DNA from: a virus | DNA length: 64,000 nucleotides | Direction: 5' to 3' (one strand) | Virus record (IMG/VR): IMGVR_UViG_3300032046_000015 | Coordinates: 1-64,000 of that record | Part shown: piece by piece, positions 1 to 64,000 of the stretch | How the letters are laid out: each line of letters begins with the position of its first letter | Position numbering within the stretch: position 1 is the stretch's first letter | The notes under the pieces: model-generated | What the model saw: the letters and a program-made list of their open reading frames with translations, nothing else | Told to the model about the DNA's origin: nothing | Databases searched by the model: none | Program-made: the position numbers and the translations under genes

Positions 1-903
1 TGGATGCCATAGCACTCCCACTGTGTAATCGCTTGTGGTTAATGATGGAGTTGTTTGCCCCAACAGGGATGTTGTGATATAATTGGTTCCATCCCATTCA
101 CTGAGAACATCCTCATATGCGCCAGTTGTGTTTAGTGTAACACGCACTGTTGCGCCATGCCTATCTTGGTTCATTAGCAATGTGGTGATATCAAAGCGCA
201 ATTGAGTGCCTAAACTGGTAACATCATCCGGTTGCGCATCATCCCACAGTCCATCATAATACTCCCATGTACCATCCAATCCTGTGGCACCAGATAAGAT
301 AGTGAATTTCAATATGTCCCAAAGGATACTTTGGTGCGCTATGTAAAGCATGTCCCCAGGGGCTGGTGCCGCCCATGGGGTGAATGGATCAGCTGGTGTA
401 TATGCTTTGACTGTGTAGTCTGTGTAAACTCCTGCTTCCAAGGCAAATACTGCTGTTGCTCTGTCTGTTCTTTTGAGCGCCACATCACTCAAATTTTCAA
501 ACAAAACAGCAAGTGTATCACCTTCAGACCTTGTTGAAAATTCTGAACCTTCTGGTATGAATAAAGTATCCGTTGTGAATATTGTGGATATTTCAATCAA
601 CAAGTCAACAATGGATGGAGTGGCGTCAGACAATTCATATCCGATTAACTTCAAGATGTTTTTGACACTGCTGCGTAAACTGGCAGTGGGCAACAGGCTT
701 TCCTTTGCCACAAAATCCAACAGAACGTTGTTGAGATGTCCTACCAAGGCATAAGCACGCTCCAACTGAACAAAAGGTTCATAGTCATTTTCATCAGTAA
801 TTTCTGGGGCATAGACACGTCTGTAATTGATCAGTGCTGTTAAAATATCGTTGTAATAAAAAGCACTGAAATCAAAATCAGGAATTTCTATTGTTCTGGG
901 CAT
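1..903 (-). CDS. baseplate wedge protein (T4 gp6/baseplate J-like), runs off window end
   Basis: Not in the ORF track (no stop in window). ATG at 903 reads MPRTIEIPDFDFSAFYYNDILTALINYRRVYAPEITDENDYEPFVQLERAYALVGHLNNVLLDFVAKESLLPTA..., a gp6-like N-terminus following a gp25-like gene. Confidence 0.75.
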   Translation of the reverse strand, partial: MPRTIEIPDFDFSAFYYNDILTALINYRRVYAPEITDENDYEPFVQLERAYALVGHLNNVLLDFVAKESLLPTASLRSSVKNILKLIGYELSDATPSIVDLLIEISTIFTTDTLFIPEGSEFSTRSEGDTLAVLFENLSDVALKRTDRATAVFALEAGVYTDYTVKAYTPADPFTPWAAPAPGDMLYIAHQSILWDILKFTILSGATGLDGTWEYYDGLWDDAQPDDVTSLGTQLRFDITTLLMNQDRHGATVRVTLNTTGAYEDVLSEWDGTNYITTSLLGQTTPSLTTSDYTVGVLWHP

Positions 904-906
904 TGC

Positions 907-1311
907 TCACCTTCCTGTGTTATCTACACGTGGTCTGACATCACCAGTCAATGGTAATATCAACGCAATTTCTTTGTCTTCTGTTGTCTCCAACTCTTGA
1001 TAGGATAAAAACACTTTCATTTCCTGTCTGTTAGAATCTGTGCTATATTTGATGCTGCGCAATTTAGCACGTCCTTGCCTTTGGAATGTAGCAAATATCC
1101 TATCTATGGCCAATCTCAATTTGCCTTGCAGAGGTGGACTATTAACTGAGAATATCAGCTTTTCATCCAAACCTAAATCCTGAAAAGGATTGTCGCTTGG
1201 ACATGGTTGTATGGCCACCATGAGTAATTTTCTCAACTGATCAGAACCAGATGTCACTCTGGCTTTGCCCAATTTATCCACACTCACTGGCACTGATAAT
1301 CCGCTTGACAT
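907..1311 (-). CDS. baseplate wedge / sheath initiator (gp25/GPW-like)
   Basis: 134 aa from the internal Met (MSSGLSVP), which starts 1 nt after the upstream stop; size and position between spike and wedge genes. Confidence 0.65.
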   Translation of the reverse strand: MSSGLSVPVSVDKLGKARVTSGSDQLRKLLMVAIQPCPSDNPFQDLGLDEKLIFSVNSPPLQGKLRLAIDRIFATFQRQGRAKLRSIKYSTDSNRQEMKVFLSYQELETTEDKEIALILPLTGDVRPRVDNTGR

Positions 1312-1312
1312 A

Positions 1313-2098
1313 TCACTCTCCAAATATCTTTGTTGATACCAAAGCTGGCGGTGGAACAGGAAATGTGGACGCTGGTGGCCCAGATGATCCCAAACCAGGA
1401 GTGGTACCTGTATGCGTGTGTGTATCGAACATTGCCTTGACAGCACCTAAGAATGTCAACAACATAGTGCCAAGGACAAACGGTTGTACAGAGGATATGG
1501 AACCAAAATGAATCATGGGTGCTTCTATTGTGGCCAGAGTGTCTGACTTTAGGCTGGCCTGTAGCTTCCCACTTGCTTCTAATTTGTTGGTGGCAGAAGC
1601 CAAAATATCCCTGGCAGCGTCCACCATCATATCTCTCATCGCTTTCCAATTTACATCCCCATCCTTATTAAGTTCAAATCCATGTCCTTTACTGTGGAAT
1701 AACTGGACAAGGAATTTGCCTGGGGAATCATCAAACATAAATAACACAGACTTGAATTTGAATCCTTTGCGTTTGGGATAATTTGTTTTGAACTCCTCTG
1801 GGATATTATTGACATCAGAATAGAGTGAACACTTGTACACAAGGTATTCTTCATTGATATAATCTATGCCTTCAACAGACTCAACTTCAACTGTAGTATC
1901 AACATCAGGGACAAAGAACAGTCCATAACCATCTGGCCCTGCCAATGGAAATGATGGCCTGACAGGAATAGGATATTCATCATTTTCATTCCCAGTCAAC
2001 GTCAGGCATTTGATCATGATCTCTCCTTGTGTAAATGCCTGACCGTCTGGGCCTGTCTGATTATTGGATACAACTCCTATGTGTGTTTGCTTGGCCAT
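1313..2098 (-). CDS. baseplate central spike (gpV/gp5-like)
   Basis: OB-fold-like N-terminus (GYGLFFVPDVDTTVEVE) and C-terminal HTHTG metal-binding apex motif. Confidence 0.8.
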   Translation of the reverse strand: MAKQTHIGVVSNNQTGPDGQAFTQGEIMIKCLTLTGNENDEYPIPVRPSFPLAGPDGYGLFFVPDVDTTVEVESVEGIDYINEEYLVYKCSLYSDVNNIPEEFKTNYPKRKGFKFKSVLFMFDDSPGKFLVQLFHSKGHGFELNKDGDVNWKAMRDMMVDAARDILASATNKLEASGKLQASLKSDTLATIEAPMIHFGSISSVQPFVLGTMLLTFLGAVKAMFDTHTHTGTTPGLGSSGPPASTFPVPPPALVSTKIFGE

Positions 2099-2102
2099 TC
2101 AC

Positions 2103-3410
2103 TCAATCCCATGGATTCTTTTTTTTCTTTTTGCGCTTGCGTTTTGGTTTTACAGATAGTGCTTTTGACTTGGCACCCTCTTTTGGTATAGTTGTTGGCA
2201 CTAATGTCGCTGTGAAAGCAGTCGTGTATGCCTCTTTGGCTATTATGTGTCTAACAGCCCTGAAGTAATACTTGCCACTGAATCTGTTTCCAATACCTTT
2301 CAACTCATGTACCTGCATAGGCTTTATTGTTTCCACACCTATGGTTGAGCCTTTGGCTATTAAAAAAGCATCACGCTTCAATGCCAATATCCTATTGGCC
2401 ATTGCTCTGGCTTCTGGTTCTGAATTGACTGTGGACGATGCTGTGACATATATGTTTGTTCCAAACTGTCCCAGCGCAACAGAATCTCCATGGACTATCT
2501 GCTTGGTGATAGCGTTGCCTGCACCTGATCCACCTTCCCATTTATACTTTTCACCTGCCTGCGTTGTCATGATTCTAAACACAATAACACGGTTGTTCTT
2601 AGCATCCCAACCGTACACATTGAATTGAGCAGCTTGACCAGTCAAAGAAAATTCAGGTTCAAGACTGAATAAAGTTGTCTTGTCGCCATTGTCATAATAT
2701 AACACATAAGATGGCTTCTTGTTAGGTTGCGGTGGCCCCCAAAATAGCACATCTTTTTTCTTGTCTGGATCATATGTGACATAAAATTCATAAGCATTAA
2801 GTGAGGCCAATTCCTTTATGAAATCCCAATCACTGACATCTGGTTTTAATGTAATGCCCTTCTTGGGAGCAACTGTGCGTGGCGCTGCCACCATGCTTGT
2901 GTCGAAGCCATATTGTGAACCGATTGATTTAATGACATCTTGATAATTCTTATTGCGCCATTGGTTCTTGTCTCTCTTGGGTGGCACTGGATTCAACATC
3001 TCTTGGGCTGCTCCTAATGCCTGGACTTTCAACACAGCTGCGCCATCCTTTGGAAAATCAGGCAACCAATTTTGAATCTTGCCACGGCAAAGAAAAGCCA
3101 GGTTATCAGCATATCCTGCCATCACTTCTACCACGTTGCCTTCCGCAAACATAGTGAGATCAGATATGCGGTCAACTGGTGGTGGTGTTGAACCTTTGGG
3201 ATAGAATTGAGTTTTCAAGTTCAAGTTGGCTATATCAAACTTAATGCTATCCACCATGCCTATTTCTAACTCAACCTCAACATTGCTAATAAGTGCCAAC
3301 ATATCTTGCGATAATTCCTTGCCATTGATCTTGATCATAAAATTTGGAGCCAAATCATCGAATGAAAATGTTGGTTCCAACGGCTTGTTTTTTATCACAT
3401 CATTTGGCAT
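2103..3410 (-). CDS. baseplate hub / late control D-like protein
   Basis: SDWDFIKELA and GIGNRFSGKYYFRAVRH motifs typical of gpD/VgrG-like hubs; gene order. Confidence 0.8.
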   Translation of the reverse strand: MPNDVIKNKPLEPTFSFDDLAPNFMIKINGKELSQDMLALISNVEVELEIGMVDSIKFDIANLNLKTQFYPKGSTPPPVDRISDLTMFAEGNVVEVMAGYADNLAFLCRGKIQNWLPDFPKDGAAVLKVQALGAAQEMLNPVPPKRDKNQWRNKNYQDVIKSIGSQYGFDTSMVAAPRTVAPKKGITLKPDVSDWDFIKELASLNAYEFYVTYDPDKKKDVLFWGPPQPNKKPSYVLYYDNGDKTTLFSLEPEFSLTGQAAQFNVYGWDAKNNRVIVFRIMTTQAGEKYKWEGGSGAGNAITKQIVHGDSVALGQFGTNIYVTASSTVNSEPEARAMANRILALKRDAFLIAKGSTIGVETIKPMQVHELKGIGNRFSGKYYFRAVRHIIAKEAYTTAFTATLVPTTIPKEGAKSKALSVKPKRKRKKKKKNPWD

Positions 3411-3413
3411 AAC

Positions 3414-4244
3414 TTACCTGTATGAATAGTTGATTGCCTTTCCACCCCTGGTTTCAAACAATTTTTTAATAGGTGATGCTCCACCAGATATTTGTGCGGA
3501 CACTGGTGCTACTGCTTTGGCAATCTGGGAGTGTGTAGCTGGTAACAACTTCAACTCCTCTCCTGCTTCCAACTCCTCTCCAACTTTGAAAGTGTTAACA
3601 CTTCTGATGTGTATTCCTTTGAGTGGATCACCATACACATCTTTGGCTACACTTTCAAACGTGTCACCTTGTTTGGCTTTTCTGTACAGAGTGCTTTGTT
3701 CAGGGGTGCCTGGTCTGCTCTCTTGAATTCCTTCTATTGAAAATGGAATGTACTCTGTAAGAGACACAGCAAACTCAATTGATCTGAAGGTGCCATCATT
3801 GCGCACTTCAGATACCTTGACACCGCCAACAGAGTTTACAACACACTGCATTGATATTGGCCCTGCTTCAAAGAAACACACTGGTGGCCTTTTTAAGTCA
3901 TCATCCCTTTCAGTCAACGCCATCATAGCATAAAATCGTTCATTCAGGTCATCCAAGAAATGCCTGGCAAAGAGCAAGGCATTGAAAGAGATGGTTGTCA
4001 GTTTACCTGAAGAATATTGAAGAATTGGCTTGCCACGATTAAGTGTTGTATTCTCACCATACTCTGCTGACTTGTTGATGGTCATGCTTTCTGGAAAGAA
4101 ATCACCAAAAATGTTATAATCGTGATCTACATCGGTGATTGACCAAGGCCAAGTGCTGCCAAATATACCACCAATGATTGGTAAGTTAGGCAGTCTTGGT
4201 GTGCCTATTCTGAATGATCCTAGATTGGAGATTGGGCCAGCCAT
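3414..4244 (-). CDS. tail tube initiator with C-terminal LysM-like domain
   Basis: PILQYSSG and RPPVCFF motifs; KQGDTFESVAKDVYGDP LysM/tail-X-like motif; follows the tape measure gene. Confidence 0.7.
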   Translation of the reverse strand: MAGPISNLGSFRIGTPRLPNLPIIGGIFGSTWPWSITDVDHDYNIFGDFFPESMTINKSAEYGENTTLNRGKPILQYSSGKLTTISFNALLFARHFLDDLNERFYAMMALTERDDDLKRPPVCFFEAGPISMQCVVNSVGGVKVSEVRNDGTFRSIEFAVSLTEYIPFSIEGIQESRPGTPEQSTLYRKAKQGDTFESVAKDVYGDPLKGIHIRSVNTFKVGEELEAGEELKLLPATHSQIAKAVAPVSAQISGGASPIKKLFETRGGKAINYSYR

Positions 4245-4255
4245 TGTTGTTTACC

Positions 4256-6802
4256 TCATGGAGCAGATGACAGTGTCACATACTCTCTTAACTCTCCTGG
4301 CGATACAGATGTTGAACGCATCTTGCGATCAGCCCTGAACCTTTCAACTGCTTGCGCAATCACACGTCCATCCACATGTAGATTGCTGTGTATTACTACA
4401 ACAGACTCAGAACCACCAACATTTATGGAAGGAACAACGGTTGGGGCTGCTGTGATCTTTGCTGGTGTTGGGCCTGGTGAAACAGGAAGTGGGCCCAACT
4501 GTCCGGCACCTGGTACTAGACTCATAATGGCTTTAGCATTTTCAGCAATCCATTGCAGCTTGTTTACTATCCATGTAACCTTGTCAGCCACAAATTGTAT
4601 AGGTGCTTTGATAGCGTTGATCACCCCTTCTATAATGGGGCCAGCAGTTTGCCATGCCGTTGTAAGCACTCCTGATACTGTACCAGCCAACTCTGTAACG
4701 AATCCAACAACACTTTGGATGCCACTACTGATAGCATTCCATACACCCGTTGCCACCCCTTTCACAGTGTTGAATGCTCCCACCAAGGCACCCCATATAG
4801 TGGTGGCAACGCTGGTTATGACTTGTCCCAACAACATCCAGCCTTGTATAACCATTTTAACTACACCAGCAACCACCACAAATCCCACAACAACTCTGGT
4901 GGTTAACCAAATGGCCAGTTGGGCTAAATTGGCTATGAGCCAAGCAACCACTTGGACAATTGCCCCAATAACTATCACAATACCTGCGCCCCATGATTTG
5001 GCACTGCCACCTGAGCCTTTGAAGAACACACCGAACACCTGTTTCAACATAGCCACGTTTTTCTTGAGTGTGTTCCATACAGGCAGGAATTGGCTGAGTA
5101 TTGGTTTCCATACCAAGCTGAATCCCTCAACCATGCCAGTGAAAAATCCTTTGAAGAAATTGTAAACACCTTTGGCAACCCTGATGATGGTACCAAAAGT
5201 GCTCTCACCCTCTTTTCTAAACAGCAATATAGCAACTGTCAATAAGCCAATAACTACCACAATAGGCCAGAACATTGCGCTCAACACAGTAAGTGCTCCA
5301 GCGACTATGTTGAACAGAGCAGTGGCAACCGTCACAATGAATGCGATGGCAGCACCGATTGGCACTATCACAGCAGTTGCTCCTGCCAAAACTCCTATGA
5401 TGATCGTGGCCCATTTGGCTATGCTTTGCATTGTGGTACCACCAGCATATTGACTAAGCATTTCACCAAAGGATTTCACAGCTGCTTTGGCACCTTCCCA
5501 TAATCCACTTAGAACACCGATGCCCTGCTTCATTCCCTTAGCCACAGCCTGGGCTGTTGGGCCAATCTTTGCCCAGCGTTCATCCAGTTTCCTTGACTCC
5601 TCTTCAGTGCGTTTAATCGGATAATTGAGAATCTGGAGTGCCACAGCTAGATCAGACATGAATTTGGCTGCTGCTCTGAATCCTGTTGATAATACTGGCA
5701 GCAATGTTGTACCCACTTCAAGTCCAAAAGCTGCCACACCGCTCTTGAACAACTTGATCGATGTGTTGAAAAGATTCATGCGTTCAGCAGACATCTTGGC
5801 CATGTTGCTTTCTGCGTCCTTATATTGCTGTATCAAGTCTGCTACATATTCTGCGCCAGCACTCTTCAACAATTCAAAACCCTTGATGCCTTGTTGTCCG
5901 AACAACTGAAGCATCATCATGTTTTTCTTTGTTGGATCTTTGATGGTGTCCAACGCCTTGCTAATATCTGATACAAGAGCAGGAAGTGGTTTCAATTGCG
6001 TTTGGCCATTGGCTCCCACTTCTGTCAGAGTGATGTTGAAATGCTTGAGGAATTGCTGCGACAATTTGGATGGCTGGGATAGTTTAGTCAACATGGTGTT
6101 CAACATTCTACCACCCATTGTTCCTTTGAAGCCAGCATTCGCAAACACAGTCAACACAGCAGCTGTCTCTTCCAAACTCATCTTCAAGGCTGTAGCCTCA
6201 AATGTACTGGCCTTGAATGCTTGAGTCATCTGCCGCATCTCCTCTGCGTTGGCATCTCCAGCCAATGTTAACACAGCAATAGCGTGACCTGCGTTCTGGG
6301 CATCTATGTCTAACACCTTGAGATAAGATGATATGACTTGGGCTGACTCTCCCACTTCCATGCCTGACAATGAAGCAGCTTTCATAACAGCAGGCATTAG
6401 TGCCATCGTTTGTGTGACGTCAAAACCTGCTCCAAGCAATTCTTGCATTCCTTGTGCTGCTTGTTCACCTGAAAATTTAGTTGTAGCACCAAACTCTCTG
6501 GCTTGTTGCTCCAACATGCGTAGCTGGGGTGCGGTGGCACCTATAGCCAACCCTCTCACTTTGGCCATCGCAGCTTCAAAATTACCTGCTTGATAAGCCA
6601 TGACACCCAAGCCAGCAGCGAACACACCGCCTATGGTTAGCAAAGACTTGAAACCAGTTGCCATCATAGACATGCCCTTACTGGCAGCATCAAATCTTCC
6701 ACTCATATATGTGGCCGCTGCGCTGGCCTTGTTCATGCCAGCAATAGCAGAGTCACCCGTGAATTTTAATACTGCGCCTAAACCAAGTGTTTGGAATGCC
6801 AT
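4256..6802 (-). CDS. tail tape measure protein (TP901 family core)
   Basis: 848 aa, Ala/Gly-rich; FEAAMAKV..AREFGATTKFS..GFKGTMGG core; hydrophobic segments and Trp-periodic repeats. Confidence 0.92.
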   Translation of the reverse strand: MAFQTLGLGAVLKFTGDSAIAGMNKASAAATYMSGRFDAASKGMSMMATGFKSLLTIGGVFAAGLGVMAYQAGNFEAAMAKVRGLAIGATAPQLRMLEQQAREFGATTKFSGEQAAQGMQELLGAGFDVTQTMALMPAVMKAASLSGMEVGESAQVISSYLKVLDIDAQNAGHAIAVLTLAGDANAEEMRQMTQAFKASTFEATALKMSLEETAAVLTVFANAGFKGTMGGRMLNTMLTKLSQPSKLSQQFLKHFNITLTEVGANGQTQLKPLPALVSDISKALDTIKDPTKKNMMMLQLFGQQGIKGFELLKSAGAEYVADLIQQYKDAESNMAKMSAERMNLFNTSIKLFKSGVAAFGLEVGTTLLPVLSTGFRAAAKFMSDLAVALQILNYPIKRTEEESRKLDERWAKIGPTAQAVAKGMKQGIGVLSGLWEGAKAAVKSFGEMLSQYAGGTTMQSIAKWATIIIGVLAGATAVIVPIGAAIAFIVTVATALFNIVAGALTVLSAMFWPIVVVIGLLTVAILLFRKEGESTFGTIIRVAKGVYNFFKGFFTGMVEGFSLVWKPILSQFLPVWNTLKKNVAMLKQVFGVFFKGSGGSAKSWGAGIVIVIGAIVQVVAWLIANLAQLAIWLTTRVVVGFVVVAGVVKMVIQGWMLLGQVITSVATTIWGALVGAFNTVKGVATGVWNAISSGIQSVVGFVTELAGTVSGVLTTAWQTAGPIIEGVINAIKAPIQFVADKVTWIVNKLQWIAENAKAIMSLVPGAGQLGPLPVSPGPTPAKITAAPTVVPSINVGGSESVVVIHSNLHVDGRVIAQAVERFRADRKMRSTSVSPGELREYVTLSSAP

Positions 6803-6811
6803 ATATTTACA

Positions 6812-6964
6812 TCACTTCCTGGTGGCAGCTTTGATAGCTTCAACCTCATCATTCTTTTGCTTGCTCACTCTTTGCATGAACCATTCTCTCTCTGATCTTG
6901 TTAACCTACACACATCGCTCCAAGACATTCGCAGATGGTACATCAAATGGAATGCTTGTTCCAT
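6812..6964 (-). CDS. tail assembly chaperone C-terminal ORF (probable -1 frameshift partner)
   Basis: 50-aa ORF MEQAFHLMYHLRMSWSDVCRLTRSEREWF..., read by hand; its frame is open back to the T TTT TTC site in the upstream gene. Confidence 0.7.
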   Translation of the reverse strand: MEQAFHLMYHLRMSWSDVCRLTRSEREWFMQRVSKQKNDEVEAIKAATRK

Positions 6965-6978
6965 CAATTCCTTGTAGG

Positions 6979-7794
6979 TTAAGGAATTGAGGAATGTGAG
7001 AAAAAATTGTCATAATTCCAATCCACTCCTTGCTCATACTTTCTGTTGCAATTCTCGCACTTGGTCTCAACAGACATATTGAGCCCACCGTTCATGTCGT
7101 TTATTGCCTTGGCAATCAGCTCAATGTCCACCTTGTACAGAGAATCCAGGATGTCGTCAGTGGCTATGAAGTGGTCACGCTGTAATCCTGTAACACCAAC
7201 AATGCTGTCTCTTAATATGTTTGTCTTGACAGCACCATCGTTGGACAGACTTTTAACAGTTGAACCTTCCATGGCCATCCAAGTGCTTGGCCTTATTGTG
7301 ATCTCTTCATGGGTTGTGCCACTCACAATTATACCTTTTTTCAAGATAATTGTTCTGTGTAAGTCCATGGGTGACTTGACTTCCTGGTCATTTGAGTCCA
7401 CTTCCAGTTCATCTAATGATATGACAATTTTGCTTTTATTGCCACACATAGGGCAGGTGGACTGTAAGGATACATCAGCCCCTAATGCCTCACGCCTCAG
7501 CCACACGTACATGTACATAACATCCGATATGAACATCTGGCTGACCATGAGTCTGCGTTGGGCTTGATTCTTATCTTGGAAGGACATACCACCTATAGAG
7601 ATGGTCATGGCACCTAACACTTCAGAAATGAATGGACAAATGAATTGGTAGTCACCCGTCTCACGGATTTTGCCAACCATTCTCTCCTCTTCCATGCGCC
7701 ATGGTTTGTGTGTGAATTGCTTATGTAGTGTGCCGTCAGGAGCAAATAGCCCAATAGGCAACACATTTTGTAAGTCTTTCAGCGTCTGTTTCAT
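6979..7794 (-). CDS. tail assembly chaperone / T4 gp26-like hub protein with two CxxC motifs
   Basis: Lies between tube and tape measure genes; CPMC and CENC motifs; GGAGG RBS before MKQTL. Confidence 0.65.
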   Translation of the reverse strand: MKQTLKDLQNVLPIGLFAPDGTLHKQFTHKPWRMEEERMVGKIRETGDYQFICPFISEVLGAMTISIGGMSFQDKNQAQRRLMVSQMFISDVMYMYVWLRREALGADVSLQSTCPMCGNKSKIVISLDELEVDSNDQEVKSPMDLHRTIILKKGIIVSGTTHEEITIRPSTWMAMEGSTVKSLSNDGAVKTNILRDSIVGVTGLQRDHFIATDDILDSLYKVDIELIAKAINDMNGGLNMSVETKCENCNRKYEQGVDWNYDNFFSHSSIP

Positions 7795-7841
7795 CCTGAA
7801 ATCCTCCAAATAATGTTTTGCTGTGTAGTTTCATGTCAAGA

Positions 7842-8282
7842 TCAGATTGGCAGTATCTGATCTGCCTTGAACGTCCATTCCACGACTGCCGGTTCACCTT
7901 CATTAGCCATCTCCAAGTCAGGCAATTTGCGCTTGGAAATGAACACACCGACAACAGTGAACGTTCTCAACGTGTTGCCTGTTAAACTTTTGTGGATAAG
8001 TGTACCCACCTTTTTGTATGTAGGGGACACAGGGTCTTGGCCTTCTTTGAACCATAACTCCAAAGCAACCTGCTCCAGCAGGTGGTGCATCATGGTCTCA
8101 GCTGTGAACTCTACAGGTGCGGTGTTACCACCACTTGCCACAGTCCGGTCTGGCAGACTTACTGATTGTAACTCCTCTTCAATGCCGCTCACCTTGGTGA
8201 ATTCGATGGGCGGCATGCCAGCCACAAATAGTGTGAACTTGTTGACCGGAATGTGATCCGCTTGTAAACGACCTTTCAGCAT
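7842..8282 (-). CDS. tail tube protein (T4 gp19-like)
   Basis: 146 aa after the sheath gene; FTKVSGIEEE, WF and PDLEMANEGE motifs. Confidence 0.85.
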   Translation of the reverse strand: MLKGRLQADHIPVNKFTLFVAGMPPIEFTKVSGIEEELQSVSLPDRTVASGGNTAPVEFTAETMMHHLLEQVALELWFKEGQDPVSPTYKKVGTLIHKSLTGNTLRTFTVVGVFISKRKLPDLEMANEGEPAVVEWTFKADQILPI

Positions 8283-8318
8283 ATGATTGTGCCTCCATTC
8301 ACTGTGTTATCGTTTGGA

Positions 8319-10634
8319 TCACTGAGTGGTCTCAAAGATTCCCAGTTTGTTCATGGTGATGATGAATCTCTCCACCGTGTCCGCAAGCTTGAGTCCAACT
8401 TGCGCATTGAGATTGCCTGCCGCACGCTCAATCGGTGTGTTGATTTCTTTGTCCAATTTGATTTGGAGTGCCGCATCCAATGAGACATTCCTATCCAGTG
8501 CGCCCTTTGCATATTCAGGCAGGAAGTAAGCACGCAAAGCATTGAACGCTATCTGCTGTGTAATCGGATCATTGATTGCGAAGATGATCCAATCAAAATT
8601 CTCACGCAGAACGTTCTCATAATAGGACATCAACTCACGATGGTGTTTGAATCTCCACGCAGGATCAGTGCTCAATGACCGATCACCCCAGATGATCACA
8701 TTGCCGGATTTGAACTTGATCACCTGTATGCCTTGTGGGTTGAGTATCTCTTCATTCAACGTTCTGTCCCCAGTGGGCAGTCTCAACACCGCTGGCAATG
8801 TGACGTCTGTACCTGCCGCTGCCTTGTGGTATCCGTCATAGTTGCGTGCGACAAGTGCTTCACGTCCATGGATAGCACCAGTCAGACTGATCTGCTTGAA
8901 GCCATATCCTGTTGGATTGGCAATGTCACCGTATGATGGAAAGGCACACACACCAAAGTCATTGCGTCCGATTGTGTCGTTGATGTACTCTTCTGCGGCT
9001 GTCTCATCCACGATGTTGGGTGGCACTTCCACTCTGAACTGGTAATTCTTGGCTTCAGCATAAGCCAAACCAGCCTTCTGGATTGCTGTGGCAGTTACAC
9101 CAGGAGTGGCTATCTTGACAAGCCCAACATTCTTTCCAAACAGACTGTTGATTGGACTATCAATTGGGCTGAGCAGATTGGTGTATCTGCTGTCTGTTAT
9201 CGCATCCAACCCGTCATAACCACCTTCCAACTCCTGCGGTGCTATGACTATGTAAGGATCACCCGCTGTGGCCCCTGATGTCATATCATCACTTGGCCTG
9301 ACGGTGAGGCTTGCTTCTGTGTTCTGCGTTATGGTGTACTTGACACGCCTGTTCGCTGTGTTAGGAACCACAACACCGTTGATCAAGGCATCTTGAACAA
9401 ACGGATACAGTTCAAGAGTGATTGTGTCTCCTACAGCCCAATTGGTTACTCCAGCTGTGATCGTGAAATCCAATCCCAAATCGTTGGGCCAGCTATACGC
9501 CACCGCTGTTGTGCCGTTTGGCAAATCGTTTTTGGGATTGATCGATGTTTTGACTGACCACACTTCTGAACCTGGCGTTGTTGTGTCTGTACACTCCAAC
9601 ACAACCTGCTGTGCCCGTATGTCGCTGCCAAGCACAAATGTTCCAATGTCTCCATCCGCTCCACCTGGAGAGTTGATGACATATTGGCCAGGTAAACATG
9701 TCAATACTGTGGCTGTCAGCGTCAATGATCTGCCACAATAGTTGGCTGGCCTGACGTCTGGAGTGATTGATCCACTCCATAAATCGGTCACCTTGATCTC
9801 TTCATTGTTGCCGTCATCATTGATGACACGCACAAAATACCTGGCAGCGTTTGGATCCATGGACAGGTCAGGATATTTCAGAGTGAGGTCACCGCTGACG
9901 TACACATTGAGTCCCCACTCATTGATTGGATCCAATTCGCCATCCACGACCTCAACAGCGATTGATCTGCCTTCATTCTTTAAGTCCACCTCAAACTTTA
10001 GGTTTGTTGGATCAGAACCACCGGCAAGATCACTCGACATGGTGCTGTCTGACGCCACAGTGAACACCAGGTTGGTGGTTGAGTTTGCTGCGTTGGAAGC
10101 AACCACTGTGTATTCTTTGCCTGGAACACCAGCCAAGCGCAATTTGGCGTCTTTCCACAGGTTTTCTGGTATGGCCACCGCTGGCTTGTATCCTGTGTCC
10201 AGCGTTGTTTCTGTTATGTCAACCAAAGCTCCTACAGAAGCTGCCATGATCCTCTTGCGTCCAGCCCACCTGCCTGGGCTTTTTGCCTCTATCTTCACAA
10301 CATCACCACGTGGTGTTCGTCTGTTTTTTAATGTGGTGCTTGCTGTGATCTCTTTTCCGTCTGTTACTCGCACTGCGAACAGTTGGCCTGATCCTTGCCC
10401 CATATCAAAAAAATCCTTGATGGAATCAGGCACCAAAGATTCAGGAATCAGACCACCCGTTTTGCGAATGGCTGATGTCTTGCTGGGGCAGGATATGAGT
10501 GATCCGATTGGGCCTTTTTCAAGAGCACCCAAATAGCAGACCACGCCCAACTGTCCAGGTTGTATTGTCTTTTCTGGCGTCTGTTCAATCACTACAACCC
10601 CAGGTGCGTTTGTTGGGCCAAATCTCCTCTGCAT
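8319..10634 (-). CDS. tail sheath protein
   Basis: APGVVVIEQ N-terminus, AKSPGRW, GYHKAAAG, IWGDRSLS and FAINDP C-terminal sheath motifs; long inserted domains. Confidence 0.93.
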   Translation of the reverse strand: MQRRFGPTNAPGVVVIEQTPEKTIQPGQLGVVCYLGALEKGPIGSLISCPSKTSAIRKTGGLIPESLVPDSIKDFFDMGQGSGQLFAVRVTDGKEITASTTLKNRRTPRGDVVKIEAKSPGRWAGRKRIMAASVGALVDITETTLDTGYKPAVAIPENLWKDAKLRLAGVPGKEYTVVASNAANSTTNLVFTVASDSTMSSDLAGGSDPTNLKFEVDLKNEGRSIAVEVVDGELDPINEWGLNVYVSGDLTLKYPDLSMDPNAARYFVRVINDDGNNEEIKVTDLWSGSITPDVRPANYCGRSLTLTATVLTCLPGQYVINSPGGADGDIGTFVLGSDIRAQQVVLECTDTTTPGSEVWSVKTSINPKNDLPNGTTAVAYSWPNDLGLDFTITAGVTNWAVGDTITLELYPFVQDALINGVVVPNTANRRVKYTITQNTEASLTVRPSDDMTSGATAGDPYIVIAPQELEGGYDGLDAITDSRYTNLLSPIDSPINSLFGKNVGLVKIATPGVTATAIQKAGLAYAEAKNYQFRVEVPPNIVDETAAEEYINDTIGRNDFGVCAFPSYGDIANPTGYGFKQISLTGAIHGREALVARNYDGYHKAAAGTDVTLPAVLRLPTGDRTLNEEILNPQGIQVIKFKSGNVIIWGDRSLSTDPAWRFKHHRELMSYYENVLRENFDWIIFAINDPITQQIAFNALRAYFLPEYAKGALDRNVSLDAALQIKLDKEINTPIERAAGNLNAQVGLKLADTVERFIITMNKLGIFETTQ

Positions 10635-10659
10635 AACCGTGTCTCCTTTCCTTGTGTAT

Positions 10660-11889
10660 TTAGTTGGTGCTCTCCAACGTCAGTACAAAATCCTTTACTA
10701 TCTTGTGTTCAGTTGGTGGCGCCAAGTAATAGGGAACATTTCTGATTTCTATCTCAAATGATCCGCTGTAAATGTCATCCAAGTTTGGCCTATATCCTGC
10801 CACATAAGGTGACACGATAACCAAATCAAGCATTTCATCCGTATCAAGCCAACGCAATTGCGGTATGGCTTTAACACCAGCATAGATTGCGTTGGCCAAA
10901 CGTTGTTGATCTACCAACAAATTAGTGAGAACAACGATGTTTGCCCTGAATGTTAAATTATCTGGGCCTGACATCTTATAACCTGAGCTGGCCCCAGGTG
11001 CGACAAACGTGTCCCCTTCAAATGACTGAGAACGTTCTACAACCAAAATGTCTTCCAAGGTGACAGCAGGAAGTGAAGCCAATTCTGTGTAATCCTGCTG
11101 TGTGGCTATTGCTCCAATGGGATTATATTCCACTATCACTTTCAACTGCTTGCCTGCTGGCACGCTGGTGGCAAGTGTTATGACTTTAGTGCCTGGATTG
11201 TAAGAGGATAAGATGTCTGTAAACTCCTCTGGATCATCCGATACATTGAACACTCCTCTTACATCTGTGATATTCAACTTGGCCATATCATAGTTGTTCA
11301 AGTCTATTGTAGTGGTTATGGCTGCTGTTTCCATGATGAAATCTGCTGGAGCAGTTATGCTTTGTAATGCTGGCATCAATGTTTTTATCAGCCAACTCTC
11401 TTGTGTATCTAAATACATATAAAGCAATATCTTAATTCCAGAAATGGATGGAGTGATTTGTGTATCGTTTGTTCTGAGATTGATGATGAATCCCAAAGCA
11501 TGTTCTGCCCCAACAGCACTCTTGAATGTATCAATGTGATCATTAATTTCAAAAACAGTGTTCCAATCATTTGCGCCAGCAACAACCCATTGTGTTCCGT
11601 TATGGAAATACTCTTGTACACCATCATACAACTTGTAGTATATGTATGTCCCAGTGGGCTCATCTGACAGTGGTTGAATTGCCAACCATTGCTTGTGAGC
11701 CTTGGGATTAGTCATAGGCACTTTTGCCCATATATTTGTGGCAACCGGAAACAATCCCAAATGATCTGCCTTCAACTTGATCGCTCCATCCTGCGGATCA
11801 AGCCTGATCTTTGTGTCGTCATTAAACACAATCTGTTCTCTCATAGTTTCAGGCCATGACAGAATCTTTATGTATCTTTGCCAGTCCAT
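10660..11889 (-). CDS. putative tail terminator / neck structural protein
   Basis: 409-aa ORF immediately upstream of the sheath; C-terminal LPAVTLED region resembles tail terminators. Confidence 0.5.
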   Translation of the reverse strand: MDWQRYIKILSWPETMREQIVFNDDTKIRLDPQDGAIKLKADHLGLFPVATNIWAKVPMTNPKAHKQWLAIQPLSDEPTGTYIYYKLYDGVQEYFHNGTQWVVAGANDWNTVFEINDHIDTFKSAVGAEHALGFIINLRTNDTQITPSISGIKILLYMYLDTQESWLIKTLMPALQSITAPADFIMETAAITTTIDLNNYDMAKLNITDVRGVFNVSDDPEEFTDILSSYNPGTKVITLATSVPAGKQLKVIVEYNPIGAIATQQDYTELASLPAVTLEDILVVERSQSFEGDTFVAPGASSGYKMSGPDNLTFRANIVVLTNLLVDQQRLANAIYAGVKAIPQLRWLDTDEMLDLVIVSPYVAGYRPNLDDIYSGSFEIEIRNVPYYLAPPTEHKIVKDFVLTLESTN

Positions 11890-12470
11890 TATGGAGCAAC
11901 CTTGTACTTGGGTGATAAATCGTTGAATGCCGCATCAACAGCCATTCGCCAGTTATCCTCACAATCAGTCTGTATCTTTGGATCTTCAAATGGTTGTTTA
12001 ATAAATGGTCTGCCTCTGACTCTCAAAGCAGAAGTGCTTGGATTGATTGGGCTGAAAACATATTCTTTTGCTTTGTATTTGAACCACGTTCTCATCTTGG
12101 GTGTTATCTTAATCGTGAATCCTTCATGTAGCATCTCTCCTATATTGGCCATGGCCTTGCCACGCAACTTTGTAGCAGCCAACACTCCAACAAATCCGCT
12201 TGACCAATCTATCTGCCTGGTGCGGATGGAACGTCTCAAATCACCCCTGTCCACGAGTGGCAAGCTGCTTCCCTTCATAGCAATAGTTATTGGCCTGTTG
12301 GGCTCATACTTGCCTTGATCTATTCTGGTGATGATTTCTGTCCTGACAAGTAGTGTGTTAGCTGTTGTAGCCTTCTTGACTTCACTCTTCAGCTTGTTAG
12401 CAAAACGTGCTGATGACATGAGCTTCATGTACAACTTCCACTGTCCAACCTTTGTTATGCTGCCAGCCAT
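11889..12470 (-). CDS. tail completion / virion morphogenesis protein (HK97 gp10-like)
   Basis: KGSSLPLVDRGDLRRSI, HEG and RPFIKQ motifs. Confidence 0.75.
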   Translation of the reverse strand: MAGSITKVGQWKLYMKLMSSARFANKLKSEVKKATTANTLLVRTEIITRIDQGKYEPNRPITIAMKGSSLPLVDRGDLRRSIRTRQIDWSSGFVGVLAATKLRGKAMANIGEMLHEGFTIKITPKMRTWFKYKAKEYVFSPINPSTSALRVRGRPFIKQPFEDPKIQTDCEDNWRMAVDAAFNDLSPKYKVAP

Positions 12471-12862
12471 TATGTTGGATTCCTTGTAGCAAAAAAAGCC
12501 TTGATCATCGATGGCCCACCCTGATCAGGATAATGTCCGCATGGTTTCAGTTGTGTAATATACAGTTCATAAGTGGTACCAGCAATCTTTGTTATTCTAT
12601 CACCCCTTTGGAGTGTCACGCTGGCTGCTGCCAATTCCTTCAACTTGAATAAAAGGTATCCATCGCACTCCTCTGAGATGCCCTCATATGTTGCCGTTGG
12701 ATCATTTGTGTTGCGCCAGTTAACTTGTGCCCTTAAAGCCTTGTCTGCCTTCCGCACCATAGTCCGCACAGGTTCTCTGGCGTCACTCCTGAATGGAGTG
12801 TTGACAGCATCCTTCTGTTGAATAGTAACAGCAACTGGATGTATGAGTGTTGGTTCTACCAA
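12470..12862 (-). CDS. head closure / head-tail joining protein
   Basis: 130-aa beta-rich ORF (LQRGDRI) in the neck position. Confidence 0.6.
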   Translation of the reverse strand: MVEPTLIHPVAVTIQQKDAVNTPFRSDAREPVRTMVRKADKALRAQVNWRNTNDPTATYEGISEECDGYLLFKLKELAAASVTLQRGDRITKIAGTTYELYITQLKPCGHYPDQGGPSMIKAFFATRNPT

Positions 12863-13578
12863 TCTCTTGGTGCTCCTAATGCCGTTGGCCTTCTGTACAG
12901 TCTGACTATGCGATCAGCTTCAGCATCACCGCTGCTTAAAAATGAAGTTGATCCTGGTGTGGCAACCGATGCCAGAGTGTAACTGTGGCTGTCAGTTGTC
13001 TCAGAAATCAATGGGCCAGCCTGACCTCCACCGCTGCTTCCAGAAGATGAACCGCCCAGACTGATCGTGGTAGCATCCCTCAATACCAGCCTTCTTAATG
13101 CTCGCAATATCAACAATGGTGGTGTTCCATCCGGTTCAAGAAAACCAAATACACCCTTGATTTCTATGTTGCGTTCACCTTTTGGAAAAGCTGGTTTGCC
13201 ATATTCATATTCATTGGATTCAACTTTGCTGAACAGAGATGGCCTGACAGCCTTCATGCCTATGTGTGGATTGAAACGATCATCATTGGGTTCTTGGCGT
13301 CCTGCATACACTTCGTACATGTATGGTTCCAGTGTGTATTCTACATCCAAAAACTTGATGTATTCAATAGACACAATAGATATTGGCAATTGCAACAGAT
13401 CATTCCCTGTGCCGTCAACACGAATAGTTGCGGCACGTGAATCAAAATATTGCCCAGTAGCACGTTCCAGCCACGCCTGCCACTCAGCGATCAGTGCTGT
13501 TATTTTGGCATCTGTAGGTGGATTGGCCGTGAAATTTTCATATGCTCTGAATTGCGCCACTGTCATCAAGGCTGCCAT
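12856..13578 (-). CDS. head-tail adaptor / connector protein
   Basis: ERATGQYF, FPKGERNIEIKGVFGF and ISETTDSHSY motifs typical of neck adaptors. Confidence 0.7.
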   Translation of the reverse strand: MAALMTVAQFRAYENFTANPPTDAKITALIAEWQAWLERATGQYFDSRAATIRVDGTGNDLLQLPISIVSIEYIKFLDVEYTLEPYMYEVYAGRQEPNDDRFNPHIGMKAVRPSLFSKVESNEYEYGKPAFPKGERNIEIKGVFGFLEPDGTPPLLILRALRRLVLRDATTISLGGSSSGSSGGGQAGPLISETTDSHSYTLASVATPGSTSFLSSGDAEADRIVRLYRRPTALGAPRDW

Positions 13579-13581
13579 ATT

Positions 13582-13740
13582 TTACACCGTTCTTTCATCC
13601 TCAATGGTAAAGCTGCCAGATTCTATTGTGTGGGTACCACAACCATCAGGCACCCAATTTGGATCCAAAACCGTTTGCGTGGTGCGTTTGTATTCACCTT
13701 CAGTTTCACAACGCACACGCACGTCATATTCTGTTGGCAT
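13582..13740 (-). CDS. small hypothetical protein (52 aa)
   Basis: Read by hand: MPTEYDVRVRCETEGEYKRTTQTVLDPNWVPDGCGTHTIESGSFTIEDERTV; fills the gap exactly, with a TAATG overlap. Confidence 0.6.
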   Translation of the reverse strand: MPTEYDVRVRCETEGEYKRTTQTVLDPNWVPDGCGTHTIESGSFTIEDERTV

Positions 13741-14099
13741 TATCCCACCTCCACTACTGCGCCAGTCACCTGGATTGTTCCGGTGCCATCAGTATAAATT
13801 TGCAACTCTATCAATGATACTCCTGACTCTGGCACGTTGGCAAGCTCTGCTGTGTACAATGTTGGATCAGAAGCATTCACAGTTATCAAGGCCAATTGTT
13901 GGGCCTTGGTATAATCCCATATTTTGATGTATCCTGAACCACCACTTTGTTTCCTTGCGTAGCAAGAAAATTTTGCAGCCATCGCTCTGGGATACCTATC
14001 AAAGTCAATCACAGCACGACCTTTAACAACAGGAATGCCAAGAGTTGTTGACTGTAAGTCTGTCGCCATAGTAACATGATCTGGAATTGAACTGCTCAT
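13740..14099 (-). CDS. hypothetical virion protein
   Basis: Operon-coupled ORF (MSSSIPDH start); beta-rich. Confidence 0.55.
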   Translation of the reverse strand: MSSSIPDHVTMATDLQSTTLGIPVVKGRAVIDFDRYPRAMAAKFSCYARKQSGGSGYIKIWDYTKAQQLALITVNASDPTLYTAELANVPESGVSLIELQIYTDGTGTIQVTGAVVEVG

Positions 14100-14100
14100 A

Positions 14101-14718
14101 TCATCCTGCCTCTTCAGCATAGATGGCCACACTCAAATACTTTGCGCCAGCGCCAGCCTGATCTATGTCTATTGTTATGAAATCTCCAGCAGCCAACGAT
14201 TGTATGTCAGGTTGTGTAGCTGTGATCACTTTGTAATCACCTTGTGCTGCTGTGATAGTTGGCCTGTTAGCTTGCGTTGTGTATAACGTCACTGGTGCTA
14301 CACCTGATGAACCTTTGTTGATGTCAATGATTGTGGAAGTGCCAACTGATCCTTTGGTTCCTCTATACACAAGAATTTTTTGTATGGCGCATGTGTAAGG
14401 AACAAGTGCTACAGCATCTAGTTCAGCACCTGGAGTCAGATTGCCTGATACTCTGAATTCAAATACAAAGTGTTTAAGGCCAACAGACTTTGGGTGCGTA
14501 TGATCATCACGACTGGCTTGTAAACTTTCACCAGATGAGCCTTCTGTTGTATCTTCCAAAGGTGTAACATCTGATGGCGTTGTAAAAGGATACTCATCAC
14601 TTGGATCAACCGCATTCCTGATTGCGTTGTATTGATTGACGTCAAGTGGCCTTGTCTCCTCTACAGAACCATCTGGTGTAGTGGTTAACTCTTTCAGACC
14701 TTTGATTTCATCTGCCAT
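14101..14718 (-). CDS. putative head/neck fibre protein
   Basis: ASRDDHTHP fibre motif and a C-terminal LAAGDFITIDIDQ jelly-roll-like domain. Confidence 0.55.
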   Translation of the reverse strand: MADEIKGLKELTTTPDGSVEETRPLDVNQYNAIRNAVDPSDEYPFTTPSDVTPLEDTTEGSSGESLQASRDDHTHPKSVGLKHFVFEFRVSGNLTPGAELDAVALVPYTCAIQKILVYRGTKGSVGTSTIIDINKGSSGVAPVTLYTTQANRPTITAAQGDYKVITATQPDIQSLAAGDFITIDIDQAGAGAKYLSVAIYAEEAG

Positions 14719-16440
14719 TTATAACCTCACAGATGTTCCCACCAGGTACACAGATGAAGCATACTTGACATTACCTGGTGCTGGAGCGAATGTGTTCATC
14801 CTGGTGATAAGTAAAGTCATTAACAAGTCTGGAGCAATTTTAGTTACATCCAGTAAAATGACTATGTCTTGTCGTTTGTGTCCAACTAACAAAACATCCT
14901 GCCAAGTCACTGTTTCGCTAAACACAGGCTGTTCGCCTGCCAAAGCCTTGTCTATATCCACAGTGAATTTGACCTCTTCAATCCCTGTGCCGCCTGTGTT
15001 CAAGTGAATTATGTGTAACACCAAATAAGGACTGCGATTGCCTATGGCTGCTACTGGTGGCAGCTTAACAGGTATCCTGTATTGGTTATCTTGTGGCCCA
15101 GCCTTGAACTCTCTGGTCTCAAAATTATCTATGGATGCTGGTGGTGCCAGAATAGCTGGGACAATACCAATGTCGTTGCCTATTCCAACAGGTGAATAAG
15201 GATTGCGCAACTCAGCAAACACTTGATTGATTGCATCCTCAGCATTTCTACCTTCCCATGCTGGCCCCATGAAAGCATACTGATCTGCGAATTTAATCAC
15301 TCCAGCCGATGTGTAAGGTTCCATTCTACAACCAAAGTATGGACCATAATTAACTTTTTGCGGATTGTAGGAATTACCACCAGAAAACACAACGATATTG
15401 TTATGGTTGAACCTTATCTGAGTTGCTGGAGTTGGACCATAATCCGCAAACTCTGTGTTGAATAACACAACATTTTGAACACCAGCTGGAGATATGCCAT
15501 CATTGTATAAGTCCAACCCTATGTCGGTGCCTCTGAATTGGTTGTTGGTAATGTTGAGTGATCCACCAGCAAACCTTACACCTTTGGCAAGTCCATCAAT
15601 CCGAATGTTATTGAATGTTGTGGCTCCAAATGTAACATCATCATTCCTGATGCACCAATTAGTGTTACACCTACCACCAGAAATACAGAACACATCGTCC
15701 AACACTCGCAATTCTGCAAACTCTGCAACTTGTGTTACTGCACCAGAAGCTGGCCAGCCAAACAAGACATTGCCTGTTCCTGTTCCTGTCAATTCTAATT
15801 TGGGATCAGCTATGGTGTTTAATCCTCTTACACGTACACGCCCATATTGTGCTCCTGCCACCAAAGTTGGATCGCCAAGAGCCATAATCCTGGCAGCTAC
15901 AGCTGCGGCTGTTGTGTCACCTGCCGCCAGTGTTACAGTTATCTCTGGGCCATCTTCTACTTTGAAAACCAGAGTTTCACCGCCTACAACAGCGAATGGC
16001 TCTTTGAGTGGTGAGTGTAAGCTGGCTGTGTCCCTGATATGGACTAAGCAATCAAAACCTGGACCACCAAAAAGGCCAGCGATTACACCACAGTGTCTGA
16101 GTCCACCGTGTCCTATGGACAGTATATAATCGCCATCGTCTGTGTCTGATATCAGGTGTGTATTATCATGGCCTTTGCCATCTATCCAAACCCAATCTGG
16201 TATCCACCTGTTCTGTCCAAGTCTAAAACCTTGGCTCAGGTGTATCAGAAATTTGCGGAATTCATTTGGCTGTTGATCCGGTGGCAAAGCATTGAGATAA
16301 GCCAATGCCAGATCAAGATCAGTGAATGCGTTTTTGACGGATGTGAACCCTTCACCGACAAATAACTCATGATCAAAATTAGGGTAATATGCCGGTGGTA
16401 TTGGCCCACTGCCTCCACCACGTCTGCCTATGCCGCTCAT
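14719..16440 (-). CDS. putative virion appendage with pectin-lyase-like beta-helix
   Basis: Beta-helix-like stretches (GVRFAGGSLNITNNQFRGTDIGLDL); ATGA overlap with the upstream gene; located in the head-neck region. Confidence 0.5.
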   Translation of the reverse strand: MSGIGRRGGGSGPIPPAYYPNFDHELFVGEGFTSVKNAFTDLDLALAYLNALPPDQQPNEFRKFLIHLSQGFRLGQNRWIPDWVWIDGKGHDNTHLISDTDDGDYILSIGHGGLRHCGVIAGLFGGPGFDCLVHIRDTASLHSPLKEPFAVVGGETLVFKVEDGPEITVTLAAGDTTAAAVAARIMALGDPTLVAGAQYGRVRVRGLNTIADPKLELTGTGTGNVLFGWPASGAVTQVAEFAELRVLDDVFCISGGRCNTNWCIRNDDVTFGATTFNNIRIDGLAKGVRFAGGSLNITNNQFRGTDIGLDLYNDGISPAGVQNVVLFNTEFADYGPTPATQIRFNHNNIVVFSGGNSYNPQKVNYGPYFGCRMEPYTSAGVIKFADQYAFMGPAWEGRNAEDAINQVFAELRNPYSPVGIGNDIGIVPAILAPPASIDNFETREFKAGPQDNQYRIPVKLPPVAAIGNRSPYLVLHIIHLNTGGTGIEEVKFTVDIDKALAGEQPVFSETVTWQDVLLVGHKRQDIVILLDVTKIAPDLLMTLLITRMNTFAPAPGNVKYASSVYLVGTSVRL

Positions 16441-16712
16441 CCGCTGCGCCTCCACGCAAATAATCTGGCCACGTCACCTGGATTGGTTCCCTTCACAAAT
16501 ATGTGTGACTTACTGAGATCATCCATGGCCAAGAAAATATCTGCTGCTTTGACCACACCATCTATGCTTCCAGATGTTCCACTCCAACTGAAAACTAGAT
16601 CACCAGTACCATCCATGATTAGCAACACAGATGTTGAGTCAAAGCCAAAATCTGCTTTTTCATAGGCAGCTTGTAGCGTCACTTCTTTGTAAAAAAATTC
16701 TTTGTCACTCAT
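16437..16712 (-). CDS. hypothetical protein
   Basis: Operon-coupled ORF. Confidence 0.6.
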   Translation of the reverse strand: MSDKEFFYKEVTLQAAYEKADFGFDSTSVLLIMDGTGDLVFSWSGTSGSIDGVVKAADIFLAMDDLSKSHIFVKGTNPGDVARLFAWRRSG

Positions 16713-17085
16713 GCTTGTCTCCAGACTTAAACACCTGACGTCCTGTTCTCTTGACTATGGTGGATACCATCCTTGGTGAATTGCCATTTGGATAGTACAG
16801 GATCATCATGATGGAAATGTTGTCAGCTTGGCACCCAACTCTTAAAGATGCCAGCCGTTCTTGGCCATTCTTGCTATCCCAGTTCAGCCATGCCTTGTAT
16901 GTGACCTGCTTGAACTTTTTTGGAGTGGGCATTACATGCCACATACCTTGATGGAGAACACCCACTGCCCGTATGTCAGCCTGTGCTGTTGGATTTTGTT
17001 CCAGACTGCGCCAAGCTTGCTCTTGGTCAGCTTTACTCAAATCAAACGTGAGTGTATCACCATTGGCCATTTGTACTTTTAACAC
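16705..17085 (-). CDS. hypothetical protein
   Basis: Operon-coupled ORF. Confidence 0.6.
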   Translation of the reverse strand: MLKVQMANGDTLTFDLSKADQEQAWRSLEQNPTAQADIRAVGVLHQGMWHVMPTPKKFKQVTYKAWLNWDSKNGQERLASLRVGCQADNISIMMILYYPNGNSPRMVSTIVKRTGRQVFKSGDKHE

Positions 17086-17091
17086 GGCTGG

Positions 17092-17553
17092 TCACCCTTC
17101 CAAACGTTTCAACTCCTCTTTAATTTTGAGCACCACACTGTTACGTGGACTGTATGGATTGTGTTTGCCTGAATCCTCAGCCTCAAGTAGTTGTGTTAAG
17201 AATTGTGTGAACTCTGGAGTCTCCATCAGCACCCTTTTTTCATCTATTGCCTTGATGATTTGCTTTGTTCCTTTGGAAATTATCTCAACAATAAAGTTGG
17301 GCTGTATATCCTTATCACCTTCCACCTTTGTGGTACCTTCTGCTGGCACGCTGGTGGCAGAAAATGGTTGCGAATTCAGCACCACTATCTTATAATTGGG
17401 ATAATTCTTTTGGATGTAGCTTAACTCCTCTTGGGTGATAGTGCTTGGAGTATTAGGCAACAGGTGTATGTCTCCTTGCCTGCTCCTGGGTATGGACACA
17501 TCCTTAACAGCCAAGTGTATTGTGCCATTTTCTTTAGACATTATGAGTGCCAT
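17092..17553 (-). CDS. hypothetical protein
   Basis: ORF downstream of the capsid gene with a plausible RBS. Confidence 0.55.
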   Translation of the reverse strand: MALIMSKENGTIHLAVKDVSIPRSRQGDIHLLPNTPSTITQEELSYIQKNYPNYKIVVLNSQPFSATSVPAEGTTKVEGDKDIQPNFIVEIISKGTKQIIKAIDEKRVLMETPEFTQFLTQLLEAEDSGKHNPYSPRNSVVLKIKEELKRLEG

Positions 17554-17621
17554 GTTCACCCTTCACTTCCTGTTACGATTCAACAACATTTGCCCAAGTC
17601 CAAGTTGTGGCAATATGGTTG

Positions 17622-17888
17622 TTAATTCCTTGCGCCTTTGCGTTGAATCTTGTTTGTTGATGCCTGTGGCGATTGTGGCGCTTTTGTATCGCCATTCCCT
17701 TGTCCTTGTGTAACTGGAACATCCTCATATATCTCAATCACTTGAAACATCGATGAACTTTTGAAGTGAACGATGTCCTCAAGTTTGTGTACCTTTATGG
17801 GATGTCCTTTTATCAGTTTGTACCCTCTTGTGCTAATGGACAGGGAACTGTTCTGTGTAACTACCGCATATGCTATTTGTTTTGCCAT
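17622..17888 (-). CDS. hypothetical protein following major capsid
   Basis: ORF with a GGAG RBS. Confidence 0.55.
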   Translation of the reverse strand: MAKQIAYAVVTQNSSLSISTRGYKLIKGHPIKVHKLEDIVHFKSSSMFQVIEIYEDVPVTQGQGNGDTKAPQSPQASTNKIQRKGARN

Positions 17889-17926
17889 CTCCAAATCCTC
17901 TTTTCAGTTGTGAATGGCTGGTAGCA

Positions 17927-19120
17927 TTATGCCAGACCGATGTTGACTATCTTGACAACGGCATCAACTTCTTCAATCTGCGTATCCGCTTTCACGGTGA
18001 TCGCATACTGATTGACGCCTTTGAAGATGTCTCTGTCCTTCTCAATCCTGATGTCTCTGCCTATGGCAAGGATCAGGTTTTGGAAGTGTGTCAAGAGCAC
18101 CTGTGGATGCGCCTGGTATGTGACTTTGACATTCACAGGATCAGGCAGACTGCCGGTGCCGATGCGAACGATTGTGCCATTCACATAGTCCATGGTGTAG
18201 TCCACGCCCTGGACGTATGGAGTGATGGGAGCATTGCCCAATGTTTGGAGTGCCACGATTTCACTGGCGCTGATGATCGGCTTGTAGGCCAGCGATGCCA
18301 CAGTGAGGCCAGTCAGCGTGATGTGTTCCACTATCTTCTGTGTCGCTCCCACAAGCGGAACTGGTACCAGTTCAATGCCGAATGGGGTGAGGTTCTGAGT
18401 TGTGGTCAACGCAGCATCACCACCCGCTGTGGCACGTGTGGATACCTTGTTCCTGAAGTTTTGCTCGATGTCGCTGTTGGACAGGAATCTCAACATTGTC
18501 CTGTCTCTCTTGAATTTGTCGGGCATCTTCTTGATGGCTTCACTGAAGATGGCACTCTCAATGTCGGTTCCAGCCGCATCGTACACATGGCCGCCATCAG
18601 CCAGTTTCCACCAACCGGAACACAGCGACAGATAACTGTCCTTGACGACCTTCACTGGATCACCGTCCACGTACAGATCAGCTTCAACCGCTGCTGGGCC
18701 AAGCAGATTGCCGTTGATGTACAAGTCTTCCAGATCATTGGCCAACTGTGTGGCCATCATCTTCACGATGGTATCCTGGACAGCATCCCCTTCAATGTTG
18801 ATTTCACTGAAGGTGTCGCTGATCTCGAATGGCACCATGATCTCCACAGGCTTCATGGAGATTTTTGACGTGGTGACTCTGCGCCTGACGTTGGGGTCAG
18901 ATGCCTCTGCCTTTGGAACAGCGACACGCTTGCCCACGCCTATTTTGTCGATGGTGGCTTCTTCATTTCTGAACTTGACCACCCGCACGTTGTTTTTGAG
19001 CGATGTCACATCGATGACGTACTGGATGAACTTGTCGCTCTGCATGGGATTGAGTTTGCCGCCAGCAGCCAATTGATCCGCTGCGATGACTGCCTTCTCA
19101 ACCAATTCCTTGTTTGTCAT
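17927..19120 (-). CDS. major capsid protein (HK97 fold, XkdG/P2-like)
   Basis: GGKLNPMQSDKFI, NIEG, ANDLEDLYINGN and RDIRIEKDRDI motifs; follows the scaffold gene; C-ending codon bias typical of highly expressed genes. Confidence 0.92.
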   Translation of the reverse strand: MTNKELVEKAVIAADQLAAGGKLNPMQSDKFIQYVIDVTSLKNNVRVVKFRNEEATIDKIGVGKRVAVPKAEASDPNVRRRVTTSKISMKPVEIMVPFEISDTFSEINIEGDAVQDTIVKMMATQLANDLEDLYINGNLLGPAAVEADLYVDGDPVKVVKDSYLSLCSGWWKLADGGHVYDAAGTDIESAIFSEAIKKMPDKFKRDRTMLRFLSNSDIEQNFRNKVSTRATAGGDAALTTTQNLTPFGIELVPVPLVGATQKIVEHITLTGLTVASLAYKPIISASEIVALQTLGNAPITPYVQGVDYTMDYVNGTIVRIGTGSLPDPVNVKVTYQAHPQVLLTHFQNLILAIGRDIRIEKDRDIFKGVNQYAITVKADTQIEEVDAVVKIVNIGLA

Positions 19121-19159
19121 GATTCTGTGTCTCCTCTCTTGTGTTATTCTGGTTTGGGG

Positions 19160-19966
19160 TCAAACGACATTGCCCCAAAAACCTTTGTCACCTTTTTTGA
19201 CTTCTGTGGTTTGTCCATCCTGCCCTGGCTGTTTGCTCACTGCTACTGCACCCTCAATGGTTTCCAAACGTTTTACAACGTCTGAAATCTGAGTGCTGAA
19301 TTCACCGATTGCTTTTGCCAAGTCAGGTGACGTTGTGTCGGCCTTGGCAGTCGGTTGAGCCACAGGTGGCTGTGTTGCGACTGGTGCCGATGCGACTGGT
19401 GCCGATGCCGTTGGCAACGCATTGACATCCACTCCCAGATCATCCAGGATAGCCTTGAGGCTTTGGTATGCCGTCATGATCTTTTCCATGCGATGCTGGC
19501 TGATCTTGGCTCCAGCCTTCTCCACTGATTCTGTCGCCTTGGCTGCTGGTGCCGGATAACCTGCCCCCAGTTTGCCCATCGCTGCTTCCAGCTTTGACAT
19601 CAGACCTTCAAGCAACGGTTTCATGGCGCCAAGGGCATCCATTAACGGCTTGACATCTGCATATCCAGCCTTGGAAGCATCGGTTGGGACAGCATCAGGT
19701 GAAGTGGCCGCTGGCGCTGGTTGATCATCTGTCTTATGGACAGGTGCCGTGGGCTCACTGGTTGCTTCAGGCACAGGCTCATCGCCTGTTGTCTGTTTCA
19801 CCCGTTCAACTTCCATACTTTTGTCTCCTCTCTTTGATTGTTTTACCACCAAGAATTTATGGCGATTAGCAGCCCTGTCAACAAGGCTGACTTCATCCAC
19901 TGCTATATCCAACAACCTTGCTGGGCCTGTTGGTTGATTATCCTCTTTGGTTTTATCCTTGCTCAT
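19160..19966 (-). CDS. capsid scaffolding protein with N-terminal protease-type EVSLVDRAAN motif
   Basis: Pro/Ala-rich low-complexity body, C-terminal FWGNVV, directly upstream of the major capsid gene. Confidence 0.75.
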   Translation of the reverse strand: MSKDKTKEDNQPTGPARLLDIAVDEVSLVDRAANRHKFLVVKQSKRGDKSMEVERVKQTTGDEPVPEATSEPTAPVHKTDDQPAPAATSPDAVPTDASKAGYADVKPLMDALGAMKPLLEGLMSKLEAAMGKLGAGYPAPAAKATESVEKAGAKISQHRMEKIMTAYQSLKAILDDLGVDVNALPTASAPVASAPVATQPPVAQPTAKADTTSPDLAKAIGEFSTQISDVVKRLETIEGAVAVSKQPGQDGQTTEVKKGDKGFWGNVV

Positions 19967-22900
19967 GCCACACTCCTCTCTGGGCCAAGCCTTCTTGCCA
20001 CTGCCATACCTTTAATGCTGAAGCCAGTCAGTTGATTATTTTCAACTTGTTTCCAAGTCTCATTGTCTGTAACATGAACTGTCATGATCCATGTGCCTGG
20101 CTTGACTTGCTGATCACCAATCATCATGGTGATCGGTGCTATCCAACTTTCAACCACCTCAATTGGGCGTGAGTAATCTTCATGCATTACACCAGTCTTT
20201 GAACCCTTATTGTATTCAGCCAAGAAATCATGGGCAGCTTTTTCAATAACTGGTGCATCATAAATTTGATCTTGCGCATCGAATGTTTCAGGTTCCAACA
20301 CAATGCCTGTCACCAATCGTTTGACTGTGTCTATCTTGATGATAGTGGTGTTGTAAGCCTTTTGTGTAGGTGCTGTAGCAGGTGGTTTGGCTGTCTCAGG
20401 ATTGTTTGGAAATTCCTGATCGGCTGGTCTGGCAATCATCCATTCTCTCCTGCCTGGCCCAACAGGTACAAATTGAAATATCCAACGTCCTTTAAGTAAT
20501 TTGCCGTCAAACCAAAACTCTTTATAATGTGGATCTTGTGTGCCTGCCTTCCACTTGATCTTATCTATGATGGTAAGTCTTGACCAAGCATTAGTAGTGG
20601 AACCAACAGCACCTGGTGGAAAAGATTGAGGCTTGTTGGCCCCAACATTCATCCATGAGAGTGGGCCTTGTATTACTTGACCCGATGCTGCTCCACCTTC
20701 ATCTGATCTGGCTGTCTTGAAATTAGCCAGTATCTTGTGTGTTGGATCAAGTTCAATAAATTTGTTAATTTGGAATTGATTGCCTGGCGTGAATCCCTCT
20801 CCACCTTCCCAGTATGGCGCTGTGCCTGGCCGCATCCGTATGTCTGTATGAATGGAAACTGGTTCAACCAAAGCAAGTAATTTCAACTGATCTTTGTTCA
20901 ACGTGGTTTTGTCTATACCCTTAATCAAGGATGATAGCTGACTACTATCCCCATCGGCTGCGTTGGCAATGGCAGCTGTCCAGTTTCCTTTGGCAATCTG
21001 ATCCAGTTTAGTTATCTGTACTGGTGTCAGTTTAATAGGATCAACGCCAAAATGAAAAGTGCCACCCAACAGTTTCACTTGATCCTCTGTCAAACCACGT
21101 TCATGCGTCTGTAGGATTGCTGTGCCAGAGTCACCAGCCTTGAAATCCAATTGCCCTTCTGTCTGTTTCCTTATGGCCAATCTCTTTTCCACCTTGAAGC
21201 CAGATTCCAAAAGTGCTGCTCTGGTCTCAGGATCAGCTTGTAACACATTTCCTTCATCCGCACGCTGTACAATACTCTTGATGTTCTCTGCCTTGGTTGA
21301 TCCCACTTCCCTGTCCCTGACCTTGGGAACCACTGCTGTTATCTTCCACACATCGGCAACATTATCATATTCTGGAATAATCTCTTCAACTCCCAAAGTG
21401 ATAATGCTTCCATCTGGTGCGTCCAGATTAGTGTTGAATGTTTTGCCCAACGTAACAAGCTTGCCCTTATCATCCTCATAGGCAACTGTGTAATTCCATG
21501 TGCGGGGTGAACCTGATACTGTCTGCCTGCTTAACACTTGTACTTTTATCTCAACCAGATTCTTAATCTTTGACCACGCAGGAGTCTGTCCAGTTAGTGG
21601 ATAATCTGAATTCACTGCTTTGGCAACAGCCCCTTCTGAACCTGGTTGCTTAGAAACATCTGAGATTATTTTCAACAAAGCAGCTTTGTTATCAACAACA
21701 TGCTTTGGTGTTATTTTCATGAACTTGAAATCATACTTACCAAACAAATCCTCCAATATGCCACGTCTTTCTGTCCAAGGTTTGCTGTGTAAATCCTGTC
21801 CATCATAATACAATACATCGAACACATGTGCTATTATTGAAGCCTTGGAACCATCAGCCAGAGTCAATTGACCCGACACAGGCACAACTTGGTTACCTGC
21901 CCAAGCAGCCAAATCCTTCCTGGCGACTGGTCTTCCATTATCGTGAACTGCTCCAAGATCAGCATCCAAAATAACTCCTTGACCTATGGCCTTGAGATCA
22001 TCTACAAGAGATGGAAATTGCTTGGAACGATCATCCTTGGAATCTTCAAAGAAAATTAATGTCTTGTCTGCACTGTCTGCTTCCAACACAGTGCGCCAAC
22101 CGTTATATTTTTGCTCAACATCAATTCCTATCTTTTCTTTCAACAGTGCTTCAGCCCAACCAGTGTTAAACTCCTCTGGCGTGAAATACTCTTGCTGTGA
22201 ATATCCGCCAGCAGTCTTCAATGGTATGAAACGTTGTAATGGTTTCAATGTGTCCGCTTTTGACACATTGATCCTCTTGGCCTCAGGTCTCAGAACAGCC
22301 ACCAAATCATACAGAGGAATATGGTCATCATGTGGCCCAGATGCGTGGTACACATAATGAACAAGATGTCTCATACCTTCTGGGATTTGGTTTCGCACTT
22401 TCACTTCCAATGCCGAATCAGGATTGTCCTGCCTGATGAGCATGTCTATGTCATGAGGTTCTTGCTGCTTAATGGAACCACCAACCAAATTGATATAACC
22501 TGGACACAACACCATGTCGCCCAAACCGTTGAAAATCTGCGCTGGTGCTTCTGCTGTTTTATCAAACACCACAACAGCATTGTTATCCTCTGTTCTGAAT
22601 ATATACTTAGCAACTTCATATCCTGCCATACAACTACGCAAATCATCCATACTCTTGAATTCACGTTTATGTGTAAGATCAAGCCTTTTACCCAGTGGCA
22701 CCAAGTGGATGGCTCGCATCCTGGCAATGCGCAGACTTTCATCTATGGCCGCATTTGGATCAGATAGATGTTCCAGAGTGTGCATGCTTAGCACAGTGTC
22801 AAATGCCCCATCAGGATATGACAGCTTGTTGACATCCTCTTTTTTCACTTTGTGATTGTGTTGCCCGCACAGCTTCATAGCTGTTATGGAATTGTCCACG

Positions 22901-23319
22901 CCTTCCACATTGAACCCTGACTTGGATAGAACATCCAATTCACGTCCTGCTCCGCATCCCATCACTAACACATCCTGTCCTTGGATGTATGGACTGATGG
23001 CCGCAAAATCTCTTATGAATAAATCTGTAACATCAATCAGCCCAGGGCTGAAATAGTTTTCACCATACTCTTCATCTGTTGGCATTGATGTTGCCTTCCC
23101 AAGTTGCGTGTAGTTCAGACCACGCTTTATCATCTCATCTCTCAATATATTAAACTTGTTCAGAAGTGTAGCCACAGTCAATCCATCGGTGGACTTACCA
23201 TCGCCAGCCCCTCCTTCAGTTAACAGTGCATACAACTGGTGACAGCGCCAATGTAAGTTCAACAACTCCTGGTTGTCCACCGCTGCTAGACTGTCTTTTG
23301 TGATATCGTTTATTTTCAT
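19963..23319 (-). CDS. multidomain protein: SAM methyltransferase + Pol-beta-type nucleotidyltransferase + ATP-dependent DNA ligase + LigD phosphoesterase-like domain + XkdF-type prohead protease
   Basis: VMGCGAG/HTLEHL (MTase); LVGGS..HDIDML (NTase); EQKYNGWR, LDADL, FDVLYYDG, EGAVAK, WSKIK (ligase); SIHTDIRM..KGRWIF (PE-like); VTGIVLEPETFDAQ, VMH, VVESWIAP, PGTWI, TGFSIKG (protease). Confidence 0.85.
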   Translation of the reverse strand: MKINDITKDSLAAVDNQELLNLHWRCHQLYALLTEGGAGDGKSTDGLTVATLLNKFNILRDEMIKRGLNYTQLGKATSMPTDEEYGENYFSPGLIDVTDLFIRDFAAISPYIQGQDVLVMGCGAGRELDVLSKSGFNVEGVDNSITAMKLCGQHNHKVKKEDVNKLSYPDGAFDTVLSMHTLEHLSDPNAAIDESLRIARMRAIHLVPLGKRLDLTHKREFKSMDDLRSCMAGYEVAKYIFRTEDNNAVVVFDKTAEAPAQIFNGLGDMVLCPGYINLVGGSIKQQEPHDIDMLIRQDNPDSALEVKVRNQIPEGMRHLVHYVYHASGPHDDHIPLYDLVAVLRPEAKRINVSKADTLKPLQRFIPLKTAGGYSQQEYFTPEEFNTGWAEALLKEKIGIDVEQKYNGWRTVLEADSADKTLIFFEDSKDDRSKQFPSLVDDLKAIGQGVILDADLGAVHDNGRPVARKDLAAWAGNQVVPVSGQLTLADGSKASIIAHVFDVLYYDGQDLHSKPWTERRGILEDLFGKYDFKFMKITPKHVVDNKAALLKIISDVSKQPGSEGAVAKAVNSDYPLTGQTPAWSKIKNLVEIKVQVLSRQTVSGSPRTWNYTVAYEDDKGKLVTLGKTFNTNLDAPDGSIITLGVEEIIPEYDNVADVWKITAVVPKVRDREVGSTKAENIKSIVQRADEGNVLQADPETRAALLESGFKVEKRLAIRKQTEGQLDFKAGDSGTAILQTHERGLTEDQVKLLGGTFHFGVDPIKLTPVQITKLDQIAKGNWTAAIANAADGDSSQLSSLIKGIDKTTLNKDQLKLLALVEPVSIHTDIRMRPGTAPYWEGGEGFTPGNQFQINKFIELDPTHKILANFKTARSDEGGAASGQVIQGPLSWMNVGANKPQSFPPGAVGSTTNAWSRLTIIDKIKWKAGTQDPHYKEFWFDGKLLKGRWIFQFVPVGPGRREWMIARPADQEFPNNPETAKPPATAPTQKAYNTTIIKIDTVKRLVTGIVLEPETFDAQDQIYDAPVIEKAAHDFLAEYNKGSKTGVMHEDYSRPIEVVESWIAPITMMIGDQQVKPGTWIMTVHVTDNETWKQVENNQLTGFSIKGMAVARRLGPERSVA

Positions 23320-23582
23320 ACCATTTCAATTGCTTGTGTTCTTGAGCCAGAAAAGTTCAGAAACAAAGCATGTAAAAATTCCTCACCATCATCCGGTGTG
23401 ACTAGCTTGTTGAATGAACCATCTTCATTGAAGACAGGCATTCCATTCTTGAACCTATCTTTGAGCATCTGATCATTGTAATCAGCAACCACCTTGTCTC
23501 CATCCAACTTGAAAGTTGCCAATACTTGATGGGTAGTTGGCATGTCGTTGAATATGACTTGTACTGCTTTCACGTTATCCAC
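23316..23582 (-). CDS. hypothetical protein
   Basis: 88-aa ORF overlapping both neighbours. Confidence 0.6.
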   Translation of the reverse strand: MDNVKAVQVIFNDMPTTHQVLATFKLDGDKVVADYNDQMLKDRFKNGMPVFNEDGSFNKLVTPDDGEEFLHALFLNFSGSRTQAIEMV

Positions 23583-24828
23583 CGTCCATAGGTTTCACAA
23601 CGGCTTGGGAATCTCCAAACTCATAGAATTTGGTTTCATTAGCAGAATAATCCATTGCACTTGATCTGGGTAAAAGCCTTGGATCAGCTTCCAGCAATCT
23701 TGTCTCAATCGGATTGGCCCTGGGCGGTGGTGGCGCTGCTGGGCCAGTTGTTGGCACCTGCCAAGTCTTGTTAGTAGTCACAACAATAGTACGACAATGG
23801 AAATGATAAGGTGGAAAAGCCAAACCACCTTCTGCCATGGCAGTCGCTGTTGCTGTGGATGGAAGTGCTCCAGCACTTATTCCAAACTTTTGAGAAGCAT
23901 CTCCTGCTGACATCCAACCTGCTGCTGCCTTCACTCCACCTGGCGTGACAGAGTTCAAAACCTTATCACGTTGTTCCAATCCCAGTGGCACGCTGAATTC
24001 CTTGCCATTCATCAATCGGCATATTTCACTTGTGCGTTCATCCAGCACAGCGTCAATCCGATAAACTTCAACCCCTGCCGTGGCAAACGTTTCAAGGTTT
24101 GCCCACGTGGTTGCCCGTGTCGCAGCGTTGGCAGTGAGACCTTCAAAATATAAGTCTGTTGGCCCTCTCCATCCTGGTGGCGGAACACCAACAGCTGCTG
24201 GCAGCGTGCCATTTCTTATTTGGTTGGCTAGATTATGTTGTAACTCTCTCGCAGCTTCTTCACGGCTGAGACCTTGAGTCAACATCGTGTTGTTAACGTC
24301 CTCATGCACTAGTGTTTGTAAATTGTCGCCATAGAAATTACCAATCCAGTGCATGTTATCTTTTCTCATCCAATCAATGGCTTCAGAATCAACCAGATTG
24401 AAATTGGGAGCAACTTTCAATTTATCGGAAAAACCAGCACGCTGAAGATTGTACATTAAGCCTGTGGCCTTTAACACTTCATTCCTGACCTTCTCAGGAT
24501 ATGTGTCCAGAGTTGTGTCGAATATGCGGTTGAACAGTTTGGCATCATTTTGTGTGAGTGGCCCTTTGCGTCCTTTCAATTCACCCAGAGCACGTTGAAC
24601 TGCTTGTTGGACTGTGATATCAAACTTACCATTCAATAATTTATTCAAACTTGTCTCAATGGTTCCGACATTGGGTGCTGCCATGATTACCACATCAGTA
24701 ATCAAGTCATCCAGCATATGGACAACATGCTTGGCTTGGTGCTTATCCTTGAAGTGGATACCACCGACAACCAGTGGTTGATCATTTTCCGTTATCACGC
24801 ACACGCTTGAACCATCTCCATTTGCCAT
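23575..24828 (-). CDS. MuF / SPP1 gp7-like minor head morphogenesis protein
   Basis: AVLDERTSEICRLMNGKEF and PPYHFHCRT motifs; downstream of the portal gene; start uncertain. Confidence 0.88.
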   Translation of the reverse strand: MANGDGSSVCVITENDQPLVVGGIHFKDKHQAKHVVHMLDDLITDVVIMAAPNVGTIETSLNKLLNGKFDITVQQAVQRALGELKGRKGPLTQNDAKLFNRIFDTTLDTYPEKVRNEVLKATGLMYNLQRAGFSDKLKVAPNFNLVDSEAIDWMRKDNMHWIGNFYGDNLQTLVHEDVNNTMLTQGLSREEAARELQHNLANQIRNGTLPAAVGVPPPGWRGPTDLYFEGLTANAATRATTWANLETFATAGVEVYRIDAVLDERTSEICRLMNGKEFSVPLGLEQRDKVLNSVTPGGVKAAAGWMSAGDASQKFGISAGALPSTATATAMAEGGLAFPPYHFHCRTIVVTTNKTWQVPTTGPAAPPPPRANPIETRLLEADPRLLPRSSAMDYSANETKFYEFGDSQAVVKPMDGG

Positions 24829-25003
24829 TGGACTTGGACTGTTCTTTTGTTGTGTTAGCTTCACAGCCTTCTTTGAAGCACGCAACTGGCTGTTTAACTA
24901 AACACTGATCTTTTGGAATGCCTATACTCGCACACAATTCATTGACTACCTGGCGTTGTGTGTTCACTAGACTTTCCAATTGATCGTGACCTTTTTTGCT
25001 CAC
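24782..25003 (-). CDS. small hypothetical protein
   Basis: GTGA overlap with the upstream gene. Confidence 0.4.
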   Translation of the reverse strand: MSKKGHDQLESLVNTQRQVVNELCASIGIPKDQCLVKQPVACFKEGCEANTTKEQSKSNGKWRWFKRVRDNGK

Positions 25004-25203
25004 GTCACGTTGCCTCTTTTTGTTTCGATGTAAGTCTTCAACGCCACCAACGCTGATGTGTTATTTGTTACAGTTTCAATGAGACATGAAAGCAAATTCT
25101 CTTCACGTCTGCTCTGCTCTCTATATTGAAGATACCAGAATATCAACACAACGCCAGCTGGCCCACTGTATTGAAGTATCAACTTGAGGTATTCCAATAT
25201 CAT
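25000..25203 (-). CDS. holin-like membrane protein (BhlA/UviB-like)
   Basis: 67 aa, one TM segment (GPAGVVLIFWYL) followed by a REENL coiled coil. Confidence 0.5.
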   Translation of the reverse strand: MILEYLKLILQYSGPAGVVLIFWYLQYREQSRREENLLSCLIETVTNNTSALVALKTYIETKRGNVT

Positions 25204-26900
25204 TTAATATCCTCTCCATCGATGATTGCTTGGGCAACCGCTGTGCGAAGTGCCATCAATGCTTGGACAACATCTCCACCATCGATGATTGCTTTTTGAA
25301 CTATTGATTTCATGGGTGCTATTGTGCCCATGTTAATTGGCCCAGTATTCTTGGCTGCTTCTGCCACTTGGATAGTGAATGGAACATCTGGATCAATCGC
25401 AGTCACTTTTCCAAGATTGGTACCAAAGATGTCTGACATGATATTCCTGGCAATCTGTGGCGTCAACCCGCCTGTACCTTCTGATGCTGCTAGCATCTTG
25501 GTCAGGCTTTCACTGTCTGTAACGTTTGGGCCATTGGAAATAAAACGGTGATACACGATGCCTAGCCTTGGCAGTATCTGGCTATTCATGAAAGCATCAA
25601 AAGCAGTGCGCTCAGGAGCAAACACCTGCTCATCAGCTAACTGTCGGCTGGCTTCTGCTGTTGCTCTGGAATAGTCTTCAGCCTTGCCAACAAATATCGG
25701 TGGCAGTCTAAAGGCACCACGCACCTTGTCACGATTGTTCGCATCATAAGATTGAAACATCGCATCTTTGATTTGTTGGTTAGTCAATGGCGTGATACTT
25801 ATCTTGATAGCATCCGACTGTCCAGGCATGGGCGCAACCTCAACTGGCTCAGCTTCCAGAATAAGGAATTTGCTATAATTGCTGCTGCCCTTAATATTGG
25901 ATTCAACAAACTGTTCGATGCGCTTGATCGTGCCAGTGGTCAACATACCACCACCGGACACAGTCACTACCATGGATGGCACGTTGTTGTTTTTTAACGT
26001 AGTGTAGTTGATCTCCTCTGCCGCACGACTGCCGAATATGCTGAACAGATTGCCAATAAACCTTGGCAACCCATATGGTGTTCTGGCCGATGGTATCCTG
26101 AAGTGATGCATGGAATTGGCTCTGTACTTGATCTCAATAGGATTGTTTGAATATTCACCCGTCTCACAGTTCAAATTTCTTGGATCACCCAGCTGCTTGA
26201 AATATACCTTCTGCCCCTCTCTGATCTGTATGAAACGTCTGAAGCGCACCATCCTCTTAACCTTCACCAAAACTGGCACGCCATTCTGATCCACTTCTAT
26301 CTGTGGCACTTCCACCATGACTGGAGTTGTGTCCAATGGTGTAAGTCTAACTGTCCAAGCTGGTGCCCACTCCAACCATCTGATCGCACCTTGAGTATCC
26401 TCAATAATTTCCCAGTATCCGTTGCCTGTGAGTTCCAAATCACGTCTGGTCAACCTGCGCAATGATATGAAATTACTGTTGAAGCAACAGTTGTTGAAAA
26501 AGTTGGCCAGCTTGATTCTTTCAACTTCCATTGTCTTTAGGATTTCAGGATTGGCCTCAATTGCTTGTGGCAGAGTAACAGGAACAATGCGATGGCCAAA
26601 ACCTTCTATGTTCACTTCCATGGCCTCAACTGTAGGTTGTAGCTCACTGTTATTCTCAATCAGCATTGACAATGGCAGTGGATCAAGTGGTGGCTCGACA
26701 ACAGTCTTGCTGTTTACCAAAGTTGCCCAAGGATCATCTTGAGATAGTTGCTTGCTGTAAGCAGATTCAGATTCAGCAACATCACCTATCTGTTTAGTGA
26801 TCCCAACAATCGTTGCCCTGACTGCTCTAGCATTTGGATTATCAACACCCGCTGTCACCACAGTTAGTCTGTTAACCTTTTGTCTTTGGACGTCACTCAT
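25200..26900 (-). CDS. portal protein (PBSX family)
   Basis: DLELTGNGYWEI, YGLPRF, AFRLPPIFVG and YSRATAE motifs; follows TerL. Confidence 0.93.
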   Translation of the reverse strand: MSDVQRQKVNRLTVVTAGVDNPNARAVRATIVGITKQIGDVAESESAYSKQLSQDDPWATLVNSKTVVEPPLDPLPLSMLIENNSELQPTVEAMEVNIEGFGHRIVPVTLPQAIEANPEILKTMEVERIKLANFFNNCCFNSNFISLRRLTRRDLELTGNGYWEIIEDTQGAIRWLEWAPAWTVRLTPLDTTPVMVEVPQIEVDQNGVPVLVKVKRMVRFRRFIQIREGQKVYFKQLGDPRNLNCETGEYSNNPIEIKYRANSMHHFRIPSARTPYGLPRFIGNLFSIFGSRAAEEINYTTLKNNNVPSMVVTVSGGGMLTTGTIKRIEQFVESNIKGSSNYSKFLILEAEPVEVAPMPGQSDAIKISITPLTNQQIKDAMFQSYDANNRDKVRGAFRLPPIFVGKAEDYSRATAEASRQLADEQVFAPERTAFDAFMNSQILPRLGIVYHRFISNGPNVTDSESLTKMLAASEGTGGLTPQIARNIMSDIFGTNLGKVTAIDPDVPFTIQVAEAAKNTGPINMGTIAPMKSIVQKAIIDGGDVVQALMALRTAVAQAIIDGEDIK

Positions 26901-28312
26901 TATAGCAACCCTGGTTCCTCTCTTGTTTTCCTTACACGCCTCAGTGTAGCCATGCTGATAGCAAAATCAAGAGCATCAATAATATCGTCATGTTCTCCAT
27001 TTGGGAATGATAACAGTTCATCTTCCAACTCCGGCATATCACGTCCCATCAGTATTTCACCATTCTCAAATTTCTGTGCTAGCTTTGTCATTCTGGTCAG
27101 CTTGTCCAATGATGTGAATATCGGATGGGCACGAACAAACTTGTATTGCGGCTGACTTTTCAATTCCTGATAAACTGCCTTCTGATATGCGTTGGATTCT
27201 ATCCCAGCCCTGATGGGCTCATATTGTTTGAACATTTTAACAATCAATTTTATCTGTTCAGGAAATGGGGTATGAACACGCTGATATTCTACAAGATAAA
27301 ACTTGTTTGCCAGCCTGTCATAAGCAATTGTGAATATAACAAAGAAGTCATGGAATAGTTGCTGACCGATAGCCAAGTCAACTCCTTGATAGTATTCCAG
27401 CCCCTTTGGCACCTCATCATAATATTGAAAGTGTTCATCGTTAAACACGTTGCCCATCATGGCTTGCGTGTCCAACATGTACTGGCAGTTAAACACAATG
27501 CTGCCACTTGCTCTGCGCTTGCCTTCAAACCAGACTGGTGGATGACGCTCTGGCCATGGGCTGCGTCCTTGTGAATCTAGTGCTGGAATGACAAGATGGT
27601 TCTTGGCAAACTCATTCTTGATCAAGTGGCCATATAGATCATGGTAATGATAACGTGTTCCAATGATCCATTCCTTGCCACCCTCTTCCAACGTTGGCTC
27701 CAACTCAGTGTAGTACCATTCCTTAACCTTCTCACGTTGACCGTATGTCCTGCTGTTTTCTATTGACACCAAGTCATCCGCTATTATCATGTCAAAGTGC
27801 CGACTGACTACACCACCATCTATGCCAACTGTGGTTATGTTGCTCTCCATGGCAGATGTGGTACGATTGGCAACATTGATTTCACGTGTGTCCCACTTGT
27901 CCCCTACTTGGTTGCCAAATATCTCTGTCAACTGTCTCTCTTGTAGCCTGTTCTTGATACCACGCAAAAAGGTTTCAGCCTGTGTACATGTCCTTGAACT
28001 CAGCAATATCCTGATGTTTGGATCCACCAAGACTTGCAACACAGACTGACCAATGGTTAATGGCTGAGTTTTTCCTGCTCCACGATATGCCAGGATAACT
28101 CCACGTGGATGATTGCGTTGAAACTCCATCATCTGGTGGTGGAACGGCTTGATGATTAGTGCTGGGCTATCAAACACAAACTTGCAAAGCACATCCAATC
28201 GCTTGTCTTCTAACACAGCCTGACGGATGTACTCATTGCGCATTTCACGCTTGTGCTGCCACTGTTGGACTAGTGTGTCCCGTTCTGGCGTTGATATTTG
28301 TAAGCCTGGCAC
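26900..28312 (-). CDS. terL: terminase large subunit
   Basis: Walker A YRGAGKT, Walker B IIADD, IGTRYH, GVDLA and FPNGEHDDIIDAL nuclease motifs. Confidence 0.95.
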   Translation of the reverse strand: MPGLQISTPERDTLVQQWQHKREMRNEYIRQAVLEDKRLDVLCKFVFDSPALIIKPFHHQMMEFQRNHPRGVILAYRGAGKTQPLTIGQSVLQVLVDPNIRILLSSRTCTQAETFLRGIKNRLQERQLTEIFGNQVGDKWDTREINVANRTTSAMESNITTVGIDGGVVSRHFDMIIADDLVSIENSRTYGQREKVKEWYYTELEPTLEEGGKEWIIGTRYHYHDLYGHLIKNEFAKNHLVIPALDSQGRSPWPERHPPVWFEGKRRASGSIVFNCQYMLDTQAMMGNVFNDEHFQYYDEVPKGLEYYQGVDLAIGQQLFHDFFVIFTIAYDRLANKFYLVEYQRVHTPFPEQIKLIVKMFKQYEPIRAGIESNAYQKAVYQELKSQPQYKFVRAHPIFTSLDKLTRMTKLAQKFENGEILMGRDMPELEDELLSFPNGEHDDIIDALDFAISMATLRRVRKTREEPGLL

Positions 28313-28337
28313 TGTGTAAATTCCTCAACAATCGTGG

Positions 28338-28390
28338 CCAGCTGCTGGCGGTGTGTGAGGCGGTGGACGGAATCACCGCCAGTCAGCTGG
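28338..28390. other. GC-rich hairpin in the terL leader
   Basis: CCAGCTG-CTGGCGGTG ... CACCGCCAG-T-CAGCTGG inverted repeat. Confidence 0.55.
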
Positions 28391-28457
28391 GCCATCCGGT
28401 TTGCTATGTTACCCTTGAGGGAAGTGGTGGATGCTCGCAAACCAGACCGTGTGTGTA

Positions 28458-28784
28458 TTATCCTTCCAGAGCGATGAATGTGTATTCATCGTTCAGCTTG
28501 TTCACTGTGACGTCTGTGCCCAAGCTGAATTTGAAGAAGTCAGCGACAGTCCCACGACCTGCCGCAACCTGCTCTGGGATGCTAATTCCTTCTGTGGCGA
28601 TCATGGCATCTCCTGTCGCATCGAAATGCACACCTGCCGGCATCTGATCGCTCTTGACCGACATGTTGGGCGTGGTCTTGTCGATGATCACGACTGCTTT
28701 GGGCGCAAACGGCAGCTTGACTTCCAAGGCTGCTCCTGTGCCTTTGTAATTTCCAGTTGCAACTTTTGCTACTCCACTTGACAT
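28458..28784 (-). CDS. hypothetical protein, possibly capsid decoration
   Basis: Strong GAGAGGAG RBS; beta-rich, with capsid-like codon usage. Confidence 0.55.
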   Translation of the reverse strand: MSSGVAKVATGNYKGTGAALEVKLPFAPKAVVIIDKTTPNMSVKSDQMPAGVHFDATGDAMIATEGISIPEQVAAGRGTVADFFKFSLGTDVTVNKLNDEYTFIALEG

Positions 28785-28821
28785 TTGAATGTCTCCTCTC
28801 TTTGTTTGTATTTAGCTTGAC

Positions 28822-29010
28822 TCAAGCCTTTTGCTTCTGCTTTTTTATCGGCATCTGCTTCATGCTGAGCAGTGCCTGACTGTGTTTTTCTGTTTGACTC
28901 TTCTGCTCTTTTAATAATCTAAAGATTATTAAAAGAGCAGAAGTCATGTTCCACACCGCAACAATCGGCCATGTAATAGTGGCAGCGACTGTTTTGGTTA
29001 ATTTGATCAA
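28822..29010 (-). CDS. small membrane-associated hypothetical protein
   Basis: TTG start overlapping the upstream TGA; one hydrophobic segment. Confidence 0.35.
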   Translation of the reverse strand: MIKLTKTVAATITWPIVAVWNMTSALLIIFRLLKEQKSQTEKHSQALLSMKQMPIKKQKQKA

Positions 29011-29534
29011 TCGTGACTGCTCCATCCGCCCAACACGCACTTGTTGGTGAGATCAGGCGCAGGGCCATCCGATTTTTGAACCTGGTTCTTGTGCTCTTCC
29101 ACGATTGCCTTGAGCTCATCAAAGCCCAGCGTCTTATGGACAACGCCATCGGGCATTTGAATGGTGTGAACGTGAGCGCCACTGCGTACTGTTTCACCGT
29201 TGGGCAGAGTGATGTGCTGGTGATAACCGCCAACGCCTGGGTCAGCGCCATCCAGTGGCTGGGTCATTGCCTTGCGCCCATCCGGCATCACAATCTCATG
29301 AACGTGTGGGCCACCTGGCTGTAGCAGACCTTGGGTGTTTGGCAACACGTCCTTTTCCAAATCGTGACCGTGCGCTCCACCCTTCAGGATGGTCATCATA
29401 TCGTCAAGGATATGTGTGTGCTCTCCACCGATCAGTTTGCCTTCAGGCAACTCTTCATGCCAGTGTGCTCCTGCCTCATTATAATCCATCCACATCATAG
29501 GTTGACAACCACCCTTCTCAACTGCTGTTTCCAT
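29007..29534 (-). CDS. His-rich repeat protein (GGxHxH repeats)
   Basis: GAHWH, GGEHTH, GGAHGH, GGPHVH, GGYHQH and SGAHVH repeats. Confidence 0.7.
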   Translation of the reverse strand: METAVEKGGCQPMMWMDYNEAGAHWHEELPEGKLIGGEHTHILDDMMTILKGGAHGHDLEKDVLPNTQGLLQPGGPHVHEIVMPDGRKAMTQPLDGADPGVGGYHQHITLPNGETVRSGAHVHTIQMPDGVVHKTLGFDELKAIVEEHKNQVQKSDGPAPDLTNKCVLGGWSSHD

Positions 29535-29546
29535 TTGCTGTTTCCT

Positions 29547-29750
29547 TTATGGCCAGTGATTAGCTTCATCATCGTGGACAGAACACTCCACCACGATTAG
29601 CTTGCCATTGCCGTGCTTCATCTCTTTTATCGTTTGATTGATTGTTACCACCAGCGCACGCTTTGTCTCACACACAAAGCGCTTCATACATCGTTTACAA
29701 AGTGACGCTGCCTTCATGTGTATTCCTTTTTCATCCAATTCCCAGGCCAT
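29547..29750 (-). CDS. hypothetical protein (CxxC)
   Basis: GGAGG RBS; 67 aa. Confidence 0.55.
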   Translation of the reverse strand: MAWELDEKGIHMKAASLCKRCMKRFVCETKRALVVTINQTIKEMKHGNGKLIVVECSVHDDEANHWP

Positions 29751-29805
29751 GTAACGTCCTCCAGGACACCGAATGGCCGTGACACCTGCTGGCAGATTGC
29801 GTGGC

Positions 29806-30408
29806 TCATGAGTCCAAGACCTTCTGCCGCTGTATTACCAATCCGGCATCCTCTGGCGTGACATCGATGATCTGTCCACCTGTTAGCTGTTCCAGTTGTT
29901 TCAATTCTGTCCTGACACGGATTGCTATGTCAATGTTGGTCATGCCTCTTATGTCAATACCAGCAATGATCCTGCTGGACTTATCCTTGCGAAGCACGCC
30001 CAACTCCTCTCCTCTTTTAATTATCTTGTCAATGATGTCGCTCTTGGCTCGCACAGCCCCTACAATAGCATTGGACTGATTGTTTGTCTTGTATGTCCGT
30101 ATGATTTCTTCAAGGACACTCACGCACCCACGTTGCGCCACACAGTAATCAATGAACAACTCAATGTTGCTCTTGTCTGTTGTTTCCTTTGCCTCATACT
30201 CATACATCCATCTCTTGACTTCAGTCAACGCCTTGAGATCACGCAGGTTCATCTGTTCCATGATCTCTATTTCTTTGAGACCTTGCGCCAGGAATGCGAT
30301 GAATGTCGCCACCAGTATCCTTTTTTCATGCTCTGACTTCTTGCCAAAGAATACTGGCACATTGGGATTGGTTGCCTTCTGCCGATTCACTGCTGAACTC
30401 ACTGCCAT
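29806..30408 (-). CDS. putative terminase small subunit
   Basis: 200-aa helical protein with an HTH-like N-terminus and C-terminal IIDVTP; upstream of TerL. Confidence 0.5.
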   Translation of the reverse strand: MAVSSAVNRQKATNPNVPVFFGKKSEHEKRILVATFIAFLAQGLKEIEIMEQMNLRDLKALTEVKRWMYEYEAKETTDKSNIELFIDYCVAQRGCVSVLEEIIRTYKTNNQSNAIVGAVRAKSDIIDKIIKRGEELGVLRKDKSSRIIAGIDIRGMTNIDIAIRVRTELKQLEQLTGGQIIDVTPEDAGLVIQRQKVLDS

Positions 30409-30409
30409 C

Positions 30410-30724
30410 TCAAACTCCCATGAAACATATGGCCAGGAATGATATCACACAGGATGCTGACCATTTGTGGATTGGCATGTTTGGCAATTGAACCTTTAAC
30501 ACGTTATCAATGAAGTCATACACGCATTCCTCTATGGCAGTGCCAATTGCGCTGAGCTGTGCTGAGGGTTGGATGATCATTGGGCATTGGACTGACACAA
30601 CAATTAAATCATTCATAAAAAATGAAATGAAAAGTAATCCGTCAAATGGTCTTTGTGTACTCTGGAACAATGAACTGTCCTTGTGTATCTGTTGTGCGAT
30701 CTGTGCTTGTGTGCTTGGTGTCAT
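30410..30724 (-). CDS. hypothetical protein
   Basis: ATGA overlap at 30721-30724; stop lies 1 nt before the next start. Confidence 0.4.
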   Translation of the reverse strand: MTPSTQAQIAQQIHKDSSLFQSTQRPFDGLLFISFFMNDLIVVSVQCPMIIQPSAQLSAIGTAIEECVYDFIDNVLKVQLPNMPIHKWSASCVISFLAICFMGV

Positions 30725-32097
30725 TGCATTGCCCTGTGTAACGATTGGGGTTTGGGTGTGGGTGCAAATTGCAGTGTTGCATCTGCATTGTGCTGGCCAA
30801 GCGTGCATGGCACGCACTGTGTAGAAAACACATGCCAGTGGGGTGTTGTGTCGGGTACACATGCGCTGAGGTGTCGTGGCGCCATGGCGCAGGATTTTTT
30901 ATTGCGCACACAACCACCAAGCACACAAGACACACTGGCGTCACTGCGCTCATCCGGTTCATCGATGGCGTCAATGGTTCCAGATGCTAGCAGACCTTGC
31001 ATATGGTCTGTAGCACTTGCATCTCTGAAAGCCTTCTGTCCCCATATGTTAAAAGGTATTGACATGTGTAAGCAGAACGTCCTTGGCCTGTCCATCCCTG
31101 TACTGGTCTGTACGCTATCCCCAGGTGTTAACTCCTCTGAACAGGTGGCATGGGTTCTGGTGCCAGGTGTTAACTCCTCTATGGATGTGTATGTAGAACG
31201 TCCTTGGTCTGTAGCCTTGTCCCCTGAAATAATTTTTTTCATCATGGTGTTTTTATTTATTGGCTCAGGCTGACATGTGTAAGCAGAACGTCCTTGGCCT
31301 TGCCGCCCAGGTGTTAACTCCTCTGTACAGATGAGCATTGGATCATTGGCCTTCACCCGATGATTGACACCCTCATTCCTGTAGCCATCTGGCGCACCTG
31401 AAAGCCTTATGGAATTGTCCATGTTCAAAATGTGGCCGTTTGATTTTGAATGGAATGTGTAAGCAACACACGCAGTACACGCAATTGTGTGTACTACATT
31501 TTTCTTATCGTGGTGCTTCTGTGCGTCATCTCCTCCATGCTTCATGTTGCGTGGGCGTGTGTATGTTACAGGATGGGGTTGTGGCTTTGGAATTACACAT
31601 TGAGTGCATGTTGAGAATGCAGTGCTTGTTGGTATTACACACTGTGCTTCTGTGCATAATGCGCACATAATGCGCTGTGTGTAATTTGTGTTGACCACCT
31701 GGTGGACACATAGACACATGGCACATATGTGTGGTGCTAGACAACTCAAGCACTTTGACTCAAGCACAGCAAGCACAGCAAGCACAGCAATCACACAATC
31801 AGCGCCAGCGTGCTTCTCTACCATGACAGGGACAAATTCAACTTCATTGTGTTCGGATACATCGCAACCAACAGACATCAGAACAAAGGCAGAGGATTGA
31901 GCAAGGACAAAAGAATTGCACAAGTCATCAACCAAACAACAGTGCGACCGCTCACTGTGTATATGTTTGGCGATGTTGTTAGCTTGGGATATGGGCTTGG
32001 GCGATTGGTAGGAACAGAAGATGTGGTTGTTCTCTCCTGTATGATTGGGATAGGATAAGAATGAGGATTGATCTTTGTTTCTGTTTACTGAGCTCAT
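30721..32097 (-). CDS. questionable 458-aa Cys/His-rich ORF spanning direct repeats
   Basis: Long open frame with atypical composition and no recognisable domain. Confidence 0.25.
   Translation of the reverse strand: MSSVNRNKDQSSFLSYPNHTGENNHIFCSYQSPKPISQANNIAKHIHSERSHCCLVDDLCNSFVLAQSSAFVLMSVGCDVSEHNEVEFVPVMVEKHAGADCVIAVLAVLAVLESKCLSCLAPHICAMCLCVHQVVNTNYTQRIMCALCTEAQCVIPTSTAFSTCTQCVIPKPQPHPVTYTRPRNMKHGGDDAQKHHDKKNVVHTIACTACVAYTFHSKSNGHILNMDNSIRLSGAPDGYRNEGVNHRVKANDPMLICTEELTPGRQGQGRSAYTCQPEPINKNTMMKKIISGDKATDQGRSTYTSIEELTPGTRTHATCSEELTPGDSVQTSTGMDRPRTFCLHMSIPFNIWGQKAFRDASATDHMQGLLASGTIDAIDEPDERSDASVSCVLGGCVRNKKSCAMAPRHLSACVPDTTPHWHVFSTQCVPCTLGQHNADATLQFAPTPKPQSLHRAMQ
31060..31324. repeat. 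interleaved direct repeats
   Basis: TGACATGTGTAAGCAGAACGTCCTTGGCCT at 31060 and 31271 (degenerate copy near 31185); CCAGGTGTTAACTCCTCT at 31121, 31163 and 31307. Confidence 0.9.
31761..31796. repeat. 9-bp tandem repeat (CAAGCACAG)x3 plus one degenerate copy
   Basis: Seen directly in the sequence. Confidence 0.85.
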
Positions 32098-32445
32098 TAC
32101 CTTTACACTGTTGTTAATCCTTTGTGTGCTGCCTTCTCAAAGATGCAATTGGTGCTTTGGTATGTCTATGAAGATACTATACAGGAATCAATTGCGCTAT
32201 ACTTTATTTGGCTATTATGGTGGCTGGTTGAATGTGATTGTGTTGTGTTAGGAATTGTTCTGTTGTTGGTTGTGCTTACTGTAGGCAAAAATCTTTTGAT
32301 GGGTACTACAATTGATGGATGTGTACGATTATGTCAAGATGTAAGTGCGTGTGTAGGCAGACAAGCAACGTGCGGCTTGATCTGAAGTTGAAAGGATGGC
32401 AAGACTTCAAATTGGCCGCACGTGCTTCACGAGTATAGAATGACA

Positions 32446-32565
32446 ACAAGGAGCAGGGAACATCGGTGTAACAGACTCAACACTAATGGAACCATGGCTG
32501 AAAATGTTCTTGGCTGTCTGTGACCTTGTGGAATCTGTTTCATGTCAGCTCAACCTGCTCCTTGT
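32446..32565 (+). ncRNA. candidate structured small RNA
   Basis: 12-bp terminal inverted repeat ACAAGGAGCAGG/CCTGCTCCTTGT; TAGAAT -10-like box just upstream; intergenic. Confidence 0.35.
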
Positions 32566-32608
32566 CTTATTATATGTGTTGTTCTCTCTTTGGGTGGCCT
32601 TCCACGGT

Positions 32609-32845
32609 TCAGATGGCTTGCTCTTGATATGATTTTGTTTTCTTATCAAAGAACATCTTGGACACTATGATCCCTTTGTCTTCAAGATAGATTGTGGCGC
32701 CTGTCCTCATAGCTTCCACTGCCTGTTCCAACTCAACACCGTCTCCAACTAGACATCTGCCGTATTCATCACGATCAAGCAATATTCCTTTTGAGTGTAG
32801 GATCAATTTGTTTCTATTGACTACTATCCTTGCTTTGTTACCCAT
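32609..32845 (-). CDS. hypothetical protein
   Basis: GGAG RBS; 78 aa. Confidence 0.55.
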   Translation of the reverse strand: MGNKARIVVNRNKLILHSKGILLDRDEYGRCLVGDGVELEQAVEAMRTGATIYLEDKGIIVSKMFFDKKTKSYQEQAI

Positions 32846-32872
32846 GTGTTATCTCCAAGTGCAAATGAACTT

Positions 32873-32913
32873 GAAAAATATAGCGTTGATCAATTGGTGT
32901 TGATCAACGCTAT
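32873..32913 (-). terminator. Rho-independent terminator
   Basis: 14-bp perfect stem ATAGCGTTGATCAA/TTGATCAACGCTAT followed by a T-run on the minus strand. Confidence 0.65.
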
Positions 32914-32936
32914 CAATCAATATGTTGCCGATTGAT

Positions 32937-33209
32937 TCAGTTCAAGTCTGCCAGGAAGCTGGCGACTGCCAGTGTCTTACCCAGCTGTTCAATCGTTGGT
33001 TTAATGTCTGGTGGAGTGGATGGCTGGCACGCTGCTAACTGGCCGATGTCTTCAATGACTGCGCCAAACTCCTGTTGGCACTTATCATGAAACTCCAGTT
33101 TGCGTCTGATCGCTTTTGCCTCAGCATGAAAGCCTTCTGCGTCTGCCTTTGCTGCCAGCTTTTCCAAATCCTCTTTGAGCTTGATCAATAAATCCCATCC
33201 GTTGCCCAT
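32937..33209 (-). CDS. hypothetical protein
   Basis: GAGGTG RBS; helical 90 aa. Confidence 0.65.
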   Translation of the reverse strand: MGNGWDLLIKLKEDLEKLAAKADAEGFHAEAKAIRRKLEFHDKCQQEFGAVIEDIGQLAACQPSTPPDIKPTIEQLGKTLAVASFLADLN

Positions 33210-33279
33210 TCTTCTTCACCTCACTTTCATTGTGTATTTGTTTGTACAGTTGAACATGCTGTACTAACATTGTGTGTTA

Positions 33280-33973
33280 TCAATACCTTTTGAACTTGAG
33301 ACTTGGATTGAAGTGTTCGTGTACACATCCTTGATCGCAACAACCTTCTGTACACAGTGGAACATCCTCATCCTTGCCTTTAATCCCAAGCATTTCTTTG
33401 GCTATGGCCTTGATCTCATCGATGGTAAAGATGGTGAAGTGTTGCATCCCTGCTTCCTGTATTGCCATGTCGCCACCCTCTCCACGGTCAACTACAGATA
33501 GAACAGCGACAGGCTTGTTGCCTTCTGCGTGCTTCTTCAGTGCGTCTGCTGCTCGCAGGACAGATGAAGCTGTAGTTATCACATCTTCTACCAACACCAC
33601 ATTATCCTTGGGATAGACTGTACCTTCAATCAACTTGCCTGTGCCATGTTCCTTCTGTTGTTTCCGCACAATGAACCCACGCAAAGGATAACTGTAATGC
33701 CCAGCCAATTGTAGCAGAGCACCGATGATTGGATCAGCACCCAGTGTCAATCCGCCCACAGCTTCAACATGAAGTTGTCCTATCAACGGCATCATCATGA
33801 GTGCTATACAATGTGCCCCTTCTGATCGCAACGTGACCAAGCGCAAGTCAATGTAGTAATCGGATTCACGACCTGACGACAGAGTGAAACTTGCCTTCTC
33901 TGTAGGAATGGGCAACAATCAACTTGCCCAATTGCTGCTTGGCAAAGTTGTTATGGTTGATTTTGTTTGCCAT
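33280..33973 (-). CDS. pyrE: orotate phosphoribosyltransferase, interrupted by a +1 frameshift near 33888
   Basis: FTLSSGRESDYYID, RKQQKEHGTGKLIEG and VEDVITT PRPP motifs; the native-looking N-terminus (..AHSYREGK) lies in another frame starting at 33973. Confidence 0.85.
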
Positions 33974-33974
33974 G

Positions 33975-34184
33975 TTATTCCTTCTTATCTTCAAAAGCCA
34001 TATCAACTTCAAGCAACGATTGTATGGCAGTTAAGCACAATGCTGATGCCTCTTTTGTGGAATGTATTGCCCTCAAGAATAATTTAGCACACCATTCACG
34101 TATATCTTCTTGAGTAAAGTTGCCTATAGAGTGTGTAGCGTTTTTGGCTTCACCTGCTGCTATCTTTTCTACTTCATCCATCAC
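33975..34184 (-). CDS. hypothetical protein
   Basis: Operon-coupled ORF. Confidence 0.55.
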   Translation of the reverse strand: MMDEVEKIAAGEAKNATHSIGNFTQEDIREWCAKLFLRAIHSTKEASALCLTAIQSLLEVDMAFEDKKE

Positions 34185-34193
34185 CCTCTCCTC

Positions 34194-34544
34194 TTATGCG
34201 AGTGGATCTGCCATCCCACGGCTCATGTTTTCACGCTCCACAATCAACGTGTGTAATATCAACAGATAGTTGACTGCGTCAGCTATGCGTGATTTGATTG
34301 GTTCAGACTTGACTGCTCTGTCGTTGAGCCATGTTTCTATGGCATCCATGTGCTTGCCAAAATAGATAGCCCAGACATCAATCTCATCAATGCCTCTCTT
34401 GTGTAATCGCTTGGCACCTGTTTTGAAGTTGGAGTTGGCATCATTGCTTCCCTGTGTATAGTCATGCCCCTTTGTATCCAGCAACGGCAAACACTCCTCT
34501 TCAAAAAATTTCTTGATCAACTCAATCCTTTTATTTGGTTCCAT
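34194..34544 (-). CDS. all-alpha NTP pyrophosphatase-like / nucleotide-modification-associated domain 1 (DUF1599-like)
   Basis: KGHDY..NF..KH..RIADAVNY motif pattern. Confidence 0.65.
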   Translation of the reverse strand: MEPNKRIELIKKFFEEECLPLLDTKGHDYTQGSNDANSNFKTGAKRLHKRGIDEIDVWAIYFGKHMDAIETWLNDRAVKSEPIKSRIADAVNYLLILHTLIVERENMSRGMADPLA

Positions 34545-35410
34545 CGTTGGGCCACTCCTCTCAATTGCTCTTTGCCTTTGTTTTCCAAGTCACGCACCTT
34601 TGTCCATATCTTTGTGTTGATCTGCGCTGTTATCTCTCTCTCAACTAGATCAACCAAGACATGTGGATCAAGTGCGTCCAACTCCCATGACTCTGTTCCA
34701 AACTGTTTAACGTATGTTTCAAACCTTGAATCGCTTGTTTTGGCAGGATTGGGTGGTGGACTGTATTGTAGTATCTGATCCCATGATAGTGCCAGCCTTC
34801 TGACTTCCACGTCAGCCCCAAACAAAGCAAATCTATCAGTGATGTCTCTGGTCATGTCCAAACCGGATGGATCATGGTCACCCAAGTAAAGCAATATCCC
34901 ATATTTGCCTTCAAGTGTAGTTGCCATGAATCGTTGTGCTGCCTGCCACATCTCTGATTGCGATACATAACCACGACAAGAAAAGTATGGGACATCGTAT
35001 TGGTTGCAAATTCCTTCTATCACTCCAATCAAGGCATCCTTCTCAATCCACACTTCCATGTGTACCATCTGTGTCTTCCACTTGTCCATTCTGAACTGTT
35101 CAGCGCACACATTAACTATGTCTTGTGGACTATCCCAATGAGATAGACTGCGGACAAATCTGCTTCTATCCTCAATGGCCAACCAGTCAATCTCTCCAGC
35201 TAGTCTGGCATCATTGATCACTCCACCCAGTCTGTTGTAATATATCTGTCTGTTTGGTATTAGACCACGTGCTACAAATTGATAATACAATTGTCTCAAA
35301 GTCAGAGTGAAGCCAGACTTGCTGTACTCATCGATGATATCATTGGCTGTTCTGATTATCGCAAGATTGTCTTTTGAGAAATTTCTTTCAATGTATTTTA
35401 GTCTGGGCAC
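34517..35410 (-). CDS. Topo VI-A/Spo11-like Toprim-domain protein
   Basis: TLRQLYYQ winged helix, EVWIEKDAL, YLGDHDPSG and WELDAL motifs. Confidence 0.8.
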   Translation of the reverse strand: MPRLKYIERNFSKDNLAIIRTANDIIDEYSKSGFTLTLRQLYYQFVARGLIPNRQIYYNRLGGVINDARLAGEIDWLAIEDRSRFVRSLSHWDSPQDIVNVCAEQFRMDKWKTQMVHMEVWIEKDALIGVIEGICNQYDVPYFSCRGYVSQSEMWQAAQRFMATTLEGKYGILLYLGDHDPSGLDMTRDITDRFALFGADVEVRRLALSWDQILQYSPPPNPAKTSDSRFETYVKQFGTESWELDALDPHVLVDLVEREITAQINTKIWTKVRDLENKGKEQLRGVAQRWNQIKGLS

Positions 35411-35816
35411 CCTCTCTCCTCTCTTTCAGAAGCAATTGAAGTGCTTCGCAATTCTGTCTCAAGGCAGCATTCTCTTGTATGATATCAGCACTTGAGCACG
35501 CTGTCTCCAAGTCATGGATGTAGCTTCTGACTGGCTGTGGTAGGTTGTTGATGTTCTCTGCTGTTGGCCGCCACCACGTCCAATCACCCATACTATTCTT
35601 GCCCCAATACACCCAACCATATATGGCTGTAAGTATAAAGTAACAAAACAATGCCCCTTGCCAATAGTGTGTATAGTATATGTCAAAGATGATCCACAAG
35701 ATGTTAGCCAACAAGTATAACACAAAGCCTTGTCGCTTTTGGATTGATACCAAGTATGCTCCCACCACTGCCAATAGCGTTGCTGATAGCTCAATCATCC
35801 ACATATCAATCACCAT
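35388..35816 (-). CDS. PnuC-like small membrane protein
   Basis: Three TM helices ending AIYGWVYW, plus a soluble C-terminal tail. Confidence 0.55.
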   Translation of the reverse strand: MVIDMWMIELSATLLAVVGAYLVSIQKRQGFVLYLLANILWIIFDIYYTHYWQGALFCYFILTAIYGWVYWGKNSMGDWTWWRPTAENINNLPQPVRSYIHDLETACSSADIIQENAALRQNCEALQLLLKERREGAQTKIH

Positions 35817-36168
35817 CGTCTGCTATGTGACAGTGGAATTTGTCCCGATAATCCAACTCAGCTTCTGCTGCCTCAATCAACTCCTCATCTTTATCGCCAT
35901 CCAACTCCTCCACCATCCAACGCAGATAGCCAGATGGAATCTCTTCAATGGTTTTGTTCTTGTGTTTGCCGAATGGCATCACCAATTCTGGATTGGCCAT
36001 ATTGCCCACCTTTCCAACAGCATAACTGGTTAACACTTCACCATGTTCTATCCGTTGGGTGAACATGATGAACACATTCTTAGGTATTGCCGTTGTTGTG
36101 ATTAACTTGAACATATCTTTTTGGCCATTAAATCGCATCCAGGCCAAAATTCTAATCTGTGATACCAT
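35806..36168 (-). CDS. DUF3820-like (PFGKHK) protein
   Basis: MPFGKHKNKTIEEIPSGYLRWM motif. Confidence 0.7.
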   Translation of the reverse strand: MVSQIRILAWMRFNGQKDMFKLITTTAIPKNVFIMFTQRIEHGEVLTSYAVGKVGNMANPELVMPFGKHKNKTIEEIPSGYLRWMVEELDGDKDEELIEAAEAELDYRDKFHCHIADDGD

Positions 36169-36338
36169 GGCATTTGAAATTTACCACGCATATACTTTAT
36201 CAATTCCGTTGCGTAATCATTTACACCATACTCATATCCATCAAAAATAAAAACACGCATTCCAGCAGATTCTGCTTGCTTGAATACTGTTTCAAATTCA
36301 TCCAATCTATCTCTAGTGAATGTAACAACTTCATACAT
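36102..36338 (-). CDS. hypothetical protein
   Basis: MYEVVTF... starts immediately after the tRNA 3' end. Confidence 0.4.
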   Translation of the reverse strand: MYEVVTFTRDRLDEFETVFKQAESAGMRVFIFDGYEYGVNDYATELIKYMRGKFQMPWYHRLEFWPGCDLMAKKICSS

Positions 36339-36340
36339 AA

Positions 36341-36414
36341 TCAGGGTGAGTGGATTTGAACCACCGACCACTTGCGCCCAAGGCAAGTGCGCTACCAGGC
36401 TGCGCCACACCCTG
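36341..36414 (-). tRNA. tRNA-Pro(TGG), CCA not encoded
   Basis: Cloverleaf: acceptor CAGGGTG/CACCCTG, D-loop AGCCTGGTA, anticodon stem CTTGC/GCAAG with loop CT-TGG-GC, T-loop GGTTCAAATCC. Confidence 0.95.
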
Positions 36415-36420
36415 ACACAC

Positions 36421-36867
36421 TCATATGCCTGTTAGCAACTCCAACATCTTCTTGTCATCTATCCTCTTTGTGTGTAATTCTCTGGCTAGACAACCATTGC
36501 TCTTACAAGCATACTTACTGGACACAATCTCCAGCTTGACTCTGACTCCACCCGCTTTGTGTTGAGTGATTGACCATAAGCTGTATGGCATCATGTCAAT
36601 ACACCTGCTTTTGGCTTGCGGCCCACGATCAAAGATAATGACAACAGTGCTTTGGCCATACTTGGGATGTTTAGGATTATTGTTGGTCACTCTGACGATG
36701 GTACCAAATGGCAGAGTCTTGTGCGCTGCTGTTGGATCGTGGCAGTTGACTACTATCCCACTTGCTCCTACACGGCCATTCCAACCGCAACCATAATGTG
36801 TCGCTATCCCACTCATTTGGTGTTGGACAAGCTTTGACATGAATAACAACAGTAATATGGTTTCCAT
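36421..36867 (-). CDS. RlpA-like lytic transglycosylase (DPBB)
   Basis: GIATHYG, TAAHKTLPFGTIVRVTN and DRGP motifs. Confidence 0.85.
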   Translation of the reverse strand: METILLLLFMSKLVQHQMSGIATHYGCGWNGRVGASGIVVNCHDPTAAHKTLPFGTIVRVTNNNPKHPKYGQSTVVIIFDRGPQAKSRCIDMMPYSLWSITQHKAGGVRVKLEIVSSKYACKSNGCLARELHTKRIDDKKMLELLTGI

Positions 36868-37094
36868 CAATACACTCCTGTTCTGGTACAGTTGTGGAAA
36901 TGGTCTGTCTTCACCCACTTGCGTCCAAGATATAATTCAAACTTACACAGTGCCATATCCTTCTTGACTGATATGATCCTGCCATAACTCCATTTAATGT
37001 GGTGGATTCTATCACCTGGAAAATTATCGCAAGGAATGAATGCCCTCAACAGAGTGTGTAGCTGTCTGAATAATCTGCGTAACATCCTTTTCAT
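36867..37094 (-). CDS. hypothetical protein
   Basis: Operon-coupled ORF. Confidence 0.5.
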   Translation of the reverse strand: MKRMLRRLFRQLHTLLRAFIPCDNFPGDRIHHIKWSYGRIISVKKDMALCKFELYLGRKWVKTDHFHNCTRTGVY

Positions 37095-37456
37095 GCTTGT
37101 TCTGGCTCCACGCCTTCCATTGATATCATTTCCATAGGCTGCTTGTCTGCTATGGTTGTTACTCCATCTTGCTGTGTAATAGTCAATCGCTTCAACAGTT
37201 CATGGCCTGTGAACAAATAGATGGCTTCCATATCGGACATACCAAAATCCTTGATGGCGTTGATAACATCGATGGCGTTGGCTGTACTCTCCTCTGTATT
37301 GAAAATACTCATCAAACCATCGGATGCTATTGGGCAAAAATTATCCTCTTTTAATGATGTGGCCAAACGTTGAACCAAAATCATGAACTGGCTCTTTTCC
37401 ATCGCTTTAAGGAATACACTTTCACCTTTGACCTTTTCATCTTCCATATTAGCCAC
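37091..37456 (-). CDS. hypothetical protein
   Basis: Operon-coupled ORF. Confidence 0.55.
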   Translation of the reverse strand: MANMEDEKVKGESVFLKAMEKSQFMILVQRLATSLKEDNFCPIASDGLMSIFNTEESTANAIDVINAIKDFGMSDMEAIYLFTGHELLKRLTITQQDGVTTIADKQPMEMISMEGVEPEQA

Positions 37457-37940
37457 CCACCCTCTGGCGTTGTATTCCTGTGGTGGATAATCGGTCAGGT
37501 GGAATTACTTGCGGTGCTTCTGCTGGCATAGCTGTGGCAGATGGCCTTGTAGCAAGATGTACAGCTACCACAATATTGTGTAGCCTTAATTTGTCATGTA
37601 ATATGGATACAGGCAATGTGTCGTTGACGATGTGAAGCAATTTTCCATCTAGGATCAGCGCCACCTTCCCACGGTGATCCATTCCTATCTTATGGAATAA
37701 ATCACCTTCCAGCGTTGCCATAAGTTGCTTGGCTATCTTTGCCTTGATGCCAGCCTTTGTGGTTAAGGCCAAGGCAACTCTGGCTTGACCCAGATGTGAT
37801 AATCGGAGTTTGTCTGTATGAATATCGCAATCAATCAACAAGCCATCTGTGATTAGCTTGTACAACTGTGCTTCTGTTATTCCGCACTCACCGCAAAATG
37901 CTGTTTTGGTATATTTGCGTCCCATGTGTAACCTCAACAA
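37449..37940 (-). CDS. putative HTH DNA-binding protein
   Basis: N-terminal CGITEAQLYKLITDGLL resembles a MerR/Xis-type HTH. Confidence 0.4.
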   Translation of the reverse strand: MLRLHMGRKYTKTAFCGECGITEAQLYKLITDGLLIDCDIHTDKLRLSHLGQARVALALTTKAGIKAKIAKQLMATLEGDLFHKIGMDHRGKVALILDGKLLHIVNDTLPVSILHDKLRLHNIVVAVHLATRPSATAMPAEAPQVIPPDRLSTTGIQRQRVGG

Positions 37941-37970
37941 GAAGGCATGTGCCCTTGATCCATGGGCACC

Positions 37971-38267
37971 TTAATGAATCATGATCTTGGGAGTGATCTT
38001 TTCAACCATTCCCTCAATCTCAGTCGTCAAACAGGCAGATACTGCCATACCAAATGACAGATACACTATTTGTTCTGGCGACATCTTGCACTGCTCTGTC
38101 AATTCCTTACACAACAAAAGCAGTTTGTTGCGTCTGTGTGGATCTGCCACATCCTTTGCTACCTTATTAAGTAGTGGCTCACCCTGTGTATTAGCCACCA
38201 TATCAACAAGGCAACGTTCAACTTCACTCTTTGCTTCATTATCATCCATGATTCCATCTCCTCTCAT
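37971..38267 (-). CDS. hypothetical protein
   Basis: ORF with an RBS. Confidence 0.5.
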   Translation of the reverse strand: MRGDGIMDDNEAKSEVERCLVDMVANTQGEPLLNKVAKDVADPHRRNKLLLLCKELTEQCKMSPEQIVYLSFGMAVSACLTTEIEGMVEKITPKIMIH

Positions 38268-38299
38268 AGTGTTGTGATTTGCCTTATTATATGTGGCAT

Positions 38300-38803
38300 T
38301 TAACTCTTGGCCAATCCTTCCAAGTCAAAAGACATTTGATCAGTTGCCTTGATACGCCAGTCAATAACATCCTCAGGTTCAAATATCAAATCATTCACCC
38401 TTAATTCCTTGGGTGTTGACTTGGTGCTTGCTTGTATGACGCACCTGATTATACCTGTGTTAATTATGATGCGGACGCACCACTCACATATGTGTGTGTA
38501 TCCGTACATATAAAGTGTAGCACCCATAGCACGTTCACGTCCTGCATGTAGACAAGCATTTGTCTCAGCATGAACTGAACGACATTTGAGATAATCGCTG
38601 CCGTGTGGTATGTTGTTATCCTCTCTGAAGCATTTGCCTATCTTCAAGCAATCCAACCGTTTGCGTGGAGCACCGTTGTAGCCAGTTGAAATGATCTGAT
38701 CATCCTTGACTACAACAGCACCCACTTGCCCTCTCAAGCACTTGGCATTTGAGCCCACTTCCCTGGCAATGCGCAAATAGTATTTGTCCTTGTCTGAAAT
38801 CAT
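38300..38803 (-). CDS. dCMP deaminase
   Basis: CLRGQVGAVVV, STGYNGAP, HAETNA and CxxC zinc motifs. Confidence 0.92.
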   Translation of the reverse strand: MISDKDKYYLRIAREVGSNAKCLRGQVGAVVVKDDQIISTGYNGAPRKRLDCLKIGKCFREDNNIPHGSDYLKCRSVHAETNACLHAGRERAMGATLYMYGYTHICEWCVRIIINTGIIRCVIQASTKSTPKELRVNDLIFEPEDVIDWRIKATDQMSFDLEGLAKS

Positions 38804-39189
38804 GGTTTGCCATCCATCTGTTTATCACCTGGACGTTTGACAGGTCTGTGTTTATTGAACTCCAACTTGGACGCCACTGCTGTGGCCAAATCTATGTCCA
38901 AATGCGCTGATATGTCGCAAGTGCGAATGATCACGTTGGCTAACTTGGCCGCCAGTGCGTCCATATCGTTTATGTAGATGGCCTCAATCGCTTTGCCAAC
39001 TTCACTGGCCAACTTAGCCAGCCAACTCATGATCAACCGCATCTTGCCTTGGGTTATGTGTTGATACTCCACATCGGCTTGGTGCCAACCTTTGCCCTCT
39101 GAAGTTGCGTATGCTTCCTGGCAAACCTTTGATATGGTCAGATTGTGTGGAGTATCAACATCATCTGTCTTGAGGTAGTTGCGCTTCAC
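38800..39189 (-). CDS. MazG-like NTP pyrophosphohydrolase (acidic residues degenerate)
   Basis: KGW..SEVGKAIEA..KLANVIIR..KLEFNKHRP pattern. Confidence 0.65.
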   Translation of the reverse strand: MKRNYLKTDDVDTPHNLTISKVCQEAYATSEGKGWHQADVEYQHITQGKMRLIMSWLAKLASEVGKAIEAIYINDMDALAAKLANVIIRTCDISAHLDIDLATAVASKLEFNKHRPVKRPGDKQMDGKP

Positions 39190-40226
39190 CGTGTGTTTTC
39201 CTTATCTGTTCCTGTCGCTGCTTTGATGTCCCATCCTGTGAAGTCAGGATTATCAAGAAGTGATGGCGCCACTATGAACCACTTTATGGCACTTCCTGCC
39301 AATGGACGTTTGCGGTGGTCTAGTCTATTGCCCACATTCGCTTCACAGCAGATAACCGCAACTCCATGGCCTTCTTGGTCATAAATAGACTTGGACACAG
39401 AACCAGTATGGCCACGTGTCCCACCATAGTTCATAACCATGGCAGCGCCAGTGGGCAACTTAACCTTGCCGGATAACACAGCCCCAACAGGAATGACCCA
39501 ACCCATGTTTGGTATGTAGTAATCCTTGTGCTTATCTGGCACAGGTTGCTTCTTGGCCCATACCATGTTTCCGTAACACAATCCCATGCGCCCTTTACTG
39601 TTGACCCAACCTTCTTTGCCTGTCACAAGACCATAAGCCTCATGTTCCACTGAACATCTGGTCAAGCAACAATAAGCTGGGCCATCCCCTTTTTTCTCAG
39701 GTGGCATGCTCACCCAGAAATTGATACCACCGTGCGGTACACCGCTCCAAACTGGTGGAACGTATGGGCCACGGTTGGAGCCATTGGGAATCTCTTTGAT
39801 ACCAAGCTTGATGTAGTAATTAAACACAGTCACAATTTCAACACCCAATCCTGGTGTTAATACTTGTTTGGTTGCCACCACCAGTCCTTGTGTCGGTGAT
39901 TGATCCTTATCAAGCAACTCCAAAGCATCCCATGTTTTCTGATCACACACTCCTGCCATAATTTGCCCATCCAATGGCATCTTGTTGTCGCTATCTAGCA
40001 ACTGTAACTGCGCCATGCCGACTGCTTCTTCAGTCCATTGGCCATAATCGCCATCCAACCAAAAGCCTTTTGCTTCTGGTTGTGTAGGAGATGTTATGTT
40101 ATGGCTGTGTGCGATGTTGCTATCCCAGAATGGATTGTCTGGGCCAACAAAGCCATGATTCCACAACAACTCTTGTAGTTGTTTAACTTCTGTTCCTTTG
40201 TCACCACGTTTCAACACATTGTGCAT
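39186..40226 (-). CDS. endolysin: peptidoglycan-binding domain + CHAP-like peptidase
   Basis: LKRGDKGTEVKQLQELL..DGDYGQWTEEAV; SNRGPYV..YCC..GHTG..EANV. Confidence 0.75.
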   Translation of the reverse strand: MHNVLKRGDKGTEVKQLQELLWNHGFVGPDNPFWDSNIAHSHNITSPTQPEAKGFWLDGDYGQWTEEAVGMAQLQLLDSDNKMPLDGQIMAGVCDQKTWDALELLDKDQSPTQGLVVATKQVLTPGLGVEIVTVFNYYIKLGIKEIPNGSNRGPYVPPVWSGVPHGGINFWVSMPPEKKGDGPAYCCLTRCSVEHEAYGLVTGKEGWVNSKGRMGLCYGNMVWAKKQPVPDKHKDYYIPNMGWVIPVGAVLSGKVKLPTGAAMVMNYGGTRGHTGSVSKSIYDQEGHGVAVICCEANVGNRLDHRKRPLAGSAIKWFIVAPSLLDNPDFTGWDIKAATGTDKENTR

Positions 40227-40244
40227 TGAGTTGTCTCCTCTCTG

Positions 40245-41009
40245 TTATGGTCTTATAAATTTGCGTTGTTGGCTGTCCCAGAACCATTCACCTATGATTC
40301 TCTGTTCGTGTTTGATCAAAGACAGCGCCATCATTTTCTTAAACATGCGAAATAACTTGTACTCTGAAAATACCTTTTCAACCTTTGGATTGACTTTCAT
40401 GGCAGATAATAAGTTATTGCGCAAAAAGTGTAGTTTTCTACACACATATCTGAAATCGCATTTCAAACACCTATCCACTCTGTCTTCATACTCTTTTCCA
40501 AAGCATTCAACAGAACCACCCGTGGCCAGGAATAAAGCTGATTGAGTGGTAAATGTTTCACCAGTGTGTATTCTAAACAACCGTTTGTCCTCATGCGAAG
40601 TGATAAAATTATTGTATTCATTAAGACCAAAGAGGACACATGTATTCAACATGCTACTTGGATTGTACATGAATTCAAATGATATTTCTACACACTCTGC
40701 TTCTAATGGCATGCTCAAGTGTCCAAGTACAACATCGTTGTGGTATGCTTTAACAATCAACTGTGGTGTTGGTAAATCTTCCAATCTGGGATGAGGCCAA
40801 GGAATTTTCATCATGGTGGTGCGCCGTTTTGAAGCAACCAAATGATCTTCCAAATCTGCCAGAATCATCTTGGCACGTTCATCTAGTGGCCTTTCAATTT
40901 TGCTACCATCTGGCAAAGTTTCATATGTGTATTTGGGTATATTCTTGCCCATAATATACACAAGATAATTCACCAAATCCTGATTTGTGAATCTATCCAG
41001 CAGCCTCAT
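40245..41009 (-). CDS. hypothetical protein with Cys cluster
   Basis: CFGKEY..CLKCDFRYVC. Confidence 0.55.
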   Translation of the reverse strand: MRLLDRFTNQDLVNYLVYIMGKNIPKYTYETLPDGSKIERPLDERAKMILADLEDHLVASKRRTTMMKIPWPHPRLEDLPTPQLIVKAYHNDVVLGHLSMPLEAECVEISFEFMYNPSSMLNTCVLFGLNEYNNFITSHEDKRLFRIHTGETFTTQSALFLATGGSVECFGKEYEDRVDRCLKCDFRYVCRKLHFLRNNLLSAMKVNPKVEKVFSEYKLFRMFKKMMALSLIKHEQRIIGEWFWDSQQRKFIRP

Positions 41010-41010
41010 G

Positions 41011-41508
41011 TCATGTCTCCTCTTGTGTAACTTCCTGTCTCTTGGCAAAGTCACATGCTTCCAGCTTGACCTCTTTTTTGAACAAAGCCTTCTCAATCAT
41101 CTCTTGCGGAAAGTCACGCAGTGTCAACCAGATTGCTATGGGGCATGTAAGGAATCCATCAGGCGATGTTCTTGCGCATGGCACACCTTTCACATCGGTT
41201 GCCAACTGTTCATGCCCCACTCCTCTCTGTAGCATCTTGCTGATTAACTTACAGGTCATTAGCAATCCACCAGAGCACAGTGCCCCTTCACGTTCCAGTG
41301 ATCCTGTGGCAGCGAACAATTCAACCATGCGTACACGTCCTTGAAATAATCCGATGGACACAGTGAGGTAGAAATTGCCGCATGGCGTCTTGATTTTTTG
41401 TGTGTAAGATGGTAACACGTCTGGCCTTCTGAAATCTTCACCTGTTAATTCTACAGGTGGTATCAAGCCCATGCCTTCAAATAATTTTTCATCCAATGGC
41501 ATTGTCAA
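41011..41508 (-). CDS. stand-alone TSCPD domain (class II RNR C-terminal-like)
   Basis: KIKTPCGNFYLTV..KLISKMLQRGV..TCPIAI. Confidence 0.75.
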   Translation of the reverse strand: MTMPLDEKLFEGMGLIPPVELTGEDFRRPDVLPSYTQKIKTPCGNFYLTVSIGLFQGRVRMVELFAATGSLEREGALCSGGLLMTCKLISKMLQRGVGHEQLATDVKGVPCARTSPDGFLTCPIAIWLTLRDFPQEMIEKALFKKEVKLEACDFAKRQEVTQEET

Positions 41509-41825
41509 ACTCTCTTTCTGGTCACCGTTTGTGTCGGTTGTTGTTCGTTTTGATATGATAACAGTTTGTTGTGTATCTTAACACGTATGAAACTATAATC
41601 ATTACAAATCAATTCCTTGATACCAAATTCAACTGGCATGCCATCCATACGGTGCGCCACAATGGCATCCTTATCCGATAATATGGTGAAACCAAATCCA
41701 TGATCAGATAGGATTTTCAGACTGGCCAGAAATGGTTGAGCTTCATGGCTTCCAATTGGTCTCATGTTAATTCCTTGTTGGCCCATCATATCGCCAGAAT
41801 AATCTGGCTTGAACTGGACTAACAT
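41505..41825 (-). CDS. hypothetical protein
   Basis: Operon-coupled ORF. Confidence 0.45.
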   Translation of the reverse strand: MLVQFKPDYSGDMMGQQGINMRPIGSHEAQPFLASLKILSDHGFGFTILSDKDAIVAHRMDGMPVEFGIKELICNDYSFIRVKIHNKLLSYQNEQQPTQTVTRKRV

Positions 41826-42015
41826 ATTTACGCAAATCCCTCTTGTGTACTATCATGGGCAATTCCAGTTTACTCCAATCAACATCGTGAATCAAATACA
41901 CCTTATCACGACTGATCAACTTGGCAGGATTGCTTGATATTAACACAACATACTTGTTTGGTTTACCTTTAAGTTTGTGTTCTCTCATGAATGCTTTGAT
42001 CACTGTCACCGACAT
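41767..42015 (-). CDS. hypothetical protein
   Basis: Operon-coupled ORF. Confidence 0.45.
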   Translation of the reverse strand: MSVTVIKAFMREHKLKGKPNKYVVLISSNPAKLISRDKVYLIHDVDWSKLELPMIVHKRDLRKYVSPVQARLFWRYDGPTRN

Positions 42016-42620
42016 GGTACACCTGTCCTGGCTATTTCCAAAGCCTTTAACAGATCAACTACAAACTGCCCTTCATAAGTATCTGCCTCACGTCCTTGTT
42101 TCCTTAACAGATAAGCAGGATGCCATGTTGATACTGCTTTATATATGTGTCCAGTTATGGATACTGTACTCACCCTGCCCCTTATGACAGACATGTTATC
42201 ATCCACACCTAACACATAGAATGCCGATATGCGTCCAAGCGTCACTATGGCTTTAGGAGACACAGCATTGATCTGCCTTACCAAACGTTGACGGCATGAC
42301 GCACCCCAATTCAAATCTTGTATTTTGTTATCTGGTGGACGGCACATCAAAACGTTTGTTATGTAGGATTGTTCCAAGTCAACTCCTGCTGTATCTGCCA
42401 AACGTTCTAACATAGCACCAGCCCTGCCCACAAACGGAACACCCTGTCTGTCTTCATTTGCTCCTGGTGCCTCTCCTATAAACATGATCTCAGGATTGAT
42501 GCGCCCCTTCCCAAAAACAACATTCTGTCTAGTCTTATGTAACTCACACAGTGTACAAGACTTGTACTTCTCTTGTATCCTCAGTATGCTAGGCATGTGT
42601 TGCCTCCATACTGTTTTCAT
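42006..42620 (-). CDS. uracil-DNA glycosylase, family 4
   Basis: CTLCELH, GEAPGANED..PFVGRAG, NVLMCRPP and HPAYLLR motifs. Confidence 0.92.
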   Translation of the reverse strand: MKTVWRQHMPSILRIQEKYKSCTLCELHKTRQNVVFGKGRINPEIMFIGEAPGANEDRQGVPFVGRAGAMLERLADTAGVDLEQSYITNVLMCRPPDNKIQDLNWGASCRQRLVRQINAVSPKAIVTLGRISAFYVLGVDDNMSVIRGRVSTVSITGHIYKAVSTWHPAYLLRKQGREADTYEGQFVVDLLKALEIARTGVPCR

Positions 42621-43695
42621 ACTGTACCCTTATCCCAATAAGTTGTGGCGTTGGACAAGAATTATGGCAATATTCATTCCCCAGAACAGCACTGATGTCT
42701 CTGGTCAGATAATATGTACACATCTCCTGTATTTGATTTCTGGTGTAATGCTTAGCACCCCTTGGACACACAATCTCTCCATCTCTGGCAACTCCCAATG
42801 ATAACAACTTTTCAAAATTGGACGGTGATAGCATAGTCTTGAAGTCAAGCACTTGTAGCATTTCTTGGGATTTTTCCAGATCACGCACAGACACCATAAA
42901 TTTCATGTTGTCGTTACAATCAAATAATCGGATCAATTTGAGATTGCGCACCACTTGATCTTTGTGTTCTCTTATGGCCAATCTGAGTCTGCTGGCTATT
43001 CCATCCCATTGTGCGCTATCAACATCAAGACTATTAAGCACATTATTCAAATTGCCAAAAGCCTGTATAATCTTTGTTGCGTATGTCTTGCCTATTCCTG
43101 GCACGCCAGGCACATTATCGCTGGTACAACCACTCAAGCATTTGGCATCACTGAATTGACTTGGTGTTAATCCTTTCAAATCCATAAGCCTTTGTTCATT
43201 TACACACTCATCATCAGTCTTGCGTTTTGATAACACCACAGTCCTGTTTGGGCCAACAGCCTGTAACAAGTCTTCATCTCCTGTGTATATAACAACATTA
43301 AAGCCAACTTCAGAATAACGTTTGGCCAATGTATATAATACATCATCTGCTTCATATCCATCCGCTGATGCCTGTCTTATCCCCAAATAAGATAACAGCC
43401 TAATGGCAATTGGTTCCTGTTCGTGTACTGATGCTGTCAATTCATCGTACTGGGCAGATGGCTTGTGGCCTTTATATGTTGGCAGCGTCTGTCTCCTGAT
43501 GTTGTGAATACTATCCCATACCACAACCATGCTTCCACCATAAGTCTCATGTATTTTAAGAATTTGCCTCAAGAAGCCATACACTCCACCTGTTCTCACT
43601 GTTGATCCTTCCCACTCAGTGGTCAGACTATTGAAAGCATAAGCTGCCTTGAATAAAAGGAATTTGGCATCCAGCAATAGTAAATCACAATTCAT
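42589..43695 (-). CDS. 5'-3' exonuclease / flap endonuclease (PolA N-terminal-like)
   Basis: YEADD, TGDED and SDNVPGVPGIG motifs. Confidence 0.9.
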   Translation of the reverse strand: MNCDLLLLDAKFLLFKAAYAFNSLTTEWEGSTVRTGGVYGFLRQILKIHETYGGSMVVVWDSIHNIRRQTLPTYKGHKPSAQYDELTASVHEQEPIAIRLLSYLGIRQASADGYEADDVLYTLAKRYSEVGFNVVIYTGDEDLLQAVGPNRTVVLSKRKTDDECVNEQRLMDLKGLTPSQFSDAKCLSGCTSDNVPGVPGIGKTYATKIIQAFGNLNNVLNSLDVDSAQWDGIASRLRLAIREHKDQVVRNLKLIRLFDCNDNMKFMVSVRDLEKSQEMLQVLDFKTMLSPSNFEKLLSLGVARDGEIVCPRGAKHYTRNQIQEMCTYYLTRDISAVLGNEYCHNSCPTPQLIGIRVQYENSMEATHA

Positions 43696-44267
43696 GAAAA
43701 TATGCCCATCACACTGTACATGTTTTCCCAACAGCCAGGTGCGTGAAAGAATTTGAAGCCTTGTTCTTTGTATGCGTCTGCCACAGTGAGATCATCATCA
43801 ATCGCATACAAACTGCTGCCCATATCATGTGCTAGTTTAATGGATGATAACACTCCTCTCTTATAATCTTGATCGTGATCTGTGGTTGTTCTCATGTGTA
43901 AACTTATGGTCATCTTGACACCAAACACATCTTTCAACCATATTGTTGTAGCCTGTCGCACCTTCTCATTGCGTCCTGTAAGGAACACAATGTCATGGTA
44001 CATAACTGCAGTTGCCAATACTTCTTGGCTATATGGAATGATCCCATCCTGTAGTATCAATTCAGGATTGAGAAAATTATCCCATTGATCTTGGGTGATG
44101 TGTTTCTTATCACACGATGCTTGCTTCAAACAGAATGGTTCAAGCAAGTCTGGTTGTAGGTATGGACACTTGATCTGGCGACAAGCATCCAAGTCTAGCA
44201 CAGGCTTTAACAAGTGTTGTCGGTGCCTGTTGTCTGCTATGGTGCCATCAATATCAACAACTATCAT
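43692..44267 (-). CDS. HAD-family phosphatase (PNKP 3'-phosphatase-like)
   Basis: DIDGTIAD, LTGR and IDD motifs; Cys-rich insertion. Confidence 0.8.
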   Translation of the reverse strand: MIVVDIDGTIADNRHRQHLLKPVLDLDACRQIKCPYLQPDLLEPFCLKQASCDKKHITQDQWDNFLNPELILQDGIIPYSQEVLATAVMYHDIVFLTGRNEKVRQATTIWLKDVFGVKMTISLHMRTTTDHDQDYKRGVLSSIKLAHDMGSSLYAIDDDLTVADAYKEQGFKFFHAPGCWENMYSVMGIFS

Positions 44268-44839
44268 TTGCTGTCTCCTGTGTGCGATTTACAACGCTGT
44301 ATAGCCAATGGCTTTAGTGCTTCTTTGATTGCCCAAGGTGGTACCATCGCCAGAAAATCCTTGAGGATAAACACAACTATGGAGTATGGTTTGACCCAAC
44401 ATTCCATTCTGTTAGGATTGACTGGCTTCATGCTGGCTATAGCGTGCCATGTTTCCGCATCCATCAATAAGTAATCTGTCTCCATGTTCCTGCTCATGAT
44501 ATACCACAATCGCTTGTTACTATCCTTTGTCTCCAACCCGTCTTGCCACCATCTCATGACTACAGCATCTTTGATTATAAAAGACAGGTCAAACTCCTCT
44601 CTCTTGCGCAATTCAAAGTGTATTGGAAAATTGGGTTCAGGAGCAAGCAAATCGCCAGCAGCAAATCGTTTGTCCCAACCACCACTCATCACTGTTCTCT
44701 TAAACACCTTAGTTGACTTGGTTGATTTGCCATCAGTCCACCATAGTGATAGGATGTGTGCTATTCTGTTTTCATATGACGCACCCTTCTGCCTGGACAT
44801 CCTTCCAACTTGACTTGCTGTTCGTTTCATTCCACCCAT
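44264..44839 (-). CDS. Holliday junction resolvase (PD-(D/E)XK)
   Basis: SRQKGASYE..SGG..GDL..FELRKRE. Confidence 0.75.
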   Translation of the reverse strand: MGGMKRTASQVGRMSRQKGASYENRIAHILSLWWTDGKSTKSTKVFKRTVMSGGWDKRFAAGDLLAPEPNFPIHFELRKREEFDLSFIIKDAVVMRWWQDGLETKDSNKRLWYIMSRNMETDYLLMDAETWHAIASMKPVNPNRMECWVKPYSIVVFILKDFLAMVPPWAIKEALKPLAIQRCKSHTGDSK

Positions 44840-46716
44840 GATTTGCCTCCAGCACGTTTGATAAATATGGTATCATCAAAATATCCTCTTACATTGGGAT
44901 CATGTGTAATAACTGTGACGCAACCATATTGGCCTTTTAATGTGTTAAGTAGTGGGCCATAGAATCTCTCTTTGCCTGCTGTATCTAGCCCAACATCAGG
45001 TTCATCCAAGAATAAGTTGGCAATACTGGCGCCTGTTCTTGCTCTGACCAAAGACATCAAAGCCAACGATACAGCAAGTGAAATCCTCTTGGCCTGTCCA
45101 CCCGATGGCGTCACATCTCCCAAATTTTCTATGTTCAGTTTGAACCCAAGTTTATCTACAGCCTTGCCACTTTTGAGTTTGCTTCTTGTGTCTAATTCCA
45201 GTGTTATGCTGCCATCAGTTAACAGCCCCAGATATTGGTTGGCCGATGACTCCAACGTTGGCAGCACCTGTAGAATGGCCCAGTTAATCAGCCCTTCATT
45301 TCCATAAGCATCTACCCAAAATTCAGTCAACCTTAATCGGTCAGACAATTCCTTAATCTTGCTTTGAGCTTGAGACCTCAACCGTTTGTGCTCACGCAAT
45401 CGCTGTTCTAATTGTGTGGTGTTACCAGTATGTGGACACTTTTCTGCTCTGGTTTCATTTAGTTGCTTTTTTAACCTTACAATTTCAGATATCAATTGGT
45501 TGTTGACTTTTATGTCAGATTGATACTTGTGTAGTAAACCAATGGCCTTATTGTGTAATGCTTGGCAATCCTTGATGTCAGTATTGATAGAATCTAAAAC
45601 AACATTTGATGCTTCTATTTCTTGTCGTTTTACAACCATGTCATTATCTATGATTCTTAACACAGCACACTGTTCCTTGATCTGTTTGTACAACTGTTCT
45701 TTATAATCCTTGGCTTCACCAACAGAAAGTGGACTGTTACAAGTTGGACACCGCTCACCAGTCAGTTGGTGAAGTCTATCATTTAGTCCATGTAATTGTG
45801 TCTCTTTTGAAGCTTGGTCACGCACTAAAACGGTGTGTTCATCTCTCAACTGTTCGTGAACCTTCTTGGCTTCAAGCAATTGTTTGTTTGCTATTTCTAA
45901 CTGAGCAACAGACTTGGACACACTTGTTTGAGCACTTGTCGCTTTAACATCTATACTCAACGGTTCAACTGCTTGACTAGCCAATGTATCTAGTTGTGTA
46001 TTTATCTCATTTATGTGTAATTGATGTTTATATTCCCAATCCTTTACTTTGCCTTGTGATAAATCAATATCCAATTCCAATGTGGAAATGTTGGATGATA
46101 TGCCACTCATTTTAACGTTCCATTCAGCCAATTCTGTCTTGATGGATGATACCCTTTTTCTGGCTACAACAGCGCAATCAGACATTACATCCAAGTTGAG
46201 TATCCTTCTCAATATGGACTTGCGCTCAGCATCTGTTGTGTTAGGGTCAGCAAATCGTTTGTAATCACCTTGACAATACATGGTGGTATTCTTGAACGTT
46301 TGCCAATCCATTCCAAGCAACTTTTCAACTGCTTCTACAGTCTGCTTATGCCCTGTGACTTCATTAATTGTTGTGCCTTTGCTGTCCAATATCTGTAATG
46401 TAGCATCAGTCTGTCCCTTGCCTCTGGAACGTTCTATGTATATGTCATTGGTGTTGTCCTTAATGTGTAGCTTGACAACAGCCTGTTTTGAATGTTTATT
46501 TACAACATCATCTCCTGTATCTCCATCTGCTGTTTCACCGTATAAACACCAAGCCAAAGCCTTATACAATGAGCTTTTGCCCACTCCATTACTCTCTGCT
46601 GATGTAGCAGTTGTGTTATGTCCTAACACAAGCATTGATGGCTTGTTCAGAAATATAGTCTGGTGTTCTGTGAAAGGACAAAAGCCTTGAACATCCAATT
46701 GTTCAAATACTATCAT
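44827..46716 (-). CDS. SbcC/Rad50-like ATPase
   Basis: NGVGKSS Walker A, CPTC zinc hook, SGGQ signature, LFLDEP, ITH. Confidence 0.92.
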   Translation of the reverse strand: MIVFEQLDVQGFCPFTEHQTIFLNKPSMLVLGHNTTATSAESNGVGKSSLYKALAWCLYGETADGDTGDDVVNKHSKQAVVKLHIKDNTNDIYIERSRGKGQTDATLQILDSKGTTINEVTGHKQTVEAVEKLLGMDWQTFKNTTMYCQGDYKRFADPNTTDAERKSILRRILNLDVMSDCAVVARKRVSSIKTELAEWNVKMSGISSNISTLELDIDLSQGKVKDWEYKHQLHINEINTQLDTLASQAVEPLSIDVKATSAQTSVSKSVAQLEIANKQLLEAKKVHEQLRDEHTVLVRDQASKETQLHGLNDRLHQLTGERCPTCNSPLSVGEAKDYKEQLYKQIKEQCAVLRIIDNDMVVKRQEIEASNVVLDSINTDIKDCQALHNKAIGLLHKYQSDIKVNNQLISEIVRLKKQLNETRAEKCPHTGNTTQLEQRLREHKRLRSQAQSKIKELSDRLRLTEFWVDAYGNEGLINWAILQVLPTLESSANQYLGLLTDGSITLELDTRSKLKSGKAVDKLGFKLNIENLGDVTPSGGQAKRISLAVSLALMSLVRARTGASIANLFLDEPDVGLDTAGKERFYGPLLNTLKGQYGCVTVITHDPNVRGYFDDTIFIKRAGGKSWVE

Positions 46717-47789
46717 GATCTTGCCTCTCCCAATATATCCATACCTATCTGCCAAGCCTGTTTCTTGTCCTCATCTGATAGGCCTGAAACTTCAACCATG
46801 TACTTATCCAACATGGATTCTATCGTTGGCAGAGCAGCCATTTCTGATGCCGTTGGAATGGCTTTCTGGGTATCTGCCTGTGTTATAGTCCAAGTCAACA
46901 TCCTCACATTTTCTGGTAATTTATCGGATACAGTGTTCAACGCTGCCTTTTGTGTGTTAACATCACCAGCATTGACAATGATATGTAGATGGACATATAC
47001 CTTATCCTTGGCCAATGCCTCCAACACTTCCAACAAACCTTTGGCATTGTGACAACCTTTAATTTCTGTTGTTCTGAATTCTGGTGATTTTATAGGCTGG
47101 AATTCTTTGTGTATTACTTGTCCATTATCAAAAGTGATAAGCCAATAACCTTTGTTGTTTGATTCCTGGAAGGATAGTGGCAACGGTGAGCCAACATACA
47201 TTCCTTTGTGAAACTCTTGACTTTCATGAAAGTGTCCTGATAGAACATAATTGAAGTGGTCATAATCTTTGACTTCAATACCAAACTTATTCACCCAACC
47301 ATTATTCCTACAGCCTACAAACGATTGGTGGCAGAGCAGCACATCCCCACGCAGCTGTTGGATAATTTCTTTGGCTTTGCGGTCAGGCAGATAAGGTAAT
47401 GCTATCAAAGTTGTATTGCTAAATTCCAAAGCATCACCTTCATTGAGAACGTTAATGTTGCGATTGTCCAAGTAATCCACATTATAATGCTGTCCAAAAG
47501 CATCATGGGCATCGTGATTGCCAGGTAATATGTATATGTTCTTGTCTCCGTGATCTTCAAATGTTCTGCCTATTTTCTTCAGTGTGGGGGCATCTAACAA
47601 TCTATTATGGTATAAATCTCCAAGAATTAACACATCAATAACACTCTTATCGCTTAACACAATATCTAACACATGATTGACATCCAACAACCTGTCTGTG
47701 TAACCTTCTGATGTCGGTTTGGCCAAGTACAGGTTGTTGGTAGCATGTAAATCAGCTGTCACGGCCACTGTGTATCCTTTGTTGCTCAC
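46713..47789 (-). CDS. SbcD/Mre11-like nuclease
   Basis: DLH, GD, GNHD and GHFH metallophosphoesterase motifs. Confidence 0.9.
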   Translation of the reverse strand: MSNKGYTVAVTADLHATNNLYLAKPTSEGYTDRLLDVNHVLDIVLSDKSVIDVLILGDLYHNRLLDAPTLKKIGRTFEDHGDKNIYILPGNHDAHDAFGQHYNVDYLDNRNINVLNEGDALEFSNTTLIALPYLPDRKAKEIIQQLRGDVLLCHQSFVGCRNNGWVNKFGIEVKDYDHFNYVLSGHFHESQEFHKGMYVGSPLPLSFQESNNKGYWLITFDNGQVIHKEFQPIKSPEFRTTEIKGCHNAKGLLEVLEALAKDKVYVHLHIIVNAGDVNTQKAALNTVSDKLPENVRMLTWTITQADTQKAIPTASEMAALPTIESMLDKYMVEVSGLSDEDKKQAWQIGMDILGEARS

Positions 47790-48805
47790 AGCATCCTTCT
47801 TATCTTGTCAGCTATGTCCTTGTGTTCCTTCAGGTATTCTTTGGCATTCTCCAAGCCTTGTCCTATGCGTTCACCTTGAAATGAATACCACGCACCCGAT
47901 TGTTCGATGATTTTTGCTTCTACACCCAGAGCAACTATCTCATGGATGATGTCTATGCCTTTGCCAAATTCTATCACAAATTCACCCTTCTTGAAAGGGA
48001 CAGCAATCTGGTTTTTCCACACATATCCCTCACAAACGTGCGCTTTGTCGTTGTTGGCTAATGCCCCTTTGCGCTTGATGTTGATCCCAAGGCTGGCATA
48101 AAATCTTGGTGCTTTGCCACAAGTTGTATCATCCTTATTTCCAAACATCACTCCTATCTTTTCACGCAATTGACTTATAAACACAAGTGCCACACGCTCT
48201 GATGATACATCACGGATGATGTGTTTAAGCCCAGATGACATGACATTGGCTTGAGGAGCATAATGCTTGTCGCCAAGTTCACCTTCTATCTCACACTTGG
48301 CAGGACAAGCAGTCATGGAATCTAACACAACCAGAATGGGTATATCAATTTTTTGTTCTTTGCGCATCGCTGATATCCGCTTGACCGTTGACATGATAAT
48401 ACCCAATGCCTGCTCAAGATGTAGTGGCTGTGATATGATCATGTCTTGGATGTTGACTCCTATCTTTTGGGCATAGCCTGGATCCAATTTATATTCAGCA
48501 TCTATGTACAACACTATGCCATTAGTCCTTTGGCATTCTGCGCACAAGTGTAAGGCAACTGTGGTCTTACCACCACCCTCTGGCCCTGCCAATAAAGTCA
48601 AACGGCCATAGGGCACTCCATTGCGCCCTATGGCCTTGTCCAAGGCCAAACTTTGTGTAGAACAAACACCCTTTATGTCTATGGACAACTTGTTATCTCC
48701 AAGAAGCATGGCTGTGTCATTGCCATGCTCTTTGCGGATGGTGTTCACCACTTCCTGTGCCGTTTGTGCTGTAACTGGCTTTGATGTTGGCCTTTTGCGC
48801 TCCAT
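47786..48805 (-). CDS. recA: RecA recombinase
   Basis: GPEGGGKTT, YIDAEYKLD, FISQLREKIGVMFG and QSGAWYSF motifs. Confidence 0.95.
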   Translation of the reverse strand: MERKRPTSKPVTAQTAQEVVNTIRKEHGNDTAMLLGDNKLSIDIKGVCSTQSLALDKAIGRNGVPYGRLTLLAGPEGGGKTTVALHLCAECQRTNGIVLYIDAEYKLDPGYAQKIGVNIQDMIISQPLHLEQALGIIMSTVKRISAMRKEQKIDIPILVVLDSMTACPAKCEIEGELGDKHYAPQANVMSSGLKHIIRDVSSERVALVFISQLREKIGVMFGNKDDTTCGKAPRFYASLGINIKRKGALANNDKAHVCEGYVWKNQIAVPFKKGEFVIEFGKGIDIIHEIVALGVEAKIIEQSGAWYSFQGERIGQGLENAKEYLKEHKDIADKIRRML

Positions 48806-48806
48806 G

Positions 48807-49829
48807 TTATACCTTCTGTCTTGCGGCTGCGGCTGCTTTGCGTTTTTCCAACTCACGTTCCAGTGCTTCTAACTCTGGATCAGGAGCAGTTGCCTGTGTG
48901 GTTGGTGTGTTATTGGCTGATGCGGTTGTTGTAGCACCTGCTGGCGTTTTGGATCCACAGGCTTCAGCGCAACCTTTGGATTCATCGCACGATTGGCAAT
49001 CTGTGTCTTTCGCATCATAACCTTGGCCGTGGCATGGCTTCTGTTTGTTCTCTTCTGGCTTGGACTGATCCACTTGAATTCCTGTCATCAGAGCAATCAG
49101 TTCATCGTGTGTCCGTGCCAAGTCAACTGCTGCCATGTAAATATCCGCTTTGGCTCCTGGTTCGATGGATTGTTGGATCAAGAATGTGGTTGGTTTGGGA
49201 AGTGCGACAGGTGATATCAACGATTGTTTGTCCACTTCTATTGTGTATTTGGTGTCGTTTTTCTTGGTGCCAACTCTCTTGACCTTTAGGAACACAGCCC
49301 TTTTTGGATCACATGGATTGCCAATCTCTGCCAACTCATCTGCGATGCGTTCCCATTGTGTATAGGAACAGTTCCAATTGAGCACCTGTGGATCCAAGTC
49401 TTGAAAATCTTTGCCGTTTGGAATTTTGTACTTGATGGGCACCACAGCAAATACAAAACGTCTGCTGGCCTTGATGTCATCCAACTGTTCCTTGGTCATG
49501 TTTTCTGATCCAGCACCGCCCCACACAAGGTTACACACTGGGCACCCTTTACCACCTTCAGCCTTCAGATCAAAGCCTTTCATTTCTTGGGCCAAAGCAA
49601 TAATCCGTGGGTCGGACATAGCTGGATTGCGCTGTGTATCCAAACACATACCTGGTATGCGTCTTGGGCCAAGGCCATAATGGACTTGTAATTCCACATA
49701 GTTTGACATATCTTCTGGACGTGAACTGTCGCAAAAGAATAAAACTGTTTCACCTTCTTTGGGTGTAAAGGAATTGCCGCTTGACAATTCCTGCCTGCGT
49801 TTGCGCACGGCATCAGGATTAAATGGCAT
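48807..49829 (-). CDS. single-stranded DNA-binding protein (gp32-like)
   Basis: HYG..C..CPVC, RVGTKKNDTKY; position next to recA. Confidence 0.65.
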   Translation of the reverse strand: MPFNPDAVRKRRQELSSGNSFTPKEGETVLFFCDSSRPEDMSNYVELQVHYGLGPRRIPGMCLDTQRNPAMSDPRIIALAQEMKGFDLKAEGGKGCPVCNLVWGGAGSENMTKEQLDDIKASRRFVFAVVPIKYKIPNGKDFQDLDPQVLNWNCSYTQWERIADELAEIGNPCDPKRAVFLKVKRVGTKKNDTKYTIEVDKQSLISPVALPKPTTFLIQQSIEPGAKADIYMAAVDLARTHDELIALMTGIQVDQSKPEENKQKPCHGQGYDAKDTDCQSCDESKGCAEACGSKTPAGATTTASANNTPTTQATAPDPELEALERELEKRKAAAAARQKV

Positions 49830-49844
49830 TTAATAACCTCACTT

Positions 49845-50327
49845 TCATTCCGGTTTTTCTTTGGTGGCCATGCCAGTGGCTGCTGCTTGTGTACGTTCTG
49901 TGGCACCCAAACTTCTGAGGCTTTCAGCTTTGTGTTTAAGTGCTTGACAAAGCCAATAAAGCCTTGAACATATGGATGAAAATTCTGCCGCTTGTTGTTT
50001 GAAAGCCTGAAACTGCGGATCAGCCTCAACCACAGCTTTGGCCTTCCATTCTGATAGTTTTGGATCACTGGTGGTAATGGACACAATTGATTGAGCCTTC
50101 CATGATCTGTATGCCGCATCAATTTTGTCTCTGGCCTTTTCAGCTGCACCCAACAGGCTACCATAGAATGCTATCTCACTAGCCACCTTGGACATACCTT
50201 CAGACAAATCGTTGATCTGACAAGCTGCCATTGGATTCACTGTGATATTCTGTCCATCGATGTTGATGTCAAAACATTCCATGTTTAACCTGGCTGGCAC
50301 CTGTGGTTGTTGTTTGTTCCGTTCCAT
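49845..50327 (-). CDS. UvsY-like recombination mediator
   Basis: Helical protein with KLSEWK..ALKHKAESLRSLGA; position. Confidence 0.55.
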   Translation of the reverse strand: MERNKQQPQVPARLNMECFDINIDGQNITVNPMAACQINDLSEGMSKVASEIAFYGSLLGAAEKARDKIDAAYRSWKAQSIVSITTSDPKLSEWKAKAVVEADPQFQAFKQQAAEFSSICSRLYWLCQALKHKAESLRSLGATERTQAAATGMATKEKPE

Positions 50328-50584
50328 CACTTGCTCTTGCCCAACTCCAGGTTGGCCGATTGGTGGAATACCAACACATTCTTGGCTGGTACAGACACCT
50401 TCTGTTTGGGGTTTTGTGGGTTGAAGCATTCTCTGGCTGGACGTTCTTTGACCTTGAACGTTCCAAAGCCTTTGATCATGACTGTCCCACCCTTTATTGA
50501 GTTGCTCAGCACGCTATCAAACACTGCTTTGACAACGTCCTCACTCACACTCGCACCTTTTGCTACTTCTGGAATACCTGCCAT
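50327..50584 (-). CDS. HU/IHF-family DNA-binding protein
   Basis: IKGFGTFKVKERPARECFNPQ..VPAK. Confidence 0.9.
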   Translation of the reverse strand: MAGIPEVAKGASVSEDVVKAVFDSVLSNSIKGGTVMIKGFGTFKVKERPARECFNPQNPKQKVSVPAKNVLVFHQSANLELGKSK

Positions 50585-50629
50585 TGTCTCTCTCCTATTC
50601 ATTTGGTTTGGAAATCACTACTGTGATTA

Positions 50630-53600
50630 TTATATGGCCTTGCGCCATGAATACTGTCTCAATATTTCTACATGCGACCTGTCTTCTAATACCAGGCCAC
50701 CCCTCTCATGCTTAATATCAAACACTGCCACATTGCCCAACACTATCTGTTCTTTGAACTTTAGATAACTGCTGGCAAAGCAAACAGCAGTAAACACACG
50801 GTCAATTGTATCAATGCTAAAGAATGCCATGCCACGTCCATTCTTGTCAATTGTGTGTCGGGCATCTAGGATTAAGCCAGTCATTTCAAATATGTCGTGG
50901 CCTTTTTTCTTCACAGACTTATTGGTACCAACAGCCTTGGACACAGGATGCTCAATGAAATACTGTTCCCAAAATGTCATTGGCTCACCTGTTATTATCT
51001 TGTGTCTTAATATGTCAAGATTGACAACCATATGAGCCTTCAAACTTTTCCATGTACCATGAGTGGATGCGTGTACCCTTAACACAACAGGAGTGCCCAC
51101 GCCATCATCAATGACCTCTCTGAAAATTGGAAATGCATCTATATCCAACTTCACTCTGTTCCATACTCCTGTGGCATCTTCCACATTGAAGTTAGAGTAT
51201 CTAGCACCCCATCTCATCTTTAATCGCTCTTGTTCTGATGGCAATTCTTTGGCACTATAAAAATCACCCACGCAATTATATCTGACATCAATGATTTGTC
51301 CATTCAGATACACAGCACGATTGGTCTTGAATAAATCTGGGTCATCCATGCTAATGAACTTAACATGCTTGCCCAAGCCTTTCAACACATCTCCATATGC
51401 CTCCATTGGGTGTTTACCTAATGGCAATGGACTGACTTCAGCTGCCAGCAGAGCAAAATCTGTTTGGTTATAATCTGGTTCCATTTTACTCTTGGTCAAG
51501 CACTCCTCTATGGCTGTCCAATTGCCCTTGTTAGCCATGGCAAATATGTCCTGTTCGTGCTCCAAGAAATACTTGACATTGGGCAATAGATCAGATAGAG
51601 CACCAGCCTTTGACAGTGCCAATAGTGTTGTTCTCTTTACAAGCCGTCTGTCAACCTTCTGTAACATATCAACCAGTGAAGTATATGGTTGATATTTCAC
51701 AATCTCTTTGATTGAACTTTCACCGACACCTTTTATATCCAATAAACTACATCTAATTTGATTGCCCACAATCGTGAAATTCACTCCTGAATGGTTGGTA
51801 TCTGGCCCAAGCACATCTATTCCTTTTGCTCTTGTCTCTTTTATGAACCTTGTGACCTCTTGTCTGTCTGGTTCATTCTTCAACACTGCCCACATGAACT
51901 CCATAGGATAATGTACCTTCAAAAACATTGTCCAATAAGCAATCACCCCATAAGCGCATGAGTGAGACTTGTTGAATGCGTATGATCCAAAGAATGTAAT
52001 GCCGTCCATTAGTTTATTGGCTTCACCTTCATCCATACCTTTGGACACAGCCCCCACAACAAACCTGTCACGCTCTTTTCCAAGCTTCTCATCACCGTGT
52101 TTCTTTGCCACTAGTTTGCGCAATGAGTCTGCTGTCTCAGGTTCATAGCCAGACAACTCAATAAATATCCTTGTCAGTTGTTCTTGATATACTAACACAC
52201 CGTATGTCTCTTCACATATCTTATCATATATGGGATGGATTGGCTTGATCTTTGTTGGATCATTTTTCCGGTCAATGTAAACGTTTGCCAAGCCACTTCT
52301 CATTGTGCCAGGCCTGTTCAACGCTGTCAATGCTGCCACGTCAGCAAATTGCGTGAATGTTATTTCTTCACACGTCTTGTACATTGATGTAGTGTCAAAT
52401 TGGAAAATGCCAGCAAAATCTAAGTCAGTGAAACCTTGTAACACCTTGGGATCATCCAATGGCAATCGCTCCATATCTATGTCCAGATGGTGTCTATCCT
52501 TGATTGCTGTCAAGGTATCTTTAATGACAGTGAGTGTTCTTAATCCAAGCACATCCAACTTCAACAATCCCATGTCTTCACAACCCCAGAAATTTATTGC
52601 CGCAACCCTAACACGTCTGCCACCTTCATCCTTGGTCTCAATTGGCACAACGTCACATATCGGCACAGGCGATGTCAACACGCCAGCGGCATGTATTCCT
52701 GTCTGTCTGACTTGTCCTTCCAATTCCTTGACAATAGGTAACACATAAGGATAATGGTCATTGAATTTTCTACAAACATCAAATTCCTTGAAACTGTCCT
52801 CAATAGTTTGACTGGCACGCTCATCACCTGAACTCCTCTCTACAATACTGCTGGTGACTGCGTTCACTTCAGTTAGTGGCACATCTAACACACGGCACAC
52901 ATCCTTCAAACATAACTTACCTTTCATAGTAACAGCTGTTCCTATCTGGGAGACATTGCCTATGCCATATTTATCACACAAATGTTGTAATATAAGACCA
53001 CGCTTGCTGTCTTCAAAATCCATATCAATATCCGGCATATCTATTCTGGCTGGAGACATGAACCTTTCAAACAATAATCCATGTTCTATCGGATCAAGTG
53101 ACGTTATGCCCAATAAGTAACACACAAGTGAACCAGCACTGGAACCACGTCCAGGCCCAACCATGATTCCTTCTTGTCTTGCCCAACCAAATAACTCATG
53201 AACCAGAATAAAATATCCACTGAATTTCTGTCTCTTCATGGCAGCTAACTCAAGCAATAAACGTTCTGTGTACGTTTTTCTGTGCTGGACTGGATCAATG
53301 CCTAATTTGGCAGCCTTTTGCTCTATCTGATAATCCATATCACGCCACGGCCAACCGTCCAAGCATAATTGGTGTAGATACACATCGTGTGCTTCTGAGT
53401 CTGATGACGTTGTGTCCTTAATGTTCTGAGGTATGACTACAGGTGGAAGCAAACATTTGAACTTATCCATTACAACTTTGGCCTTACATTTCTCAGCAAT
53501 CTCCATAGTATTACACATAGCATCAGTAATATCTGAACCACTAATGTCATGCTTGGACAGACTTTCCACCATTTCCTTGGGTGTCTTGAACCAAAACTCT

Positions 53601-54397
53601 TGAGTGTCGAATTTGAATCTGTTCGGATTTGTCATCCTATCGTTTGTCTGGATACATAACAAAATTTCTTGATGTTGAGCATTCTCCTGGCGTATATAGT
53701 GGCAATCATTGGTGGCCACCATCTTAATGTTTAGAGCATGGGCAATCTTGACTAAATGCGGTGTCACTCTTAATTGATCTGGAAAAGTGTGAGGCATTAT
53801 CTCTATGTAAAAATCATCCCCAAAATTATCCTTCCACCACATGGCCTCATCGATGGCATCTATTGAATGGCCTTCCAAAATCAGAGATGGTATGTGCCCA
53901 GCTACACAAGCACTGGTAACAACAATTCCATCCTTATATTCCAACAGTGACTGTTTGTCTATCCTTGGCCTGTGATAGAATCCATCCACCCAAGCCTTGC
54001 TTGATAACCTGAACAGATTCTTTAATCCATCATTATTCTTGGCAAACGCACACAAATGCCACCGTGGCCTTATCCCCAAACGTTTTTCCACTTCAAATAT
54101 AGCGTGCTTTTGCTGTGCTTTTGCTGTCTCATCTATGATTTTGGCTTTCATGTCATCAGGCAAACTTTTAACCTTCATGTCAGAGGACATGTAAAACTCT
54201 ATGCCGTATATGGGTGTCATTCCTTCAATACTTTTACAGGTGATTGCCAGATCATAAAATGATCGCATTGAACCATGCTCTGTAACAGCAAAATGTTTGA
54301 GTCCTATTTCTTTGGCATATTGGACATACTTGGACACACTTCCGCAACCATCCAATAAGCTGTATTCTGTGTGCGTATGTAGGTGTACAAAATCCAT
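50630..54397 (-). CDS. dnaE: DNA polymerase III alpha subunit
   Basis: FVHLHTHTEYSLLDG PHP domain, GPGRGSSAGS, PDIDMDF, HAAG, KLDVLGL and YAFNKSHS motifs. Confidence 0.97.
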   Translation of the reverse strand: MDFVHLHTHTEYSLLDGCGSVSKYVQYAKEIGLKHFAVTEHGSMRSFYDLAITCKSIEGMTPIYGIEFYMSSDMKVKSLPDDMKAKIIDETAKAQQKHAIFEVEKRLGIRPRWHLCAFAKNNDGLKNLFRLSSKAWVDGFYHRPRIDKQSLLEYKDGIVVTSACVAGHIPSLILEGHSIDAIDEAMWWKDNFGDDFYIEIMPHTFPDQLRVTPHLVKIAHALNIKMVATNDCHYIRQENAQHQEILLCIQTNDRMTNPNRFKFDTQEFWFKTPKEMVESLSKHDISGSDITDAMCNTMEIAEKCKAKVVMDKFKCLLPPVVIPQNIKDTTSSDSEAHDVYLHQLCLDGWPWRDMDYQIEQKAAKLGIDPVQHRKTYTERLLLELAAMKRQKFSGYFILVHELFGWARQEGIMVGPGRGSSAGSLVCYLLGITSLDPIEHGLLFERFMSPARIDMPDIDMDFEDSKRGLILQHLCDKYGIGNVSQIGTAVTMKGKLCLKDVCRVLDVPLTEVNAVTSSIVERSSGDERASQTIEDSFKEFDVCRKFNDHYPYVLPIVKELEGQVRQTGIHAAGVLTSPVPICDVVPIETKDEGGRRVRVAAINFWGCEDMGLLKLDVLGLRTLTVIKDTLTAIKDRHHLDIDMERLPLDDPKVLQGFTDLDFAGIFQFDTTSMYKTCEEITFTQFADVAALTALNRPGTMRSGLANVYIDRKNDPTKIKPIHPIYDKICEETYGVLVYQEQLTRIFIELSGYEPETADSLRKLVAKKHGDEKLGKERDRFVVGAVSKGMDEGEANKLMDGITFFGSYAFNKSHSCAYGVIAYWTMFLKVHYPMEFMWAVLKNEPDRQEVTRFIKETRAKGIDVLGPDTNHSGVNFTIVGNQIRCSLLDIKGVGESSIKEIVKYQPYTSLVDMLQKVDRRLVKRTTLLALSKAGALSDLLPNVKYFLEHEQDIFAMANKGNWTAIEECLTKSKMEPDYNQTDFALLAAEVSPLPLGKHPMEAYGDVLKGLGKHVKFISMDDPDLFKTNRAVYLNGQIIDVRYNCVGDFYSAKELPSEQERLKMRWGARYSNFNVEDATGVWNRVKLDIDAFPIFREVIDDGVGTPVVLRVHASTHGTWKSLKAHMVVNLDILRHKIITGEPMTFWEQYFIEHPVSKAVGTNKSVKKKGHDIFEMTGLILDARHTIDKNGRGMAFFSIDTIDRVFTAVCFASSYLKFKEQIVLGNVAVFDIKHERGGLVLEDRSHVEILRQYSWRKAI

Positions 54398-54412
54398 ATC
54401 AATCCTTATGTG

Positions 54413-55540
54413 TTAGAATGGTGGTGGAATATAGTTGTTGGCACTCTTCAATAATGATAGTTGGTGACTAACAACCCGCTTCAAGTATTCAGGCAGACTG
54501 GTAGTCAACATCCAGTCCATATATTGCTTGCCTCTATCTGACTTCACTATTTCAGATAATTTTTGACCTTTGAATTTTCCAAATTCCAAACGGGCATCCT
54601 TGCCGTCAGGATCAATGATGAAATTACTTTTGGCAGCTAACTTATCTGCTGCCACACGTGTATCAGTTTTGATTTTGTTTGCTGCTTGAGCAAATGTTCC
54701 TTTTGATTGCTTTTCACTCCTCTCATATACCCATATATCTACACAACCAGTTTGGAGTGAAGCCATTATTCTGATGGCTATCTTTTGGTTGCTCATATCA
54801 TAACACTTGGATACTTCCTGTAATACCACACCAAGAACATCTACATTTCTGTGGTGTAATAACACATCTTTATCAAGTCCAACTATTTTCTTCAAAGGCA
54901 TTCCAACAGATTTGCCAAATTCGTACACAAGCGGTTGGAATGATACATCATAAACATCTCTGGCCGCATCAAATTCAAATTTGATTTCACCATTCGCTAT
55001 TTGCGCTGTAGTGAACCCATGCGACATGATCTGTTCAACGATTATAGTCTCAAGATCATTCCTTGATTGTACAACTACCAGATTGGTAATAGTAAAGAAC
55101 ACAGGTTCAGCGGCCATGATTCTGTCCTTGACCTCTCCTCTGTGTTCAGGTTCAACATCAGGCGGCATGTTTACATATTCTCTTTTGAAGTCTATCCTTG
55201 CCGGATCAATGCCAAGATATTTTCCATCTCCAACGTACACACCATCATGATCTGCTGTAGGAGTTGTGTTGATTGGCTGGTTTGGTTCTTTGTGTGTTTC
55301 TTCAACAGGTATCTTGGACTTGTCTATCTGAAAGGATAGTCCGCACTCAGTACAGGTATAATTGGTGCTGCCCACTGAGCCATACACCCTTTGCATTGTT
55401 GCTCCACAAGCTGGACACTTGAAACGGTTTGAGTTGATCCATTCCACTTCCAGTTTATTGCCCTTCTTGACCAGACCTTCTAATTGCCATCGCTTTCTGG
55501 CTGATTCCAAGCTCACCATGTCCAATTCCTTTTGATCCAA
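54413..55540 (-). CDS. hypothetical protein with Zn-ribbon and C-terminal DUF3820-like domain
   Basis: CPAC..CTEC; FGKFKGQKLSEI..YMDWM. Confidence 0.6.
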   Translation of the reverse strand: MDQKELDMVSLESARKRWQLEGLVKKGNKLEVEWINSNRFKCPACGATMQRVYGSVGSTNYTCTECGLSFQIDKSKIPVEETHKEPNQPINTTPTADHDGVYVGDGKYLGIDPARIDFKREYVNMPPDVEPEHRGEVKDRIMAAEPVFFTITNLVVVQSRNDLETIIVEQIMSHGFTTAQIANGEIKFEFDAARDVYDVSFQPLVYEFGKSVGMPLKKIVGLDKDVLLHHRNVDVLGVVLQEVSKCYDMSNQKIAIRIMASLQTGCVDIWVYERSEKQSKGTFAQAANKIKTDTRVAADKLAAKSNFIIDPDGKDARLEFGKFKGQKLSEIVKSDRGKQYMDWMLTTSLPEYLKRVVSHQLSLLKSANNYIPPPF

Positions 55541-56079
55541 TGAAATACCTGCTTAAAGGTATCATCCTTGGTCGTGTGTGTAGTATCTATTCTCATTTTT
55601 GGAAATTGTATCCTTGTAAATATCTTATGTCCAAGCCTGGTCATCTTGTTATATTGTTGTAAATTGATTGGAATTGTTCCGTTGATTCTATCCTTGGCAG
55701 CTTGATATTCGCATTCCATCCATATTATCACAGCTTTTGCCTGTAACATATTAGAATGCCATAAATTAAACAGAAAATTCCAATCACATTTCAAATCCTG
55801 TATTGTACCATACATAATTCCAGATGGCAATGACCTGTCCAGTATAACATCGGTTGGAGCCATTCTCAAGAAATCACTAGCATACACATCTTCATGAAAA
55901 GTATTGATAGCAATTCCATTGGCTTGTAATTGTACAGGATCAACACAAAATTCTTTGCTCTGATCAGGTGATACTCTGAAAGCCTTGTAGATAGGAACAC
56001 ACAACTCTTGCGACAGTCTCAAGGCAACATGAGACTTACCAGCGCCATTCAAACCTTCCAGAATAATAACAGGCATCAC
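55513..56079 (-). CDS. dNMP / thymidylate kinase-like protein
   Basis: ILEGLNGAGKS P-loop; LDRSLPS..YG. Confidence 0.8.
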   Translation of the reverse strand: MMPVIILEGLNGAGKSHVALRLSQELCVPIYKAFRVSPDQSKEFCVDPVQLQANGIAINTFHEDVYASDFLRMAPTDVILDRSLPSGIMYGTIQDLKCDWNFLFNLWHSNMLQAKAVIIWMECEYQAAKDRINGTIPINLQQYNKMTRLGHKIFTRIQFPKMRIDTTHTTKDDTFKQVFHWIKRNWTW

Positions 56080-57266
56080 ACCCTCATTGTCTCTGCCACA
56101 GCTTCTTTGAACCTTATTAAGCCTGTGTTAATACTTGACAAATCAACATCCAGGTGAGGATAGACACGCATGCGTGTTGATCTAAAACATCCGCATATGA
56201 GTCCATGACGCATAGCCACCTCACCAAATTTCTTAGCATCCAAACCTGGTGTGTCTAGGCACAGCATCAGACCAGTCCACCTGACCTCTCCTAAAACACC
56301 CTTGAACTCTCCTCTTGATAATTGCTCAAACTCTGCCGCCAAATAATCGCCCAACAAATTGATGCGTGTGAAAACATTTGGTTCAGACAACTCATCCAGT
56401 ACCTTGTGTGCTAGTAAACATGCTATGTTGTTACCACCAAATGTACTGAATTGGCTGCCAGGAGTAAGCACACAGAATGGTTCTATGGCTAGTGTGGCAC
56501 CTATGGGTAATCCTGCGGCCAGTCCTTTAGCAAAGCACATGATATCAGGTTGGACACCATATAAATGTGCCGCTGACCAATCGCCACAACGTCCATGTCC
56601 TGATTGAACTTCATCAAATATCAATGGAATGTTGTGTTTAGCACACATATACCTGATGTGCTTCAACTCCTGTACATCTGGCAAACGCACATCGCTGTTG
56701 TCGTATATGGGGGTGATCATGACTGCTTGAGCATTGTAAAACTCAATATCATTCACTGTGTCGAATGCCATGAATCCAGACAACTCAGGAGCAAAACCAT
56801 TGTGGTGATATGGTGTAATTTCTTGGTTGATTGATGCTGACAAGGCACCATATGTTCTGCCATGAAATGAATTCTTGCGCACCCATATCGTATCACGGCC
56901 AGGTGATCCTTTATCATGATTGTATTTTCTGGCTAGTTTTATGGCAGTCTCAACAGCCCCAGTCCCATCATTGCTGAAAAATACTTGGTCCATCTTGTGT
57001 ATGTTACACAAACGTTCAGCCAATGTCTCTCTTGGTTCAGAATAGAACACGTGGGGTATGTGTACAGGTGGTTGTTTGGTTGCCATGATATCGCACAACC
57101 ACTGAGTAGCCTTGCTAAAACTATTGACGCCTGTGTCGCAATACCAGTCAATCACGTTGTTGTATGTTACGTTTGTGACCATATCGTGCGCCACAGTTTT
57201 TGGATTGCGTGATATTATCTCAAAAGGATAATGGACAACTGTGTCCATGATTCTACTTGGTTTCAT
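56076..57266 (-). CDS. class III PLP aminotransferase (ArgD-like, divergent)
   Basis: SFHGRT, FDEVQSG.GR.G, PDIMCFAKGL and STFGGN motifs. Confidence 0.9.
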   Translation of the reverse strand: MKPSRIMDTVVHYPFEIISRNPKTVAHDMVTNVTYNNVIDWYCDTGVNSFSKATQWLCDIMATKQPPVHIPHVFYSEPRETLAERLCNIHKMDQVFFSNDGTGAVETAIKLARKYNHDKGSPGRDTIWVRKNSFHGRTYGALSASINQEITPYHHNGFAPELSGFMAFDTVNDIEFYNAQAVMITPIYDNSDVRLPDVQELKHIRYMCAKHNIPLIFDEVQSGHGRCGDWSAAHLYGVQPDIMCFAKGLAAGLPIGATLAIEPFCVLTPGSQFSTFGGNNIACLLAHKVLDELSEPNVFTRINLLGDYLAAEFEQLSRGEFKGVLGEVRWTGLMLCLDTPGLDAKKFGEVAMRHGLICGCFRSTRMRVYPHLDVDLSSINTGLIRFKEAVAETMRV

Positions 57267-58212
57267 TGTTGTTTATCCTCTTGCCTGTCCATACATCCCT
57301 GCCCCAGAATGATTGATAATCTTCATGGCGTTGAGTTGTGAAACTCCTATATGTTTCAACTGGTGGACGTTGTTGATACAGTTCATAATGTTGGAACAAT
57401 GGGCACATTGGCATGTTGTCCTCTCCTGATACACGCCTTTCATTCTCATGAATGAAGTGACAACCGTTATATGTGTCACCTTCCATACATGGTGGACTTG
57501 CCATTTCATAAAACACTGGATGGACTTTGGTGGCCGTTTCAGACACAATTCCTTGGATGATTGGCCCCCACAATCCCAACTGCAGTATCCAACATGATCT
57601 CTTGCCGATTATGTGGAGCATGCTGTTGATGTTCATCGTCCATGATATTCTGTGTTGCGCTCCAAGTGGCATCAAATCACGGGCATCTTCCATTGGCACT
57701 CCAGCATCAACCAAATCCTTGTACAGCTTTTGAATCTCTCTCATAGCAATGTGGTATGCGTTGTGTAGGATTGGGTTGCTATGTTGAAGTGCTTTGATTG
57801 TGTCGGCAACACGATATGCGCCATCATCAGCAAAGTGTTCCATGGATAGTATCCGCATAGATTGACTCCACCAGCTTGAATCTGCTTGGTTGGGCACTAT
57901 GTCCATTCCTATCCTATCATCATGTTTGTGGCCTATTCTGTGTCTGACTGCTTGTTCACGCCAGCTAACACTCACCCCTTCCATCATGAATGTGAAATAT
58001 ATGGATTCACTGACAGGTATCTTTTGCGCCACCACTTTTCTGAATAAGTCAATCAACCCACCGCTGCCCATGTGATCGTCAGGATCACGTGCGCCTTGAG
58101 CAACTTGCTCAGGAGTGATCAACTGGTTGTTGGTTTTGCTTGCCCACCATATGCTGTATAAGGTTTCAAGCGGCAACCTTGTCCATGATATTAGTGTCAC
58201 TTTTGGTTCCAT
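57253..58212 (-). CDS. thyX: flavin-dependent thymidylate synthase (ThyX)-like protein
   Basis: EQAVRHR...SQSMR, GVPMEDARDLMP and R.C motifs. Confidence 0.8.
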   Translation of the reverse strand: MEPKVTLISWTRLPLETLYSIWWASKTNNQLITPEQVAQGARDPDDHMGSGGLIDLFRKVVAQKIPVSESIYFTFMMEGVSVSWREQAVRHRIGHKHDDRIGMDIVPNQADSSWWSQSMRILSMEHFADDGAYRVADTIKALQHSNPILHNAYHIAMREIQKLYKDLVDAGVPMEDARDLMPLGAQHRISWTMNINSMLHIIGKRSCWILQLGLWGPIIQGIVSETATKVHPVFYEMASPPCMEGDTYNGCHFIHENERRVSGEDNMPMCPLFQHYELYQQRPPVETYRSFTTQRHEDYQSFWGRDVWTGKRINNNETK

Positions 58213-58225
58213 AGATTTTTGCGCC

Positions 58226-59119
58226 TCACTTTTCTTGTTTATTTATTGGCAGCAATTGTGCTATTGCTTTTAACACAGCTGGCCAATTATGTACAATCAC
58301 TACTTTGCCCATAAAAGGCTCAAAGGAATGGATGTTGGATTCACTACCATTGTACCATACCACACCCAAACCCATCTTGCTCAAATCATGAACATGCTTG
58401 AAGGAATTTTCAACCACGCACACTCTATCTAGCTTCAATCTGGACAATGCCTCACACTTGTCCCTCTCCCATAAAATGAAATCAACAACTATATTGTGTT
58501 GCTTCAACCACGTCAGTGTGTCTGTATATATTGTGTTAATTAAGTGTGCTGGTCTGGCTGTTAGTATCCCAACCTGATATCCCAATTCTCTTAAATGCTG
58601 TATTCCGTTGACAGCGCCATCAATAGTAGGCAACAAGCCATAACCACCTACCATCCTAAAGTCATGTTTGGCATCCTCATGATCTTTATGAGTGGGGTTG
58701 TCTATCCTTCTGGCTTGTAGCCACTGCGCTTCATAGGCAGCAAATCCGGTGGCATAATCAGCCACTACATCATCCATGTCTAGCACAATTATCTTATGTG
58801 GGCTTGTTATATCGGATAACCACCTGACGTCAACCAAATCAGACTTGGCATAAAATGCTTCAGCAAACTCCTCTGGTTCTATGCCTAAGCAAATCATTAA
58901 AGCCAGCAGGTGCTTGTAAACGTCCACGCACTCTATCAAAGCCTGTCTCCTATCTGCTTGGTTGTCCCGCACATTCTGTTTCAACAACCCCAAAGCCTTC
59001 TTGATCTCCACTGCCTCTTCATGCAATCCGTGTATGTGCTCCAAGAGTGCTTGAGATAAATCTACAACAGGCCAGTGTCGTTGTTGAATTTTCTGACGTT
59101 CCCACATTTCTTTAAGCAT
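58226..59119 (-). CDS. all-alpha dUTPase/MazG-like domain fused to HAD 5'(3')-deoxyribonucleotidase
   Basis: EEAVE..ECVDV..K in the N-terminal half; LDMDDVVAD and LTAR in the C-terminal half. Confidence 0.75.
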   Translation of the reverse strand: MLKEMWERQKIQQRHWPVVDLSQALLEHIHGLHEEAVEIKKALGLLKQNVRDNQADRRQALIECVDVYKHLLALMICLGIEPEEFAEAFYAKSDLVDVRWLSDITSPHKIIVLDMDDVVADYATGFAAYEAQWLQARRIDNPTHKDHEDAKHDFRMVGGYGLLPTIDGAVNGIQHLRELGYQVGILTARPAHLINTIYTDTLTWLKQHNIVVDFILWERDKCEALSRLKLDRVCVVENSFKHVHDLSKMGLGVVWYNGSESNIHSFEPFMGKVVIVHNWPAVLKAIAQLLPINKQEK

Positions 59120-60087
59120 ACATGCTCCACAAAGTCAGATAGTTTGTCCATGATCTTGTCGACAGTTTCACGTGGATTCCAGGAAGCAAATCTGCCCACT
59201 GGTAACACATTAATAGGATAGTTCAATTTTTCAGTCAATGGATATATGTGTCCAGGCAATGTTGCTCTGACACGTCCCAATCTAGCATCCTTGATTGTTT
59301 TTTGGATGATTGTTATAGCCTTAATCCAATCTGGTTCTGTCACTCCAGTGATCTCAGCCATCCATACTTTCTGTTCGCAATCGCTGGTTGATATGCGATG
59401 TGGTCCACCATTCTCAGGAAAATACACATACTTATAGCGCCAGAACATTCTGGAGTGTGTGTGTGTATCTGCTATGTGTACTTTATTACACATAGTGTTA
59501 GGCATATGCCAAGCTGCCACTCTCCTAAACAACCAAAGTGGCAAACTGGTCACTACATAATCGAATGTGTCCACTGTATCATCATCCATATCTATGGACA
59601 CTCCTGTTTGTATCAAACTGAGTTCAACAACTTTGGCTAAATGAATGTTGATGTTTTTTCTGGCACGCTGTACAAAAGTATTAAAATCAATATCAATAAT
59701 TTTTTCCTGCCCTGAGGCAGCATTCATACAAGTATTTGCGTATCCATCCATGGTTCCTCTTGTTTTCAAAAAATGAGCTTGCTGAATCTTTTCTGTTACC
59801 TCACTCAATGGAATGATGTGCTCCTTCCACCATACTGCCCCTTCCACTTCATCAACAAAAAAAGGCACCTTCAATTGAGCCAAAAGTTGCTCCAATTGAG
59901 GGTGCCATTTCAATAATTTCAATCCACCTGATTGCCATGAACCGCCAATCTCTTCTGATATCAGCGTCACATCCAATCCTTGGTTGACTAAATAGTTTGC
60001 TGAAACAAGCCCAAGAATGCCACCACCTAACACAGCGACCTTGGCTGTGTTAGATGGTGTAGTTTGTGTGCGAGTATAGTGTATCAT
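59062..60087 (-). CDS. FAD-dependent oxidoreductase (UDP-Galp mutase/HemY-like fold)
   Basis: VLGGGILG Rossmann motif, EIGG and GRFASW. Confidence 0.8.
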   Translation of the reverse strand: MIHYTRTQTTPSNTAKVAVLGGGILGLVSANYLVNQGLDVTLISEEIGGSWQSGGLKLLKWHPQLEQLLAQLKVPFFVDEVEGAVWWKEHIIPLSEVTEKIQQAHFLKTRGTMDGYANTCMNAASGQEKIIDIDFNTFVQRARKNINIHLAKVVELSLIQTGVSIDMDDDTVDTFDYVVTSLPLWLFRRVAAWHMPNTMCNKVHIADTHTHSRMFWRYKYVYFPENGGPHRISTSDCEQKVWMAEITGVTEPDWIKAITIIQKTIKDARLGRVRATLPGHIYPLTEKLNYPINVLPVGRFASWNPRETVDKIMDKLSDFVEHVCLKKCGNVRKFNNDTGLL

Positions 60088-60104
60088 CTGTGTTAGGATT
60101 ATAT

Positions 60105-60134
60105 GGGATGAGGCCAACTTGTGGCCTCATTCCC
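60105..60134. other. intergenic hairpin
   Basis: ATGAGGCCA/TGGCCTCAT stem immediately after the stop of the sigma-like ORF; no T-run. Confidence 0.5.
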
Positions 60135-60135
60135 T

Positions 60136-61965
60136 TTACACGTGGATGACACCGTCTGTGTTCAGTTTCTGTATAGCCTTGACCACGCCATCGGTATTGG
60201 CCTCAACCACGCCCATGAGTCTGGCCTTGAACGCTCCATCAAACGCTGTGTCCTTGATGTCTGTCTTGAATGGTACAGCCTTTTGAGCGATATTTGTGTC
60301 TGGACATGGCAACCCCACATCGATGTTTCCGGTGCGTGGTTTGATATAAAGGATAGCCAGACCTTGCTCCCTGCCTGTAGTCTTATGGCAGTACATGGTC
60401 AGGTATCCAGAACCACCACCGCCCAATGGCGTCTTGTCGATGATGTAAAAATCGCCATCATTCTGTGCCGCTGCTTTGTCCATTAACGTCTTGCTGAACG
60501 CTGCCGCTATCTTGTGGGCCAGAGTCATGGCCAAGAGTCTGGACGGATTGTTAGGATCAAGCATGCCCGATATGACCTTGGGTTTTGGTTCTGCCTTGGC
60601 CTTGGGAGCAGCCTTCTTTGTCTCCTCTCCTGCTGGTTCTGTCGCTGGCTCAGAAGCATCCGCAGGGGCTGGTTTTTCTTTGGCCTTGGTATCCGATTGA
60701 GGCTTGGCTGTTGCTTTGGCAGCTTTGGGTTTTTCCTTGGCAGCTTTGGGCTTGCTTTTGTCCGGTTTGGCCTTGGCATCTGCTGTTTCCGCAGGAGTTT
60801 CAGTTGATGTGTCCGCTTTGGGTGCTTCCGCTGGCGCTGGCGTTGGTGTGTCCGCTTTGGGTGCTTCCTGTTTAGCCTTCTTGCCTTTGGACTTGCCACC
60901 CTTCTTCATCAACTCAGTTCCCTTCTGAAGCAGTGCGATGATTCCATCCTCTCCTGCTGTTGCGGCTGTTTTGACGATGTTAGTCCATTCGCCACCCTCA
61001 GCTTCTGCCACCGCTCTGGCGGCATCAGCTATAGGTTTGCACTCATCACGTTTGGCACATGGTTCCTTTTCCTTTTCCTGTTTGGCTGATGGGTTGCCAT
61101 CGCACTCTGCGAGTCCAACCTCATAAAAGCCAACGCATCCACCACTTCCCTGTTCATCCTTCTGTTCGTCTGACATGTCGTCACCTCCAGTTAAAATTTG
61201 GCCAACCAAAGATTGGCTTGTCAATACACAAGATTTTTCGCCTGTGTCCTTATTATTTGATGTTGTAGCTAAAAGTATCATTTTGGCCTTGATCCTTTTT
61301 AAGCTGCTTTTAATTTGTCCAGTTGTTGCTCCTATCTTTTGAGATAGATAACTGATCACCTGAAAACTGCGAGTCAACACTTCTGCCAAATCCCGCAAGT
61401 CTTGTGGTGGATTCAGAACCATCTGTAGCACCTTCCTGTCTATAGGTTTGTCCAAAGATTCAAACAAACGTTGCCTATTCATTTTGGACACACGATTATG
61501 TTCCAAATCCATCAATATGGTTTCTGGTGTATTTCTGTGTACAAGCCAACAATCCTCTCTCTTATGGGCATGGTGGCCTAATGCCAATGGCTCCTCTGCC
61601 AACCATTGTTCTGGACTTGGATACACAGAATGTGGGCTCAATTGTACTTTGTTGGTTTCGCTGTCTATATAATGTGGATTGCGCTTTTGTGCGAAGTGAT
61701 ATGATATAATCATGGGCGCCACATTATTCAGAGATTGGTAGAAATATGTGCTAAATTTGACACCTTTGTTGGGATCAAATTTCACCATAGCAGCCATAAG
61801 AGTCATCCTGAACATCTGTTCAATATCTGCCACATCCTCTCCTATCTTGAATGATAGTTGTATGGCCTTCTTGTGTATGAGTGGTGCTACACCATTCAAC
61901 ACCGTCTCAAACTTTTTTCTCACTTCATCCGGACAAGTGAAATTGTCTGGTACCAATTTGATCAT
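60136..61965 (-). CDS. sigma-70-like factor fused in frame to a Cys/PAK-rich protein (internal start at 61176)
   Basis: KFDPNKGVKFSTY region-2 motif and a region-4-like HTH; GGAGGTGA RBS before the internal MSDEQK. Confidence 0.7.
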   Translation of the reverse strand: MIKLVPDNFTCPDEVRKKFETVLNGVAPLIHKKAIQLSFKIGEDVADIEQMFRMTLMAAMVKFDPNKGVKFSTYFYQSLNNVAPMIISYHFAQKRNPHYIDSETNKVQLSPHSVYPSPEQWLAEEPLALGHHAHKREDCWLVHRNTPETILMDLEHNRVSKMNRQRLFESLDKPIDRKVLQMVLNPPQDLRDLAEVLTRSFQVISYLSQKIGATTGQIKSSLKRIKAKMILLATTSNNKDTGEKSCVLTSQSLVGQILTGGDDMSDEQKDEQGSGGCVGFYEVGLAECDGNPSAKQEKEKEPCAKRDECKPIADAARAVAEAEGGEWTNIVKTAATAGEDGIIALLQKGTELMKKGGKSKGKKAKQEAPKADTPTPAPAEAPKADTSTETPAETADAKAKPDKSKPKAAKEKPKAAKATAKPQSDTKAKEKPAPADASEPATEPAGEETKKAAPKAKAEPKPKVISGMLDPNNPSRLLAMTLAHKIAAAFSKTLMDKAAAQNDGDFYIIDKTPLGGGGSGYLTMYCHKTTGREQGLAILYIKPRTGNIDVGLPCPDTNIAQKAVPFKTDIKDTAFDGAFKARLMGVVEANTDGVVKAIQKLNTDGVIHV

Positions 61966-62069
61966 AATTTGCCATCCTTTCATAAGTGTGCTTGGCCCCA
62001 CCACTCCAAGCACGTGTCCCGTTGGACATGACCTTGTGTCCAACTACCATTGGCTGGAAGACTTTGATC

Positions 62070-62147
62070 TGACTCTATCTCTGTCAGGCTGGAAGCAAGT
62101 CAACTTTCCAGCGACATCCGCTGTGTGTAGCGGATGTTTCGATTGTC
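62070..62147 (-). ncRNA. type II hammerhead ribozyme (core variant CUGACAGA)
   Basis: AUC-GAAAC-stem III-GUC-stem I (GCUGGAA/UUCCAGC)-CUGACAGA-GAU; loop UGAC can pair with downstream GUCA. Confidence 0.75.
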
Positions 62148-62180
62148 TTGACCAAGCCTTCACGGTCATTAATATCTTTG

Positions 62181-62765
62181 TCACTTCATCCGTTCAAGAT
62201 CATCCCTGCTCCAACTCCTCTGGTTGGTTATATACCTGGCATAATGCCTGTGTAAACGTTTCATGTCATCCAGATTATCACCGCAAATTTCATTCCAAAT
62301 ATCGTGCCAACCCCAATCAAATTTGCGGCCATCGGATAACGTTGGTTTGAATGTGTAGGCATCATGGCAAATGACATGTAACTTGTTTAAGTGTGTAAGG
62401 TGTGGCATTACCAAGTCTATGACTTCAGGTTGAATCTCTATTACCAAAACATATTCAACTTCATCCTTGCTGGCAACCGCACTGGCAATCACACCCAAAC
62501 CCAATCCTGATATGAAGACACGACCTTCTGCCTTGTGGTAGAAATGTTGGTGCATCCTCATCTCCATAGGAGTGTCGGTCATCACTATGCCGCCTTGATG
62601 TGTCAATCTTGTGTACTCTCCTGGATCAACCATAGTCTGTGGCCTTCTGTTGATGAGAGCACGCAAATTGGCAAACTCTGCTTGTTCTTTTGTGATTGTG
62701 AACTTATCTATAGCCCAATCACCCTTCTTGCCTTCTGGCACAATCGCTTTGCTTAACATGGTCAT
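62181..62765 (-). CDS. SAM-dependent methyltransferase (spermidine synthase-like fold)
   Basis: SGLGLG, IEIQPEVI, DA and HDIW motifs. Confidence 0.75.
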   Translation of the reverse strand: MTMLSKAIVPEGKKGDWAIDKFTITKEQAEFANLRALINRRPQTMVDPGEYTRLTHQGGIVMTDTPMEMRMHQHFYHKAEGRVFISGLGLGVIASAVASKDEVEYVLVIEIQPEVIDLVMPHLTHLNKLHVICHDAYTFKPTLSDGRKFDWGWHDIWNEICGDNLDDMKRLHRHYARYITNQRSWSRDDLERMK

Positions 62766-62774
62766 TCTCTCCTC

Positions 62775-63188
62775 TTAACTGAACTTGTATTCAGGTGGTT
62801 CATTAATGTTTTGGATTTCATGTTCCTGCTGGTCAACATCGCCAGTGGTGAAGATAGAGACAACATGGCAATATGAAGCATCTGCCAACACTTCCGCAAC
62901 TTCACTTGCGTAGTCAATCAGATCAGACACAAAGCTCAATACTATTTCACCGCCATCAGAAGTGCGGACAACATGCCAGTTATCCCTATCAAACATATAT
63001 GAATATTCATGTCCTCTTATCCGCACTGGTTGTTTACCTTCTTCATACAGGAGTGTGTAAAACTCCACAAATTGATCCTTCATATCGTTGATACTGGTTC
63101 TGTCATCTATGTCGGTGCCATATAATTTACACAACAGTATCAGATGTTTTGGATTGATGATATCCTTCTTGCCTGGAATGCTTTTCAT
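62775..63188 (-). CDS. hypothetical protein
   Basis: GAGGA RBS. Confidence 0.6.
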   Translation of the reverse strand: MKSIPGKKDIINPKHLILLCKLYGTDIDDRTSINDMKDQFVEFYTLLYEEGKQPVRIRGHEYSYMFDRDNWHVVRTSDGGEIVLSFVSDLIDYASEVAEVLADASYCHVVSIFTTGDVDQQEHEIQNINEPPEYKFS

Positions 63189-63203
63189 TTCATCCTCTCC
63201 TCT

Positions 63204-63581
63204 TTACTTTCTGGCTGCGTTGACTATGTTGTTGATTGCTTCATTGATCTTGCTTACAGCAGATGATAAATCTTTGTATGTGGCGAATAGTGTGGCACGC
63301 TCTGGTGTAATGTCATGAACCTGATTCTTGGGTATGCGAACATAGTCACTTTTATCCACTAATTTCCACACGTCCGTGATCTTTGTTCCCTGTGTTGTTT
63401 CTATGTGTCCAATCAGACTGTATTTGTCCTCAAGTGTTTTTGGTCCAATTGCGAACACATACTCTGGTGTCTCTTTAACATACACCATCTCTATGATTGC
63501 CGGTTGCCAATCGCCATACCTTCTGTATGACACCCAATAAAATTTGTCTCCTCTGTTCATTTCCTTGTACCATCCTTTCAT
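63204..63581 (-). CDS. hypothetical protein
   Basis: ORF directly downstream of the ribozyme. Confidence 0.6.
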   Translation of the reverse strand: MKGWYKEMNRGDKFYWVSYRRYGDWQPAIIEMVYVKETPEYVFAIGPKTLEDKYSLIGHIETTQGTKITDVWKLVDKSDYVRIPKNQVHDITPERATLFATYKDLSSAVSKINEAINNIVNAARK

Positions 63582-63595
63582 GTGTTAAATTCTGG

Positions 63596-63667
63596 TGACT
63601 TGCCATCATCAGGCCAACGGTGGTCAACCATTGACGACATCCGCTGTGTGTAGCGGATGTTTCGGCA
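63596..63667 (-). ncRNA. type II hammerhead ribozyme
   Basis: UGCC-GAAAC-AUCCGCU/AGCGGAU-GUC-GUCAAUGGU/ACCGUUGGC-CUGAUGA-U-GGCA; loop UGAC with a downstream GUCA pseudoknot. Confidence 0.9.
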
Positions 63668-63673
63668 TGCTTG

Positions 63674-63877
63674 TTAACAAATTCCATTCACTTCACCATG
63701 CTCCATCTTGCGTTGGAATTTGATTTTGGGGTGATACCTTTTGGCTGTCTCTTTTATCCTCTTTAATCGTGTGTCCTTGAAACAGTCAATCAACTCCTCT
63801 CCATCAAACACTTCAACCCTGTATCCTTCCAACTCGCCTGTGTTCTGCCAAACCACTCTTACAATCACTGCTCTCAT
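63674..63877 (-). CDS. hypothetical protein
   Basis: MRAVIVR start with an AAGGA RBS. Confidence 0.5.
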   Translation of the reverse strand: MRAVIVRVVWQNTGELEGYRVEVFDGEELIDCFKDTRLKRIKETAKRYHPKIKFQRKMEHGEVNGIC

Positions 63878-64000
63878 TGGACATCCTTTCATATGTGATT
63901 TCAGAATACACTCTGATTGTTTCATATCTTGATGCGAATCCAAGTGGCCCTTTTTGTGGATAATTCACAGCCAAACCCCAGTGCCTTATTTTTGTCACTT

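Follow-up and report, generated by a model that had tools for sequence, protein, structure and literature searches.

A phage head protease fused to a DNA ligase and end-processing enzymes, probably for loading into the capsid

The DNA analysed here belongs to the genome of an uncultured sediment phage (83 kb, rated complete), and the window is the stretch of 64,000 nucleotides covering positions 1 to 64,000 of IMG/VR record IMGVR_UViG_3300032046_000015. Its head module lies entirely on the minus strand, in the order TerL, portal, MuF, an 88-aa ORF, P0001, scaffold, and major capsid protein. P0001 is a single 1118-aa ORF with MuF on one side and the scaffold gene on the other, as originally predicted and as the ORF list, the translation, and the neighbor matches agree. 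From its N-terminus, the protein is composed of a helical domain, a methyltransferase, a nucleotidyltransferase, a ligase with its OB domain, a phosphoesterase, and an XkdF protease. As a separate observation on the record, what it annotates as a "direct terminal repeat" consists of an exact overlap of 127 nt, as is typical of an assembler k-mer. The features are as follows:

17927..19120, minus strand: major capsid protein (phrog_1623, E 2e-75)
19160..19966, minus strand: scaffold-like gene P0042 (268 aa), with a C-terminal match to the scaffold region of phrog_3017, a protease-scaffold family
19817..19918, minus strand: scaffold N-terminal element RLLDIAVDEVSLVDRAANRHKFLVVK (aa 17-50 of P0042), matching phrog_3017 positions 4-37
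19963..23319, minus strand: whole putative polyvalent head protein P0001 (1118 aa; ORF list and translation)
19993..20364, minus strand: XkdF-type prohead serine protease core (aa 986-1109; Pfam PF14550; phrog_3017 positions 41-154)
20425..21162, minus strand: predicted LigD-type 3'-phosphoesterase (aa 720-965; AlphaFold model and fold matches)
20866..21087, minus strand: predicted helical insertion of ~75 residues (aa 745-818) in the phosphoesterase (model secondary structure)
21313..21549, minus strand: predicted ligase OB-fold domain (aa 591-669; archaeal DNA ligase alignments)
21550..22248, minus strand: ATP-dependent DNA ligase adenylation domain (aa 358-590; Pfam PF01068)
22276..22536, minus strand: minimal Pol-beta-type nucleotidyltransferase-like domain (aa 262-348; profile A4, relatives, and motif conservation)
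22558..23076, minus strand: class I SAM-dependent methyltransferase (aa 82-254; Pfam)
23107..23286, minus strand: N-terminal helical domain (aa 12-71; custom HMM)
23575..24885, minus strand: MuF-like minor head protein (Pfam Phage_Mu_F at 23 bits, below cut-off; several minor head/head morphogenesis PHROGs)
25200-26900, minus strand: portal
26900-28312, minus strand: large terminase (Pfam Phage_portal and Terminase_6C, along with phrog_12 and phrog_38, cover the portal/terminase pair)

Domain parsing by HMM and structure upheld all five of the domain calls made originally, the nucleotidyltransferase transitively only. For the C-terminal XkdF-type protease, Pfam Peptidase_S78_2 (XkdF) matched aa 992-1107 at 93 bits against a cut-off of 24, and the putative catalytic residues H1046 and S1101, along with D1014, are kept in 79, 80, and 80 of 81 relatives, respectively. 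This is the only match to XkdF, S78, ClpP, or S49 in the genome, and across 80 relatives the protease occupies the extreme C-terminus, with a median of 5 residues beyond it. The start ATG of the adjoining scaffold gene overlaps the upstream TGA (ATGA) and is preceded by an AGGAG Shine-Dalgarno. The element RLLDIAVDEVSLVDRAANRHKFLVVK, which in ordinary XkdF protease-scaffold proteins lies on the same chain just ahead of the protease core (in Bacillus phage B83 gp09, element, core, and scaffold all form one chain), opens the gene that follows in 8 distinct related loci (L001, L002, L004-L007, L020, and L021).

The ATP-dependent ligase was recovered by Pfam DNA_ligase_A_M at aa 390-586 (63 bits, cut-off 26.2), with the motif I lysine at position 404, as anticipated. 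Motif I reads E402-x-K404-Y-N406-G-W-R409, motif III F424-E-D, motif IV E562-G-A-V-x-K567, and motif V W582-x-K584-x-K586; among 109 relatives, K404 is kept in 108, and E562 and K584 in 106 each. Motif I is unusual in that it carries KYNG (KxNG) instead of KxDG, and of the same 109 relatives, 59 have Asn and 43 have Asp as its third residue. With the family profile, the top PDB relatives were archaeal ATP-dependent DNA ligases (E 1e-13), and these alignments extend to aa 626-628, into a block conserved in the family and present in ANMV-1; aa 591-669 are thus predicted to be the OB-fold domain of the ligase. No ligase domain was found elsewhere in the 83-kb genome, and P0001 holds only one.

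The phosphoesterase region had no match in Pfam, and the LigD_N model fails to detect the domain. Its AlphaFold model (pLDDT 84.9), however, retrieved LigD phosphoesterase structures through Foldseek (3N9B, 3P4H, 3P43, 3N9D, 5DMP, and 2LJ6; E 3.6e-6 to 1e-3), the next match having an E above 0.1, while VIA-align gave Z scores of 13.8 (3P43) to 9.6 against 3.9 for the next unrelated match. The fold of aa 720-965 is therefore predicted to be that of a LigD-type 3'-phosphoesterase, which bears out the LigD-like region originally proposed. Its motif residues, Q737-x-H739 followed by H824-x-D826-x-R828 (the latter three in 39/39 relatives), form the same pattern as the CkoPE site Gln7, His9, His15, Asp17, and Arg19, and the solved phosphoesterases heal DNA 3' ends (PMC3082917). 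The phosphate-binding histidine of these enzymes has no obvious counterpart in P0001, where an invariant K868 lies nearby. In the model, helices at residues 31-104, between strands 17-29 and 108-117, make up an insertion that would separate the two metal-binding histidines and that the solved LigD phosphoesterases lack; of these 117-151-residue structures, 117-125 residues align within model residues 17-255 (VIA-align).

Direct Pfam and PDB searches with aa ~262-348 gave no match, and the AlphaFold model is poor (pLDDT 51), so that the Pol-beta-type nucleotidyltransferase expected at about aa 265-345 is assigned, as a candidate minimal domain of ~90 residues, only through relatives and motif conservation (VGGS...DID...H321...GPH...D338). 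Profile A4, which retrieves 641 protein clusters, finds the 123-aa relative P0133 (E 2e-16), and P0133 matches Pfam NTP_transf_2 above cut-off across the same G[SG]...DxD segment; together with P0121 and P0169, it matches NTP_transf_2/Polbeta over the nucleotidyltransferase segment. G280, [S/G]281, D290, D292, and D338 are kept in 159-172 of 172 relatives, G280 and D292 in every one. Ahead of this domain, the SAM-dependent methyltransferase placed at about aa 76-254 matched Pfam Methyltransf_11 (aa 119-200, 55 bits, cut-off 21.2), as well as Methyltransf_23/25/12/31 and MetW, with G121, G123, G125, E183, and H184 kept in 37-40 of 40 relatives. Its closest ESM Atlas clusters are viral stand-alone Methyltransf_11 proteins, and the [DNS]PP[YFW] motif of DNA amino-methyltransferases was absent from the P0001 sequence; we predict a generic class I enzyme. 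A custom HMM for the N-terminal helical domain matches 73/139 relatives, in most of which the domain directly precedes the nucleotidyltransferase. Pyr_excise (T4 DenV) was rejected as an identity for this domain, the weak Pfam likeness being confined to two relatives and hhalign giving probabilities of 0.8% and 18.8%.

The nucleotidyltransferase-ligase-phosphoesterase cassette is a widespread module, and hundreds of uncultured relatives share the design of enzymes on a head protease. In a tblastn search of 50,697 phage records, hits covered only the protease, or ligases such as those of ANMV-1 and SPbeta, and no cultured relative was found. In L009-L012, the same cassette, methyltransferase included, is carried by a protease of another family, Mu gpI (PF10123), which is N-terminal and followed by scaffold, cement, and capsid genes. 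This occurrence on two unrelated protease families suggests that being linked to the head protease is important, capsid loading being the simplest reason. The phosphoesterase of L009-L012 is encoded separately, with its own ribosome-binding site, however, so that covalent loading is not universal. The survey of variable cargo called for by the original prediction did find domains swapped in among relatives next to this nucleotidyltransferase, namely ADP-ribosyltransferase, metallo-beta-lactamase-fold, 2H phosphoesterase, Dam, C5-methylase, and topoisomerase I domains (Dam being added within the same chain in certain relatives).

The fusion probably serves to build enzymes into the capsid, and we lean towards reading P0001 as a polyvalent head protein whose enzymes ride the head protease into the capsid, enter the next host, and repair incoming DNA ends. 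The capsid loading originally proposed gains comparative support from the observed domains, conserved catalytic residues, gene context, and recurrent two-family protease linkage. Specifically, the only recognizable prohead protease and the only ligase of the genome occupy a head-module position between MuF and scaffold, the protease is C-terminal in 80 relatives while the cassette recurs on the Mu gpI-type protease, a shorter phosphoesterase-protease form takes the same genomic place in L006-L008, and the scaffold carries the element found in cis with the core in B83 gp09. Catalytic residues appear to be under selection across the 39-172 relatives available per domain, and ligase and phosphoesterase look to be of a DNA-repair type, judging from archaeal DNA ligase relatives with an OB domain, DNA 3'-end healers, and co-fused Dam.

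Uptake into the capsid, persistence there, injection, action on DNA, and the role of each enzyme are inferred. The protease core would be drawn into the assembling procapsid with the attached enzymes following, and recruitment may involve the scaffold, whose N-terminus bears the element normally in cis with the core. The protease would next cleave scaffold and linkers, and the folded enzyme domains, which we propose are too large to exit the shell, would remain in it until they pass into the next host along with the DNA. In that host, the manganese-dependent LigD-type phosphoesterase could clear 3' ends blocked by a 3'-phosphate or a ribonucleotide, the nucleotidyltransferase may add one nucleotide, and the ligase, possibly arriving already adenylated, would seal nicks or ends of the incoming genome ahead of any phage gene expression. 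Several features weigh against capsid cargo: motif I is KYNG rather than KxDG, the nucleotidyltransferase assignment is transitive, and the phosphate-binding histidine is without an obvious counterpart. As the genome's only ligase, P0001 could also simply serve replication or late repair.

A related possibility, unlikely but the most credible of the alternatives, is that the enzymes act in the producing cell or the filling procapsid, mending nicks and blocked ends before or during packaging, and are then discarded or degraded. Nicked or branched DNA packages poorly, and this sole ligase is expressed with the late head genes. Known prohead proteases, e.g., those of HK97 and T4, largely self-destruct and exit the shell, so the P0001 cargo might be degraded too. 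In addition, the ANMV-1 module works as an ordinary free gene, and a capsid is thus unnecessary for its usefulness. Yet this leaves the joining to two protease families and the always-terminal protease unexplained, cytoplasmic repair would be better served by a free enzyme, and a closed shell is not expected to hold ATP and SAM. Less probable still is a counter-defense cargo directed against host molecules instead of phage DNA ends, in which the nucleotidyltransferase and methyltransferase would modify host proteins, RNAs, or signaling nucleotides, and the ligase and phosphoesterase would undo restriction, CRISPR, or nickase damage as soon as host nucleases inflict it. The domains swapped in among relatives do follow a pattern typical of conflict proteins, and minimal Pol-beta nucleotidyltransferases of polyvalent proteins and toxin-antitoxin systems are predicted to be protein-modifying in the available text of PMC5512222. 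However, the core nucleotidyltransferase-ligase-OB-phosphoesterase block is far steadier than usual conflict effectors, occurs also outside a head module in an archaeal virus, and has no nameable target.

We regard as improbable a kit for RNA repair comparable to bacterial Pnkp/Hen1 or T4 Pnkp/Rnl1, in which 2',3'-cyclic or 3'-phosphate ends of cut tRNAs would be healed by the phosphoesterase, a 2'-OH methyl mark added, and the RNA resealed. Pnkp/Hen1 combines an end-healing enzyme, a methyltransferase, and a ligase, which the P0001 combination resembles; certain relatives carry 2H phosphoesterase domains, and the motif I Asn is reminiscent of KANG in the tRNA ligase Trl1. Nevertheless, no 5'-kinase or P-loop domain was detected in P0001, the ligase belongs to a DNA ligase family with an OB domain (top relatives archaeal DNA ligases, RNA ligase families unmatched), Hen1 structures are absent among the best 60 listed methyltransferase and ligase matches, and relatives co-fuse Dam DNA methylases. 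Finally, a misassembly or a read-through across separate genes has a negligible chance of explaining the fusion, given a frame without stops across 3.3 kb, an independently built 80,777-nt contig (depth 30, possibly from the source sample) that covers 19100-24900 with zero differences, joints, or indels, an identical domain order shared by dozens of independent contigs that come from different samples, and an architecture kept in homologues at 40-51% identity from independent assemblies.

Capsid cargo of this kind can be set beside several known systems. Bacterial LigD and archaeal NHEJ enzymes combine ligase, 3'-phosphoesterase, and polymerase, and act with Ku. P0001 likewise pairs an ATP-dependent ligase with the same rare beta-barrel phosphoesterase fold (Z 9.6-13.8), keeps the Q-x-H ... 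H-x-D-x-R metal and phosphate site, and has a candidate nucleotide-adding domain in the chain. Unlike LigD, it has a ~90-residue Pol-beta-type domain instead of a primase-polymerase (AEP), a predicted helical insert of ~75 residues in a phosphoesterase whose phosphate-binding histidine is not evident, and a KxNG motif I, and the entire enzyme train is joined to a capsid protease. Neither Ku nor a LigD-type polymerase was found in the complete 83-kb genome, and the suggested "LigD toolkit" therefore holds as an analogy, not as membership. [quoted passage not shown] Unlike P0001, it lacks protease and methyltransferase, has KFDG in motif I, and is a free-standing gene that adjoins a MutT-like hydrolase gene, outside a head module.

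Head-borne proteins that are injected and act before expression include T4 Alt and internal proteins, P1 DarB methylase-helicase, N4 virion RNA polymerase, and MuF-fused toxins, according to the available text of PMC5512222. None of these is known to be a ligase or a 3'-end-healing enzyme, and T4 internal proteins are targeted to the capsid by a short peptide that the protease cuts off, whereas the P0001 enzymes are fused to the protease itself. The general idea, with a head protease as the last domain of a polyvalent protein, dates from a 2017 publication (Iyer, Burroughs, Anand, de Souza, and Aravind, J Bacteriol, PMC5512222), where, in the text available, such proteins are predicted to be packaged and injected, and their assemblin-like (prohead) peptidase is always C-terminal. 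P0001 resembles them as a multi-enzyme chain beside portal, MuF, and terminase genes. The same text describes Pol-beta nucleotidyltransferases from firmicute conjugative elements, fused to ArdC-N, and its sole phosphoesterase section concerns 2H domains, stated to be never seen with RNA ligases; it mentions neither DNA ligase nor LigD, nor a constant nucleotidyltransferase-ligase-OB-phosphoesterase block, a Mu gpI-type attachment, or a protease element on the scaffold gene. In the literature searched, this cargo on a head protease was not described. With XkdF protease-scaffold proteins (PF14550, phrog_3017; gp09 of Bacillus phage vB_BtS_B83), P0001 shares a conserved His/Ser core between MuF and the major capsid gene with a scaffold part after it, but while B83 gp09 is a single 398-residue chain of element, core, and scaffold, the P0001 core ends an 1118-residue enzyme train, and element and scaffold form the next, translationally coupled gene. 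Dam-XkdF fusions (phrog_1530; Lactococcus ul36-like and Rhizobium phages) represent a simpler relative of this design.

We found the predicted 1118-aa ORF (P0001) at exactly the coordinates originally claimed for it, 19963-23319, within a head-morphogenesis block on the minus strand. The parent virus record is 83,016 bp long and rated complete, and the window is its first 64 kb; sequencing runs trace it to sediment metagenomes.

Genes surrounding and including P0001 in the window
26900-28312, minus strand, large terminase, head-morphogenesis block
25200-26900, minus strand, portal, head-morphogenesis block
23575-24885, minus strand, MuF-like protein, head-morphogenesis block
23316-23582, minus strand, 88-aa ORF without family match, overlapping both the MuF gene and P0001 by a few bases
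19963-23319, minus strand, P0001 (1118 aa), head-morphogenesis block
19160-19966, minus strand, scaffold-like gene (P0042, 268 aa), head-morphogenesis block
17927-19120, minus strand, major capsid protein, head-morphogenesis block

The original prediction had named misassembly of the fusion as one of the observations that would overturn it, and this was not borne out: the architecture is recurrent and one contig spans it. Specifically, homologues at 40-51% identity from many independent assemblies show the same domain order, and a separately assembled 80,777-nt contig (depth 30), probably from the same source sample, covers positions 19100-24900 with zero differences, joints and indels included. 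The chance that the fusion is an artefact is thus negligible. In two other sediment metagenome studies (runs X2 and X3), short low-depth contigs matched the P0001 gene at an identity of at least 99% (window 19100-24900), which means that this phage, or a relative almost identical to it, occurs beyond a single sample. What the record lists as a "direct terminal repeat" is a perfect overlap of 127 nt (positions 1-127 and 82890-83016 of the full record), for which an assembler k-mer in a circular assembly is the simplest explanation; as such, it is uninformative on cos or other physical ends, or on circularisation. Parsing of the protein by HMM and structure, which had been proposed as a check of its five enzymatic domains, recovered three of them with Pfam, the phosphoesterase by its fold, and the nucleotidyltransferase via intermediate sequences.

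The C-terminal protease is the domain that would tie these enzymes to the capsid. The core of the XkdF-type prohead serine protease (Pfam PF14550) was detected at aa 992-1107 with 93.2 bits against a cut-off of 24, covering model positions 4-123 of 126, in agreement with PHROGs; in the genome scan it scored 99.3 bits. Residues H1046, S1101 and D1014 are kept in 79, 80 and 80 of 81 relatives, respectively. The core occupies aa 986-1109 of the 1118 residues, and in 80 relatives a median of 5 residues lies beyond the protease domain. P0001 gives the genome's single XkdF match, and no S78, ClpP or S49 protease was found there; it must therefore serve in capsid maturation, provided that the phage has such a protease at all. 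The VS(L/Y)VDxxAN element of XkdF proteases is missing from the P0001 chain and sits instead on the next gene, at aa 17-50 of the scaffold-like protein, which opens MSKDK...RLLDIAVDEVSLVDRAANRHKFLVVK. The protease is thus split, with the element side at 19817-19966 and the core side at 19993-20364: the element matches the protease-scaffold family phrog_3017 at positions 4-37 and the P0001 core matches it at positions 41-154. The two genes are translationally coupled, the scaffold ATG overlapping the P0001 TGA and being preceded by AGGAG. In gp09 of Bacillus phage B83, element, core and scaffold are all on one chain with the element preceding the core, and in 8 distinct related loci the downstream gene opens with the element, as it does here. 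We infer that the scaffold N-terminus may dock on the XkdF core, thereby drawing the enzyme train into the procapsid.

Among the enzymes themselves, the ligase is clearly recognizable. Its adenylation domain (aa 390-586) matches Pfam PF01068 with 63 bits against a cut-off of 26.2, and the closest solved structures in a family-profile search are archaeal ATP-dependent DNA ligases (3GDE, 2CFM, 4EQ5 and 3RR5, E 1e-13 to 1e-12). The alignments to archaeal ligases extend into the putative OB domain, to aa 626-628, and this block is conserved in the family; Pfam DNA_ligase_A_C gave no match over the putative OB region of P0001. Motifs I (K404), III (F424-E-D), IV (E562-G-x-x-x-K567) and V (K584-x-K586) could be located, and between 98 and 108 of the 109 relatives keep these residues (108 for K404), except for a looser motif III (E425 in 87 and D426 in 74 of the 109). 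The conservation of ligase and protease residues argues for selection on catalysis rather than on mere bulk. Motif I of P0001 lacks the canonical KxDG and reads K-Y-N-G instead (window 22102-22110, aa 404-406). Among the 109 relatives, 59 have Asn and 43 have Asp at the third position of the motif, and Asp is also present in the archaeal virus ANMV-1; this division suggests two sub-clades which may differ in their chemistry at this site. A search for both ATP- and NAD-dependent types identified the P0001 ligase as the sole ligase of the complete genome.

The phosphoesterase was reached through its fold. Pfam LigD_N gave no match in P0001 at E up to 1, and a family profile placed 3N9B and 2LJ6 as top PDB matches, yet with an E no better than 0.4 and 41 aligned residues. 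We modeled aa 715-975 with AlphaFold from an alignment with 11 homologues from related loci (A2), which yielded a pLDDT of 84.9 and a pTM of 0.80. A Foldseek search with this model returned seven significant matches (best E 3.6e-6) followed by noise, and all seven are structures of the LigD 3'-phosphoesterase domain or of stand-alone relatives from archaea. VIA-align placed 3P43 (Z 13.8, 123 of 124 residues, rmsd 2.4 Å), 3P4H (Z 13.3) and 3N9B (Z 12.0) far ahead of the first unrelated chain (Z 3.9). The predicted structure has the eight-stranded beta-barrel fold of the LigD 3'-phosphoesterase superfamily. In CkoPE, Gln7, His9, His15, Asp17 and Arg19 form the corresponding set, of which the two His and the Asp bind manganese and the Arg binds the scissile phosphate (PMC3082917). 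With the equivalence of residues set by motif and strand order, their counterparts in P0001 are Q737-x-H739 and H824-x-D826-x-R828, which are invariant in A2 and in the alignment of P0001 homologues (A1); H824, D826 and R828 are kept in 39/39 relatives. In the model, about 75 helical residues separate the two metal-site histidines, unlike in the solved enzymes. The second phosphate ligand of CkoPE is His51, with Tyr55 nearby; across the 39 relatives no conserved His occurs about 32 residues past R828, and K868, close to this place, is kept in 38 of them.

The nucleotidyltransferase was the hardest domain to place. Region aa 262-348 had no direct match in Pfam (E up to 10) or in PDB profile searches; its ESM Atlas score of 0.80 is at noise level, a word-index search for shorter proteins was also fruitless, and an AlphaFold model from an 11-sequence alignment reached a pLDDT of just 51. 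A profile of the region (A4) searched against 1.84 billion representative proteins retrieved 641 clusters (50% identity level) at E≤0.001, 295 of them at E≤1e-10. For 27 short relatives consisting of this domain only, Pfam gave matches to NTP_transf_2 in four cases and to Polbeta in one. The clearest intermediate is a 123-aa protein (P0133), which the profile reached at E 2e-16; its residues 12-55 match NTP_transf_2 with 25.9 bits (cut-off 21) across the G[SG]...DxD segment, and its Polbeta score of 24.5 bits falls slightly short of the 26.9-bit cut-off. Two further relatives (P0121 and P0169) show weaker NTP_transf_2/Polbeta matches over the same segment. Across 172 relatives, the Pol-beta nucleotidyltransferase signature, hG[GS]...DhD with a third carboxylate, is nearly fixed (G280 in 172, [S/G]281 in 169, D290 in 169, D292 in 172, and D338 in 159). 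The gap between G[SG] and DxD is 7 residues in P0001; 9-13 residues are usual in the Pol-beta superfamily. We accept aa 262-348 as a putative minimal nucleotidyltransferase of this superfamily (PF01909 / PF18765), the weakest of our domain calls. It is much too small for a templated polymerase.

The methyltransferase is of class I, with a Methyltransf_11 match at aa 119-200 (55 bits against a cut-off of 21.2) and the glycine-rich SAM motif VLVMGCGAGR. The [DNS]PP[YFW] motif of DNA amino-methyltransferases is absent from aa 76-254, the MethyltransfD12 (Dam/D12) profile has no match in P0001, and an ESM Atlas query returned generic Methyltransf_11 clusters only, with no pointer to a substrate. 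Some relatives, such as the one in locus L004, bear a separate true D12 domain. In relatives, the N-terminal helical domain usually abuts the nucleotidyltransferase, and in P0001 the methyltransferase is inserted between the two. For two relatives, Pfam matched this helical domain to the T4 DenV family (PF03013), under the cut-off. A DenV-type pyrimidine-dimer glycosylase, had it held, would have completed a base-excision pathway, but this identity was rejected, with an hhalign probability of 0.8% against T4 DenV and, in a second test against an 18-sequence DenV alignment, 18.8% over 27 columns, neither comparison covering the DenV catalytic segment that includes Glu23.

Next, we evaluated the cargo across the family, running per-block HMMs built from A1 on the 139 best-scoring of the 641 clusters. 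Within these 139, a ligase was found in 78, a phosphoesterase in 69, a protease in 51 and a methyltransferase in 31, and most clusters bear a ligase, phosphoesterase or protease in addition to the nucleotidyltransferase (NT). The most common architectures were NT-ligase-phosphoesterase-protease (22) and NT-ligase-phosphoesterase (16), followed by NT-phosphoesterase-protease (11) and NT-methyltransferase-ligase-phosphoesterase-protease (10). A survey for variable cargo on homologues, also suggested with the original prediction, turned up Dam, 2H phosphoesterase, metallo-beta-lactamase, ADP-ribosyltransferase, C5 methylase and topoisomerase I domains. Some family members carry additional sequence: P0005 and P0008 (L005:8001-11339 and upstream) have an extra N-terminal extension of about 340 residues without Pfam match (A1 columns 1-340), and P0007 has, besides a 2H (LigT-like) phosphoesterase domain, an insert of about 110 residues with a Cys/His-rich stretch between NT and ligase (L015:4060-4394). 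In three related loci (L006-L008), the genomic slot of P0001 holds a 471-aa phosphoesterase-protease protein. The product of the neighbouring MuF gene (L006:3554-7180) is itself multidomain, spanning 1208 aa and giving a weak kinase-like match to HipA_C, which suggests that cargo is divided differently between MuF and protease among phages. In the archaeal virus ANMV-1 (KP703175, L027:2848-5445), an 866-aa protein combines NT-like, ligase, OB and LigD-type phosphoesterase-like regions; it has no protease, adjoins a MutT-like hydrolase gene, and is annotated just as "ATP-dependent DNA ligase". No cultured relative with the cargo was found in the phage collection searched.

A further arrangement bears directly on where these enzymes may reside. 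In four related loci from a second phage lineage (L009-L012; e.g. L011:1808-6126), the protein starts with a Mu gpI-type protease (PF10123, 47-51 bits) and continues into the NT-methyltransferase-ligase cassette; genes for a scaffold, a cement protein and a capsid protein of lambda-E type come next. Here, the LigD-type phosphoesterase is a separate gene of 268-275 aa that overlaps the cassette gene by 22-43 nt, with a Shine-Dalgarno sequence directly before its ATG in L009, L010 and L012. A programmed -1 frameshift between ligase and phosphoesterase was considered and rejected, as none of these loci (L011 included) has a slippery heptamer and the phosphoesterase has its own ATG; the two are ordinary overlapping genes. 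The same cargo on two different proteases points to a shared residence in the procapsid, and would otherwise be hard to explain. Together with the phosphoesterase-protease proteins of L006-L008 and with P0001 as the sole candidate head protease of its genome, this speaks for a functional link between cargo and protease.

Taken together, the most economical reading, and on balance a somewhat probable one, is that of the original prediction, i.e., end-repair enzymes that are loaded into the head and co-delivered with the genome. The P0001 enzymes would be loaded into the phage head, the protease would free the enzyme domains, and these would be retained in the head because they are folded and large; delivered with the DNA, they would then clean and seal nicks or ends. 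Ligase and phosphoesterase, where paired elsewhere, belong to DNA end repair. This pairing, a DNA-type ligase with its putative OB domain, and the occurrence of Dam in relatives make DNA the likeliest substrate. Among the alternatives, the enzymes could act inside the cell that makes the phage or while its DNA is packaged, which we consider rather unlikely. Counter-defence on host targets appears more improbable still. RNA repair is very improbable, with no kinase in P0001 and a ligase of DNA-ligase character.

Extending the head-loaded, co-delivered reading to the whole family, we tentatively propose that the virions of numerous uncultured tailed phages, and of some viruses of archaea, could contain a self-contained DNA first-aid kit, which fusion to the head protease would load. 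In this kit, one enzyme would clean 3' ends, another would add a single nucleotide and a ligase would seal, accompanied here by a methyltransferase; the kit might mend nicks, blocked ends and breaks of environmental or host-nuclease origin upon entry, without relying on repair enzymes of the host or on any expression of phage genes, and the scaffold-borne protease element would be the docking device that pulls it into the procapsid. As a whole, we see this broader proposal as possible rather than probable. Were the enzymes in fact carried in the capsid, the phage would, to our knowledge, be the first virus seen to bring a DNA ligase and end-healing enzymes of its own into the host along with its genome. 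It would also offer a new answer to how phages survive damage to their DNA in the environment and, during the first seconds of an infection, attack by host nucleases. A family of 641 clusters at 50% identity that is uncultured, and undescribed in the literature searched, represents a sizeable body of uncharacterised phage biology. The family also offers new enzymes, namely a ligase clade whose motif I reads KxNG and a phosphoesterase of LigD type that contains a large helical insertion, and may provide a natural tag to load foreign proteins into capsids.

These enzymes had been likened to the LigD end-joining toolkit, a comparison that works as an analogy only: the ATP-dependent ligase and a phosphoesterase of LigD fold are present, while the primase-polymerase (AEP) and Ku are not. 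Unlike bacterial LigD and NHEJ systems, P0001 shows no Pfam match to AEP or the LigD polymerase, its phosphoesterase is invisible to Pfam LigD_N, and no Ku is found in the complete genome. P0001 is not a LigD. It also differs from Pnkp/Hen1 RNA repair, as neither a kinase nor a P-loop family was detected in P0001, and Hen1 was absent from the 57 matches listed and from the best 60 of 160 PDB sequence matches. The closest parallel is with polyvalent proteins, which were defined by Iyer et al. in 2017 and predicted to be packaged and injected (PMC5512222). Neither DNA ligase nor LigD is mentioned in the text of that paper, according to which its 2H domains never occurred together with RNA ligases; the literature searched yielded no account of a head protease that bears a ligase or a phosphoesterase of LigD type. 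Like polyvalent proteins, P0001 joins five catalytic domains and two further blocks in one polypeptide, is encoded amid TerL, portal, MuF, scaffold and capsid genes, and has its peptidase at the C-terminus, where the assemblin-like peptidases of polyvalent proteins are always located (PMC5512222). Judged from its sequence, P0001 agrees with the polyvalent class in every computable respect, and provides a concrete, testable case for the 2017 prediction (PMC5512222).

Follow-up and report, generated by a model that had tools for sequence, protein, structure and literature searches.

The phage genome (IMG/VR record IMGVR_UViG_3300032046_000015) is complete, with a length of 83,016 bp and direct terminal repeats, and the window, which is the whole stretch of 64,000 nucleotides that was analyzed, represents part of it. 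The phage is uncultured and comes from sediment, and the only public runs that contain its sequence are stored in the form of contigs. A block of five tightly packed enzyme genes is located at positions 55513-60087 on the minus strand, just upstream of the dnaE gene of the phage (Table 1). Adjacent genes either share 4 to 58 nt or are separated by a gap of 13 nt, which confirms the original prediction of five overlapping or abutting genes, and a single ORF separates the kinase gene from dnaE, as had also been predicted.

Table 1. Features of the enzyme block and associated genes in the window.
Feature	Position	Strand	Description
dCMP deaminase	38300-38803	-	Pfam dCMP_cyt_deam_1, E 2.5e-16
Small pyrophosphatase beside dCMP deaminase	38800-39189	-	phrog_3301 "pyrophosphatase", E 4e-12
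DnaE-type DNA polymerase III alpha subunit	50630-54397	-	1255 aa; PHP, DNA_pol3_alpha, finger and HHH_6 domains
Zinc-ribbon ORF between kinase and dnaE	54413-55540	-	375 aa; ExoX-like C-terminus
Tmk/YorR-like P-loop nucleotide kinase	55513-56079	-	188 aa; GTG start, ATG one codon in
Divergent class III (omega-type) PLP aminotransferase	56076-57266	-	396 aa; Aminotran_3
Long-form ThyX	57253-58212	-	319 aa; Thy1
MazG-like NTP pyrophosphatase/HAD fusion	58226-59119	-	297 aa; two-domain nucleotide hydrolase
Flavoprotein	59062-60087	-	341 aa from ATG; 351 aa if TTG at 60117

The ORF next to dnaE has weak Pfam matches to ExoX-like_C (E 2.9e-5) and to zinc ribbons, and its C-terminal 50-90 residues recur at the same position in relatives. 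Rather than taking part in the nucleotide chemistry, it probably acts as an accessory protein of the polymerase. The domains of the DnaE protein were matched with E-values of 4e-72 to 4e-17. The protein is 41-50% identical in relatives, nearly all of which encode it immediately downstream of the block, and it is presumed to be the consumer of the nucleotide that the block produces. The dCMP deaminase predicted at 38.3 kb is real, and it likely forms, together with the small pyrophosphatase, a route from dCTP via dCMP to dUMP that would feed ThyX.

Enzymes of the block

The ThyX protein has the fold of flavin-dependent thymidylate synthases. It matches Pfam Thy1 above the gathering threshold (E 5e-19), and its AF2 model (pLDDT 80) is matched to the ThyX of T. 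maritima with a Foldseek probability of 1.0. The score against the curated model TIGR02170 is 61.2 bits, which falls short of the cut-off of 87.9, and active-site motifs are altered, consistent with the earlier description of the protein as divergent. An alignment of the homologs (A1), combined with the PDB alignment, shows that the equivalents of Q75, R78, H79, R80, S88, R90, E144, R147, and R174 are kept, while H53 is variable, Y91 is replaced by Ile and E86 by Ser. All known dUMP- and FAD-binding residues are thus retained, and plain dTMP synthesis is therefore possible. The protein also contains an insert of 18-25 amino acids between the RHR and SxSxR motifs, and a C-terminal extension of about 100 amino acids with four invariant cysteines (C207, C242, C251, and C270). 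A protein search yielded 359 proteins at E <= 0.001, and the 120 of these that were listed all have at least 96% query coverage and at least 45% identity. In the searches made, the long form was found in phages only, and a pattern scan of 185,579 species genomes revealed none. The long-form proteins form a clade with support values of 100/99 on a long branch apart from the ordinary phage ThyX.

The protein labeled "dUTPase/HAD" in the original prediction is indeed a HAD phosphatase fusion, and the two parts of the label could be refined. The first 105 or so residues make up an all-alpha MazG-like NTP pyrophosphatase domain (EExxE ... ExxD), while residues from about 108 to 290 correspond to a HAD phosphatase domain of the 5'(3')-deoxyribonucleotidase (NT5C) type, with the DxDxV motif I, TARP, DK, and ED. 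A profile of 19 homologs (A4) searched against PDB sequences matched MazG-like pyrophosphohydrolases (2q73, 2q5z, 5ie9, and YpjD) at positions 31-109 (E 1.5e-4 to 2.5e-3), and cytosolic and mitochondrial 5'(3')-deoxyribonucleotidases at positions 121-236 (E 1.5e-7 to 3e-6). Other matches were to HAD (E 5e-4), Pfam PRA-PH (E 0.016), and the 5'-3' deoxyribonucleotidase phrog_2643 (E 1e-6). The kinase matches Pfam Thymidylate_kin (E 1.5e-5) and phrog_761 (E 1e-13), scores 26.7 bits against TIGR00041 (cut-off 83), and contains the conserved motifs EGxNGxGK and DRSxPSxxAY. Its profile (A5) matched the PDB sequences of SPbeta YorR (E 5e-13), Aquifex Tmk over its full length (E 6e-10), and deoxynucleoside kinases (E 6e-8). 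An hhalign comparison to the 5-hmdU DNA kinase of phage M6 gave a probability of 93.7% at 17% identity.

The aminotransferase matches Pfam Aminotran_3 (E 1e-64), and its best PDB matches are ArgD, AstC, and the putrescine, ornithine, and GABA aminotransferases. All of its close structural relatives interconvert a terminal aldehyde and a primary amine. The alignment of the family (A3) shows that the Schiff-base lysine K247 and the FHGRT, DEVQxGxGRxG, and STFGG motifs are retained, and that the arginine of "RxxPPL" is either K or R. An assignment as an ArgD equivalog was rejected, since the protein scores 229-232 bits against the NCBIfam argD models, which have cut-offs of 372-410 bits, and since it has APVxGNNDV in place of EPxQGEGG. 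Scored with their own profile, members of the phage clade obtain 370-555 bits, compared to about 350 bits or less for cellular ArgD.

Sequence matches for the flavoprotein are confined to the N-terminal FAD Rossmann fold. Conserved in its clade (alignment A2, 18 homologs) are the motifs GGLKYIH, DHYRKTR, AMND, DYVYTPYTP, KGHLLPL, and GRFAxWDPRxTxD. Foldseek matched the AF2 model (pLDDT 85.3) to renalase, L-amino-acid oxidase, UGM, and nicotine oxidases at E 1e-13, while VIA-align gave Z-scores of 23.9 to eukaryotic UGM (rmsd 3.5, 317 aligned), 22.0 to PPO, and about 18-19 to LAAO/MAO/renalase. The earlier label "FAD oxidoreductase" thus holds with respect to the cofactor and can be narrowed down to a small member of the amine-oxidase/protoporphyrinogen-oxidase/UDP-galactopyranose-mutase superfamily. 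A tblastn search of 50,697 phage records with the flavoprotein returned zero matches, and the nearest Atlas clusters are virus-only and annotated as "hypothetical protein". Like the long ThyX, it was found in phages only in the searches made.

Co-occurrence of the five families in other phages

Conserved co-occurrence of the five families elsewhere had been proposed as a check, and the outcome was positive. About 30 related phage contigs in IMG/VR have the five families together. Of the 34 IMG/VR loci that were retrieved with the ThyX alignment, about 25 show joint matches to the HMMs of these families, and most of the exceptions are loci that are cut by a contig end. The gene order is rearranged in six loci (L006, L014, L016, L019, L020, and L025), one of which contains two aminotransferases (L025). 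A search with the flavoprotein alignment recovered the same five-gene module and nothing else. In a distant lineage with no adjacent dnaE (L028), the genes for ThyX, the aminotransferase, one ORF, and the kinase stay together. The original prediction had named a non-syntenic aminotransferase as an outcome that would speak against it; given the co-occurrence of the five families and the linkage in the distant lineage, synteny of the aminotransferase is instead what we observe. Much of the co-occurrence is within one phage clade and may be caused by common descent.

Three loci (L032, L021, and L029) contain a long ThyX without the aminotransferase and the flavoprotein. One of these is from a phage with PolA (L032), in which the long ThyX is placed beside a YfbR-like 5'-deoxynucleotidase and a nucleoside 2-deoxyribosyltransferase-like protein. 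The neighbors of the long ThyX are thus again pool-editing enzymes.

Possible role in pyrimidine modification

The gene content fits a pre-replicative base replacement, as was originally proposed, with an NTP pyrophosphatase, a dNMP nucleotidase, a dCMP deaminase, a ThyX, a dNMP kinase, and a polymerase all present. Our preferred reading, which we hold tentatively, is that the block tailors pyrimidines prior to replication, so that some or all thymidine is replaced by a C5-modified deoxyuridine nucleotide, probably with an amine-bearing side chain. The dCMP deaminase and the small pyrophosphatase (38.3-39.2 kb) would boost the supply of dUMP, while the MazG-like domain of the fusion would split dTTP and dUTP into monophosphates and its NT5C-type HAD domain would clear dTMP as thymidine. 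The long ThyX would transfer a folate-derived methylene onto C5 of dUMP with the help of its flavin, and the product may be functionalized, in the simplest case as 5-hydroxymethyl-dUMP, instead of or besides dTMP. The flavoprotein could then oxidize the side chain, for example from CH2OH to CHO, and the omega-type aminotransferase could turn the resulting aldehyde into a primary amine, giving for example 5-aminomethyl-dUMP. These two steps might occur in either order, on free nucleotides or on DNA. Finally, the Tmk-like kinase would phosphorylate the new dNMP, the host NDP kinase would complete the triphosphate, and DnaE would incorporate it. The specific chemistry, from hydroxymethylation via flavin oxidation to transamination into 5-aminomethyl-dU, is a guess.

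The interpretation as a base-modification pathway is thus supported in part: the linkage, the non-ArgD aminotransferase, and the list of parts speak for it, while the possibility of plain dTMP synthesis and the phages in which the long ThyX lacks the aminotransferase and the flavoprotein count against it. Another point against it is the superfamily of the flavoprotein, which is better known for C-N and C-C dehydrogenation than for the oxidation of alcohols.

An explanation that we regard as unlikely is that the block provides an ordinary supply of dTTP along with unrelated auxiliary genes, and that the DNA is canonical. The ThyX would then be a genuine thymidylate synthase with a cysteine-rich tail suiting another reductant, the kinase a thymidylate kinase, and the fusion a dUTPase with a pool-balancing nucleotidase, while the aminotransferase and the flavoprotein would serve the amino-acid, polyamine, or one-carbon metabolism of the host, for example through an amine demethylation that supplies ThyX with formaldehyde or CH2-THF. 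This agrees with the conserved nucleotide- and flavin-binding residues, the Thy1 match, and the phages in which the long ThyX lacks the other two enzymes. No ThyA gene was found in the genome, and the long ThyX is its sole thymidylate synthase. The best PDB match of the kinase, YorR, is encoded by the SPbeta prophage, and kinases of this type therefore exist in a phage without the other parts of the block. Moreover, the genome contains no CGCG sites, compared to 75-191 expected, and TGCA is under-represented 4- to 6-fold (z -25). The DNA is therefore exposed to restriction and not globally restriction-proof, which is evidence against a bulky, fully protective thymine replacement but still compatible with a small or partial one. 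However, the aminotransferase and flavoprotein genes are packed co-translationally inside nucleotide genes despite the shuffling across about 30 contigs, both families are phage-specific with altered substrate motifs, and the ThyX clade, which includes a protein of the SP-15 type, is on a long and strongly supported branch. The fusion of an NTP pyrophosphatase with a dU/dT-type deoxyribonucleotidase has no evident use in plain dTTP supply and is hard to reconcile with it, while its predicted domains would fit removal of a canonical nucleotide.

It is also conceivable, if rather improbable, that the side chain is derived from a free amine or amino acid, and that the aminotransferase and the flavoprotein serve to produce or trim this compound. 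Such an amine could trap the exocyclic-methylene intermediate of ThyX and be trimmed by the flavoprotein, similar to MnmEG/MnmC in tRNA and gp46/gp47 of PaMx11 in DNA; alternatively, a diamine could be added after replication, as in the putrescinyl-thymine of PhiW-14 or diaminopropanyl-thymine. The nearest solved relatives of the aminotransferase include putrescine, ornithine, and diaminobutyrate aminotransferases, and the flavoprotein is within the polyamine/monoamine oxidase superfamily. Flavin/folate-dependent aminomethylation of uracil C5 is documented, as is the flavin-dependent conversion of glycinyl-thymine to 5-aminomethyl-dU (PMC8989533), and a phage with diaminopropane-thymine obtains its diamine via a class III aminotransferase step, by the host Dat (PMC13458397). 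On the other hand, a tblastn search of this genome with the M6 proteins identified no homolog of the aGPT-Pplase or the 5-hmdU DNA kinase, and the DRSxPSxxAY motif of the kinase is of the Tmk type. Furthermore, the flavoprotein does not belong to the DAO/MnmC1 type (in the Foldseek search, MnmC comes 32nd, with a TM of 0.47), and a decarboxylase and an amino-acid ligase are absent from the block.

Comparison with known systems

The phages M6 and PaMx11 (Pseudomonas), ViI (Salmonella), and PhiW-14 (Delftia) resemble our preferred reading, pyrimidine tailoring, in that their thymines carry amine-bearing C5 side chains. The starting point of their pathways is 5-hmdU in DNA that was made by ThyA, and two enzymes are required, a 5-hmdU DNA kinase and an amino-acid:DNA transferase of the aGPT-Pplase type. 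A P-loop kinase and PLP enzymes take part in these pathways, as does, in PaMx11, a flavin-dependent enzyme producing 5-aminomethyl-dU (PMC8989533). However, the PLP enzymes of these post-replicative systems are decarboxylases rather than class III aminotransferases, and their flavoenzyme is MnmC1/DAO-like rather than amine-oxidase/UGM-like. Neither ThyA nor, by tblastn, the two M6-type enzymes were found here, and the contrast to the known amine-modified thymine systems that was drawn initially therefore stands.

In the replication module of Pseudomonas phage 109, a member of a cultured phage group (Pbunavirus), a flavin amine-oxidase-like "polyamine oxidase" (109_091), a ThyX (109_085), a HAD_PNKP protein (109_083), and DnaE (109_081/082) are encoded together, and hypermodified thymidine was recently shown in Pbunavirus DNA (bioRxiv 10.1101/2025.03.31.646159). 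However, the region contains no aminotransferase and no Tmk-like kinase, and its ThyX groups with the ordinary ThyX of Vibrio and Cronobacter phages outside the long-form clade (99/98). Its HAD protein has no detectable relation to that of the fusion (hhalign 21.6%), and the alignment between the flavoproteins is confined to the N-terminal 125 columns (90%).

In Bacillus phage SP-15, 5-(4',5'-dihydroxypentyl)uracil is formed as a nucleotide prior to the synthesis of DNA, and a divergent ThyX-like protein of this phage, gp130, has been hypothesized to be a hydroxymethyl-dUMP synthase (PMC5977210). Cultured phages contribute a single protein to the long-form ThyX clade, namely LIS04_124 of Listeria phage LIS04 (Thornevirus SP15), which is 25% identical to the long ThyX at a query coverage of 96% (hhalign 99.7% over 266 columns). 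The C-terminal extension is present in this protein as well, but the RHR motif and the four cysteines are missing, and its branch is very long. The annotation of the 7 kb around its gene includes no class III aminotransferase, flavoprotein, or dnaE.

Phages of the SPO1/phi-e type with hmU induce a dTTPase-dUTPase, a dTMP nucleotidase, a dCMP deaminase, a dUMP hydroxymethylase, and an hmdUMP kinase. The similarity of the block to the Bacillus phages SPO1/SP8/phi-e (5-hydroxymethyl-dU) and to T4 (5-hydroxymethyl-dC) lies in the pre-replicative logic and the parts shared by these systems, which are a canonical-NTP pyrophosphatase, a dNMP nucleotidase, a dCMP deaminase, a thymidylate-synthase homolog, a dNMP kinase, and their own polymerase; a candidate for each part is present here. 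A dTTPase of PhiW-14 is also cited (PMC5977210). The hydroxymethylases of the SPO1/T4 systems belong to the ThyA family, whereas the enzyme here is from the ThyX family, and the flavoprotein and the PLP aminotransferase have no counterpart in them. We read the block as a putative counterpart, based on ThyX, of the pre-replicative replacement of pyrimidines in systems of the SPO1/T4 type, to which flavoprotein oxidation and transamination would have been added.

Organization and conservation of the gene block

The window covers the initial 64 kb of a phage record in IMG/VR that is complete at 83,016 bp, has direct terminal repeats and was assembled from a sediment metagenome. The sequence is present in three listed public runs, all of sediment metagenomes and with no RNA run among them, and one of the three contains the window in full. 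The five genes of the block lie between a gene for a sigma-like protein and a gene for a zinc-ribbon/ExoX-C protein followed by dnaE, and along this run neighboring genes either overlap by 4-58 nt or are separated by 13-18 nt. The protein families named for the block in the original prediction were confirmed by Pfam, PHROGs and NCBIfam, and the dCMP deaminase that it placed at 38.3 kb is real. Scans for promoters and terminators within the block gave matches at chance level only. Elsewhere, the genome contains replication and structural genes.

Coordinates of the block genes, their neighbors and other genes discussed in the text
Feature	Position	Strand
Phosphoribosyltransferase-like protein	33280-33918	-
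297-aa protein	34517-35410	-
dCMP deaminase	38300-38803	
Pyrophosphatase, 129 aa	38800-39189	-
Uracil-DNA glycosylase superfamily protein	42006-42620	-
dnaE	50630-54397	-
Zinc-ribbon/ExoX-C protein, 375 aa	54413-55540	-
Kinase	55513-56079	-
Aminotransferase	56076-57266	-
ThyX	57253-58212	-
NTPase-HAD fusion	58226-59119	-
Flavoprotein	59062-60087	-
Sigma-like protein, 635 aa	60136-62043	-

The dCMP deaminase gene is translationally coupled to the gene directly upstream, which encodes a small pyrophosphatase (phrog_3301, E 4e-12). The genome thereby encodes two NTP pyrophosphatases, counting the domain in the HAD fusion, and the small enzyme together with the deaminase it plausibly forms a feeder that leads from dCTP via dCMP to dUMP. 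The genome also encodes a uracil-DNA glycosylase superfamily protein (Pfam UDG, E 1e-27), which suggests that plain uracil is excluded from the phage DNA. Other genes in the window include one for a phosphoribosyltransferase-like protein (phrog_32468, E 1e-28) and one for a protein that matches phrog_6247, labeled "DNA topoisomerase" (E 8e-110), and has no Pfam match at E 0.001. Outside the window, at genome positions 64833-68171 (L066:1833-5171, in the remainder of the genome), a CobT-like VWA protein of 682 aa adjoins a MoxR/CbbQ-type AAA+ ATPase with an N-terminal zinc-finger-like region; the pair is chaperone-like.

To examine the conservation of the block, the gene context was drawn exclusively from IMG/VR loci. 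A search with the ThyX alignment identified 34 such loci, and tblastn together with family HMMs located the five-gene set beside dnaE in about 25 of them. The five families are kept together, as the original prediction would have it, even though the gene order is shuffled in six loci and the aminotransferase is duplicated in one. Most of the loci without the full set stop at a contig edge. The search with the flavoprotein alignment recovered 28 loci, all with the same type of module, four of which were new contigs that contained the module or an incomplete part of it. A more distant phage (locus L028) encodes an SNF2 helicase and, within 10 kb, lacks dnaE, yet it keeps the ThyX, the aminotransferase, one ORF and the kinase. 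The long ThyX is present without the rest of the set in three loci (L021, L029 and L032). The last of these, from a phage with PolA, contains a long-form ThyX of 420 aa in a region (8036-13968) with no aminotransferase or flavoprotein, where its neighbors are a YfbR-like HD 5'-deoxynucleotidase, a nucleoside 2-deoxyribosyltransferase-like protein, a DUF6378 protein and a polymerase. The long-form clade thus seems to occur in a further pool-editing context that differs from the first. Much of the co-occurrence of the block genes falls within a single phage clade, which counts against a role in DNA modification.

Predicted enzymes of the block

The HAD domain of the fusion enzyme contains the DxDxV, TARP, DK and ED motifs, with invariant D114 and D116, and its best profile matches among solved structures are the cdN and mdN 5'(3')-deoxyribonucleotidases, over 116 positions (E 1.5e-7 to 3e-6). 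By motifs and profile, it is a predicted 5'(3')-deoxyribonucleotidase of the NT5C type. The cytosolic and mitochondrial enzymes of this kind favor dUMP and dTMP. The N-terminal domain, a putative all-alpha NTP pyrophosphatase of MazG-like type, has EExxE ... ExxD metal-binding motifs in the family alignment, in which E35 is nearly invariant and D66 invariant, and it gives weak profile matches to MazG-like chains (E 1.5e-4 to 2.5e-3) and to Pfam PRA-PH (E 0.016). The kinase is Tmk/YorR-like: it contains a P-loop and the motif DRSxPSxxAY, and its profile covers the full length of the Aquifex Tmk (E 6e-10), with a score of 26.7 bits against TIGR00041, for which the cut-off is 83. Its best match in the PDB is YorR of SPbeta, the function of which is itself putative. 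The profile also aligns with the 5-hmdU DNA kinase gp54 of M6 (93.7% probability, 17% identity), a likeness that, on the sequences compared, is generic P-loop similarity.

For the flavoprotein, sequence searches pick up only the Rossmann motif, and nothing was found among 50,697 deposited phage records. The AlphaFold2 model, which is confident (pLDDT 85), places the predicted protein in the amine-oxidase/protoporphyrinogen-oxidase/UGM superfamily, with Foldseek matches at E 1e-13. In VIA-align, the Z-score is 23.9 for UGM and 22 for PPO, while LAAO, MAO and renalase reach 18-19. Members of this superfamily dehydrogenate C-N or activated C-H/C-C positions. UDP-galactopyranose mutase, the most similar fold, was rejected as an identity since the GGH motif, which in that enzyme provides the catalytic histidine on the flavin side, corresponds to an invariant GGL. 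A basic motif, DHYRKTR, is kept across the flavoprotein clade, and the alignment thereby suggests a phosphorylated substrate.

The aminotransferase scores 219 bits against Pfam Aminotran_3 and, in alignment with the Aquifex ArgD (2eh6), retains all of the PLP motifs, namely AKG(K247) with the PLP lysine, DEVQxGxGRxG, FHGRT and STFGG. However, its scores against the ArgD family models are 229-232 bits, below the cut-offs of 372-410, and the substrate-switch motif EPxQGEGG is changed to APVxGNNDV, both of which rule against an assignment as ArgD. The carboxylate-binding arginine of RxxPPL is Lys or Arg across the clade, and the profile built from the phage proteins ranks them above the cellular ArgD. 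A megablast search with the block against the 50,697 phage records gave no match, and the tblastn matches of the aminotransferase in the same records (24-35% identity) are mostly bacterial contamination or unrelated ArgD, AstC and GabT genes. In the IMG/VR locus with the duplicated aminotransferase, L025 (7084-9909), both tandem copies are class III genes from the same family (HMM E 5e-158 and 2e-124), and they flank the gene for the kinase.

The substrate of an omega-transaminase is an aldehyde or a primary amine. As an alternative to the role proposed below, the aminotransferase and the flavoprotein could serve as amine-donor or trimming enzymes, comparable to the MnmEG/MnmC or PhiW-14-type systems, which we regard as quite unlikely.

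The fold of the ThyX is well recognized, with an AlphaFold2 pLDDT of 80.1 and a Foldseek probability of 1.0 (target TM 0.59-0.69) to the structures from T. maritima. It scores 69.1 bits against PF02511, well above the gathering score of 24.8, but falls below the TIGR02170 equivalog cut-off (61.2 against 87.9 bits). Based on an alignment of 24 homologs and on the HMMER match with the chain from T. maritima, the residues Q75, R78, H79, R80, S88, R90, E144, R147 and R174 correspond to Q87, R90, H91, R92, S118, R120, E175, R178 and R205 in the phage protein. These equivalents of the dUMP- and FAD-binding residues are invariant in the 24 homologs, except for R92, which is replaced by a Lys in one sequence. 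The position of H53, which is on the folate side in T. maritima, is located within AQxIP and is variable (K, Q, N, H, R or G). The residue after R120, which corresponds to Tyr91, the tyrosine of the SxRY motif, is an Ile, or a Leu or Val in two sequences. An insert of 18-25 residues, disordered in the model, splits RHR from the serine motif, and a C-terminal extension of roughly 100 residues contains four cysteines that are invariant in the 24 homologs (C207, C242, C251 and C270), the first of which is placed two residues past the dUMP-binding arginine. The four cysteines may form a Zn or Fe-S site, and they are absent from the SP-15-type homolog. No relative of the long ThyX turned up when 185,579 species genomes were scanned with a sequence pattern, a search limited to what the pattern captures.

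No match to PF00303 (ThyA) was found in the complete genome, while control genomes do match, and the ThyX is the sole thymidylate synthase in the genome. Both this and its intact catalytic residues favor the explanation that the block is an ordinary operon for dTMP supply with unrelated auxiliary genes. We consider this unlikely. Even if the ThyX were ordinary, the phage-specific aminotransferase and flavoprotein inside a nucleotide operon would still be without a known role.

Proposed role and site avoidance in the genome

We see it as a real, if slightly doubtful, possibility that the block makes a non-canonical C5-modified dU nucleotide for incorporation into DNA. The simplest chain would lead from dUMP through 5-hydroxymethyl-dUMP, 5-formyl-dUMP and 5-aminomethyl-dUMP to the triphosphate; this specific series of intermediates is, in our judgment, improbable. 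A more far-reaching proposal, which we rate as somewhat unlikely, is that the long-form ThyX represents a new functional branch that releases a functionalized C5 one-carbon product (hydroxymethyl- or aminomethyl-dUMP) rather than dTMP. Together with the phage-specific flavoprotein and the omega-transaminase, it would then make an amine-bearing dU triphosphate entirely before replication, and this nucleotide would take the place of thymidine in DnaE phages of a large uncultured clade with a global distribution. Synthesis of 5'-amino-5'-deoxythymidine for a phosphoramidate backbone, by the nucleotidase, flavoprotein, transaminase and kinase acting in series, was set aside for want of specific support. 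A route through ThyX, flavoprotein and transaminase would extend the known ways of making modified DNA by one with a new biosynthetic logic, supply new enzymes for C5-functionalized dNTPs and account for a conserved, unannotated gene block in widespread soil and sediment phages, in which such a modification could bias sequencing and restriction-based analyses.

The composition of the genome bears on how complete a replacement of thymine could be. The tetramer CGCG is absent from the 83,016 bp, where 75 copies are expected from a Markov model and 191 from base composition, and it is likewise absent from the two closest relatives (L003 and L004). Across the whole genome TGCA occurs 78 times against an expectation of 307-438, a 4- to 6-fold depletion (z -25), and most of the clade's loci (relatives in the range L003-L059) share this depletion in spite of differing GC contents. 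In contrast, L032, LIS04 and SPbeta do not show it. The alternative that TGnnCA palindromes are avoided as a class was dismissed, as TGATCA and TGGCCA exceed the mononucleotide expectation and TGCA alone is truly depleted. The avoidance could be due to host restriction, a nuclease encoded by the clade or a constraint linked to modification. The absence of CGCG and the depletion of TGCA indicate that the DNA faces restriction enzymes that it cannot block, which argues against a bulky and complete replacement of thymine.

Comparison with known DNA modification systems

The amine-bearing thymines described in the cited literature are made after replication by a different set of enzymes. No match to gp51 and gp54 of M6 (the amino-acid:DNA transferase aGPT-Pplase and the 5-hmdU DNA kinase) was obtained in the genome with tblastn at E 1e-3, a search that remote homologs could escape. 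Because no ThyA and neither of these two enzymes was detected, and because the flavoenzyme is of another class, the block appears not to belong with the post-replicative systems of M6, ViI and PaMx11. Nor is there a case for the long ThyX as an orthologous stand-in for the ThyA hydroxymethylase, as the synteny between M6 and L032 consists only of remote helicase and polymerase similarity.

The best match of the ThyX in a cultured phage is LIS04_124 of the Listeria phage LIS04 (Thornevirus SP15), which shares the C-terminal extension of the long-form proteins (hhalign 99.7%). In a maximum-likelihood phylogeny it is placed within the long-form clade (100/99), separate from the ordinary phage ThyX, a placement to be taken with caution since LIS04_124 is on a long branch. 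The DNA of SP-15 contains 5-(4',5'-dihydroxypentyl)uracil, a base made ahead of DNA synthesis, and the phage's divergent ThyX-like protein gp130 has been proposed, as a hypothesis only, to be a hydroxymethyl-dUMP synthase (PMC5977210). The Pbunavirus DNA was recently shown to carry a hypermodified thymidine (bioRxiv 10.1101/2025.03.31.646159). The neighborhood in Pbunavirus phage 109, where a "polyamine oxidase", a ThyX, a HAD protein and DnaE are encoded together, resembles the block. However, this ThyX groups with the ordinary ThyX outside the long-form clade, the HAD protein is unrelated to that of the block, and the flavoproteins align only at their N-termini, so that Pbunavirus is an analog at best.

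Classical pre-replicative replacement of a pyrimidine requires a triphosphatase, a monophosphate nucleotidase, a dCMP deaminase, a thymidylate synthase homolog, a dedicated kinase and a polymerase of the phage's own. The genome reproduces this list of parts as known from the SPO1/T4-type systems and would work alike, but with a ThyX-family enzyme in the place of ThyA and with two extra enzymes. Since ThyA was searched for and is absent, the block is not a member of this type. To our knowledge, all biochemically established pre-replicative pyrimidine replacements use an enzyme of the ThyA family, and the pre-replicative route through the long-form ThyX and the transaminase would, if true, be both the first ThyX-based and the first transaminase-based pathway of DNA base modification.

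Follow-up and report, generated by a model that had tools for sequence, protein, structure and literature searches.

A predicted type II hammerhead with a displaced core insertion ahead of a sigma-like gene, one of six copies in a phage transcription unit

The window analysed here is a stretch of 64 kb of DNA, namely the first part of an IMG/VR virus record of 83,016 bp, which is complete and bears direct terminal repeats (an exact repeat of 127 bp). The record comes from a sediment metagenome and represents an uncultured phage whose coding is almost wholly on the minus strand, where ORFs of at least 100 aa cover 78.5 kb of the genome. All the hammerhead features described below are also read 5′ to 3′ on the minus strand. 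Apart from these, the window contains a tRNA gene (36341-36414, minus strand, 64.5 bits), which is the sole Rfam match above threshold; at the gathering threshold, no hammerhead was reported in the whole window.

Six hammerheads, here called HH1 to HH6, lie between the genes of one region of this genome. In the direction of the minus strand, the helicase and primase genes are followed by an AT-rich non-coding stretch, a leader of ~320 nt, HH5, a 92-aa gene, HH4, a MoxR/CobS-like AAA+ gene, HH3, a CobT-like VWA gene, HH6, three small genes, HH1, two more small genes together with a methyltransferase-like gene, HH2 and, finally, a 609-aa ORF. The region between the primase gene and HH5 occupies genome 68676-69525 (L002:5176-6025, minus strand). 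Its AT-rich stretch (~500 bp) carries the repeats ACTATCAAA and TTGTTATAA(A/T)TTG and could represent either a cluster of promoters or an origin. The ~320-nt non-coding RNA that comes after it is richer in GC, contains GTGAAGCCTGAG repeated twice and has no Rfam match, and a cut at HH5 would be predicted to detach it from the first message.

HH2 is located between the methyltransferase-like gene, which closes the upstream block with a stop codon 37 nt before the hammerhead, and the 609-aa ORF (Table 1). The preliminary description of this DNA had placed HH2 in a sigma-factor leader. The downstream ORF is indeed sigma-70-like, as it matches TIGR02937 over 3-161 of 165 positions (E 3.9e-8; 33.1 bits, cut-off 42.9), Pfam Sigma70_r2 (21.6 bits, cut-off 24) and phrog_351 (E 2e-8), and its nearest ESM Atlas clusters are sigma r2/r4. 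Since all the sigma-70 matches fall below the curated cut-offs, however, this designation is reasonable but not secure, and no homologue of the ORF was found among 5.8 billion proteins.

The spacing at this junction is atypical. In the other five copies, a conserved leader/RBS motif (e.g., AACACAUGAAAGGA) begins within ~20 nt of the hammerhead tail, and the start codon comes after it. HH2 is the sole copy that is not directly followed by such a motif, as an insert of ~80 nt lies between them and the ribozyme is ~100 nt upstream of the RBS, where the motif reads ACUUAUGAAAGGAUGG (61987-61972, minus strand). Two hairpins (62043-62022 and 62013-61988) lie in the spacer, as does a repeat of CUUCCAGCC (62060-62052), whose other copy (62095-62087) is the 3′ strand of stem I. 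The region of the distal CUUCCAGCC repeat pairs with that of the RBS in the minimum free energy (MFE) fold.

Table 1. Features of the HH2 locus and copies of the hammerhead array (R1, covariance model built from HH1).
Feature	Position	Strand	Details
609-aa ORF	60136-61965	-	sigma-70/ECF-like N-terminal ~230 aa and long orphan C-terminal part
Spacer and leader	61966-62064	-	~100 nt, before the sigma-like gene
HH2	62148-62065 (62.1 kb)	-	predicted type II hammerhead, stem II 5′ strand to pseudoknot tail; variant core strand CUGACAGA, extra base between A6 and G8; R1 47.7 bits, E 2e-11, partly owed to the 30-nt block
HH2 stem II 5′ strand	62143-62141	-	AUC
HH2 GAAA	62140-62137	-	G12-A14 = 62140-62138
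HH2 stem III	62137-62129 + 62122-62114	-	ACAUCCGCU/AGCGGAUGU, 9 bp, loop ACACAC
HH2 GUC triplet	U16.1 = 62114, C17 = 62113	-	
HH2 predicted scissile bond	62113/62112	-	3′ of C17, 5′ of G1.1; from hammerhead numbering
HH2 stem I hairpin	62112-62106 + 62094-62088	-	GCUGGAA/UUCCAGC, 7 bp; 11-nt loop carries UUGACUU
HH2 core strand	62087-62080	-	CUGACAGA: C3 U4 G5 A6 C7 A(extra) G8 A9
HH2 stem II 3′ strand	62079-62077	-	GAU, 3 bp with AUC
HH2 pseudoknot	62103-62097 / 62075-62069	-	loop I UUGACUU / tail GAGUCAG
30-nt block common to HH2 and HH1	62112-62141 and 63635-63664	-	exact match
194-aa methyltransferase-like gene	62181-62765	-	phrog_15480, E 6e-32; homologues 42-49% identity
137-aa ORF	62775-63188	-	no family match
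125-aa ORF	63204-63581	-	first gene after HH1
HH1	63591-63671	-	core CUGAUGA + U after A9, canonical; R1 115.6 bits (model's own source)
HH6	64.8 kb	-	core CCGAUGA (U4C); 8-bp pseudoknot; R1 31.0 bits
HH3	66.9 kb	-	core CUGACGA + U, canonical; R1 52.2 bits
HH4	68.2 kb	-	core CUGACGA + U; own stem II 1 bp only; R1 55.3 bits
HH5	68.6 kb	-	core CUGAUGA; GUA site, long stem III; R1 33.7 bits

The complete layout of a type II hammerhead can be read in HH2 and, together with the R1 match, confirms the earlier observation of a second hammerhead with a non-canonical core at 62.1 kb. Stems III, I and II (9, 7 and 3 bp, respectively) stand in the type II order, G12, A13 and A14, the A15.1-U16.1 pair and a base other than G at position 17 are all found, and loop I can form a pseudoknot with the 3′ tail. 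This pseudoknot begins 1 nt past stem II and comprises 7 bp, two of them G-U (-6.9 kcal/mol), which makes it the second strongest among the six copies. The MFE fold obtained with RNAfold retains stems III and I (z = -4.7), and the parse places the predicted cut at the bond that had been proposed originally. The core is the one element that departs from the type II pattern: all the named bases of CUGANGA are there, but the linker between A6 and G8 is 2 nt long, the extra base being C62083 or A62082. In spite of this, the CUGA U-turn is unbroken and G8-A9 still adjoins stem II.

Although it is correct that this core has one nucleotide more than CUGANGA, as had been pointed out, the 8-nt strand is not peculiar to HH2. 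HH1, HH3 and HH4 also have a strand of this length (CUGAYGAU), in which the extra U follows A9, and the oddity of HH2 is the placement of the additional base between A6 and G8. One base after the core was explicitly permitted by the search descriptors used in 2011 (PMC3088659), and the extra U of the three siblings sits in a harmless position. When the 3′ half of HH2 is compared with those of HH3 and HH4, they align without gaps and differ at three adjacent bases only: CUGAC-GAU-GAUAG in HH3 and HH4 against CUGAC-AGA-GAUAG in HH2, where it reads as CUGACAGA followed by the stem II strand. As only these three bases have changed, the 8-nt length of the core and the GA immediately before stem II are preserved, and the net result is that the extra base no longer follows A9 but lies in the A6-G8 linker.

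The relationship between HH2 and HH1 is most evident in the identical 30-nt block, which was also noticed in the preliminary description. It contains the last base of stem II, GAAA, the stem III hairpin, GUC and the first base of stem I, and it occurs exactly twice in the window, each time on the minus strand; two occurrences were not obtained in any dinucleotide shuffle. Stems I and II of HH1 (GUCAAUGG/CCGUUGGC and UGCC/GGCA) differ in sequence from those of HH2 and pair in both copies, with the pseudoknot being kept as well, which bears out the original reading. Judged from these sequence features, HH2 is a genuine hammerhead-derived element rather than a product of chance. The identical block points to recent gene conversion, and the halves of the ribozymes appear to have been shuffled between the copies of the array. 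As recent conversion is implied, the intact helices of HH2 may reflect its young age rather than selection on HH2 itself.

It had been suggested that the rest of the genome be searched for more copies, and this brought the number to six, all intergenic and on the same strand, from 62.1 to 68.7 kb (i.e., within 6.6 kb), where they flank genes or short gene blocks on the coding strand. The array was found twice: with a descriptor scan and with the R1 model, which was built from HH1 (the 63.6-kb copy) alone. R1 recovered four copies besides HH2 at E ≤ 2e-6, while the next match in the genome reached 18 bits and lacked the core. By contrast, the Rfam model of type II hammerheads (RF02276, gathering score 37 bits) gave sub-threshold scores for HH3 (35.7 bits), HH1 (28.7 bits, E 0.004) and HH4 (23.4 bits), none was reported for HH5 and HH6, and HH2 was not matched at E ≤ 10, even when 131 nt were searched. 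Over 61.5-64 kb, HH1 alone was matched by Rfam at E ≤ 10.

Pairing is conserved throughout the array. Over the six copies, 96.7% of the helix cells are paired, versus 69% in shuffles and ~35% when the partners were slid, and double changes occur at 15 of 21 pairs, with none of 500 shuffles reaching as high, although the structure was used in fitting the alignment and the six sequences are all paralogues in one genome. This alignment was guided by the model and replaced those made with MAFFT, which were inconsistent in stem I. The covariation, which was put forward earlier in support of function, shows that the family is constrained, but it does not show cleavage by HH2. Taking the layout, the shared block and the array together, HH2 is, on sequence grounds, a true paralogue of HH1 in a six-copy type II array that punctuates one long minus-strand transcription unit.

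Canonical cores and good helices are found in HH1, HH3 and HH5, and each of the other copies deviates in its own manner: HH2 by the insertion in the N7 linker, HH6 by the U4C change and HH4 by a mismatched stem II. HH6 (genome 64745-64835, L002:1245-1335, minus strand) has perfect stems and an 8-bp pseudoknot, CGUUGAUU/AAUCAACG. Its U4C core was also observed, with a 7-bp stem I, an 8-bp stem III and a 5-bp stem II, in a contig of an unrelated phage (L106:795-860) as well as in L087 and L092, both from metagenomes. U4C therefore looks like a recurrent natural variant. HH4 (genome 68197-68279, L002:4697-4779, minus strand) looks chimeric, since its 5′ half resembles that of HH1 and the 37 nt of its 3′ half (core, tail and leader) are identical to those of HH3. 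Its stem II opposes GCC to GAU and is left with 1 bp, with an alternative pairing being available through GGUU past a 5-nt bulge. Additionally, the tail can pair with the core strand in all six copies (-4.8 to -10.2 kcal/mol), which would give a competing or post-cleavage hairpin: CUGAC/GUCAG, CUG..UGAU/GUCA..CAG or, in HH6, CCG/CGG (e.g., at 62069-62087 and 63591-63612 of the window). The change to CCG/CGG in HH6 fits this hairpin, but the longer pseudoknot of this copy also explains it.

If HH2 acts as its layout suggests, stems I and III would fold co-transcriptionally, loop I would dock onto the 3′ tail through the 7-bp pseudoknot and the core would cut 3′ of C62113. As a consequence, the upstream three-gene mRNA would terminate with the stem III hairpin (9 bp) and a 2′,3′-cyclic phosphate, while the sigma-like mRNA would begin with a 5′-OH at the stem I hairpin, and the two resulting messages could differ in stability and translation. 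The linker from the U-turn (CUGA) to the G8-A9/stem II domain has 2 nt instead of 1, so a slower cut than in the canonical siblings is expected, and a slow HH2 would lead to partial processing at the methyltransferase/sigma-like junction.

We regard the chances as evenly balanced that HH2 still cleaves, in which case it probably does so slowly. We count in favour of activity the intact helices, the strong pseudoknot, the GA kept in register by stem II and the conserved length of the core strand, together with the intergenic, coding-strand location of all six copies and the covariation across the array. Against it, we count the precedent of low activity for an insertion in this position, the failure of RF02276 to match, the likely gene conversion, the atypical spacing and the signs of decay in HH4. 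The precedent, the only published one in this position, is a natural insertion after A6 (“A6a”), for which the 2011 report gives a low activity, explained by a disturbed contact of the A6-N7 phosphate with U4 (PMC3088659); the same work indicates that rare natural core variants retain measurable activity.

The points counted against cleavage could also mean that HH2 is a disabled relic whose catalysis was lost with the shift in the core strand, and which would be, at most, a structured spacer of two stable hairpins between the methyltransferase-like and sigma-like genes, with the transcripts being read through uncut or processed by host RNases. We consider this plausible, though less likely than slow cleavage. 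The deviation affects precisely the place where the A6a insertion gave low activity, RF02276 does not match HH2, and the 80-nt insert parts it from the leader motif that directly follows all the other copies; as HH4, with its single cis base pair in stem II, also looks damaged, decay does occur in the array. However, decay should also have brought mismatches into the helices, and stem I (7 bp), stem II (3 bp) and the 7-bp pseudoknot are intact in HH2, with the GA in register.

Cleavage might instead be conditional or tuned, that is, dependent on ions (Mn2+ or high Mg2+) or on an alternative pairing of the leader, so that release of the sigma-like mRNA would be delayed or regulated. For instance, the A6C variant of phage Bcep176 prefers Mn2+ over Mg2+ (PMC7151607), and saltern variants with core insertions required unusual ion conditions (PMC3088659). 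Within the locus itself, the CUUCCAGCC repeat 35 nt downstream could compete for the 5′ strand of stem I, and the tail GUCAG can pair with the core CUGAC (-7.3 kcal/mol). Nevertheless, forcing the distal repeat to pair costs 5 kcal/mol relative to the MFE fold, which is compatible with the hammerhead, so that a switch through this repeat is unsupported; no ligand-binding or sensor element is evident, and the core/tail hairpin, being present in all six copies, is not special to HH2. A conditional HH2 seems unlikely to us, and slow cleavage by an otherwise ordinary hammerhead remains our preferred reading.

The preliminary description also envisaged that HH1 and HH2 would together excise a three-gene RNA of roughly 1.5 kb that could circularise. 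The interval is as proposed, with 1,523 nt between the predicted cuts (that of HH1 lying between 63636 and 63635) and ORFs of 125, 137 and 194 aa, but circularisation by the ribozyme or by an RtcB-type ligase found no specific support, and we regard it as highly improbable. The ends would bear the 5′-OH and the 2′,3′-cyclic phosphate, and the junction would combine the canonical core of HH1 with the stem III of HH2, which is identical to that of HH1. Even so, stem II at this junction would have only 2 bp, one of them G-U, the whole scheme presupposes cleavage by HH2, itself uncertain, and neither circular nor spliced products of clustered hammerheads were detected when they were sought in the 2011 study (PMC3088659). 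The ends of the HH4-HH3 and HH3-HH6 fragments would rebuild a stem II of 4-5 bp (4 bp for HH4-HH3), versus the 1 bp of HH4 alone, which we take as a curiosity and not as evidence for circles. In a broader version of these ideas, the array would consist of recombining half-ribozyme modules whose deviant copies are functional by design, with HH2 as a slow or ion-dependent cutter timing the release of the sigma-like mRNA and some of the excised messages (HH4-HH3 and HH3-HH6) being ligated into circular mRNAs; to our mind, this has little probability.

Searches by protein, DNA and pattern revealed no related phage and no orthologue of HH2. The sigma-like protein has no relative in IMG/VR or among GenBank phages, nor does the AAA+ protein in IMG/VR, the DNA of 61.9-64 kb gave no match to GenBank phages, and the 30-nt block had no exact occurrence in IMG/VR. 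Homologues of the methyltransferase are encoded at 43 IMG/VR loci; as the only hammerhead among them (L021) is canonical and unrelated, there is no orthologous site there. The pattern CGAAACA..TGTC..CTGACAGA, which is narrow and does not represent the variant in general, had 41 matches in IMG/VR, and none of them folds as a hammerhead at the match. The sequencing runs listed as holding this DNA include none of RNA; one is probably that of the source sample, and another contained only short near-identical fragments, none of which covers HH1 or HH2. Among metagenome sequences, an unrelated type II hammerhead that shares the stem III sequence (L096:1758-1839, minus strand; L103:498-579, plus strand) has the core CAUGAUGA, in which an additional A separates C3 from U4, along with intact stems and a GCCAC/GUGGU pseudoknot; it is a further natural case of a one-base insertion in the core. 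A 30.7-kb metagenome contig holds a pair of canonical type II hammerheads ~560 nt apart (L088:11302-11378 and 11863-11935, minus strand), whose 5′ flank (UAACAAGCCGAAACAUCCGC) agrees with the flank of HH4 along 20 nt, but the neighbouring proteins are unrelated to those of this phage.

Natural type II hammerheads and their pseudoknot between loop I and the tail were described by Perreault et al. in 2011, who also reported that clusters of hammerheads in prophages flank genes or short blocks and cleave in vitro and in E. coli (PMC3088659). The role of bacterial and phage hammerheads was considered unresolved in a 2019 review, in which the processing of polycistronic transcripts was suggested (PMC6765202). 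Clustered phage hammerheads and an insertion after A6 have thus been known since 2011 (PMC3088659), to which HH2 adds another case, and a one-base insertion in a hammerhead core is, by itself, not surprising. The interest of the six-copy operon lies rather in offering a compact natural panel of the core and helix deviations that are tolerated in vivo, in which weaker ribozymes can be compared for the level of processing between gene junctions, with HH2 standing ahead of a sigma-like regulator.

When compared with type II hammerheads (RF02276; PMC3088659), HH2 is alike in the order of its elements, the GAAA, the A15.1-U16.1 pair, the GUC, the short open stem II, the pseudoknot right after it and the intergenic location in phage DNA, and it is unlike them in having CUGACAGA for CUGANGA, in not being matched by the Rfam type II model and in that its cleavage is only predicted here. 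Like the natural A6a variant (PMC3088659, Fig. 5), it is a hammerhead that is complete apart from an additional nucleotide in the A6-G8 linker; A6a was assayed and had low activity, whereas the linker bases of HH2 are C and A and its siblings HH1, HH3 and HH4 carry an extra U after A9. The array as a whole resembles the prophage clusters of Agrobacterium tumefaciens, Azorhizobium caulinodans and Clostridium scindens (PMC3088659, Fig. 3 and S1-S3), in which same-strand copies also bracket genes and for which the processing of long phage transcripts has been proposed, as it is for this array. Here, however, the genome is that of a free phage, the six copies lie within 6.6 kb, three depart from the canonical form and the halves are apparently shuffled. 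Finally, the saltern HHmeta and HHphage ribozymes, with 2-nt core insertions, and the A6C ribozyme of Bcep176 are, like HH2, natural, phage-associated and non-consensus in their cores, and they work poorly in standard Mg2+, depending on salt or Mn2+ (PMC3088659; PMC7151607), although they are altered beside C3 or at A6, while HH2 is altered in the N7 linker.

Follow-up and report, generated by a model that had tools for sequence, protein, structure and literature searches.

A probable type II hammerhead ribozyme, one of six paralogous intergenic copies in an uncultured phage

Genomic setting of the ribozyme-bearing block

The stretch of DNA analyzed here (the window, 64,000 nucleotides) covers positions 1-64000 of a virus record that is complete at 83,016 bp, has terminal repeats, and originates from a sediment metagenome. 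The minus strand carries nearly all long ORFs of this 83-kb phage genome, and both ORFs that flank the locus of interest lie on it. The upstream ORF (63674..63943) encodes 89 amino acids and terminates with a stop codon at 63676-63674, while the downstream ORF (63204..63581) reaches 125 amino acids when counted from its first ATG. Given the analogous leader-to-AUG layout at the junctions of the other copies described below, translation of the downstream ORF probably initiates at an ATG in frame at 63560, which would give an ORF of ~120 amino acids. A family search with the two flanking ORFs returned no match above threshold for either, which leaves the label of early-type genes in the initial annotation tentative. 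Separating the stop codon of the 89-aa ORF from the next ORF is a 92-nt gap, occupied on the coding strand by a hammerhead motif that we call copy A (HH-A), just as an initial annotation of this DNA had placed it. Past the hammerhead lies a leader motif, UUUAACACAUGAAAGGA (63573..63589, minus strand), which contains the Shine-Dalgarno sequence of the next gene and has near-identical counterparts after copies D, C, B, and F. By blastn, no GenBank phage matched 63000-64000, and contigs from three sediment runs yielded the source contig alone, with neither coverage of the ribozyme nor variants in it from the other two runs. At gathering thresholds, a tRNA gene (36341-36414, minus strand, 64.5 bits) is the sole Rfam match in the window.

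The block that bears copy A and its paralogues encodes small ORFs without family matches, a CobS-like MoxR ATPase, a CobT-like VWA protein, a methyltransferase, and a 635-aa protein located downstream of copy E that gives a weak match to sigma-70 region 2. Replication genes, namely those for a UvsW-like helicase, a DnaB-like helicase, and a primase-like protein, are found upstream of the block. Between the primase-like gene and the first ribozyme is a 680-nt gap devoid of long ORFs (genome 68845-69525; L002:5845-6525), which may hold the promoter of the ribozyme block. Three promoter-like sites were seen on the coding strand of this gap, in a scan that did not rise above shuffled expectation. 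The coding strand of the block yielded no convincing terminators. The TTGAC sequences of loop I were also considered as -35 promoter boxes and rejected, as they lack a suitably spaced -10-like hexamer and were not picked up by the promoter scan. As a separate observation, the CobS-like MoxR ATPase (genome 68171-66984; L002:3984-5171, minus strand) has an N-terminal zinc-finger-like segment at residues 6-44 with weak ROS/MucR and PHD matches, and the Cys/His positions of this segment are invariant in 20 homologues.

Architecture of copy A

The complete type II hammerhead, which begins with the 5' strand of stem II and ends with the pseudoknot partner, spans 63596..63667 on the minus strand, as delineated by reading the sequence and by a full-length match to the Rfam family RF02276. 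In 5' to 3' order, the elements are UGCC, GAA, stem III, the GUC triplet, stem I, CUGAUGA, U63605, GGCA, a single A, and GUCA. The UGCC of stem II (63664..63667; positions 11.4-11.1) lies 6 nt beyond the upstream stop codon and pairs with GGCA (63601..63604; positions 10.1-10.4). It is followed by the core residues G12, A13, and A14 (63661..63663) and then by stem III, a 9-bp hairpin (63637..63660) with the loop ACACAC, in which ACAUCCGCU (63660-63652) pairs with AGCGGAUGU (63645-63637) and the first pair is A15.1-U16.1. The GUC triplet (63638-63636) ends in C17 at 63636, and cleavage is predicted 3' of this residue, between 63636 and 63635. Stem I (63613..63635) is likewise a 9-bp hairpin, formed by 63635-63627 and 63621-63613 with two G-U pairs, and closes the loop UGACC (63622-63626). 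The core sequence CUGAUGA (C3-A9; 63606..63612), near-invariant in the family, is separated from the 3' strand of stem II by an extra U at 63605, between A9 and G10.1, which is an insertion relative to RF02276. One A beyond stem II, the putative pseudoknot partner GUCA (63596..63599) complements the UGAC of loop I (63626-63623) and sits where the RF02276 consensus has its tail.

[quoted passage not shown] The catalytic core of copy A comprises C3 U4 G5 A6 N7 G8 A9, G12 A13 A14, the A15.1-U16.1 pair, and an H17 that is not G, together with the inserted U after A9. Most of this anatomy had been described in the initial annotation, and our minus-strand read bears out its coordinates, including the cut between 63636 and 63635, its assignment of stem II (UGCC/GGCA), GAAAC, stem III, GUC, the 9-bp stem I, and CUGAUGA, and the complementarity that it noted between the UGAC of loop I and the downstream GUCA, which also covaries in the family (see below). 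Its description of a full core is accurate in that all catalytic elements are present; the extra U63605 between CUGAUGA and stem II had been overlooked. RNA folding agrees with this architecture. The 92-nt gap folds with z = -3.4 relative to shuffled sequences, the minimum free energy and centroid folds each contain stems III and I, also within a 181-nt context, and stem II is present in the centroid fold.

Covariance model scores and expectation by chance

A search with the Rfam type II model, which the initial annotation had suggested as a check, recovers copy A over its full length and leaves it under the curated threshold. The RF02276 (Hammerhead_II) match extends over 63594-63667 with a score of 28.7 bits (E = 4e-4 in 261 nt and 0.032 in 20 kb), against a gathering cut-off of 37 bits. 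In the corresponding alignment, an insertion follows CUGAUGA, and the 3' tail is aligned at the pseudoknot partner of the model. Sister copy B scores 35.7 bits with the same model. As a measure of chance expectation, we used a strict descriptor that specifies the canonical core, at least 5 bp in stem III, at least 6 bp in stem I, at least 3 bp in stem II, and zero or one inserted base. This descriptor finds two matches in the real 83-kb genome, copies A and B, compared with a mean of 0.005 per genome among 200 simulated genomes of the same dinucleotide content.

Six paralogues in a 6.6-kb block

We built a covariance model from copy A, self-aligned with a hand-written structure, and rebuilt it from the resulting alignment; MAFFT alignments of the copies misplaced the stems and were not used. 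Six copies are recovered in the genome at 58-99 bits, and the next best match scores 19.9 bits. That seventh candidate (33501-33584, plus strand) was rejected, as it lacks GAAAC and CUGANGA and runs antisense to genes. All six copies fall within 62064-68676 (6.6 kb), and every one lies on the minus (coding) strand in a gene junction. In transcriptional order, the own covariance model places copy D at genome 68676-68587, copy C at 68278-68199 (L002:5199-5278), copy B at 66984-66906 (L002:3906-3984), copy F at 64830-64744 (L002:1744-1830), copy A at 63670-63590, and copy E at 62146-62064. Copy A scores 115 and 98.6 bits with the first and rebuilt models, respectively, and copy E, which separates the methyltransferase gene from the 635-aa sigma-like gene, scores 46.4 and 72.6 bits. 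The sequence of stem I differs among all six copies, yet pairing is retained in each. After five of the six copies, all except E, a near-identical leader of the form AAUAACACAUGAAAGGA is found, with an AUG 7-12 nt beyond. Since this leader carries a Shine-Dalgarno sequence, the five ribozymes in effect form one unit with the ribosome-binding site of whichever gene follows.

The copies vary in how closely they adhere to the consensus core. Copies A and B have the cleanest cores of the six. The cleavage triplet of copy D is GUA. Copy E, which lacks the common leader motif, has the core CUGACAGA, with one extra base between A6 and G8. In copy F, position 4 is C (CCGAUGA). The same CCGAUGA occurs in an unrelated copy from another viral contig (L086:5736-5832); both retain all stems and a compensated pseudoknot, and the two constitute an independent recurrence of a core change that is usually considered harmful. 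Copies B and C have an exact 37-nt stretch in common, beginning at CUGACGA, taking in the pseudoknot tail, and reaching into the leader, while their 5' halves differ. In copy C, stem II is broken, with AGCC as the 5' strand facing GAUA as the 3' strand; AGCC could pair only with a GGUU located five bases beyond. These features suggest a recombinant origin for copy C, which may cleave poorly.

Relatives in other viral contigs

To search outside this genome, we used a pattern covering the 3' two-thirds of the motif, with TGTC, TTGAC, CTGAYGA, and GTCA as fixed letters. The pattern produced 15 matches in 14 viral contigs, and our own model confirms 17 hammerheads in eight of those contigs. Nearly all of these outside relatives occupy gaps between small ORFs on the respective coding strand. 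Some are densely arrayed: contig L086 contains seven in 4.5 kb by our own model (3161-7635, plus strand), with an eighth found by Rfam at 4180-4276, and contig L088 contains four in 2.4 kb between small ORFs (1402-3795, minus strand). In many of the hammerheads in these two contigs, the UAG stop codon of the upstream ORF is contained within the stem II 5' strand (UAGUC-GAAAC). Four outside relatives surpass the Rfam gathering cut-off. Among those above it, the hammerheads of L093 and L096 (41.4 and 41 bits) have the extra U and, as in copy A (UGCC/GGCA), a GCC/GGC stem II core, along with the same loop. That these two pass the cut-off with the extra U of copy A ties the subfamily to the curated Rfam family. 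A mixed ribozyme array was also observed on an IMG/VR contig: in L090, two pistol ribozymes (11046-11116 and 11448-11517, minus strand; 66.4 and 62 bits, above the Rfam cut-off) lie just upstream of a hammerhead of the copy A subfamily on the same strand.

A tblastn search with the 11 proteins of the operon gave no matches in the other hammerhead-bearing loci, which agrees with a published remark that the genes flanked by such ribozymes are not constant. Loci related by gene content were sought through the CobS-like protein, whose closest homologues have 59% identity. A search with the single protein found none; an alignment of 20 CobS homologues led to 80 IMG/VR loci with up to 48% identity. 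None of these 80 loci has a match to our own hammerhead model near the gene, and the three closest also lack an Rfam ribozyme match. An exact 18-mer from stem III was found in 10 metagenome loci, none with a hammerhead, and these were set aside as chance matches.

Covariation and core conservation

The six copies from this genome and the 17 outside relatives provided 23 distinct sequences for covariation analysis. Across this set, 93.7% of stem cells hold a standard pair, compared with 60.6% in shuffled controls and 29-45% when strands are slid, a margin that remains large even though the alignment was fitted to the structure by the model and hence favors pairing. Double changes are seen in 21 of 22 pairs, including all four of stem II, eight of nine in stem III, and all nine of stem I. 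Outside the stems, G12, A13, U16.1, C3, G5, and A6 are present in 23/23 sequences, A14, G8, and A9 in 22/23, and U4 in 21/23, with the proviso that conservation of core letters is partly built in for the pattern-seeded matches and is free of this bias for the six in-genome copies and ten extra matches. Position H17 is C in 22/23 sequences and A in the remaining one. The extra U between A9 and stem II recurs in 7/23 sequences whose stems are otherwise unrelated.

The pseudoknot follows the same trend. Complementarity of at least 4 bp between loop I and the tail is present in 21/23 family members, with compensatory variants such as UUGAUU/AAUCAA in copy F and UGGU/ACCA, UAGCC/GGCUA, and UGAGU/ACUCA in L086 and L088. 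The 4-bp pseudoknot of copy A taken alone is not significant relative to shuffled tails (p about 0.13).

Proposed function and alternative explanations

In our view, HH-A very probably works as a self-cleaving type II hammerhead and belongs to a set of six paralogous copies that occupy intergenic positions on the sense strand; cleavage itself, its rate, and its consequences for expression are predictions from sequence. Cutting of polycistronic RNA is the natural consequence of an intergenic, sense-strand position, and the transcript would most likely be severed between the 89-aa and ~120-aa ORFs. In the proposed mechanism, the block would be transcribed as a single RNA, and each ribozyme would fold once ~75 nt had been made and would cut after position 17. 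Stems III and I would form first, whereupon the strands of stem II would close the three-way junction, and pairing of the loop I UGAC with GUCA would keep stem I next to stem II. The 2'-OH of C63636 would then attack its own phosphate. The upstream RNA, carrying the 89-aa cistron, would end in the 9-bp stem III hairpin with a 2',3'-cyclic phosphate, and the downstream RNA would start with a 5'-OH at G63635 and the stem I hairpin, with the ribosome-binding site ~25 nt further on. In bacteria, hairpin, cyclic-phosphate, and 5'-OH ends should impede exonucleases as well as decay that depends on the 5' end. The net effect would be to convert a long transcript into gene-sized messages whose stability and translation are uncoupled, such that neighboring genes could be expressed at different levels.

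The best-surviving alternative is that the copies are structured repeats derived from a hammerhead that do not cleave, or do so too slowly to matter, and are kept as a stabilizing pair of hairpins, as a protein-binding or RNase site, or as part of the leader. The extra U63605 in the core could be taken in this sense, as could the changes in sister copies that are expected to weaken catalysis (CUGACAGA in E, CCGAUGA in F, and the broken stem II in C) and the fusion of every copy but E to a conserved leader with a Shine-Dalgarno motif. Non-functional copies have also been considered for clustered hammerheads, and an insertion after A6 was reported to give weak activity (Perreault 2011, PMC3088659). 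In copy A, however, the catalytic nucleotides are all canonical, and its only deviation is of a type reported as compatible with activity (PMC3705267). The extra U is moreover found with unrelated stems across the family, including in two members above the Rfam cut-off, and a plain hairpin would not be expected to keep the unpaired G12, A13, A14, C3-A9, and H17 across divergent copies. We regard this explanation as unlikely for copy A, while giving it more weight than those that follow.

A second alternative holds that the repeats act primarily at the DNA level, as points of recombination or cassette exchange through which accessory genes are reshuffled among phages, and that the ribozyme fold is secondary. 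The exact 37-nt 3' half common to copies B and C, joined to different 5' halves, suggests recombination between copies; in addition, members of this ribozyme subfamily are found in contigs where the flanking proteins lack detectable homology to this operon, and phages related through CobS are without the ribozyme. Recombination between repeats is, however, the expected by-product of having six similar copies, and the compensatory changes, which include G-U pairs, together with the strict coding-strand orientation point to selection on RNA. A primarily DNA-level role is therefore quite improbable in our estimation. Chance resemblance to a short, degenerate motif, for which one could cite the Rfam score below gathering and the sub-threshold RF02276 matches in 11 of 14 control genomes, is vanishingly improbable and effectively refuted by the simulations (0.005 matches per genome versus two observed) and by the covariation of the six paralogues with the 17 outside relatives.

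If HH-A and its paralogues are self-cleaving ribozymes, as we favor, they could conceivably do more than cut, although we hold this to be a long shot. One version invokes RtcB-type ligation of the released RNAs into circles or new joins: the predicted 5'-OH and 2',3'-cyclic-phosphate ends are those that a host RtcB-type ligase requires, which makes circularization or re-joining of cistrons conceivable. A phage-encoded RtcB or RNA ligase was searched for and not found. In another version, the terminating ribosome would gate folding, such that cleavage reports translation of the upstream ORF; the short distance between the upstream stop and the 5' strand of stem II is what makes this conceivable.

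For this uncultured phage, the analysis adds a well-supported ribozyme annotation and indicates that its accessory block, with CobS-like, CobT-like, methyltransferase, sigma-like, and small-ORF genes, is probably expressed from a self-cutting transcript. With its naturally recurring extra U after A9, the subfamily would also offer a convenient series of phage hammerheads for testing this core variant. Clustered phage hammerheads have been known since 2011, and copy A opens no new question in this respect; we view it as real but ordinary.

Comparison with known hammerhead ribozymes

Type II hammerheads with a pseudoknot between loop I and the 3' tail are common in bacteria, and the pseudoknot is present in most type II members (Perreault 2011, PMC3088659). 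Copy A resembles the type II family represented by RF02276 (PMC3088659) in the order of its elements, in its short and open stem II, in a 4-bp pseudoknot that begins one base past stem II, and in its location between phage genes. It differs in the extra U after A9, in its longer stem III (9 bp), and in its score of 28.7 bits, which lies below the threshold of 37. The letters of the pseudoknot also diverge, being UGAC/GUCA in copy A and a UGG-type loop with a GCC-type tail in the Rfam consensus.

The closest precedent for the core insertion comes from the plus-strand hammerhead of chrysanthemum chlorotic mottle viroid, in which A9 and G10.1 are separated by an extra A, A10 (De la Pena and Flores 2001, reviewed in PMC3705267). 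According to that review, replacing A10 with U raised the trans-cleaving rate 3-4-fold, and C or G was harmful (PMC3705267). By this precedent, the extra U of copy A would be a deviation of a kind compatible with activity. The extra nucleotide occupies an identical core position in both ribozymes. The viroid hammerhead is nevertheless of type III, depends on loop-loop contacts, and serves rolling-circle replication, whereas copy A has a U at this position, is of type II, and resides in a phage mRNA.

With regard to genomic organization, clustered hammerheads are known to flank prophage genes, and the clusters that were tested cleaved in vitro and in vivo (PMC3088659). Perreault 2011 proposed a role in uncoupled expression and did not detect circular or spliced products (PMC3088659); that study also considered that some clustered hammerheads were perhaps non-functional and found low activity upon insertion after A6. 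A later review still calls the purpose of such hammerheads undefined (PMC6765202). The block described here shares several features with the prophage clusters in Figure 3 of Perreault 2011, among them the cleaving triples of A. tumefaciens and C. scindens: several ribozymes fall within a few kilobases, they lie on the coding strand with one per junction, and the flanked genes vary. This phage is distinguished by having six copies in 6.6 kb, five of which are fused to a common leader and Shine-Dalgarno motif, by three copies with a non-consensus core or stem II, and by ribozymes that flank CobS-like and CobT-like genes.
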